A stretch of 64,000 bases of DNA from the NCBI GenBank assembly GCA_964016885.1, contig OZ024741.1:271870001-271934000 (forward strand). Direction: 5' to 3'. Positions within the stretch are counted from its first letter, which is position 1, and every line of letters begins with the position of its first letter. The stretch comes from Eledone cirrhosa. Lineage: Eukaryota. Positions 1-64,000 of the stretch are shown piece after piece. Made by a program: the position numbers and the translations under genes. Below the pieces are notes generated by a model, which was not told where the DNA came from, made no database searches, and saw nothing but the letters and a program-made list of their open reading frames with translations.

Positions 1-275
1 TATATATATACAACAAACATATATATATATATATATACGTTTGTTATATATATATATATATATATATATATGTTTGTTGTATATATATATGTTTGTTGTA
101 TATATATATATATATATATATATGTTTGTTGTATATATATATATATATGTTTGTTGTATATATATATATATATGTTTGTTGTATATATATATATATATAT
201 ATATATGTTTGTTGTATATATATATATATATATGTTTGTTGTATATATATATGTATATATGTTTGTTGTATATAT
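1..275. repeat. (TA)n microsatellite punctuated by ~9 copies of TGTTTGTTG plus one inverted copy (CAACAAACA, 11-19)
   Basis: Read directly; the motif equals the first bases of the adjacent RTE copy (gatgtttgttgtat). Confidence 0.9.
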
Positions 276-3200
276 AGATGTTTGTTGTATCCAAGAGACC
301 AGGTGGCGGTATGGGTCTGCTAGATTCATCGTGGGTAAAGAACGATGCTATAAGCTTTTCTGGGTGGGAAATGACAATGGGCTGGGTGGAATAGGAATCA
401 TGGTAGCAGAAAAGTGGGCAGATAAGATAATAGACGTAAATAGAGTGAACGACAGAATAATTAAAATAAGACTTGTCCTCAATAGAACTACTGTGACAGT
501 AATATCTGCGTACGCACCCCAATCCGGACTGCCCGGCACTATAAAAGACAGATTCTATGAGACACTGATGCTCACTACCTCCCAAATAACTGACACTGAC
601 TATATAATTATTGCTAGCGACCTAAATGGTCACTTTGGACAACATTGCGACGGCTATGACGGAATCCATGGAGGCTATGGGTTTGGTACTAGAAATGAGG
701 AAGGCTCCAGAATCCTGGAATTCTGTGACGCAACCTAACTATCTGTAACACTAACTTAAAAAAACGAGACAATCACTTGATCACCTATAGATCGGGGGAA
801 CACACAAGCCAGGTAGATTATATCCTTACCAGGAGACGTGACAGAGTGTCTGTTGTAAACACTAAATCCCTCCCCCATGAAGAATGCACGTCTCAACATA
901 CTCATAATTAGCGACCTCATAGTCAGGACGAGACGTATTCGACAACAGAAGAGGACTATCCTCAGGAGAAAAATATGGAAATTAAAGGACCCCCACAGCC
1001 AGTAATAAATTTAAAAGCATATTACTTGATGCTTTTGATAGTAAGGAAGAGCAATTAGATTTGTACAATATAGAGGAACAGTGGGAATTCCTGAAAGCTA
1101 ACCTGCTGAAGGCGACAGATGAAACCTGTGGCTGGAGCAGGCCTATAGGCAGGAGGAGAGTAACTTGGTGGTGGAACTGTAAGGTGGAGAGGTCAATCAA
1201 GGCCAAATAGCAGGCTTGGAAAGCATGGCAGGATGGGGGAAGTAGAGAAAACTATCAAGTGGCCAGGAGGGAAGCTAGGAGACAAGTGTACTTCACAAGA
1301 AGGGAAGCAGAGAAAAGAAAGTTCAAGCATGTTCTACAACGTGAGGACCAAAAACGTGAGGTGTTCAGGATTGCTAGGCAATGTGTCAAGGAAAACAGTG
1401 ATATTGTCGGGGAGAAGTGTGTCCTTAATGATGATGGTGTACTTGCCATCACTGACGCTGATAAGAAGGTAGCTTGGAAGTGTCACTACGAAAGCTACTA
1501 AATGAGGAGAATAATTGGGAGAAAGACAGTCTCCCCCACATCGACCCAATAGAGGGACCAGCAGTGCAAGTTGAAGGTAGTATAATAAGTAAGGCGATCA
1601 AAGACATGAAGATGGGCAAGGCGGCCGGGCCTTCGGAAATAGTTGCCGAAATGCTCAAAGCATCTGGAGGCATTAAACTATAGAGGCATTAAATTAATTG
1701 ACCAGGTCATGAAGGTCACAGAAAAAGTAATAGCGCAACTAATCAGAGAGCGAATTGATCTAGACGAAATGCAGTTCGGGTTTGTGTCAGGTAAAAGTAC
1801 AACAGACGCTCTTTTCATTGTACGACAACTACAGGAGAAGTACCTAGCTAAAAGTAAACCCCTATACTTAGCTTTTGTTGACTTGGAGAAAGCCTTTGAC
1901 ATAGTACCCCGCTCGATTATCTAGTGGGCCCTTAGAAAACTAGGTGTTGATGAATGGCTTGTGAGAGCTATACAAGCCATGTATAAAGAAACAGTCAGCA
2001 AGGTTAGAATTAACGAATATAGTGAAGAGTTTAGCGTAAAAGTTTGTGTTCATCAGGGCTCCGTCCTTAGCCCCCTACTATTTATTATTGCCCTTCAGGC
2101 TATAACAGAGGAGTTCAAGACTGGCTGCCCATGGGAACTCCTATATGCAGATGATCTAATGCTCATAGCTGAATCAATGGACTAGAGAAGAAATTCCAAA
2201 CATGGAAGCATGGCCTAGAATCAAAAGGCCTTAAAATTAACCTGGCTAAGACTAAAGTTCTAGTTTGTAGGAAGGAAAATAGGGCACTGGTCCCATCTGG
2301 GAAATGGCCATGCTCAGTGTGTAGGAAAGGAGTAGGTAGAAACTCCATTTTATGTCCCAAATGCAAAGTATGGGTACATAAAAGATGTAGTGGGATCACA
2401 GGTAAGCTAACTAAGAATATAGATTTTATATGTGGCCGGTGCTTTGGTGCAATAAGTAGCAGCAAGTGCCCACAATACTAGCTCATTCCATTGCACAGAT
2501 GGTTCTATAGAAATAGTGGACAGCTTCCGTTACCTGGGTGACAAAATCAGCAGTGGGGGAGGGTGCTCTGAAAGTACAGTAGCTAGAGTCAGAACGGGAT
2601 GGAAAAAGTTCAGAGAGCTTATACCACTATTGGCCGCTAAAGGGTTCTCTCTAAAAATGAAAGGCAGGCTGTATGATGCCTGCATACGAACAGCAATGTT
2701 ACATGGCAGTGAGACCTGGGCATTGTGTGCAGAGGATATACGCAGACTGGAGAGAAACGAAGCTTGCATGCTCCATTGGATGTGTAATAGTAATATATGT
2801 GAACGGCAAAACTAAGGGAGAAATTAGAAATAAGAGGATCAGATGTTGTTTACTCGAGAGAAGACTACGTTGGTATGGTCACGTGATGCGCATGAAAGAC
2901 GACAGCTGTATAAAAAAGTGCAGGGCAATAAAAATAGACGGTAGCCCCGGAGTAGGCAGACCCAGAAAAACCTGGGACGACTTGATAAATTCCGACCTCA
3001 CACACTTACACCTCTCCAAGACAATGTCACTGGACCGAGAGCTTTGGCGCTAAACAGTAATAGAGTAGACCCGCCTTGCCTAAGTGCAAAGTGAAACCTA
3101 CTACAGTCAGTAGGCACCTCTAACAAAATACACCCCTGTCCCACTACCTCCACCCCATCCACACCACCCCTTTGAATGTAAAGTTATGTTGGTACCACAA

Positions 3201-3468
3201 CATCCAGCCCGAAACAAATGAGGTCGTGTAGGTGTCATGACAAAAAAACACACAGTCCACGCTGTAATGTGGCCGTGTAGGTAACAGGGTAAAAACCTCC
3301 CAGTTCCACACTGTAAATGTGGTTGGTGTTAGGAAGGGCATCCAGCCGTAGAAAACCCGCCAGACAGTCCTATGCGAGCAAGACAACCACTCTTGCCTCA
3401 AGTGGGAAAACTCCCATCCAAACCCATGCGAGCGTGGAATATGGACGTTAAACGATGATGATGATGAT
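276..3468 (+). mobile_element. RTE-clade LINE family A, copy A: 5'-truncated, decayed (APE endonuclease, RT, PHD-like finger, 3'UTR, (GAT)n tail)
   Basis: ORF fragments DVCCIQETRW..SAYAPQ..DLNGH (AP endonuclease), [30 protein letters not shown] (RT), RLRWYGHVMRM; many frameshifts and stops; ends ggacgttaaacgatgatgatgatgat. Confidence 0.95.
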
Positions 3469-3480
3469 ATATATATATAT

Positions 3481-3725
3481 AGCTTAAACAGCTGGAGCGC
3501 TTTCACCAGCAGTTTCTTCGTTGACTCTTGGGCCTACACTGAAAGATGTATGTCAGTGATGTTGAGGTCCTTGAAAGAAGTCACTGTAAGAGTATCGAGT
3601 TAACTTGCAACATTGTTTCAGACAGGTTGGTCATGTGGTTAGAATTGAGGACTCTAGGTTACCCAAACAACTCCTTTACGCTGAGCTGAGGGATGACAAA
3701 CGTTCACCTCATAAACCTAAGCTCT
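3481..3725 (+). mobile_element. Degenerate internal fragment of a family D-like RTE
   Basis: Manual translation LKQLERFHQQFLR*..VSDVEVLE..GHVVRIEDSRLPKQLLYAEL..PHKPKL matches the end of the 21287..22213 ORF. Confidence 0.85.
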
Positions 3726-3779
3726 TTCATGATTTATGCTTCTTTCACTAAATTTACACAACTGTTCTGAAAGAACTTA

Positions 3780-4051
3780 GCACCCCCACACAGTAAAGTG
3801 TAGGTATCATGGCAAAAAGCACCCAGCCTACACTATAAAGTGGTTATGTTGGTGTTAAGACAAAAAGCACTCAATACACACTGTAAATGACGTTGGCATT
3901 AGGAAGGGCATTCAGCTGTAGAAACCAACCCAGAAATAGTTCTGTATGAGCAAGACACTTTCACCTGACCCCCACTTGCTTCAAACGGAACAACCCGTCT
4001 AACCCATGCTAGCGTGGAAAATAGATGTTCGACAACAACGATGATGATGAT
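3780..4051 (+). mobile_element. 3' half of an RTE-tailed SINE / non-autonomous element
   Basis: aaaaagcaccca..cactgtaaa subrepeats, ttaggaagggcattcagctgtagaaacc, aacccatgctagcgtggaa stem-loop, (GAT)n tail. Confidence 0.8.
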
Positions 4052-4149
4052 ATATATGTGTGTGTGTGTATATATATATAATACAGAAGACCTGACCCCC
4101 CCCCCCCCACGGGTACAAGCCGAAGCTGAAGCATATAGACAATGTGCCT

Positions 4150-4428
4150 CCACCCCTTCCCACTGCAAAGTGGTCGTAGAGCTCCATGGCAAAAAAGCAC
4201 CCATCCCACACTGTAAAGTGGATGTGTAGGCGCTACGGAAAAAAAGTACCCAGTACTCACTGTAAATGAGGTTGGTGTTAGGAAGGGCATCGAGCTGTAG
4301 AAATCAAGCCAGAATCAGTTCCTGTATGAGCAAGACATGGTCAGCCGACCGGCTACTGCCCACAACAGGACAACCCGTCTAACCCATGCTAGCATGGAAG
4401 AACGGACGTAAAACAGTGATGATGATGA
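4150..4428 (+). mobile_element. 3' half of an RTE-tailed SINE / non-autonomous element (second copy)
   Basis: Same motif order as 3780-4051; ends aacccatgctagcatggaagaacggacgtaaaa..(GAT)n. Confidence 0.8.
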
Positions 4429-4751
4429 TATATATATATATAGAAAATAAATAGGATTTCGCTTCAAGCATAACTTTATACAAATATGTATAGAAATTTC
4501 GTATTTCTAAAGAAACACGGTTTTAGGAAGCCGTAGCTATGCAAACACCGGGGCTAATGCAGAAGCAAGGGGGACAAGCGTCTATGCATTTCAGGCTTGC
4601 CTGGCCTTCTTCAGGACAGTCCCTCCCACCGCTTGCTACTGTTGGACTTGAAAACAGTCGAGAATATATAGTTTTCTCATCTGTGTAAATGAGGTGATTA
4701 ATCTCATTTGCATATGAAGCTGCATAAGTTGGCTCAACTTATAATAGAAGA

Positions 4752-4896
4752 GAGTGCTTTATCTGCTTACACCTTAATTTATTGAGTGAGAACACTCAGA
4801 GAAATATACATGTAAATAAACAATAACAATACTATATATATATAAATGACAACTATATCTCTGTGTAAATTATGGTGTAAGCAGGATAAAGCACTC
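4752..4896. mobile_element. Small MITE-like element with ~30-bp inverted repeats
   Basis: gagtgctttatctgcttacaccttaattta (4752-4781) is near reverse-complementary to taaattatggtgtaagcaggataaagcactc (4866-4896). Confidence 0.6.
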
Positions 4897-5441
4897 GACA
4901 TTGGCTGTATGTATCCACGATTGATATGGGAATACATCTAACACAAATAAATGTTAAGGCCGGTTTGTGTAATTACATAATTTATGTATACATTTCAGTA
5001 TGATTAAATCAAAATATGTTTTAAAATTTTGATTATTAAAGTATAACTTTTACAGACGTTCTCATTAAATTATATTTTTAACTTCACATTTTTGGTGGTT
5101 GATAAAATAAGATACCAGTCACATATTGGTCTGATTCAATTAACTATACTCCTCTTCTCTCAGAATTTCTCACCTTGTACTAAAGTTAGTAATCATTTTT
5201 ATAGGGAGACCTCATGAAAGGTTTACTGTTTCTATAACAAATATGATTTTAACTTTTTCTTGCATTTTCTCGATCAAGCTAGCCATTATGTTAGATCTGT
5301 ATTTAAAAGCGTGACAAGTGTTGCTCTGAGACAACCAACCTTAAATGAGCCAAGTTGGTCACATCCCTTAGGAATAGCAATGTTACACAAGCCAAGTTGT
5401 TAAATTCCTATGAAACTACTAACTGGAAATTATCCAATACA

Positions 5442-5590
5442 TTTAACCCTTTTGTTAGTATGTTTCTAATGTGTTTCAAATAATTTAGAAAATAATGAAG
5501 AATTTGCATAGATTTAGTAATATAACTAACTTTCTTGTTAAGTTGGTGTTTACAACATAATTTAACAAAAGCTTTTAAGACTAAATGTTA
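5442..5590 (+). mobile_element. Remnant of a dispersed AT-rich repeat starting TTAACCCTTT (piggyBac-like end); related segments in opposite orientation at ~50490-50610, ~53795-53950, ~62010-62172
   Basis: Shared core tttagtaatataact..ttaagttggtgttt versus aaacaccagcttaata..agttatattactaaa; TTAA followed by CCC resembles piggyBac termini. Confidence 0.45.
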
Positions 5591-5606
5591 ATTATGTATA
5601 TATATA

Positions 5607-5900
5607 TCATCATCATTGTTTTTGTGTTCATTTTTCCATGCTTGCAAGGGATGGACGAGTGTTTTTCAGTGCCGCATCTCTCCACTCACCGCATTCCTTC
5701 GTCATCAACTCTGAGAGTCTGAGATTTGAGGTCAGCTCTCATCACCTCTGCCCAGGTCTTTCTTAGTTTACCTCTACTGTAGCTTCCTTCCACTGAGATT
5801 TCCTGCCACATCTTCAACCAGTGATCGTCATCCATGCGCATCAGATGTCCATACCAACACAGTTTTCTCTCCTGCGCACCACCTCGGATTCCTCTTACAT
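5607..5900 (-). mobile_element. RTE family J 3' fragment
   Basis: ORF 5686..5946 RGIRGGAQERKLCWYGHLMRMDDDHW..RGKLRKTWAEVMRADL is homologous to ORF 9959..10216; (ATC)n tail at 5607. Confidence 0.85.
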
Positions 5901-6204
5901 ATAAAAAGAAAAAAATCTGTTTTTTTTGTTTGTTACCTATAGACATCTGTGAAGTGTTAGGATCTTCCCAACATCTTCATAGTGAAGACCATTTGCTAAG
6001 ATAGCTAATGACATTTGGAAATTTGGGGATGGATTTCAACCAAATTTGGCATTTCAAATATAATCACAACCACAAGTATCTATATTTTGGATTGGTTCCT
6101 TTTATAAGAATGGAAGTGTAGAGGGAGAGGTCCACCCATGCAATGCCGGGTAACTCAACTAGTTTATAATAAAATATTCAGTGAATGCTTTGTTTCTGTT
6201 TCAG

Positions 6205-6453
6205 GTTATAACAGGTGGCAGCTATGATGTTGATATGGAGCTTTCAGCCCCAAATGGTCAGATACTGTATAAAGACACTAAGAAACAGTATGATACTTTC
6301 ACGTGGACAGCTGACCAAACTGGCGTGTATAAATTCTGCTTTAGTAACGAGTTCTCTACGTTCTCGCACAAGGTTGTCTACTTTGACTTCCAAGTGGGTG
6401 ACAAGGCTTCTCTCACTGCTGATATCGACAAACATGCCACAGCACTTACTTTG
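6205..6453 (+). CDS. TMED7: Internal coding exon of a p24-gamma (EMP24/GP25L, GOLD domain) cargo receptor, TMED7/TMED3-like; 249 bp, phase 0/0
   Basis: [69 protein letters not shown] matches the TMED7/TMED3 motifs VITGG.YDVD and [22 protein letters not shown]; acceptor tttgtttctgtttcag ends at 6204, donor gtgagt starts at 6454. TMED7 versus TMED3 cannot be resolved from one exon. Confidence 0.92.
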
Positions 6454-7221
6454 GTGAGTATATCATTACACTTTTACAACTATTAACTGCATTATAGGTT
6501 TTGGTCCTTAAAACAGGAGACCTGTCTCGTAATATACCCTGCTTGCTTTATTCTATTCAAGTGACCACTCATTGGTTCTTTTCCACTTCCAAATTTAACT
6601 ACTTTTTTCATTTATTTGTCTACTACTGCTTTTTAACACCGTTGCATGTTGAATTTTCTTTTGCATTGATGATTGTCATTTAATATTTTATTTTATATAC
6701 TTTCATATTGAATCTTTTTATTATCATTACTATTACTACTTGTTTTGGGGAATTAATTTTATGACAATAAAATTGACAGTGACTGTACTGTGTATATATC
6801 TCTGTCATAAAAGTTCAGGCTTAAGGTTTGTCTGTGACTGTGTTTTACTGTTAAACACAGGGACTCTCAAACTTTTAGACCATTGAAACCTTACATGGAA
6901 TCCTTGGCCCTTTTGTCAATCCCAGGCATGTTCAAAAATAAAGTCTAATCAACCATAATATGCCAAGTGTGTTTATATATTTATTTTTATATCTCCATCT
7001 GTAACTCTTTAAAATTTACACAAACATACAATGTATTTCCTATCTCAATCTTGTTACAATAAGTTCATTTTCCAGTCAAAAGGTCCTGGGTTCTAACTTT
7101 AAATTTGTTCTTTTAAATAGTTATTTCTCCGAGGTTACTCATATATTTAATCCTCTGTGATTTGTACATATAGGCTTAACATTTATGTAATTATATCTGA
7201 GAAACAGATTAATAAAATATC

Positions 7222-7420
7222 AAAATAGAAATATAAGCTTCGCTATAATATTTTTTACTATAATATAGTCTGATAAAGGGCCATATAAACCCACTGAACA
7301 GAAAAAGATGGGTATCGAACGTATGGGTGTTGATACCCATTTTTTTTCATTCTCTGGATTTATATGCCCCATTATTAGACTATATTATAGTCAGAAATAT
7401 TACAGCAGAGCTATTTCGAT
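7222..7420. mobile_element. Imperfect palindrome (~90-bp arms), hairpin MITE-like
   Basis: gctataatatt..actataatatagtctgataa..catataaaccca..gatgggtatc pairs with gatacccat..tggatttatatg..ttattagactatattatagt..aatattacagc. Confidence 0.75.
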
Positions 7421-7550
7421 TTCAATTCTACATTTTACTCGCCACATTCCAAACATACTTCCTTAATAAAATATCTTAATAAAAAATCACTTCCAATATA
7501 AAGTAAAGGATAACCCAAATTTTCCAGTTTGTTTGACTGTTCATATATTC

Positions 7551-7830
7551 AGTAATCCTGGTGTATATGGAGAACCAACCCTGGACTCCAATAAGTAAAT
7601 ATATTCAACGCTTTGGCTGTCATCAGTGACAGCACTTGTCCAGTAGTCCTGGTATATATGAAGAACCGATCTTCGACTCCAATAAATTAAATACATTCAA
7701 CACTGTTGCTGTCATTGATGGCACTGGTCCACTAGTCTTGGTATATATGGAGAACCAACCCTGGACACCAAAAATATGCATTCAACGCTATTGCCATTGT
7801 TACTGATGGCACAGGTCCACTAGTCTTAGT
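7551..7830. repeat. Diverged tandem repeat, ~90-bp unit x3
   Basis: Unit agtagtcctggtatatatggagaaccaaccctggactccaa..ttcaacgct..tgatggcactggtcc restarts at ~7551, 7642, 7731 and 7819. Confidence 0.85.
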
Positions 7831-8386
7831 AATAATATTCCAAGCTTGATGTTTGTCTATAACTGTGTTGACTGTTAAATACAGGATCATGAGACTTAGA
7901 TCAGTGGACCAATTCATGAAAATAAATAAATAAATCATTAAACAGAATCTAAGATAAAGCAGACAACAACAAAGACTAATTATATACATATCAAAAACCT
8001 ATATAAGCAAGTTGTATTTTATTGTATTTTATTTTATGCATTTTCATTTCTTGTGAAGTGTAATAAACATAAGACTCCTGCTTTTCAGCTATTGTAAAAT
8101 ATATATAGTTTTGAAATGTAGTCCTCCCATTGTTAATGACTATAATAATAGTGAATCACTATAAATAATAGTTGAGAAAAATGGGTGAAGTGACCGTTGA
8201 GAAGAAAAAAGGGTAGACAGATGTGCACTGGAGCTAGTGGTATCGACCATAAAGTACCAAACCATGATGACCTCCGACAGTTGACTGAGAAGGGACTGTA
8301 CTGTGTTTTGTCCATTTTTCCCTTATCTTTACTCACTGAGTTTGATTCATTGTATGATCTTAACCATGCAGGACACGTTTTCAAAT

Positions 8387-8810
8387 TTATATATATACAT
8401 ATGTATGTATGTATGTATATACCTGTATATATGTGTATGTATATGTGTATGTATATGTATATGTGTATGTATGTGTATGTATGTGTATGTGTATGTATGT
8501 GTATGTATATATATGTGTATGTATATATATGTGTATGTATATATATGTGTATGTATATATATGTGTATGTATATATATATATGTGTATGTATATATATAT
8601 ATATGTGTATGTATATATATATATATGTGTATGTATATATATATGTGTATGTATATATATATATATGTGTATGTATATATATATATATGTGTATGTATAT
8701 ATATATGTGTATGTATATATATATGTGTATGTATATATATATGTGTATGTATATATATATGTGTATGTATATATATATGTGTATGTATGTATATATGTGT
8801 ATGTATATGT
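8387..8810. repeat. (TA)n/(TATG)n microsatellite
   Basis: Direct inspection. Confidence 0.98.
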
Positions 8811-9086
8811 GGAGGCACGTGGCCTAGTGGTAAGAGTGTTGGACTTACGATCATAAGGTCGTGGGTTCGATTCTTGGGCTGCGTGTTGTTCTTGAGCAAA
8901 ACACTTCATTTCACGTTGCTCCAGTATACTCAGCTGAAAATGCGTACCAGCAATAGTTGGAGGTTTAACACTGCGATGGACTGGCATCCTGTCCAGGGGG
9001 GAGTCTTGTTTCTGTCGCTTCACGCCATGAAACCGGGATAAGCACCGGCCAAATGAGCCTTCTGGCTTAAGACAGACTTTAGACTT
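8811..9086 (+). mobile_element. tRNA-derived SINE with CORE-like domain (Arg-like head)
   Basis: A box TGGCCTAGTGG, anticodon-like loop TTACGAT, B box GGTTCGATTC, CORE-like cttgagcaaaacacttcatttc..cagctgaaaatg, tail gactttagactt. Confidence 0.88.
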
Positions 9087-9240
9087 TTTAGATGTATATG
9101 TATATATATATATGTATGTATCATCATCATGTATATATATGTATATGTATATATATATATGTGTGTGTATATATATATATATGTGTGTGTATGTATATGT
9201 CATCATCTTCATTTAACGTCCATCTTCCACGCTGTATATA

Positions 9241-9870
9241 AATAAATGTAATCTGAGTTTTTCGAATATTAATAATATTCGATTCGTTTTCAATTATGCA
9301 AACAAGCCTCAATTTTATAGCCATGTCAGTAGAATGAACCCTTCATTCTTGCTCTTGTGTTGGCATGTGAACAGAACTGCAGACACTAATGTTTCTGGGC
9401 ATCACCCTTCATCAGTACAGTTCACTGCTCACCTGCCAAACTGTCAGAGCTAGTGAAAATATATGCTATTTTCAAAAATACACAGTGACTGATTGGCCTG
9501 ATTTGCATATTAGCAGACTGGCTGATCAGTCAGATCTGCATATTAGCAGATCCACTGATCAGCCAGATTTGCATATCAGCAGACTGGCCAGTCAGTTTCC
9601 TGTATATGAGCGATAATTGGCCGCCTTTGCCAAATTCAAATAAAAAAGAAAATTTTTCACTCTACATGGCTGAATACAATAAATGTAATCTGAGTTTTTC
9701 GAATATTAATAATATTTGATTTGTTTGCAATTATACAAACAAGCCTCAATTTTATTGCCATGTCAGTAGAATGAACCCTTCATTCTTGCTCTTGTGTGGG
9801 CATGTGAACAGATGTTGGCATTGCAAACGAATAGAATGTTATTAATATTCAAAAAACTGAGATTACATTT
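9241..9870. mobile_element. Non-autonomous DNA element pair: long copy (9241-~9675) and short TIR-bounded copy (~9680-9870)
   Basis: ~135-bp direct repeat at 9241 and 9678; its first ~50 bp (aaatgtaatctgagtttttcgaatattaataa) recur inverted at ~9822-9870. Confidence 0.7.
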
Positions 9871-10234
9871 GATGTGCAATGCTAATGTGCATGAACGACC
9901 AAGCATAGATGAGTTGAGAAAGAAACTGGGTATAAGAGGGATACGTTGAGGTTGTGGGGTGCAGGAGAGAAGGCTGAGATGGTATGGACATGTGATGCGC
10001 ATGGAGGATGACCGCTGGGTAAAGAAGTGTCAAGAAATACCAGTAGAAGGAAGACGCAGTAGAGGTAGACCACGAAAAACATGGGTGGAGGTGGTGAGAG
10101 CAGACCTCAGATCATTGAAACTCACCGAGGAGAAGACGAAGGACCGTGACAAGTGGAGAGATGCTGTGCTGAATAGGACCCGTCCAGCTCTTGCAAGCAG
10201 GGAAAAGTGGACGTAAAATGATGATGATGATGAT
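9871..10234 (+). mobile_element. RTE family J 3' fragment; ORF runs into the terminal stem-loop
   Basis: MCNANVHERPSIDELRKKLGIRGI..QERRLRWYGHVMRM..RGRPRKTW..ASREKWT* followed immediately by (GAT)n. Confidence 0.92.
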
Positions 10235-10600
10235 GTGTATGTATATATATAGAAATTGAAAAGAATGAAACAAAATTTCATTTCTCACTCTTAGTACGGC
10301 TGATACCTAAATATAAGTATGTATACGTACATACTTATATGTGTACAGACGCACAGTAGTATGTATATATATACATAGATGCACACATATATATATATGT
10401 ACGTATAGGTTTACCGAACATTTATTATAATGTTTGGTTTGTTTGTAAACAAACAGCCCGAATTACGCAGTACAGTGCTCGGCAACCATCGTCGCCCTTT
10501 TGTTCAACACTGACACAGGAACGATGTACTAGTTTCAAGCTTATTAGCTATCGTCAGCATCGTATACCTTTCTGTCAGATGATTGAACATCTGAAAGTAT

Positions 10601-11587
10601 ACACAAGTTTCATCAGTAGCCTGCAGTAAGTTGTCACGTAAGAAATTCCAGTTATTATCTATGTCAGACGTCTCTAAATTGTCTTCTTTTTCATCATACA
10701 CATCTTGAAGGGCTTTCCGAAATTTGTATTTTAGTGAAAGGTCTTTTAGCTTCCAGACCTTTCTTCTCCACACCTTCCTGTATGTCTCATTCCATCTCTT
10801 GCTTACGGAGATATCACTAACGACTAACCTATGCTGTGGGGTACATTCTTCCCCAGGGTATGCCTTGGTATTAGACACTATCTGCCTGTCCCACTGCCTA
10901 ACTAGTAAGAAGTCAATCTGGCGTATGTGCTCGCCTGATTCGTAGGTTATTAGGTGGTTGGCAGGTTTCTGGAAGTTAGTGTTGCAAATAGTCAGTGTAC
11001 TTGCATCACAAAATTCAAGAAGTCTCACTCCTTCTTCATTTCTTGAGCCGTAACCATACACACCGTATACCCCAGTGTAACCATCCTGGAGCTGTCCAAA
11101 ATGACCATTGAAGTCCCCTCCGAGCATAATGATGTCTCCGTCCTCTGTCATTGCGGCTGTTTGTAAAAGTTTCTCGTAAAAGCAGTCTTTCTCTTCTTTG
11201 CCTAGGGCTGCTTGGGGAGCATAAGCAGAGATGATTGTCAGTAGTCTCCTGCCTACAACTAATCTAAGCTTAGTTATTCGATTATTAACTCGAACTACCT
11301 CTATTGTCTTATTGATCCATCTCTCAGCCAGGAAAATGCCTACTTCCCCTAACCCATCATCCTTACCTACTCAGGAAAGCTTATAGCTAAGACGTTTGCC
11401 TACGACTAGTCTCGCAGAGGCACCTCTCCATCTTACCTCTCGCATGCAGCACACATCCACATGCCTTCTCTCCAGCATCTCCACTATTTCACCAGATCTA
11501 CCTGTGAGAGTGCCAACATTAAGTGTGGCAACTCTGAGATGCGACGTCTTCATATTTTTGTTGTTCCTATAGATTTGTTGCTGTGCT
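10601..11587 (-). mobile_element. RTE endonuclease region of a family distinct from A (possibly the 5' part of family J), decayed
   Basis: LRVATLNVGTLTGRSGEIVEMLERRHVDVCCM; GGDFNGHFG..GYGSRNEEG..ITYESG..QIDFLL..ECTPQHRLVVSD. Confidence 0.9.
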
Positions 11588-11635
11588 GGGTATTTTGTTA
11601 GATGCCTACTGGCTGTAGTAAGTTTTACTATGTAT

Positions 11636-13356
11636 TTAGGTAAGGCGGGTCTTCTCTGTTACTGAGTACCGCCAAAGGTCTCGGTCCAGTGACATTGTCT
11701 TGGAGAGGTGTAAGTGTGTGAGGTCGGAGTTTATCAGCTCGTCCCAGGATTTTCTAGGTCTGCCTATTCCGTGGCTACCGTCTATCTTTATTGCCCTGCA
11801 CTTTGTTATACAGCTATCGACTTTCATGCGCATCAGGTGTCCATACCAACGTAGCCTTCTCTCGAGTAAACAACATCTGATCCCTCTTATTTCTAATTTT
11901 TTCCTTAGTTCGTTTATGCTTTGCCGTTCACGTATATTACTGTTACACATCCAGCGGAGCATGCAAGCTTCGTTCCTCTCTAGTCTGCGTATATCCTCTG
12001 CACACAATGCCCAGGTCTCACTGCCATGCAACATTGCTGTTCGTATGCAGGCATCGTACAACCTGCCTTTCATTTTTAGGGAGAACCCTTTAGCAGCTAA
12101 TAGTGGTATAAGCTCTCTGAACTTTTTCCAACCAGTTCTGACTCTAGCTACTGTACTTTCAGAGCACCCTCCCCCACTGCTGATTTTATCACCCAGGTAA
12201 CGGAAACTGTCCACTATTTCTATAGAACCCTCTGCGCAATTGAAAGAGCTAGTATTTTGTGGGCACTTGCTGCTACTTATTGCACCAGAGCACCGGCCAC
12301 ATGTAAAATCTATGTTCTTAGTTAGCTTACCTGTGATCCCACTACATCTTTTATGCACCCATACTTTGCATTTAGGACATAAAATGGAGTTTCTACCTAC
12401 GCCTTTCCTACACACCGAGCACGACCATTTCTCAGAAGGGACCACCGCCTTATTTTCTTTCCTACAAACTAGAACTTTAGTCTTAGCCAGGTTAATTTTA
12501 AGGCCTTTTGATTCTAGGCCGTGCTTCCATGTTTGGAATTTCTTCTCTAGCTCGGCCATTGATTCCGCTATGAGTGTCAGGTCGTCTGCGTATAGGAGTT
12601 CCCATGGGCAGCCTGTCTTGAACTCCTCTGTTATAGCCTGAAGGGCAATAATAAATAGTAGGGGGCTGAGAACAGAGCCCTGATGGACGCCAACTTTTAC
12701 GCTAAACTCTTCACTATATTCGTTGTTAATTCTAACCTTGCTGACTGTTTCTTTATACATGGCTTGTATAGCTCTCACAAGCCATTCGTCAACGCCTAGT
12801 TTTCTAAGAGCCCACCAGATAATGGAGCGGGGGACTCTGTCGAAGGCTTTCTCCAAGTCGACAAAAGCTAAGTAGAGGGGTTTACCTTTAGCTAGGTACT
12901 TCTGTAGTTGTCGTACAATGAAAAGAGCGTCTCTGCTACCTTTGCCTGACACAAACCCGAACTGCATTTCATCTAGGTCAATTCTCTCTCTGATTAGTTG
13001 TGCTATTACTTTTTCCGTGACCTTCATGACCTGGTCGATTAATTTAATGCCTCTATAGTTACTCCTATCTAGGGCGTCTCCTTTACCCTTATAACAGTTA
13101 ACGATGATGCTGCTATGCCAGTCCTTCGGAACAACCCCATTCTGTACGACTTGGTTAACTATGCGGGTGACCATGGTGTGTCCCACCGTGCCAGATGCCT
13201 TCAGCATCTCAGCAACTATTTCCGATGGCCCAGCCGCCTTACCCGTCTTCATATCCTTGATTGCCTTACTTATTATACTCCCCTCGACTAACACTGCTGG
13301 TCCCTCTATTGGGTCGATATGGGGGAGACTGTCTTTCTCCCATTTATTCTCCTCAT
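11636..13356 (-). pseudogene. RTE ORF C-terminal half: reverse transcriptase, PHD-like finger and C-terminal domain
   Basis: [55 protein letters not shown]. Confidence 0.95.
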
Positions 13357-14793
13357 TTAGTAGTGACACTTCCAAGCTACCTTCTTATCAGCGTCGGTGA
13401 TGGCAAGTATGCCATCATCGTTAAGTACACACTTCTCCCCGACAATATCACGGTTTTCCTTGACGCATTGCCTAGCAATCCTGAACACCTCACGTTTTTG
13501 GTCCTCGCGTTGTAGAACATGCTTGAACTTTCTTTCCTCAGCTTCCCTTCTTGCTAAGTACACTTGTCTCCTAGCTTCCCTCCTGGCCACTTGATAGTCT
13601 TCTCTACTTCCCCCATCCTGCCATACTTTCCAAGCCTGCTTTTTGGCCTTGATTGACCTCTCCACCTTACAGTTCCACCACCATGTTACTCTCCTCCTGC
13701 CTACAGGCCTGCTCCAGCCACAGACTTCGTCTCTCGCCATCAGCAGGTTTGCTTTCAGAAATTCCCACTGTCCCTCTATATTGTCCAACTCTAAATGTTC
13801 TTCCTTACTGTCGAAAGCATCAAGTAATATGCTTTGAAATTTATTTCTGGCTGTGGGGTCCTTTAGCTTCCATATTTTTCTCCTGAGGATAGTCCTCTTC
13901 TGCTGTCGAGTACGTCTCGTCCTGACTATGAGGTCGCTAATTATCAGTCTATGTTGGGAGGTGCATTCTTCATGGGGGAGGGATTTAGTGTTTACAACAG
14001 ACACTCGGTCACGTCTTCTGGTAAGGATATAATCTACCTGGCTTGTGTGTTCCCCGGATCTATAGGTGATCAGGTGATTGTCACGTTTTTTGAAGTTAGT
14101 GTTACAGATAGTTAGGTTATTTGCATCACAGAATTCCAGGATTCTGGAGCCTTCCTCATTTCTAGTACCAAACCCATAGCCTCCATGGATTTCGTCGTAG
14201 CCGTCACAATGTTGTCCAACGTGACCGTTTAGGTCGCCTGCAATAATTATATAGTCACTGTCGGTTATTTGGGAGGTAGTGAGCATCAGTGTCTCATAGA
14301 ATCTGTCTTTTATAGTGCTGGGCAGTCCGGATTGGGGTGCGTACGCGGATATTACTGTCACCGTAGTTCTATTGAGGACAAGTCTTATTTTAATTATTCT
14401 GTCGTTCACTCTATTTACGTCTATTATCTTATCTGCCCACTTTTCTGCTACCATGATTCCTACTCCACCCAGCCCATTGTCGTTTCCCACCCAGAAAAGC
14501 TTATAGCATCGTTTTCTACCCACAATGTATCTAGCAGATCCACCCCTCCACCTGGTCTCTTGAATACAACAAACATCGACCTCCTTACGTTCAAGCATTT
14601 CTAAAACCTCGTTAGAGCGACCCTTTAAGGTGCCTACATTCAAGGTACCAAATCTGAAGTTTTGGATTGCGTGTGGGGGGTTGGAAAGGTGGGGAGCGGA
14701 GGGAGATGGGGTTATGTTAGCCATCCGCGGCCGAAACAAAGAAGCATGCTCGCATTTTCGTCCTCGAGGTGTGATTGTCTTTAACTTTGGCAT
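13357..14793 (-). pseudogene. RTE ORF N-terminal half: AP-like endonuclease and linker
   Basis: FGTLNVGTL, CCIQETRW, SAYAPQ, IAGDLNGHVG, SQVDYIL, CTSQHRLI. Confidence 0.93.
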
Positions 14794-15265
14794 TGTCGCT
14801 GAGCGTCCAGATTCTTCAACTCTCCGGAACTCCGTAGTCCTTCCATCCTACATATCGAAGGCGACCAGGTAAGCGATAGTATAGGCCTCTGGCTTATGAT
14901 TGGTCCACGTAATAATAATGGTGGTGTGTGATGGCGGGAGGGAAGGGTGGTGTGTGGGGGCGGAGGGAGGGGTGGTGTGTGTGGGGGGGGGAGGGGCAGG
15001 TAGGGGTGTTGAGTTGTTAGCGAGAAGATAGGTTTAAGTGAGAACCCCGTATTAACGAACAAAAATACAAGATTTGTTTAGTAAATATACGTCAGAAACT
15101 TCCGTATTTTTACAAGCATGAGAGAAATACAAGAGATTTGTTTTGGAAAATACATGGGGAATGGAAAGAGGATAGAAAAAAAAATGCTATTGTAAGGACT
15201 AAAAATGCTGTTGGAAGGACTGACTATGGAGTTAGGCGTATGTTAGAAGAGGTGGAAAAAATGAG

Positions 15266-20994
<5,729 letters not shown>

Positions 20995-23014
20995 GGGGAA
21001 AGTTTTATGTAGGGTGCTTCTGGACCCGTCTGCTGACACACATTGCAGATTGTGTCCTTCCTGAAAGTCAATCTGGTTTTCGTGTTGGACGCGGCACTAC
21101 TGATATGATCTTCCCAGCTAGACAGCTCCAGGAGAAGTGCATTGAACAGGGCTTGGATCTGTATCAGTTTTTGTCGATCTGACAAAGGCTTTCGATACTG
21201 TCAACAGAGATGCATTATGGAAGGTTCTCCAGAAACTTGGTTGCCCTGATAAGTTCCTTGCTTTAGTTAGGTCTTTCCATGACGACATGAAGGCTTGGGT
21301 TAATGTCGGAGGTAACATGTCGGAGCCTATCTCAGTAAAAAATGGAGTGAAACAGGGGGATATTCCAGCACCGACCCTGTTTGCCATATACTTTGCAATG
21401 GTTTTCTGTATTGCATTCAGGAATTGCGAGCATGGTGTTTACATCCGATATCGAACCTCAGGCAGCATATTTAACATCAGGCGCTTTGCTGCGAAGACAA
21501 AAGTATTTACATCAGTCATAAGAGACCTCTTGTATGCAGATGATTGCGATCTTGTAGCGCACACAGAGAGTGATATGCAGCACATTTTGAATGTATTTTC
21601 TGACGCTTGCACTGCCCTGGGTTTGACTGTCAGTCTCAAGAAAACCGTCGTCATGTACCAACCTGCACCTGGTAGGCAGTACACTGAACCAAACATCTAT
21701 GTGTATGGCAAACGACTTGGAGTGGTTGATCAGTTTGTCTACCTGGGAAGCACTGTCAATCGATACGGCAACCTTGACAGTGAGATCTCACTTAGGATTA
21801 GGAAAGCAAGTGATGCTTTCGGAAAGCTAGAAAGGCGACTCTGGGGTCGGCGAGACATATGCAGGAGGACAAAGGTAAGGGTGTACAGGGCATGTGTACT
21901 CTCTTGTCTTCTTTATGCCTGCGAGACCTGGGTCACATATCGACGCCACCTTAAGCAATTGGAGCGTTTCCATCAGATGTGTCTCAGACGGATACATGGC
22001 GTTCGCTGGAGGGACCACATCAGTGATGTCGAGATTTTGGAAAGCTCTATGTGTGACAGTATAGAAGCTCTTGTGCTTAAGCAGCGACTCCGTTGGAGTG
22101 GTCACCTTGCCAGGATGAAGGATTCTAGAATACCAAAACAACTCTTCTATGGAGAGTTGGTTAAAGGAAAACGACCGCCACATAAACCAAAAAGAGGTAT
22201 AAGGATTCCTTGAAGGCCTCTCTGAAAGACGCTAACATCTCTGCTGATACATGGGAAAATATTGCTGCTGATCGTAATAAATGGAGAAAGACTGTATATG
22301 AGGGAAAAGTTGCCTTTGAGGCATCTCGAATCGCACACGAGAAAGTAAAGCGGGACGTGAGGAAGGGTATTGCTGTTGCACTTCCAGACGGCGAGGGTCC
22401 TCCTATGTTTCTGACATGCAGCGTCTGTGCGAGACTCTGCCTAAGCAAAGCTGGACTCGAAAGTCATCTTCGCAGTCATAAAGTAAGACCAGTGGTTGAC
22501 TACCAGGCTGCTGTTGGAGATGCTACTCATCATGCTTGCCAAACATGTGGTAGAGAATGTAAATCAGCAGGAGGACTCAAGCGACATGCAAAAGTACACG
22601 AACTCCAACCACAGCCGACTATTCCCAGTAAATGTTTTGGTTGCCGACTCTGTGCAAGACATTTTAGATCATTGGCTGGGCTAAAAAGCCACATTCGATC
22701 GCAGCACTGTTAGTTGCTATCGTGTGTTTGTGTGTGTGTGTGTGTGTAGATATGCTTATGTGCGTGCGTGTGTGTGTATATATATATGAATATGTATATT
22801 ATTGTTGTTGTTGTCGTTATTATTATTATTGCTATTATTATTATTATTATTGTTATTAATGTATGTGTGTATATATGTGTGAGTGTATGTGTATGTATGT
22901 GTGTGTGTATATATGTATGTTTGTGTATGTATGTGTGTGTGTATATATATGTGTATATATATATGTATGTATATGTGTGTGTATATATATATATATATAT
23001 ATCTTTCCCCTTTT

Positions 23015-23087
<73 letters not shown>

Positions 23088-23188
23088 TTTTTTTTTTATT
23101 TATTTATTTATTTATTTATTTTATTTATTTATTTTTTTTTTTTTTATTGTGCAATGGCCATACTCGATAACGAGGGGGCAGCCATCAT
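20995..23188 (+). mobile_element. RTE family D, 5'-truncated: RT, three C-terminal C2H2 fingers, microsatellite-filled 3'UTR, terminal stem-loop
   Basis: [51 protein letters not shown]; fingers CSVC..HLRSH, CQTC..HAKVH, CRLC..HIRSQH; end gtgcaatggccatactcgataacgagggggcagccatcat shared with 44157-44196. Confidence 0.92.
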
Positions 23189-34922
<11,734 letters not shown>

Positions 34923-36926
34923 TATGAAGACGGGTAAGGCGGCTGGGCCTCCGGAAATAGTTGCTGAGATGCTGAAGGCATATGGCTCGGTGGGACACAC
35001 CTTGGTCACCCGGATAGTTAACCAAGTCGTACAGAATGGGGTTGTTCCGAAGGACTGGTATAGCAGCATCATCGTTAACTGTTATAAGGGTAAAGGAGAT
35101 GCCCTAGATAGGAGTAACTATAGAGGCATTAAACTAATCGACCAGGTCATGCAGGTCACGGAAAAAGTAATAGCGCAACTAATCAGAGAGAGAATTGACC
35201 TAGATGACATGCAGTTCGGGTTTGTGTCGGGCAAAAGTACCACAGACGCTCTTTGCATTGTACGTCAACTACAGGAGAAGTACCTAACTAAAGGTAAACC
35301 CCTCTACTTAGCTTTTGTCGACTTGGAGAAAGCCTTCGACAGTGTCCCCCGTTCCATTATCTGGTGGGCCCTTAGAAAACTAGGTGTCGACGAATGGCTT
35401 GTGAGAGCTATACAAGCCATGTATAAAGAAACAGTCAGCAAGGTTAGAATTAACAACGAATATAGTGAAGAGTTTACCGTAAAAGTTGGCGTCCATCAGG
35501 GCTCTGTTCTCCCCCCTACTATTTATTATTGCCCTTCAGGCTATAACAGAGGAGTTCAAGACCGGCTGCCCATGGGAACTCCTATACGCAGACGACCTGA
35601 CACTCATAGCTGAATCAATGGCCGAGCTAGAGAAGAAATTCCAAACATGGAAGCACGGCTTAGAATCAAAAGGCCTTAAAATTAACCTGGCTAAGACTAA
35701 AGTTCTAGTTTGTAGGAAAGAAAATAAGGCGGTGGTCCCTTCCGGGAAATGGCCATGCTCAGTGTGTAGGAAAGGCGTAGGTAGAAACTCCATTTTATGT
35801 CCCAAATGCAAAGTATGGGTGCATAAAAGATGTAGTGGGATCACAGGTAAGCTAACTAAGAACTTAGATTTTACATGTGGGCGGTGCTCTGGTGCAATAA
35901 GTAGCAGCGAGTGCCCACAAAATACTAACTCTTTCAATTGCGCAGAGGGCTCTATAGAAATAGTTGACAGCTTCCGTTACCTGGGTGACAAAATCAGCAG
36001 TGGGGGGAGGGTGCTCCGAAAGTACAGTAGCTAGAGTCAGAACTGGATGGAAAAAGTTCAGAGAGCTTATACCACTATTAGCCGCTAAAGGGTTCTCCCT
36101 AAAAATGAAAAGCAGGTTGTATGATGCCTGCATACGAACAGCAATGTTGCATGGCAGCGAGACCTGGGCATTGTGCGCAGAGGATATACGCAGACTAGAG
36201 AGGAACGAAGCTTGCATGCTCCGCTGGATGTGTAATAGTAATATACGTGAACGGCAAAGCATAAACGAACTAAGGAAAAAATTAGAAATAAGAGGGATCA
36301 GATGTTGTTTACTCGAGAGAAGGCTACGTTGGTACGGACACGTGATGCGCATGAAAGTCGATAGCTGTATAACAAACTGCAGGGCAATAAAGATAGACGG
36401 TAGCCACGGAATAGGCAGACCTAGAAAATCCTGGGACGAGCTGATAAACTCCGACCTCACACACTTACACCTCTCCAAGAGAATGTCACTGGACCGAGAC
36501 CTTTGGCGGTACTCAGTAATAGAGAAGACCCGCCTTACCTAAATACATAGTAAAACCTACTACAGCCAGTAGGCATCTCTAACAAAATACACCCCCGTCC
36601 CACCACCCACACCCCCCATCCACACCACCCCCTCCTATGTAAAGTTATGTTGGTGCCACAACATCCAGGCCGAAACAAATGAGATCGTGTAGGTGTCACG
36701 ACAAAAAAACACACAGTCCATGCTGTAATGTGGCCGTGTAGGCAACACGGTAAAAACCTCCCAGTCCCACACTGTAAATGTGGTTGGTGTTAGGAAGGGT
36801 ATCCAACTGTAGAAAACCCACCAGACAGTTCTATGCGAGCAAGACAACCACTCTTGCCTCAAGTGGGAATACCCCAGTCCAAACCCATGCAAGCGTGGAA
36901 CACGGACGTTAAACGTTGATGATGAT
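34923..36926 (+). mobile_element. RTE family A, copy E: 5'-truncated at the RT start, complete 3' end
   Basis: [22 protein letters not shown] with two frameshifts; full 3'UTR and gttgatgatgat tail. Confidence 0.95.
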
Positions 36927-37009
36927 ATAGTTAAAAAAAAATGAAAACGAAATTTCATTTCTCACTCTTAGTACGGCACTTACTTAAATGTAAGTATACA
37001 CACATACTT

Positions 37010-39322
37010 ACATATATGTATATATATATATATGAATATCTACATATATATGAATATATATATGAATATCTATATATATATGAATATCTATATATATATA
37101 TATGAATATCTATATATATATGAATATATATATATATATGTATATATATATATGTATATATATATATGAATATATATATGAATATATATATGTATATGTA
37201 TATATATATATGTGTATGTATGTGTGTGTGTGTGTATGTGTGTATGTGTATGTATATATGTGTATATGTATGTACATATGTGTATATGTATATATGTGTA
37301 TATGCATGTATATATGTGTATATGCATGTATATATGTGTATATGTATATATATGTGTATGTACATATGTGTATGTGAATATGCATGTGTATATGTATATG
37401 TGTATGTATATATGTGTATATGTATGTATATATGTGTATATGTATATGTGTATGTATATATGTGTATATGTATGTATATATGTGTATATGTATGTACATA
37501 TGTGTATATGTTTGTACATATGTGTATATGTATATATATATGTATATGTACATATGTGTATATATATATGTGTATATATATATGGGTATATATATATGGG
37601 TATATGTAGATATATGTATATATATGTGTATATGTATATATGTATATATATGTATATGTGTGTATATGTAGATATGTGTATATATATATGTGTGTATATG
37701 TAGATATGTGTATGTGTATATATATATATGTGTATATATATATGTGTGTATATATATATATGTGTATATGTATATATATATATATGTGTATATGTATATA
37801 TATATATATATGTGTGTATATGTATATATATATGTGTATATGTATATATATATATGTGTATATGTATATATATATATGTGTATATGTATATATGTATATA
37901 TATATATATGTGTATATGTATATATATGTATATATATATATATGTGTATATGTATATATATATATATGTGTATATGTATATATATATATATGTGTATATG
38001 TATATATATGTATATATATATATATGTGTATATGTATATATATATATATGTGTATATGTATATATATATATATGTGTATATGTATATATATATATATGTA
38101 TATGTATATATATATATATGTGTATATGTATATATATATGTGTATATGTATATATATATATATGTGTATATGTATATATATGTGTATATGTATATATATA
38201 TATATATGTGTATATGTATATATATATATGTGTATATATATATATATGTGTATATGTATATATATATATATGTGTATATGTATATATATATATATGTGTA
38301 TATGTATATATATATATATGTGTATATGTATATATATATATATATGTGTATATGTATATATATATATATATGTGTATATGTATATATATATATATGTGTA
38401 TATGTATATATATATATATGTGTATATGTATATATATATATGTGTGTATATATATATATATATGTGTATATGTATATATATATATATGTGTATATGTATA
38501 TATATATATATGTGTATATGTATATATATATATGTGTATATGTATATATATATGTGTATATGTATATATATATATGTGTATATGTATATATATATATGTG
38601 TATATGTATATATATATATGTGTATATGTATATATATATATGTGTATATGTATATATATATATGTGTATATGTATATATATATATATGTGTATATGTATA
38701 TATATATATGTGTATGTGTATATATATATATGTGTATATGTATATATATATATATGTGTATATGTATATATATATATGTGTATATGTGTATATGTATATG
38801 TGTATATGTATATATATATATGTGTATATGTATATATATATATGTGTATATGTATATATGTATATGTGTATATGTATATATATATATGTGTATATGTATA
38901 TATATATATGTGTATATGTATATATATATATGTGTATATGTATATATATATATGTGTATATGTATATATATATATGTGTATATGTATATATATATATGTG
39001 TATATGTATATATATATATGTGTATATGTATATATATATATGTGTATATGTATATATATATATGTGTATATGTATATATATATATGTGTATATGTATATA
39101 TATATATGTGCATGTGTATGTGTATATATATGTGTATATGTGTATGTGTATGTGTATATATATGTGTATATGTGTATATATATATATATGTGTGTATATG
39201 TATATATATATATGTGTGTATATGTATATATATATATGTGTGTATATGTATGTGTGTATATGTATATAGATATATGTGTGCATATTTATGTATATATATA
39301 TATGTGTATAGATATATGTGTG

Positions 39323-39354
<32 letters not shown>
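37010..39354. repeat. (TA)n/(TGTGTATATG)-type microsatellite array
   Basis: Direct inspection. Confidence 0.97.
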
Positions 39355-39356
<2 letters not shown>

Positions 39357-39894
39357 GTCGTTGTCGACTAAACTGGCAACCCCACCAAGGTTTCTTGATG
39401 TGGAGGGTGACTTTGGACATCCTGCAGGAATAAAAACAAAACCTGTCAGAGGGCAAAGGAGCTCTTAAGAGTCAATGGCCATCCAAAATCACCGGGAGAG
39501 ACGACCTCTTAGCCTTTGTCAAGGCAGAATTCTAGGAGGAGATATAACACCTGCAACCCTGATGGTATCCAATGATGTTGACTTGTTCTTCTTTTTGGTA
39601 AATATCATCACGGTTAAGAGAGTGGGACTGGTTTTGTGCAGTGCCTTTGCTCACTATAAAAGCTTCACGGCACAGGCATTGCTTTATATCTGGAGATCTC
39701 TCTGCACTTGTCGTCACATGGTACCATGGGCCCAGCACTATGTGTCAATAATTGTCACAAATGTAGTGTTTGTACCAGAGTTTTCAAGTCGCTGACTGGA
39801 CTAAAAAGTCACACTCGTTCAGCGCATCGGTAGGATTTCTCCTACATGGATATAAAGTAGTGGCCGTACTCGAAAACGAGTTGGCAGCCACCAT
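39355..39894 (+). mobile_element. Diverged family D-related RTE 3' fragment
   Basis: Manual translation of 39753-39833 gives [26 protein letters not shown], homologous to the last finger of D; ends tggccgtactcgaaaacgagttggcagccaccat. The 5' boundary is approximate. Confidence 0.8.
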
Positions 39895-39909
39895 TTATAT
39901 ATATATGTG

Positions 39910-39943
<34 letters not shown>

Positions 39944-40542
39944 TATGTATGTATGTATATGTATGTATATATATGTATGTATGTATGTATATATATATAT
40001 GTATGTATATATGTATGTATGTATGTATGTATATATATATATATGTATGTATATATGTATGTATATATGTATGTATGTGTATATATGTATGTGTATATAT
40101 GTATATGTGTATATATGTATATGTGTGTATATATGTATATGTATATATATGTATGTATATGTATATATATATGTATGTATGTATATGTATATATATATAT
40201 GTATATATATATATGTATGTATATGTATATATATATATGTATATATATATATGTATATATATATATGTATATATATATATGTATATATATGTATATGTAT
40301 ATATATGTATGTGTATATATATATGTATATGTATATATATATGTATATATATATATGTATATGTGTATATATGTATATGTATATATATGTATATGTGTAT
40401 ATATATATATGTATGTATATGTATATATATGTATGTATATGTATATATATGTATCTGTATATATCTGTATATATATATATATGTATATATATGTATATAT
40501 GTATATGTATATATGTATATGTATATATGTGTATATGTATAT
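39895..40542. repeat. (TA)n/(TATG)n array
   Basis: Direct inspection. Confidence 0.97.
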
Positions 40543-40905
40543 ATCATCATCATCATCGTTTAACGTCCCTGTTCCACGCTTGCATGGGTTTGGACGGGGG
40601 TTTTCCCACTTGAGGCAAGAGTGGTTGTCTTGCTCGCATAGGACTGTCTGGCGGGTTTTCTACAGCTGGATGCCCTTCCTAACACCAACCACATTTACAG
40701 TGTGGGGCTGTGAGGTTTTTACCGTGTTGCCTACACGGCCACATTACAGCGTGGACTGTCTGGCGTGTTTTCTACAGCTGGATGCCCTTCCTAACACCAA
40801 CCACATTTACAGTGTGGGACTGGAAGGTTTTTACCGTGTTGACTACACGGCCACATTACAGTGTGGATTGTGTGTTTTTTGTCGTGACACCTACTCAATC
40901 TCAAT
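40543..40905 (-). mobile_element. RTE family A, copy G: 3'UTR only, with an internal ~112-bp tandem duplication
   Basis: Reverse complement of ~36680-36926; the segment starting ggactgtctggcg occurs at 40641 and 40753. Confidence 0.9.
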
Positions 40906-41105
40906 TGTTTATGTATGTATATATGTATATGTATATATGTATGTATATATGTATATATGTATATATACATGTATGTATATATGTATATATGTATATATAC
41001 ATGTATATATATATGTATATATGTATATGTATATATGTATATGTATCTATATGTATATATGTATGTGTATATGTATATATGTATGTGTATATGTATATAT
41101 GTATG

Positions 41106-41137
<32 letters not shown>

Positions 41138-41224
41138 CATATATATATGTATGTATATATATATATATATACGTATGTATATATATATATGTGTGTATAT
41201 ATATATATTTCTGTATGTATATAT

Positions 41225-41550
41225 ATCATCATCATCATTTCATTTAACATCCACTTTTTCCCTGCTTGCAAGGGTGGGACGGGAACTGATTCTGGCTTGA
41301 TTTCTACAGCTGGATGCCCTTCCTTACAGTGAGTGCTGGGTGCTTTTTTTTCCGTGGCGCCTACGCGTCCACTTTGCAGTGGAATGATAGGAACCCCAGT
41401 CCCTATCATCTCATTTCTGCAGCTGAGTAAACTGGAGCAATGTGAAATAAAGTGACTTGCTCAAGGAAACATTACATCACCCGGTCTGAGAATTGAACTC
41501 ACAACCTTTCCATTGCAAGGCCAATCCTCTAACCACTAAGCAATGCGCCT
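41225..41550 (-). mobile_element. tRNA-CORE SINE with family-J RTE tail (S2 family)
   Basis: Reverse complement of 55241-55625 with internal deletions. Confidence 0.88.
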
Positions 41551-41970
41551 ACATATACATACACATACACATACATATATGTATATATATACACACATAT
41601 ACACACATACATACACACATATACATACACATACACACATATATACATATACATACACATATATACATATATATACATATACATATATATATATGCATCT
41701 ACACATACATACACACACATATATAGATATATACATATATAGATATATATACACACACACACATATATACATATACATATATATATGCATATACATACAC
41801 ACACATAGATATATACATGTACATACACATTTATATATATATACATACATATACATATATACATACACATATAGATATATACGTAGACATATAGATATAT
41901 ACATATATCTATATGTATATACATATATCTATATGTATATGTTTATGTCTATCTCTATATGTGTATGTAT
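41551..41970. repeat. (TA)n/(CATA)n array (C polarity on + strand)
   Basis: Direct inspection. Confidence 0.95.
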
Positions 41971-43238
41971 ATCATCATCATCATCTTCGTTTAACGTCCA
42001 TATTCCACTCTCGCATTGGTTTGGACGGGAGTTTTCCCACTTGAGGCAAGAGTGGTTGTCTTGCTCGCATAGGACTGTCTGGCAGGTTTTCTACGGCTGG
42101 ATACCCTTCCTAACATCAACCACATTTACAGTGTGGAACTGGGAGGTTTTTACCTTGTTACCTACACGGCCACATTACAGCGTGGACTGTGTGTTTTTTT
42201 GTCATGACACCTACACGACCTCATTTGTTTCGGGCTGGATGTTGTGGTACCAACATAACTTTACATTGAAAGGGGTGGTGTGGATGGGGTGGGGGTAGTG
42301 GGACGGGGGTGTATTTTGTTAGAGGTGCCTACTGACTGTAGTAGGTTTCTCTATTACTGTGTAACGCCAAAGATCTCGGTCCAGTGACATTGTCTTGGAG
42401 AGGTGTGTGTGAGGTCGGAATTTATCAAGTCGTCCCAGGTTTTTCTGTGTCTGCCTACTCCGTGGCTACCGTCTATTTTTATTGCCCTGCACTTTTTTAT
42501 ACAGCTGTTGTCTTTCATGCGCATCACGTGTCCATACCAACTTAGTCTTCTCTCGAGTAAACAACATCTGATCCCTCTTATTTCTAATTTCTCTCTTAGT
42601 TCGTATATGCTTTGCCGTTCACGTATATTACTATTACACATCCAGCGGAGCATGCAAGCTTCGTTTCTCTCCAGTCTGCGTATATCCTCTGCACACAATG
42701 CCCAGGTCTCACTGCCATGTAACATTGCTGTTCGTATGCAGGCATCATACAGCCTGCCTTTCATTTTTAGAGAGAACCCTTTAGCGGCCAATAGTGGTAT
42801 AAGCTCTCTGAACTTTTTCCATCCCGTTCTGACTCTAGCTACTGTACTTTCAGAGCACCCTCCCCCACTGCTGATTTTGTCACCCAGGTAACGGAAGCTG
42901 TCCACTATTTCTATAGAACCATCTGTGCAATGGAATGAGCTAGTATTGTGGGCACTTGCTGCTACTTATTGCACCAAAGCACCGGCCACATATAAAATCT
43001 ATATTCTTAGTTAGCTTACCTGTGATCCCACTACAACTTTTATGTACCCATACTTTGCATTTGGGACAAAAAATGGAGTTTCTACCTACTCCTTTCCTAC
43101 ACACTGAGCATGGCCATTTCCCAGATGGGACCGGTGCTCTATTTTCCTTCCTACAAACTAGAACTTTAATCTTAGACAAGTTAACTTTAAGGCCTTTTGA
43201 TTCTAGGCCATGCTTCCATGTTTGGAATTTCATCTCTA
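41971..43238 (-). mobile_element. RTE family A, copy F: 5'-truncated after YADD, complete 3' end
   Basis: KFQTWKHGLES..PHD..FRYLG..RLSWYGHVMRM, 3'UTR and (ATC)n tail. Confidence 0.95.
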
Positions 43239-43581
43239 TATGTGTATGTATATATCTATATATGTGTGTATGTATGTGTGAATATGTATATATATATGTA
43301 TGTATATATATGTGTATGTATATGTGTATGTATGTATGTGTGTGTGTGTGTATGTATGTGTATGTATGTGTGTATATATGTGTATGTATATGTGTGTATG
43401 TATGTGTGTATGTGTGTACGTGTATATGTGTATGTATATACATATGTATATATGTATGTATATGTATGTGTATGTATGTATGTATGTATGTATGTATGTA
43501 TGTATGTATATATATGCTGTTGTATATGTTCATTTCAATTCATTCTGAAGCTGTTGTTGCTGTAAACATTAGTGCCGGTGT

Positions 43582-44196
43582 GCAGGAGGGCTCAAGCGAC
43601 ATGCAAAAGTACACAAACTCCAACCACAGCCGGCTATTCCCAGTGAATGTTTTGGTTGCCAACTCTGTGCAAGACATTTTAGATCATTGGCTGGGCTAAA
43701 AAGCCACATTCGATCGCTGCGCTGTTAGTTGCTATTGTGTGTGTGTGTGTGTGTGTGTGTTTATGTGTGCGCGTGTGTGTATATATATGTATTTTATTGT
43801 TATTATTATTATTATTATTATTAATGTATATATGTGTGTGTGTGTGTATATCTATATGTGTGTATATATGTATGTATGTGTGTGTAACCACAGACCCTCC
43901 ATCTCAACTCACCTTTTGAAAAGCAGAAGAACTGCGAAACCGGTAAAGGAACCAAATAAATATATATATTTAAAAAAAAAAATAAGACTTCAGTTGCATT
44001 TTCGATTTCATCCCTTTTTCTTTATACTTTCACTCGTGTAGGACACCTCGGTTATTTTTCATTTTGTAAAAAAAACCTCACTTTCTAATATATATATATA
44101 TATATTTTTTATTTATTTGTTAATATTTATTTATTTTATTTTATTTTTTCCTCCTCGTGCAATGGCCATACTCGATAACGAGGGCGCAGCCATCAT
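43582..44196 (+). mobile_element. RTE family D 3' fragment (last finger, microsatellite 3'UTR, terminal stem-loop)
   Basis: 43582-43737 closely matches 22566-22722, followed by (GT)n, (ATT)n and the same 40-bp end. Confidence 0.9.
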
Positions 44197-44269
44197 GTAT
44201 ATATATATGTAAATGTGTATGTATATGTATGTATATGTATATATATATGTGTATTTGTATATATGTATG

Positions 44270-44300
<31 letters not shown>

Positions 44301-44345
44301 GTGTATATATATATATGTGTATATGTATGTATATATATAAGTATG

Positions 44346-44376
<31 letters not shown>

Positions 44377-45271
44377 GTATGTATATATATATATGTATAT
44401 ATATATATGTATGTATATATATATATGTATATATATATATGTGTATATGTATATATATATGTGTATATGTATGTATATATATGTATATGTATATATATAT
44501 GTGTATATGTATGTATATATATGTATATGTATATATATATGTGTATATGTATATATATATGTGTATGTGTATATATGTATGTATATGTATGTGTATATAT
44601 GTATGTATATATATGTGTATATGTATGTATATATATGTGTATATGTATATATATGTGTATATGTATGTATATATATGTGTATATGTATGTATATATATAT
44701 ATATGTGTGTATGTATATATATATATGTGTATGTATATATATATATATGTGTATATGTATATATATATATGTGTATATATATGTATATATATATGTATAT
44801 ATATATGTGTATATGTATATATATATGTGTATATGTATATATATATATGTGTATATGTATATATATATATGTGTATATGTATATATATATATGTGTATAT
44901 GTATATATATATGTGTATATATATGTATATATATGTGTGTATATATATGTATATATATGTGTGTATATGTGTGTATATATATATGTGTGTATATGTGTAT
45001 ATATATATATGTGTGTATATGTATATATATATATATGTGTGTATATATATGTGTATATATATATATGTGTGTATATATATGTGTATATATATATATATGT
45101 ATATATATATGTGTATATATATATATATGTATATATATATGTGTATATGTATATATATATGTATATATGTATATATATATGTGTATATGTATATATATAT
45201 GTATATATGTATATATATATGTATATATGTATATATGTATATATATATGTATATATGTATATATATATGTG

Positions 45272-45326
<55 letters not shown>

Positions 45327-45433
45327 GTGTATATGTATATATATATGTGTATATGTATATATATATGTGTATATGTATATATATATATATGTATATATAT
45401 ATATGTGTATATGTATATATATATGTGTATATG

Positions 45434-45481
<48 letters not shown>

Positions 45482-45487
45482 TATATG

Positions 45488-45540
<53 letters not shown>

Positions 45541-45545
45541 ATATG

Positions 45546-45622
<77 letters not shown>

Positions 45623-45627
45623 ATATG

Positions 45628-45680
<53 letters not shown>

Positions 45681-45689
45681 GTGTATATG

Positions 45690-45742
<53 letters not shown>

Positions 45743-46157
45743 GTGTATATGTATATATATATATATGTATATATATATGTGTATATGTATATATATATAT
45801 ATGTGTATATGTGTATATGTATATATGTATATATATATGTGTATATGTATATATATATATATGTATATATATATGTGTATATGTATATATATATATATGT
45901 GTATATGTGTATATGTATATATGTATATATATATGTGTATATGTATATATATATGTATATATATATATGTATATATATATGTATATATATATGTGTATAT
46001 GTATATATATATATATGTGTATATGTGTATATGTATATATGTATATATATATGTGTATATGTATATATATATGTATATATATATATGTATATATATATGT
46101 ATATATATATGTGTATATGTATATATATGTGTATATGTGTATATATATATATGTGTA

Positions 46158-46191
<34 letters not shown>

Positions 46192-46333
46192 TATATGTGT
46201 ATATATATATATATGTGTATATGTATATATATATATATATGTGTATATGTATATATATATATATATGTGTATATGTATATATATGTATGTATATATATAT
46301 ATGTGTGTATATATATGTATATATATATATGTG
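44197..46333. repeat. ~2.1-kb (TA)n/(TG) array
   Basis: Direct inspection. Confidence 0.97.
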
Positions 46334-46671
46334 TCATCATCATCATCATTTCATTTCATTTTACGTCCACTTTTCCCTGCTTGCAAGGGTGGGACGGGAA
46401 CTGATTCTGGCTTGATTTCTACAGCTGGATGCCCTTCCTAACACCAACCTCATTTACAGTGAGTGCTGGGTGCTTTTCTTCTTGCCGTGGCACCTCCACG
46501 AATGATAGGGATCCCAGTCCCTATAATCTCATTTCTACAGCTGAGTAAACTGGAGCAACGTGAAATAAAGTGTCTTGCTCAAGGAAACAACACATCACCC
46601 GGTCTGAGAATTGAACTCACAACCTTTCGATTGCAAAGCCAATGCTCTAACCACTAAGCCATATGCCTCCA
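46334..46671 (-). mobile_element. S2 SINE copy
   Basis: (ATC)n tail, ttttccctgcttgcaag, CORE-like block, ccactaagcca (A box, reverse). Confidence 0.9.
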
Positions 46672-46729
46672 CATGTATATGTATATATATATATGTGTAT
46701 ATGTATATTCATGGTAAAGATGTTAAGGA

Positions 46730-47409
46730 TTAAAATAAGTATTTGATTATCTCAGTGAGATCCTCTATAGTGCAGTGGCTGGCAGTAATGAATAAGGTAG
46801 CTTCATTTTTATGTATTATATCTTAACAACCAGAGGCTTAATAGTCATTGCTATAGCTAGAAGAATAGGGTAGAGTAAGTTCTGGGTATTGCTATCTTTG
46901 TTGGCAACAAAGGGCTGCTCTCTCTGGGCAATAGGTAGATTGTATGATACTTGTGTGAGAAGTGTGTTGTTGCATGGTAGTGGGACATGGGCAATAAATG
47001 TAAGGGATATGTAAAGGCTTGAGAGAAATGAATCGGGCATGCTTTGTTGGATGTTTAATGTTAGTGTGTAGGAACGATGAAATGTGGATGAGCTGAGAGA
47101 GAAGCTGGGCATAAGAGGAATCAGATGTAGAGTGCAGAAGAAAAGGCTTTGCTGTTATGGGCACGTAATACATAGGAATGGTGATTGTTGAGGGAAGAAG
47201 TGCCGTGTGTTTCAAGTGGAAGAAATATGCAGTAGAGGATTCCATGACCAAGAATATCAATAGGCGGAGGTAGTGAATAGTGATCTCAAGAAACTGAATC
47301 TCACAAGAGATGACATAGGAAAAAAGTAATTGGAAAGGTGTTACACTAACAAAGACTCATTTAACCCCATGTTAGTATGGAAAATACAGATGTAAAAATC
47401 ATGATGATG
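46730..47409 (+). mobile_element. Old, highly decayed RTE 3' fragment (A/J-related)
   Basis: Relics of LLATKG..GRLYDTCVRS.LLHGS.TWA, REKLGIRGIRC, YGHV; ends aaccccatgttagtatggaaaa..gatgatg. Confidence 0.8.
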
Positions 47410-47799
47410 CCAAGGGTTATGAACAATTTTTAAATTTGAACTCATTGCCTGTTAATTCATCCATCAATACCCTTCAGTCACTTTACCCTTTATAAACAGG
47501 CTGCACTATGGCTCAGTGACTTTGTAAACTATTTATTTTTTTAAGTTTTAAAGATAGTAAGCATTTAGTCTTATCTCCATATTTTCCCTTGAGAGCCCAG
47601 TAGTTGCTGTAATATAAGTTCAATGCTGTAATTTGTACTGAAATGACAATGACTTCAACTCAAATTGACTTGTGATTTTAAAAATCTTGGGGTTGACTTG
47701 GTCCTGAAGACTGTGGTGCCTTGGGCAAATTTGGTAGAGAAGCAGTTTGCATTTCAATCAGAATATGGCTCCATATTGAAAATACTCTTCCATTGGAAC

Positions 47800-48106
47800 T
47801 TCATTCATTTCATTTTACGTCCGCTTTACCCTGCTTGCAAGGGTGGGACGGGAACTGACTCTGGCTTGATTTCTACAGCTGGATGCCCTTCCTAACACCA
47901 ACCTCATTTACAGTGAGTGCTGGGTGGTTTTTTGCCATGGCACCTCCATGACCACTTTGCATCTCATTTCTACAGCTGAGTAAACTGGAGCAATGTGAAA
48001 TAAAGTGTCTTGCTCAAGGAAACAACACATCACCAGGTCTGAGAATTGAACTCACAACCTTTTGATTGCAAGGCCAATTTTCTAACCACTAAGCCATGTG
48101 CCTCCA
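47800..48106 (-). mobile_element. S2 SINE copy lacking the central hairpin
   Basis: Same head, CORE and tail as 46334-46671; the gataggga..tccctat segment is absent. Confidence 0.88.
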
Positions 48107-48437
48107 CTTACATATTTTAAATTACCAACACACTTTCTTATTAAATTACTTGTCTAATGCCATTTATAAAGTAGGTTAACTATGGTTTGACTACTTGGTA
48201 AATTGTTTTTTTAAATTTTACAGATAATAAACGAGCTTGTATTAGATCTCAAGTTGTATGATTGTTAACTGTAAATTGCTTCTCAACCAAACTTGTATGA
48301 TGTGTGACGAGTGCAATGTTGCATGTTACAGTTTAACAAAATAATCAATAATAGTACTATCACTCACTCAATGTTTGCAAAATAATGACATTAAATATTT
48401 ATTTTTGTTCAGTATCACAAAAAATTAATAAATAAAT

Positions 48438-48790
48438 AGGTGCAGGCATGGCTTTGTGGTTAAGGAGTTTGGTTTTCAATGATGTGGTTTTGGGTTCAGT
48501 CTTGTGGTTAAGGAGTTTGGTTTTCAATGATGTGGTTTTGGGTTCAGTCCTGAGTGCCACCTTGGTCATAAATTCTATTATAACCTCATGTTGAGGAATA
48601 TCTTGTGAGTGAAATTTAATAGGTGGAAACTATGTTGAAGCATGTTGCATATGTGTGACTCAGCTTAGGGATTTGACAAGAGACTGTTAAAATAGGTACC
48701 AGATTTTAAAAATAAGTGCTGGGGTTGATATAATCAACCAAATTGCTTCAAGGCGGTGTCCTAACACAGTTGCAGTCTAATGATTGAAAT
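48438..48790 (+). mobile_element. Diverged tRNA-derived SINE of another family, with a 46-bp tandem duplication in the head
   Basis: tggctttgtggttaagg..gggttcagtc (twice), caccttgg, cttgtgagtg..ggaaact, aataagtgctggggttgat..cttcaaggcggtg; related relics at ~49480-49720 (-) and ~62570-62820 (+). Confidence 0.7.
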
Positions 48791-48929
48791 CAGTGAAAGG
48801 AAAAAAAAAAGTAAAAGTCATGCGATATGATTGTCAGCTTAGAATAAACATTTAATAGGAATTTAACAGCCACCAATGTTAGGAGAAAAGGCACTGATTG
48901 GAGGGAAGGAGGAATATCTCTAATTTGAA

Positions 48930-49260
48930 AATCACACTCACCACCTCTACTACCACCACTACACACTATGACCATCACCATCACTGACACTATATTCACA
49001 ACCACCACCACTACCACCACCACCACCCTCACCACCATCACACTCACTGCCACCATATCCACCACTACTACCACTACCCTCACCACTATCACACTCACTG
49101 CCATCATATCCACCACTACTACCACCACTCTCACCACCATCACACTCACTGCCACCATATCCACCACTACCCTCACCACCATCACACTCACTGCCACATT
49201 ATTCACCACTAAAACCACCACTACACTATGACCATCACACTCACTACCACCATCACCATA
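48930..49260. repeat. (ACC)n-rich repeat with ~50-bp higher-order units
   Basis: Repeated ctcaccaccatcacactcactgccaccatatccaccactact. Confidence 0.9.
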
Positions 49261-50624
49261 AATAGATAAAGCTAAGGTTTTGTTAAACAAATGTTACAGT
49301 AAAAAAATACCTTGACTAGAGACAAGCAACAAGTGTTTGAAGGTAATTTTTTCCTGTTAAAGCAGTGGTTAACCTTAAGTGCCCTTTGACAAATTTCATA
49401 TTGAATATAGGGTCCTTTCTGAGGCAGTATTTTACAACCAAATACCTCACCTGCCCTTTCAGTTTACAACCAAATACCTCACAAGCCCTTTCAGTTGCCT
49501 CTTACAGTTTCTATCTACTAAATTCCACTTGCAAGGCATTGATCAACCCCAGGCTATAGTAGACATTTGACCAAGGTGTAATGCTATGGTCCTGAACCAT
49601 GCAGCCATGCCTATGCCCATCTATATATTTTTGTGCGATACTGTATGAAAATAAATATTAGAAGACACTTGACCAAGGTGTAAAGCTATGAGACTGAACT
49701 ACACAGCCATGCCTGCACCTGTCTATATATATTTTTTGTGATACTAAATGAAAATAAATATTTAATGTTAATATTTTACAAACATTGAGTGATAGTGTTT
49801 TTATTGATTATTCTCATTAAACAAACTCCAATCACAGTGTAACACATGTTCCTATTTCTCCACCATAACCCAATAAACTGAGTATTCAAAAATAAATGTG
49901 AAAACGCTACATGCCACCTGTTCTCACAGATGATTAGATCAGTAAGCTTGTGTGTACATTGATTTAGTTTCATTGATATTTAAGTTAACACAGCACCATA
50001 TAGAGCTAAATAATATGAAAGTGGTAGTGCTGATGCCACAGAAAAATGCTCCCAGTCCACACTGTAAGCTGGTAGTGTTGGTATTGTAAAATACTCCCAG
50101 TCCACTCTGTAAATCGGTTGGGGGTTAAGAGTGACATCCAGCTGTAGAAACCAAGCCAGAAATGTTGGTTTCAAGTGGTTTAGTATCAAAAAGGTTAATA
50201 AAAGAATGACCCAATAATTTGAATAACCTATTCCAGTATAAATCTTGTGTGGAATAAGAAAAGTATTTTATACATCATTTTATATGGTGTTTCTATATGT
50301 ACATTTGTGTGTGTGTGTTCGTTTGACCAGGAGCTATTGCTCAAATGTTCATATGAACTACAGTACTATGATTGTCTTTTGTTTTCTTATTTGTTTGTTT
50401 GTGTGTTGGGGTGGGTATGCATGTTTTTGTTTCTTGTATTTATTTGACAAACTGCCTGAAACCACCCCTAGTTCTATGATGCAAAGCTGTTTATATTTAT
50501 CTAAAAAGCTTCCACCATAATTTTATGTAAGAACCATAAAGTTGTTTCAAACACCAGCTAAATAATGATAAAGTTTCTTTATATTGCTAAATCTCTTTCT
50601 CCAAATTTTTGATTATTTAATAAT

Positions 50625-50770
50625 AATAATTGTTTCTACTTTTGGCACAAGGCCAGCAATTACCCAGTACATTACTGGTACTTTTATTTTATCGACCCCG
50701 TAAGGATGAAAGGCAAAGTTAACCTCAGCGGGATTTGAACTCAGACCGTAAAGGGACGTAACTCTATGCT
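50625..50770 (-). mobile_element. SINE fragment, same family as 53380-53570, cut at the CR1 tail
   Basis: Near-identical to 53380-53521 and stops at gtaactctatgc. Confidence 0.8.
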
Positions 50771-51490
50771 TAATAATAATGAAATTGTGTACAGTGCTCA
50801 GGTGCACTACAACTCGTCAAAGGTGCATGTATAGTACATAGAATAATATACAAATGTCAGGGAAGTGAATAGTGTATGAGTCATGATATACATGTGTGCG
50901 CGTGTATGGAGGGGGAATATTAGGTATAGTGTTGGCGAATCTCAGGAAGCATGGAGGTTTTAAAGGATGCAGTGTCTCGACAGCTAATAACTGATGCAGG
51001 TAGTTTGTTCCATGCTTCAGCAATTCTGAGCGTGCAAAAATGTTTCCGAAAGTCATGGGAGCTGTGCTGTTTTCTGACTTTGTGGGCATGCCCACGTGTG
51101 TTAAACACATGGAAATCAAAAAGGTACTCAGGGTTGTTGTTGGCAAGATGGTTAATAATTTTGTGGGTGTTTACCAAGTCAGTTGCCAGACGTCGGAGCG
51201 TCAATGTATCCATGCTCAGGGAAGCAAGGCTTTCACAGTATGGTAAATGCCTGATGGAGGGTATTCGCTTGGTTGCACGTCTCTGAACATTTTCCAGGCG
51301 GTCTATGTTCTGAGCAAGATAGGGTTCCAGACTGGTGATGCAAATTCTAAGTGTGGCTGCACCATAGCTATATACAACTTTAGATAAATAGCTGGAGAGC
51401 GGCTGACAAAGGTCTTGCTGAGTGATGCTAAGACATCCTCGGCCTTCTTGACAATTTTAGAGACGTGCATCGTCCAACGCAAATCGTTGC
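50771..51490 (-). mobile_element. CR1-like LINE 3' fragment
   Basis: LKLYIAMVQPHLEFASPVWNPY..LENVQRRATK..LRRLATDL..NTRGH..RKHF..AWNKLP; (ATT)n tail. Confidence 0.88.
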
Positions 51491-51863
51491 TTTATTTAAA
51501 AAAATAATTCACAATCATAATGTTTTTCATTAGAAATATAACACAGTTAAATAATTTTATGTAGTTGAAGGCAGTTTAGTTTCTTTTTTTTCTTATATTG
51601 TGAAATAAATATTATTAATAACATATTTAAGGGGATTAGGAAAAAAGACTTGATTTGTTCAGACATGTTTAATAAACTGGTTTTATTCCTTTATCACCTA
51701 TATCCATATTTAATAGGTAAACTGATCACTGTCGGGTTTGACAATGAGGACGCCAGTTGTTGGGTCAATGGAACAGTCAACTAGATAAATTAATGTCTAT
51801 GTGGCTGAGTATTCCACAGGCATGTCTATCTATAACATAATTCTTTGGCAGATTCAGCATGAC

Positions 51864-51865
<2 letters not shown>

Positions 51866-51908
<43 letters not shown>
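51866..51908. repeat. (GT)n microsatellite
   Basis: Direct inspection. Confidence 0.97.
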
Positions 51909-51910
<2 letters not shown>

Positions 51911-51980
51911 CAAGGCTGCCATTTGAATTACAAGTACAGCTTATCCAGTAAACTCCCAAGTAATGTTAATTTAAAGATAT

Positions 51981-53125
51981 ACACCCACACCCACACCCAC
52001 ACCCACACCCACACCCACACCCACACCCACACCCACACCACACCACACCACACCACACCACACCACACCACACCACACCACACCACACCACACACCACAC
52101 CACACCACACCACACCACACCACACCACACACCACACCACACCACACCACACCACACCACACCACACCACACCACACCACACCACACCACACCACACCAC
52201 ACCACACCACACCACACCACACCACACCACACCACACCACACCACACCACACCACACCACACCACACCACACCACACCACACCACACCACACACCACACA
52301 CCACACACCACACACCACACCACACCACACCACACCACACCACACCACACCACACCACACCACACCACACCACACCACACCACACCACACACCACACCAC
52401 ACCACACCACACCACACCACACCACACCACACCACACCACACCACACCACACCACACCACACCACACCACACCACACCACACCACACCACACCACACCAC
52501 ACCACACCACACCACACCACACCACACCACACCACACCACACCACACCACACCACACCACACCACACCACACCACACCACACCACACCACACCACACCAC
52601 ACCACACCACACCACACCACACCACACCACACCACACCACACCACACCACACCACACCACACCACACCACACCACACCACACCACACCACACCACACCAC
52701 ACCACACCACACCACACCACACCACACCACACCACACCACACCACACCACACCACACCACACCACACCACACCACACCACACCACACCACACCACACCAC
52801 ACCACACCACACCACACCACACCACACCACACCACACCACACCACACCACACCACACCACACCACACCACACCACACCACACCACACCACACCACACCAC
52901 ACCACACCACACCACACCACACCACACCACACCACACCACACCACACCACACCACACCACACCACACCACACCACACCACACCACACCACACCACACCAC
53001 ACCACACCACACCACACCACACCACACCACACCACACCACACCACACCACACCACACCACACCACACCACACCACACCACACCACACCACACCACACCAC
53101 CACACACCACACACCACACACACAC
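51981..53125. repeat. (CACACC)n grading into ~1.1 kb of (CACAC)n
   Basis: Direct inspection. Confidence 0.98.
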
Positions 53126-53379
53126 GTGTAATTATATTTATTGCATGTTATGCACATTTCTGCAATACCAGTGCATTGCAGTTATGCAATTTCAACAAAA
53201 GCTGGCATGGCATCATCAGACAGTTACATGAGAATAATTATGCATGAACGTTTATAACAGAAAATATATAAGGGTGTTGATATGCATCCACCAGTAAGAC
53301 ATGTCTATAGTTGTGTGTACCCTTGTAGCATATAATCTCCTACATCTTCTAACAAGCCTTCATAAATAAACACTTAAAT

Positions 53380-53570
53380 AATTGTTTCTACTTTTGGCAC
53401 AAGGCCAACAATTATTCCAGTGCATTACTGGTACTCTATTTTATCGACCCCGTAAGGATGAAAGGCAAAGTTAACCTCGGCAGGATTTGAACTCGGACTG
53501 CAAAGGGACGTAACTCTATGCTGCAAAGCATGGCGTCCAACCCATTACCGATACTGCCAATCTACCGCCT
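53380..53570 (-). mobile_element. tRNA-derived SINE with a central GCCTTTCATCCT..GGGGTCGATAAAAT..GTACCAG domain (Meta-domain-like)
   Basis: On the minus strand: ggcggtagattggcag.., B box gagttcaaatcc, then gccgaggttaactttgcctttcatccttacggggtcgataaaat. The domain name is from recall and unverified. Confidence 0.75.
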
Positions 53571-54484
53571 TTAACACTTAAATAACGACAACTAAAAAGT
53601 AGTATTGTTAGTATGAAGCATTGTGAGATATGTGATAATTACTGATAAATATTTCAGAAAGCTGGTATAATGCAGTAGAAATATATAAAGGACAAACACA
53701 CACAGTACATGTATATATTTAATGGATGAATAATTTGTATTACTATTAAACTTCCTGGTACTGCCCCTGATTCTGTGATACACAATGGTTTAAAGATTTA
53801 TATTTATTTAAAAACTTTCCATCATAGATTTATGTAAAAACCTTTGTTCCAAACACCATCTTAATAATAAGAAAGCTAGTTATATTGCTAAATCGTTCTG
53901 AATTCTTAATTATTTTCAGTCTTTCATTAGAAATACTGTAATAAAAGTTAATTAAATGAATCCATGCCAGGAGTTGCAACTGGAAATAAGTATATCTGCA
54001 ATAGGAAAGACCAAAGGAAATATTGTTTCCTTGAATCGATCTGATGAGTTACACTTTACTTGGTAAGCAAATAAGGCCTGGGATCTTGTCTATTTGGATT
54101 TTTTTTAAAATCATGTTGATTTGGAAAAGAAACCAGCTGTTGATTTTATTGGCTTTTCTGTTCATCTTGTTCTTAAATCCTCCCCCAGTTTTAATCCACC
54201 ACCTGTTCTTAGTTTGTGTATAAGTTATTTGTATTTTGAGTGACATTCTCACCATATTACATTAACCAATACCTGTCTACATTACACCTTATACTCTAGA
54301 TGTTCATGTGTCAATAATACTCAGGTAAAAAAGCCTACAGTAACGTATGTAAAACTGTTTCAAGTGTTTGTATTTGTGAGCCAGAGATAGTTGTAGGTTT
54401 AACATTAAACAAAAATAAATTCATTTTAACTTATACATATATGTATGGTCTTTTACTTATTTCTCAAGTAGGAAATGAATTGCT

Positions 54485-54712
54485 ATGTGTGTGTATATAT
54501 GAATGTGTGTGTGTGTACAAATATATATATGTATATGTGTGTGTGTATGTATGTGTGTGTATATGTATCTGTGTGTGTGTGTATGTATGCATGTGTATGT
54601 ATGTATATGTGTATGTATGTATATGTGTATGTATGTATATGTGTATGTATGTATATGTGTGTGTGTATGTATGTATATATGTGTGTGTATGTGTATATAT
54701 ATATATATATAA
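54485..54712. repeat. (TG)/(TATG)n microsatellite
   Basis: Direct inspection. Confidence 0.95.
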
Positions 54713-54800
54713 ATGTAGAAGTTCTATTTAAATTGTTGGGATACAAGCAGATATTTTTATAACTCATATAAAGCACTCAACAAATTATTGGAGTAAAAAT

Positions 54801-55153
54801 ACGATATATTAACAAATGGAAACTATATTTATAAAACCATATTTATTTCATTATACATATTTCAAGGACACCAAGTTAAATTATGGTGTGCTTTCATCAG
54901 ATAAAATATAATATAGATCAGTTTTATAAATAAATATTGACATACCCTTAAAGAATGCGACCATTTCTATCCGGGAGCTTCCAACAGAAATGGTCGCATT
55001 CTTTAAGGGTATGTCAATATTTATTTATAAAACTGATCTATATTATATTTTATCTGATGAAAGCACACGATAATTTAACTTGGTGTCCTTGAAATATGTA
55101 TAATGAAATAAATATGGTTTTATAAATATAGTTTCCATTTGTTAATATATCGT
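54801..55153. repeat. Near-perfect inverted repeat: 168-bp arms, 17-bp spacer
   Basis: 54801-54968 is the reverse complement of 54986-55153; one mismatch seen (tatgGtgtg versus tatcGtgtg region). Confidence 0.95.
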
Positions 55154-55240
55154 GTATATATATATATATATATGTATATACAAATATATTTTTTGTGTAT
55201 ATATTATGTGTATATATATATATATATATTATATATAAGA

Positions 55241-55625
55241 TGGAGACACATGGCTTAGTGGTTAGAACATTGGCCTTGCAATCGAAAGTTTGTGAGTTCA
55301 ATTCTCAGACCGGGTGATGTGTTGTTTCCTTGAGCAAGACACTTTATTTCACATTGCTCCAGTTTACTCAGCTGTAGAAATGAGATGATAGGGACTGGGG
55401 TCCCTATCATTCCACTGCAAAGTAGTCGTGGAGGTGCCACGGCAAAAAAGCACCCAGCCCACACTGTAAAGTGGACGTCTAGGCGCCACGGCAAAAAAAG
55501 CACCCAGCACTCACTGTAAATGAGGTTGGTGTTAGGAAAGGCACCCAGCTGTAGAAATCAAGCCAGAATCAGTTCTTGTCCCACCCTTGCAAGCAGGGAA
55601 AAGCGGGTGTAAAATGATGATGATT
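55241..55625 (+). mobile_element. S2 SINE, most complete copy: tRNA head, CORE, hairpin, subrepeats, family-J RTE tail
   Basis: A box TGGCTTAGTGG, B box GAGTTCAATTC, ccttgagcaagacacttt, atgatagggac-tggg-gtccctatcat, cttgcaagcagggaaaa, (GAT)n. Confidence 0.92.
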
Positions 55626-55756
55626 ATGTGTATATATATATTTTATGTGTGTGTATATATATATTATGTGTGTGTATATATATATTATGTGTGTGTATAT
55701 ATATATTATGTGTGTATATATATATATTATGTGTGTATATATATATATTATGTGTA

Positions 55757-56330
55757 TAGGGAGAAATTAGGAATAAGAAGGATCAGATGTTGTTTACTCG
55801 AGAAGACTACGTTGGTACGGTCACGTGATGCGCATGAAAGACGACAGCTGTATAAAAAAGTGCAGGGCGATAAAAATAGAAGGTAGCCACGGAGTAGGAA
55901 GACCCAGAAAAACCTGGGGCGACTTGATAAATTCCGACCTCACACACTTACACCTCTCCAAGACAATGTCACTGGACCGAGAGCTTTGGCGCTACACAGT
56001 GATACAGAAGACCCGCCTTGCCTAAGTACAAAGTGAAACCTACTACAGTCAGTAGGCACCTCTAACAAAATACACCCCCGTCCCACCACCCACACCCCCC
56101 ATCCAGACCACCCCCTCCTATGTAAAGTTATGTTGGTGCCACAACATCCAGTTCGAAACAAATGAGGTCGTGTAGGTGCCACGACAAAAAAACACACAGT
56201 CCACACTGTCATGTGGCCGTGTAGGTAACACGGTAAAAACCTCGCAGTCCACACTGTAAACGTGGTTGGTGTTAGGAAGGGCATCCAGCCGTAGAAAACC
56301 CGCCAGACAGTCCTATACGAGCAGGACAAC
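55757..56330 (+). mobile_element. RTE family A, copy H: 3' fragment lacking the terminal stem-loop and tail
   Basis: REKLGIRRIRCC..MMRMKDDSC..KTRLA*; the 3'UTR stops at gagcaggacaac. Confidence 0.92.
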
Positions 56331-56565
56331 AAATATTGTATGTATATATGTATATATATTGTATGTATATATGTATATATATTGTATGTATATATGTATA
56401 TATATTGTATGTATATATGTATATATATTGTATGTATATATGTATATATATTGTATGTATATATGTATATATATTGTATGTATATATGTATATATATTGT
56501 ATGTACATATGTATGTATATATGTATGTATATATGTATGTATATATATATGTATATATATATATG

Positions 56566-56597
<32 letters not shown>

Positions 56598-56894
56598 TAT
56601 GTATGTATATATATATGTATATATATATATTATATATATATGTGTATATATATTATATATATATATGTGTATATATATTATATATATATTGTATGTATAT
56701 ATGTATATATATTGTATGTATATATATATGTATATATATATATATATTATATATGTGTATATATATTATATATATATATTGTATGTATATATGTATGTAT
56801 GTATATATGTATGTATGTATGTATATATGTATGTATGTATATATATATGTATTATATATATATGTATATATATATATTATATATATATATATGT
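56331..56894. repeat. (TA)n array with a TATTGTATG unit
   Basis: Direct inspection. Confidence 0.95.
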
Positions 56895-57820
56895 ATAAAA
56901 TTAGCAGTGGGGGAGGGTGCTCTGAAAGTACAGTAGCTAGAGTCAGAACTGGGTGGAAAAAGTTCAGAGAGCTTATACCACTATTAGCCGCTAAAGGGTT
57001 CTCCCTAAAAATGAAAGGCAGGTTGTACGATGCCTGCATACGAACAGCAATGTTGCATGGCAGTGAGACCTGGGCATTGTGTGCAGAGGATATATGCAGA
57101 CTAGAAAGAAACGAAGCTTGCATGCTCCGCTGGATGTGTAATAGTAATATACGTGAACGACAAAGCATAAACGAACTAAGGAAAAAATTAGAAATAAGAG
57201 GGATCAGATGTTGTTTACTCGAGAGAAGGCTACGTTGGTATGGTTACGTGATGCGCATGAAAGACGACAGCTGTATAAAAAAGTGCATGGCGATAAAAAT
57301 AGACGGTAGCCACGGAGTAGGAAGACCCAGAAAAACCTGGGGCGACTTGATAAATTCCGACCTCACACACTTACACCTCTCCAAGACAATGTCACTGGAC
57401 CGAGAGCTTTGGCGCTACACAGTAATAGAGAAGACCCGCCTTACCTAAATACAAAGTAAAACCTGCTACAGTCAGTAGGCATCTCTAACAAAATACACCC
57501 CCACCCCATCCACACCGCCCCCTTCTATGTAAAGTTATGTTGGTGCCACAACATCCAGGCCGAAACAAATGAGATCGTGTAGGTGTCACGACAAAAAAAA
57601 CACACAGTCCACGCTGTAATGTGGCCGTGTAGGCAACACGGTAAAAACCTCCCAGACCCACACTGTAAATGTGGTTGGTGTTAGGAAGGGCATCCAACTG
57701 TAGAAAACCTGCCAGACAGTCCTATGCGAGCAAGACAATCACTCTTGCCTCAAGTGGGAAAACCCCCGTCCAAACCCATGCACGCGTGGAACACGGACGT
57801 TAAACGTTGATGATGATGAT
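56895..57820 (+). mobile_element. RTE family A, copy I: 3' fragment with complete end
   Basis: KISSGGGCSES..EKTRLT*, 3'UTR, gttgatgatgatgat. Confidence 0.95.
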
Positions 57821-58174
57821 ATTATATATATATATTGTATGTATATATATATGTATGTATATATATATGTATACATATATTGTATGTATACATATATTGT
57901 ATGTATGTATATAGATATTGTATGTATATATATATTGTATGTATATATATATTGTATGTATATATATATTGTATGTATATATATATTGTATGTATGTATA
58001 TATATATGTATGTATATATATATTGTATGTATATATATATTGTATGTATATATATATTGTATGTATGTATATATATATTGTATGTATATATATATTGTAT
58101 GTATATATATATTGTATGTATATATGTATGTATATTATATATATATATATATTGTTTGTATGTATATATGTTTG

Positions 58175-58216
<42 letters not shown>

Positions 58217-58218
58217 TG

Positions 58219-58258
<40 letters not shown>

Positions 58259-58297
58259 ATATATATATATATATATGTATGTACATACATATATATG
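57821..58297. repeat. (TA)n array with a TATTGTATG unit
   Basis: Direct inspection. Confidence 0.95.
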
Positions 58298-58334
58298 TGG
58301 TTTGTAGCTGGTGGTGGTAGAGGAGGGGGGGCTG

Positions 58335-58665
58335 TCTGGATGCCCTTGTCCATTTTATTGTTAGGGAGTAGCCTTAAGAATTCAACTTCCTCCTGCGACA
58401 ACCTGGTGTAGTCTGTGACTAATCCAGGCTCTCCTACACTTTGGGCCGAGGAGGGTAAACTCTCCAACAGGGTTGCAGTTGAGCCTGTAGCTAGTTGGTG
58501 GGTGTTTAGATGCCCTTGTCCATTTTATTGTTAAGGAGTGGCCTTAAGTATTGAACTATAATTTAACCTCAAGATGTAGTGGGTCTGTCAAGATGCCCTT
58601 GTCCATTATATTGTTAGTGAGTGGCCTTAAGTATTCAACCGTAATTTAACCGGTGGGTCTAGATG
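58335..58665. repeat. Three copies of a ~48-bp direct repeat with unequal spacers
   Basis: gatgcccttgtccattttattgtta..gagt(a/g)gccttaag at ~58339, 58509 and 58592. Confidence 0.85.
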
Positions 58666-59538
58666 CTCACTGTGGCTGAGAGGAATATAATAATAAACTT
58701 AATTAGGCGTCAAGAGTATTTTTTTATCTAGTTTCTTTGACAGTGTTTACCTGAAAATTATTCTACTCTCTGGCAACATTGTCTGCTTGAACCTTTGGTT
58801 CTTCAGTGTAAAAGAGGTGGAGTATTTTAGTTCAGCATAGGCTGTTTTATTACAGATAAATGTAAATGTTTTATTGTGGTATGTTAAATTGATGTGTGAT
58901 AATGTTTGATTTATCAGTGTAACTAGTAAATGTTAATTTGAAGTGATCCCATGCCTATTTCCTGTGTAGTGAGTTCAAATTGCATAGATGGATGTATCCT
59001 GGATATTTATAACAATATTAACCTTCTGGACACTCCAGGTACATTGTCACCAATAGAGTAATCTCCCCTTAATACATAATGCAGTGTCAAGGGAAGCAAC
59101 TCATAAACATTTCTAGCATGTTGAAGGTTAAACTATGTATATATATATATATATATATAAATAAAATGCAATAACCTATATATATGTGTGTGTGTGTATA
59201 TATTCGGAATTTATATATATAAATTCGGCTTGCTGCCGGAATTTATATATATAAATTCGGCTTGCTGCTGCAGTCGGGATTTTACATATCTCTATACCCA
59301 CTCAGCATCTCCCCATGCATTGAGAACTCCCATGATTATAGTCTCCCTGCTCTCACCACTGTAGACTCTCTCTAAAGAATTTCGTTTTTAAATATAAAAA
59401 CTGGAAAGAAGTAGGTGGAGAAGTTAAAATAGCTCAAAATACGGTAATTTATTATAATAAATAGTACATAAGGATATGTACCATACTTTCTTTAAAAAAT
59501 TTCAAACAAGCATGTGTACAAAATCCTATATATATGAG

Positions 59539-59570
<32 letters not shown>

Positions 59571-60585
59571 AAAAAAAGTTTTATATGTTTTTGTTTTTAT
59601 TTTTTATGGGTTGTGGTTGCCTTGTTGAGATTGTTGAAATATGTTTTCTGGTTGTTACATGACCCAATTGGGAACTGATTGCATCATCATCATCATCGTT
59701 TTAACGTCTGCTTTCCCTGCTAGCAAAGGAATAATACAGTAATACTATACTAATAATAATGCAGTAATACTATATATATATATATGTTGCAATATATTGT
59801 GTTCAGGTTAAACGGTGTTGTCCATATTTGTTTGTAGTCTTTTGGATATGTGTTGCGAGAAAGCAGGTTGGGTTCAGTATATAAAATTTCATATATCAAA
59901 TAGGATGAAATGGTATGCTTAATATTTAGGGAGATTATTTTGTTGGGGTTTAGACAAGTTTACTACTCTAGCTGGTAGATTCCCTCTACCTAGAGAAGGT
60001 TTTTGTGACCAGGGGAGATGGTTTATAAAGTAATGCCTGGAGTTTATTATGTCCTTACTTGTCATACCCTGCTTATCACCAACCATATATATATAATTAA
60101 CATTCTAAAGTGTTAATCCTTTTGTGAATCATAAAAATCTTAGGAGATCATACTGATGCCTAGTTTCAAGTGCTGGTCTCTTACTGGTAGTGTTTTTCAT
60201 GTGTGGAATTGAGCAGTAGGTCTATTAATCACACATCATTTCTATAGTACTGCTACTGCTTCCAGATGTAAGTTATATGACTACAGTAACTACTTAGAGC
60301 CAGTGCAAAGGGTAAGACAAGCTTTTATAACATGTTTGAGGCACATTGGTTGTATGGTTAAAATGCATAACCCTTGTTTTCTGGTTGACAATGGCTAGCA
60401 ACAGGAACAGTATGGTATCTGAACAAAAGAGTGGTAACAGCAGCAGCAGCATGCATTTTAAGGCCATTTTCCTTGCAGATCCCATGAAAGGCTTCATAGT
60501 CATTTTGGAGGCCCATTTACAGCTTGATGCCCTTCCTAGCAACATCACAACTTGCAGTGGTATGGTATTTTAAACCTGATACATG

Positions 60586-61268
60586 TGTGTAAACTAGTTA
60601 TATGCATATATGAACAATGTGTAAACTAGTTATATACATATATGAACAATGTGTAAACTAGATATATGCATACATGAACAATGTGTAAACTAGTTATATG
60701 CATATATGAACAATGTGTAAACTAGATATATGCATACATGAACAATGTGTAAACTAGTTATATACATATATGAACAATGTGTAAACTAGTTATATACATA
60801 TATGAACAATGTGTAAACTAGTTATATACATATATGAACAATGTGTAAACTAGATATATGCATACATGAACAATGTGTAAACTAGTTATTTGCATATATG
60901 AACAATGTGTAAACTAGATATATGCATACATGAACAATGTGTAAACTAGTTATATACATATATGAACAATGTGTAAACTAGTTATATACATATATGAACA
61001 ATGTGTAAACTAGTTATATACATATATGAACAATGTGTAAACTAGTTATATGCATATATGAACAATGTGTAAACTAGATATATGCATACATGAACAATGT
61101 GTAAACTAGATATATACATATATGAACAATGTGTAAACTAGTTATATACATATATGAACAATGTGTAAACTAGTTATATACATATATGAACAATGTGTAA
61201 ACTAGATATATACATATATGAACAATGTGTAAACTGGTTATATACATATATGAACAATGTGTAAACTG
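60586..61268. repeat. 32-bp minisatellite, ~21 copies
   Basis: Unit tgtgtaaactag(t/a)tatat(g/a)cata(t/c)atgaacaa; exact 32-bp period from 60591 to 61263. Confidence 0.97.
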
Positions 61269-61675
61269 GATACACATGGACAAAAGGATATAAAAGAAAA
61301 ATTCACATCTTTGTAAAACATTGTTACCTGTTCTTTTGATTGGAATTCCTTTTAGGTTGAAATTCTCAACATTTTGTTTGAAATTCTCAACATTTTTTAT
61401 TGTTTTATTTTCTTAAATTACCCCTGATATTATTTTCTTCCCATCTACTCTTTCCTTTCCCTTTTGGTACTATAACTCTCGACAGTTCACCTGGACATTC
61501 ATCATCGACTATTGACAGACTGCATATTTTCAGAAATAAGCTCACCTTTTGTTCTACATTTATATTGAGCGCTTTCAGTACCAAACCACCTAAAACTACT
61601 TCTATTCTATGACACTAAACTTTGTTTTAATGTGTCATATTCATTGTAGCAGCTGCTGGCAACTTCATTGTGAAT

Positions 61676-62002
61676 GCACATGGCTTAGTGGTTAAAGCGT
61701 TGAATTTGCAATCATGAGGTTGTGAGCTTGATTCCAGGATCAGGTGATGTGTTGTGTTCTTCAGCAAGACACTTTATTTCATGTTATCTCAGTTCACTCA
61801 GCTGTAGAAAGGAGTTGTAATGTCACTTGTGCCAAGTTGTATTGGCCTTTGGACAACATTGATGGTATGGAGAAGGGAGACTGGTATGTATGGAAAACTG
61901 CAGGTCTCCCACAAAAATACCTTGCCTGGACTTGTGCCTCAGAGGGGGACTTTCTAGGTGCAAATCCCACGATCATTCATGATGAAAAGGGGTCTTTACC
62001 TT
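61676..62002 (+). mobile_element. tRNA-CORE SINE with a third type of tail
   Basis: Head and CORE as in 55241; diverges after cagctgtagaaa; ends ggggtctttacc. Confidence 0.82.
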
Positions 62003-62229
62003 TTTTTAAATTTATTTATCTAAAACCTCTCATAATGTAAACTTTGTTACATTGTTCCAAACACCAGCTTAATAACAAAGAAGTTATATTACTAAATCCC
62101 TCCTAATTGTTGATTATTTGAAAATTACTGGCAGTATTTTTCATTTGAAATATGGTAATGAAAGGGATTAATACTTTTTTATAGGCATGTAATGGGATGC
62201 ATTTTTGAAGAAATTACTGTATCCGATAC

Positions 62230-62400
62230 AATGTAAATGTGGTTGGTGTTTAGGAAGGGCAACCAGCCATAAAAAGCAAGCCAAACACAGCTCCTATAAG
62301 CAAGACATGGCCAACTGGTCAGACTTGTCTCATAATGTGACAAACCATCTAACCCATGCACATGTGGAAAATGGATGTTAAATGTTAGATGATTATGATG
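62230..62400 (+). mobile_element. RTE-tailed SINE 3' fragment
   Basis: gtggttggtgtttaggaagggc..aacccatgcacatgtggaaaatggatgttaaa..gatg. Confidence 0.75.
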
Positions 62401-63810
62401 TAGGAAAGAACATTATGAAACTCCTTTCCTATCTGTTGGAGTTAAAATTGAACATCAACCATATAAATTCTACTAGAACTATTCCTAGTTTACAGTATAT
62501 GAAGGTTTGCCTCTGAATGGTAACTCTTAACATCCTGTACCACATAAAATCACATTAGCTAGAATGTCTTGTGACTTAGTGCTTTGCAACCAATACCTTG
62601 TGATGAACATTGGTAGAGTGAAACTCTAGGAGCCTGTTATCTATGTGTTCTTTGCCTGTGTTGTTTACTGTTTGTTTATGTCCTGTAACTTACCAGTTTG
62701 ACAAAAAGTCGATAAAATTTCCACCAAGCTTTAAAAAATAAGTACAGGAATTATGATCGACTAAATCCCTTCAAGATAGTACCTCAACATAGCTACAGTC
62801 TGAAACAAATAAGAGTAAAAGAATATCTATGCAAGCCTGGGGGAAAACGAAAAACAACATAAACACTATAATAGTTTACATTCTAATTTAGAACCTTTAT
62901 TATAACTGTAGAACTTCAAAGCTCTCAATCAATTTAACTCTCTTGTGGTTTAGTGTATTCCAGCCTAGCAAGTAGAAATACAGGTTGTGTTATTAAAACA
63001 CCCAGCCTAATGTAATATTAGTGAATGTAGGTCAGCTGAAGACAACTAAACTGGAAGTTAAACTGATAGAAATATTGTGTAGTAGAAGACAAATATATTT
63101 AAAATAAGAATGACTTTTACAGGACTAGTACTGTTTCATTCTGTTATGAATTCATCAGGAAAAACAAATAAATGAAACACGAGAAAAATATTTATGATGG
63201 CAAGATATCATCACTATTTAATGTCCAATTTTCCACCTTAACACTGGTTAGAGTTGTCCTGTTTAGGGAAATAATTCCCAATATGGGGTGCATCCCCCAC
63301 AGGGGAACAATTTGAATATTTAAGTGGAACAATTTGAAATGAGAACAAACTACAGGTTTTACATCAAGGCAATTTTGGTACACATTACTGTTAGAAACTC
63401 AATCTCACTTCCTCCACACTTTATTGTGCATCTGGCACCACTTATATGCCAATTTGTTTATACTTTCAGTTGATCATTGCTGTTTTCTTATCAAGGATGG
63501 GGGGGATAACAGTTTTTAATATGTTGAGATGGGGGGCATTGGCACAAAAGGTTGGGAAACCACTGGCTTAGGTTGTAGGTTTTCAGGATTTTAGACCTTT
63601 ATTTAATGCAACTGAGGGAACAGATAATAAATCTAATTTCCTTCTCTACTCCGTATATGTGTTGTCTTCTGCCTATGGAGCAAATTTGGTTTGGCTCCTG
63701 GCAAAAATAATTCATAAACTTCTTTCAGTTGTCTATTAGAGTTTTCTCACTAACATCCTTGAAAAATGCATGAATGTTACACAATCTCATATACATCTTT
63801 GGCTTTGTAT

Positions 63811-64000
63811 ATCATCATCATCATCATTTTACATCTGCTTTCCATGCTAGCATGGGTTGGACATGCCATCATAGTTTGAATAAATTCTTATTCAAGATTA
63901 CTGCCTTCCAAAATGTGTTGGGGACGAAGCCTCTCTCATATGTCCCATTTTTTTTGGCATGGTTTCTACAGCTGTATGCCTTTCCTAACACCAACCACTT
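63811..64000 (-). mobile_element. RTE-tailed SINE 3' part running off the window end
   Basis: (ATC)n, ttccatgctagcatgggtt, ggtttctacagctg..ttcctaacaccaaccac. Confidence 0.75.

What the first reader, a model, noticed from the sequence alone, without database searches (positions are those of the whole stretch)
276..14580. Stop-free 3n exon bracketed by kilobases of inverted RTE homology: circRNA / rolling-circle / exon-skipping architecture
Seen: the 249-nt TMED7-like exon is phase 0/0, has no in-frame stop and contains an in-frame ATG (DVDMEL). It lies between RTE copy A (+, 276-3468) and copy B (-, 11588-14580), which are reverse-complementary over roughly 2.8 kb. A second inverted pair, family J at 5607-5900 (-) and 9871-10234 (+), nests inside. 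Known: inverted repeats in flanking introns promote back-splicing and skipping, and are ADAR substrates. Inference: a 249-nt circle would carry an endless 83-codon GOLD-fragment ORF, and skipping would be in frame. Editing of the duplex could tune both outcomes.
Basis: partly seen in the sequence, partly recalled or inferred. Interest (0 to 1): 0.72.

Follow-up and report, generated by a model that had tools for sequence, protein, structure and literature searches.

The report
Exon between two inverted LINE copies
An ordinary octopus cargo-receptor gene (TMED7-like) has its middle exon between two opposite-facing copies of a very common retrotransposon; this is likely a chance arrangement whose paired RNA would be edited, and no circular or exon-skipped RNA was seen.

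Summary
The geometry is real. The 249-nt exon (6205-6453) is exon 2 of an octopod TMED7/p24-gamma gene. Exon 1 lies 12.3 kb upstream; two alternative last exons lie 63 and 77 kb downstream. RTE-type LINE copy A (+, intron 1) and copy B (-, intron 2) are complementary over 2,840 nt at 91-93%. That is the strongest cross-exon pair among 71 loci tested (0 of 70 controls reach 2 kb).

It still looks like chance. The family fills 3.1% of control DNA, which predicts about 0.1% of exons (likely hundreds) with such a pair. A and B are no more alike than random copies. The stop-free 3n property is ancestral: 9 of 9 mollusc isoform pairs share the 3' boundary. The one RNA-like run shows an unbroken exon 1-exon 2 contig with no back-splice or skip joint, but contigs drop rare forms. 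In O. vulgaris only 296 high-confidence circRNAs were reported.

Most likely: a constitutive exon plus a transient dsRNA that ADAR would edit, with any circle a by-product. Rolling-circle protein is very unlikely. Side finding: duplicated alternative last exons shared across molluscs.

The parts
277..3468 (+). RTE-type LINE copy A, 5'-truncated, decayed frames, (GAT)n tail; lies in intron 1
3798..4426 (+). two short 3'-end fragments related to the same LINE 3' UTR (70-80% to A)
5607..5900 (-). J- : 3' end of an older RTE subfamily, 305 nt upstream of the acceptor
6205..6453 (+). TMED7/TMED3-like (p24-gamma) exon 2, 249 nt, phase 0/0, GOLD-domain core; exon 1 is at G000:C2:271863713-271863889, last exons 3a at 271939699-271939923 and 3b at 271953033-271953266
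9871..10234 (+). J+ : 3' end of an older RTE subfamily; pairs weakly with J- (77-80%)
10504..11552 (-). older RTE endonuclease fragment abutting the 3' end of B (64% to A and B)
11588..14930 (-). RTE-type LINE copy B, endonuclease plus RT in two long open frames (496 and 582 aa), 3' end missing; lies in intron 2; main partner of A
34930..36930 (+). copy C, same family, 96% to B over 1663 nt: competing partner inside intron 2
41960..43235 (-). copy D, same family, 94% to A over 1279 nt (second cross-exon partner) and 90% to C
55761..57815 (+). two further 3' fragments of the family (55761-56330, 56900-57815), inverted relative to B and D

Best explanation
Exon 2 of an octopod TMED7-like gene is spliced to exon 1 in the normal way and sits between two inverted copies of an abundant RTE-type LINE that likely landed there independently by chance; in the nascent pre-mRNA they are predicted to form a transient 2.8-kb duplex that ADAR would likely hyper-edit, and any exon-2 circle or skipped message would likely be a rare by-product. 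Steps: (1) shown: gene structure, copy positions, complementarity, exon 1-exon 2 splicing. (2) Inferred: A and B pair once B is transcribed, 5-8 kb after the exon, but only while intron 1 is still attached; removal of intron 1 uses up the acceptor and ends any chance of back-splicing, after which B can pair with C and other copies in intron 2. (3) Inferred from other species: young-repeat duplexes are the main ADAR targets and editing opposes back-splicing. (4) Inferred: the exon-2 donor then joins last exon 3a or 3b.
For: Family A covers 43,859 of 1,400,000 control bases; copies of 2 kb or more in 7 of 140 half-loci give P(opposite pair) about 0.0013 (0.0002-0.005) per exon. A-B identity (91%) equals the median of A against unlinked copies (91.1%, n=25 alignments; 13 of 25 higher), so no homogenisation. 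Inverted and direct cross-exon homology are about equally common in controls (44 vs 46 of 70 at 250 nt or more; 15 vs 12 at 1 kb or more). The exon's 3' boundary is shared by 9 of 9 bivalve and gastropod isoform pairs examined, far older than copies 7-9% apart. Run X1 covers only the exon; one 1056-nt contig (depth 104) runs from exon 1 through exon 2 unbroken, ends 6 non-aligning letters past the donor, and no go-back or skip joint is listed. Inverted alignments within intron 2 (8482 nt summed) exceed those across the exon (5804 nt). O. vulgaris circRNAs are low overall, 296 high-quality circles (PMC9699675 passages and supplement). Young repeats are the main A-to-I targets in metazoans (PMC9989829 passages).
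Against: The A/B pair is the strongest of 71 loci (2847 nt at 85% or better; 0 of 70 controls reach 2 kb, 2 of 70 reach 1 kb). It is B's most stable and earliest partner (about -4900 vs -3100 kcal/mol for B/C, rough block sums), so competition does not clearly defeat it. An exon 2 with long introns on both sides is the typical circRNA setting (long flanking introns: PMC6283421 passage; exon-2 bias recalled). The RNA evidence is one run of unrecorded kind, kept as contigs, which drop rare forms; it lacks intronic cover and so looks poly(A)-selected (inferred), which would miss circles. Editing of A/B was not observed; it could not be tested.
Confidence: 0.76

Rival explanations
1. The A/B duplex drives an abundant, ADAR-tuned exon-2 circRNA (non-coding), lowering linear TMED7 output in some tissues.
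For: Longest, earliest-forming duplex brackets the only internal coding exon; 12.3-kb and 63-kb flanking introns leave the donor waiting; 58 of 123 mismatches are A.C, which editing would stabilise rather than melt (counts; preference recalled); pairs across flanking introns promote circles (PMC6283421 passage).
Against: No go-back joint and no contig break at the acceptor in X1 (weak); inner ends of the stem are 3.1 and 5.1 kb from the exon; the nested J pair is weak (longest run 14 nt); few circles in octopus; copies are young, so likely lineage-restricted.
Confidence: 0.14
2. The duplex loops out exon 2 and gives a regulated in-frame skipped isoform (exon 1 joined to 3a or 3b).
For: Phase 0/0, so skipping keeps the frame and gives about 133 aa with signal peptide, coiled coil, TM and tail.
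Against: It removes 83 of 216 aa, Pfam positions 30-111 of 182, including the exon's only cysteine, which by recall forms the GOLD disulfide; the X1 contig is unbroken at the exon 1/exon 2 joint.
Confidence: 0.05
3. The circle is translated round and round into a poly-GOLD-fragment protein with a function.
For: Endless 83-codon frame with one ATG; rolling-circle translation exists (circ-EGFR/rtEGFR; PMC11437038 and PMC11724312 passages).
Against: Every symmetric coding exon gives such a frame; P(at least one Met in 83 codons) is 0.86-0.90, and this Met is simply conserved in the linear protein (90 of 120 relatives). The product would lack a signal peptide and part of the fold. It needs a circle, which was not seen.
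Confidence: 0.02
4. The repeat pairings in intron 2 bias the choice between last exons 3a and 3b rather than circularisation.
For: Two alternative last exons exist and intron 2 is rich in inverted copies.
Against: Only 788 nt of short or weak inverted alignments span exon 3a; the alternative exons occur across molluscs, long before these copies.
Confidence: 0.03

Closest known systems
Inverted-repeat-flanked circRNA exons (IRAlu across flanking introns; PMC6283421 passage)
   Same: Internal exon, long flanking introns, inverted same-family repeats across the exon, with competing pairs inside one intron.
   Different: The repeats are 3-kb RTE LINEs, not 300-nt SINEs; they sit 3-5 kb from the exon; no back-splice junction has been seen.
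ADAR hyper-edited young-repeat duplexes in metazoan introns (PMC9989829 passages; octopus intronic editing, PMC9699675 passage)
   Same: Young repeats (91-93% alike), inverted, in one transcript.
   Different: Editing here is predicted, not observed; the arms lie in different introns, 8.5 kb apart at their inner ends.
Rolling-circle translated circRNAs (circ-EGFR/rtEGFR; reviews PMC11437038, PMC11724312, passages)
   Same: Length divisible by three, no stop, in-frame ATG.
   Different: No circle, ribosome or peptide evidence; the frame properties are ancestral to the linear gene.
Octopus RTE LINEs (RTE-2_OV, PMC9115989 passages)
   Same: One long endonuclease plus RT reading frame, no separate ORF1 seen, abundant in an octopod.
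   Different: Copy B carries a weak PHD-like finger after the RT core and is broken into two frames; RTE-2_OV is described with a C2H2 finger. Sequences were not compared.
TMED7/TMED3 (p24-gamma) cargo receptors, PF01105
   Same: Exon 2 is 95% identical to O. sinensis TMED7; signal peptide, GOLD, coiled coil, TM, short tail.
   Different: Two duplicated alternative last exons, as in annotated isoforms of other molluscs.

Membership tests
Repeat-driven exonic circRNA locus | Internal exon with usable acceptor and donor | tested here: met
   AG/GT sites, exon 1 upstream, last exons downstream
Repeat-driven exonic circRNA locus | Reverse-complementary sequence in both directly flanking introns | tested here: met
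   A in intron 1, B in intron 2, 2,840 paired columns
Repeat-driven exonic circRNA locus | Cross-exon pairing outweighs within-intron pairing | tested here: inconclusive
   Summed alignments 5804 nt across vs 8482 nt within intron 2, but A/B is the strongest single duplex
Repeat-driven exonic circRNA locus | Back-splice junction in RNA | tested here: inconclusive
   None in contigs of one RNA-like run; contigs drop rare forms
Repeat-driven exonic circRNA locus | RNase R resistance and dependence on the repeats | not testable with these tools
   needs bench work
Rolling-circle translated circRNA | 3n length, no stop, start codon | tested here: met
   commonplace
Rolling-circle translated circRNA | Ribosome footprints or peptides across the junction | not testable with these tools
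   no raw RNA, Ribo-seq or proteomics available
ADAR hyper-editing substrate | Long, near-perfect intramolecular duplex possible | tested here: met
   30 paired runs of 30 nt or more, longest 104 nt
ADAR hyper-editing substrate | A-to-G clusters in RNA over A and B | not testable with these tools
RTE-clade non-LTR retrotransposon | APE endonuclease and RT domains in one long coding region | tested here: met
   PF03372 E 1.5e-10, PF00078 E 6.6e-31 in two adjoining frames of B
RTE-clade non-LTR retrotransposon | Short tandem-repeat 3' tail, no ORF1 (feature recalled) | tested here: met
   (GAT)n tails on A, C, D and both J copies; no long ORF upstream of B's coding region on its strand
RTE-clade non-LTR retrotransposon | RT phylogeny inside the RTE clade | not tested
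   no reference RT set was fetched; 'RTE' rests on structure
p24-gamma / TMED7 | PF01105 and best hits to TMED7/TMED3 | tested here: met

The most novel reading that the evidence does not exclude
A young inverted RTE LINE pair turns the GOLD exon of an octopod p24 cargo receptor into an ADAR-switched circRNA that is translated by rolling circle into a poly-GOLD protein or throttles linear TMED7, a LINE-made, editing-controlled regulatory switch in a cephalopod.
Probability: 0.05. Interest if true: 0.7.

Novelty: new member of a known kind. Interest (0 to 1): 0.18.

Why it matters
If the best explanation holds it matters little: it is one of likely hundreds of exons bracketed by inverted LINEs in this genome. 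Its use is as a test locus. It has an unusually long, clean cross-exon duplex around a single internal exon, in a lineage with high ADAR activity and few circRNAs, so it can test directly whether editing suppresses LINE-driven back-splicing in cephalopods. An abundant circle here would show that LINE pairs kilobases from an exon can drive circularisation despite ADAR.

Tried and rejected
The repeat finder on the whole window was swamped by (TA)n tracts; masked BLAST was used instead. Run search listed no holder on record as RNA: no evidence either way; X1 was judged RNA-like only from its exon-limited cover and spliced contig. Laying all 4 runs on last exon 3b gave 0 records in every run, DNA-like ones included, so it is uninformative and use of 3b is not shown directly. 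The tree of last exons (29 rows, 10 of 37 chosen proteins dropped by a motif filter) left the deep branches open, so one versus several duplications is undecided. The sliding null in the 264-kb region (11% of positions have 1 kb or more of inverted homology within 10 kb each side, 53% within 20 kb) includes the target pair and uses crude clipping, so it was not used as a control. Paper searches for TMED7 + circRNA (6 listings, none on a TMED7 circle by title or abstract start) and for p24 alternative last exons found nothing relevant in listings. The O. vulgaris circRNA list could not be checked for this gene: the data archive of PMC9699675 is held cut and may bear on the claim. Earlier findings of this scan: none. 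Rejected: an upstream exon or start between A and the exon; selection for A/B similarity; J as an independent strong pair.

Full report
1. Observation. The exon at 6205-6453 is 249 nt, bounded by AG and GT, reads 83 codons without a stop, has one in-frame ATG, and as a circle is open only in that frame. It matches PF01105 and is 95% identical to Octopus sinensis TMED7, so the genome is an octopod's. It is the only close copy found in G000; the other hit is an intronless paralog at 40%. Copies A (+) and B (-) align over 1397 nt at 90.8% and 1476 nt at 91.4%. That is 2649 Watson-Crick pairs, 68 G.U and 123 mismatches, with 30 paired runs of 30 nt or more. The J pair is 77-80% alike with a longest run of 14 nt.

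2. The gene. With 200 kb of flanking sequence and homologues as queries, coding exon 1 (177 nt) ends 12,315 nt upstream of exon 2. Two alternative last exons, 3a and 3b, begin 63,245 and 76,579 nt downstream. So A is in intron 1, B in intron 2, and exon 2 is the only internal coding exon. All junctions are phase 0. In 9 of 9 bivalve and gastropod isoform pairs that I picked from the 120 hits, the two proteins diverge at or within 3 residues after the exon 2/3 boundary. The 3' boundary and the two last exons are therefore old molluscan features; that the 5' boundary is equally old is inferred from conserved flanking residues.

3. The repeats. B holds endonuclease (PF03372, E 1.5e-10) and RT (PF00078, E 6.6e-31) in two adjoining open frames of 496 and 582 aa. 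A, C, D and both J copies end in (GAT)n. This fits an RTE-type LINE, as described in octopus (PMC9115989, passages; PMC13282606, passages); I did not test RT phylogeny. Intron 2 holds more copies in both orientations. B is 96% alike to C (34930-36590) over 1663 nt, and A is 94% alike to D (41989-43235). Inverted alignments of 150 nt or more sum to 5804 nt across the exon and 8482 nt within intron 2. Against my reading, A/B is the most stable single duplex (rough block sums -4876 vs -3056 kcal/mol for B/C) and forms first.

4. Base rate. I took 70 control loci of 20 kb centred on exon matches, one per gene, picked by hand: 50 of 138 kinase, 14 of 116 Ras and 6 of 52 DEAD matches. Neighbouring exons were not annotated, so control pairs need not lie in directly flanking introns. 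Inverted homology across the centre reached 250 nt in 44 of 70 and 1 kb in 15 of 70; direct homology did so in 46 and 12 of 70. At 85% identity or better, 2 of 70 reached 1 kb and 0 of 70 reached 2 kb, against 2847 nt at the target. The target is thus in the tail (upper 95% bound 4%). But family A fills 3.1% of control DNA, with 2 kb or more in 7 of 140 half-loci and 1 kb or more in 17 of 140. Independent insertion then gives an opposite-facing pair at 0.13% (0.02-0.5%) and 0.7% of exons. With on the order of 10^5 exons (recalled magnitude) that is likely hundreds of such loci, and this one was chosen by a scan of many windows. A is no closer to B (91%) than to unlinked copies (median 91.1%, n=25 alignments), so there is no sign of conversion or selection for pairing.

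5. The endless frame. Any symmetric coding exon gives one; roughly a third of internal exons are symmetric (recalled, not measured here). A Met in 83 codons is expected with P 0.86-0.90, and this Met is present in 90 of 120 relatives as part of the linear protein. Skipping would remove Pfam positions 30-111 of 182 and leave about 133 of 216 aa.

6. RNA. Four runs of one study hold the exon, none on record as RNA. X2-X4 cover exon and intron evenly, like DNA. X1 covers the exon only: one contig of 1056 nt, depth 104, whose upstream loose end is the end of exon 1. It is unbroken at the acceptor, where a retained skip or back-splice would branch the graph (inferred). It stops 6 letters past the donor. 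Those letters are not shown, but they do not align to the intron, whose first two letters equal the exon's own first two, so they are neither intron nor back-splice. Six is exactly the prefix shared by exons 3a and 3b, which suggests both are used (inferred). No go-back or skip joint touches the exon. This is weak evidence: contigs drop rare forms and the library looks poly(A)-type. Editing of A and B was not tested. The lay on exon 3b was blank in all four runs and says nothing.

7. Literature. In O. vulgaris circRNAs were low overall, 296 passed filters, and most editing fell in introns and 3' UTRs (PMC9699675, passages and supplement PDF passages). Young repeats are the main A-to-I targets across metazoans (PMC9989829, passages). 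Cross-intron versus within-intron competition is described for Alu pairs (PMC6283421, passages). Rolling-circle translation is documented (PMC11437038, PMC11724312, passages). Searches found no paper on a TMED7 circle or on p24 alternative last exons, judged from listings only.

8. Mechanism and verdict. Most likely (0.76) the exon is constitutive, the pair arose by independent insertion, and it forms a short-lived duplex in nascent RNA that ADAR edits, with circles or skips at by-product level. Shown: structure, complementarity, base rate, linear splicing. Inferred: duplex formation, editing, kinetics. Rivals: abundant non-coding circle 0.14, regulated skipping 0.05, effect on last-exon choice 0.03, functional rolling-circle protein 0.02. 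It works like an inverted-repeat-flanked exon but is not shown to be a circRNA locus. Interest 0.18.

Noticed in passing
L011:5699-5923 and L012:9033-9266 (G000:C2:271939699 and 271953033): Two duplicated alternative last exons (coiled coil, TM, tail) of the p24-gamma gene; matching isoform pairs exist in bivalves and gastropods (9 of 9 pairs examined). No paper found in two searches. Arguably more interesting than the finding itself.
   Followed up: partly
L002:1200-2019 (G000:C14:22085525-22086103): Intronless TMED7-like paralog with an intact 254-codon frame, 39% identical: retrocopy-like.
   Followed up: no
window 12290-12420 (-): PHD-like Cys/His finger after the RT core of copy B (PF00628 E 4e-5, 23.9 bits vs cut-off 24).
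   Followed up: no
window 54812-55142; 7223-7422; 2884-3164 nt upstream of the window (L003): Local palindromes (97%, 77% and 91% self-complementary), MITE-like, that would fold as hairpins in the pre-mRNA.
   Followed up: no
window 15260-21000, 22770-34930 and others: Very long (TA)n/(TATG)n tracts; 28,455 of 64,000 bases masked as simple repeat.
   Followed up: no
window 60586-61277: Tandem array with a 64-nt period, about 95% alike.
   Followed up: no
window 8815-8936, 41420-41545, 46538-46669, 47973-48107, 55247-55387, 61676-61817: A short dispersed repeat family (71-81% alike), possibly SINE-like; not tested.
   Followed up: no
protein P0036 (Branchiostoma): After the exon 2 boundary it continues with a second exon-2-like stretch instead of a last exon; may be a gene-model join or tandem exon.
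   Followed up: no
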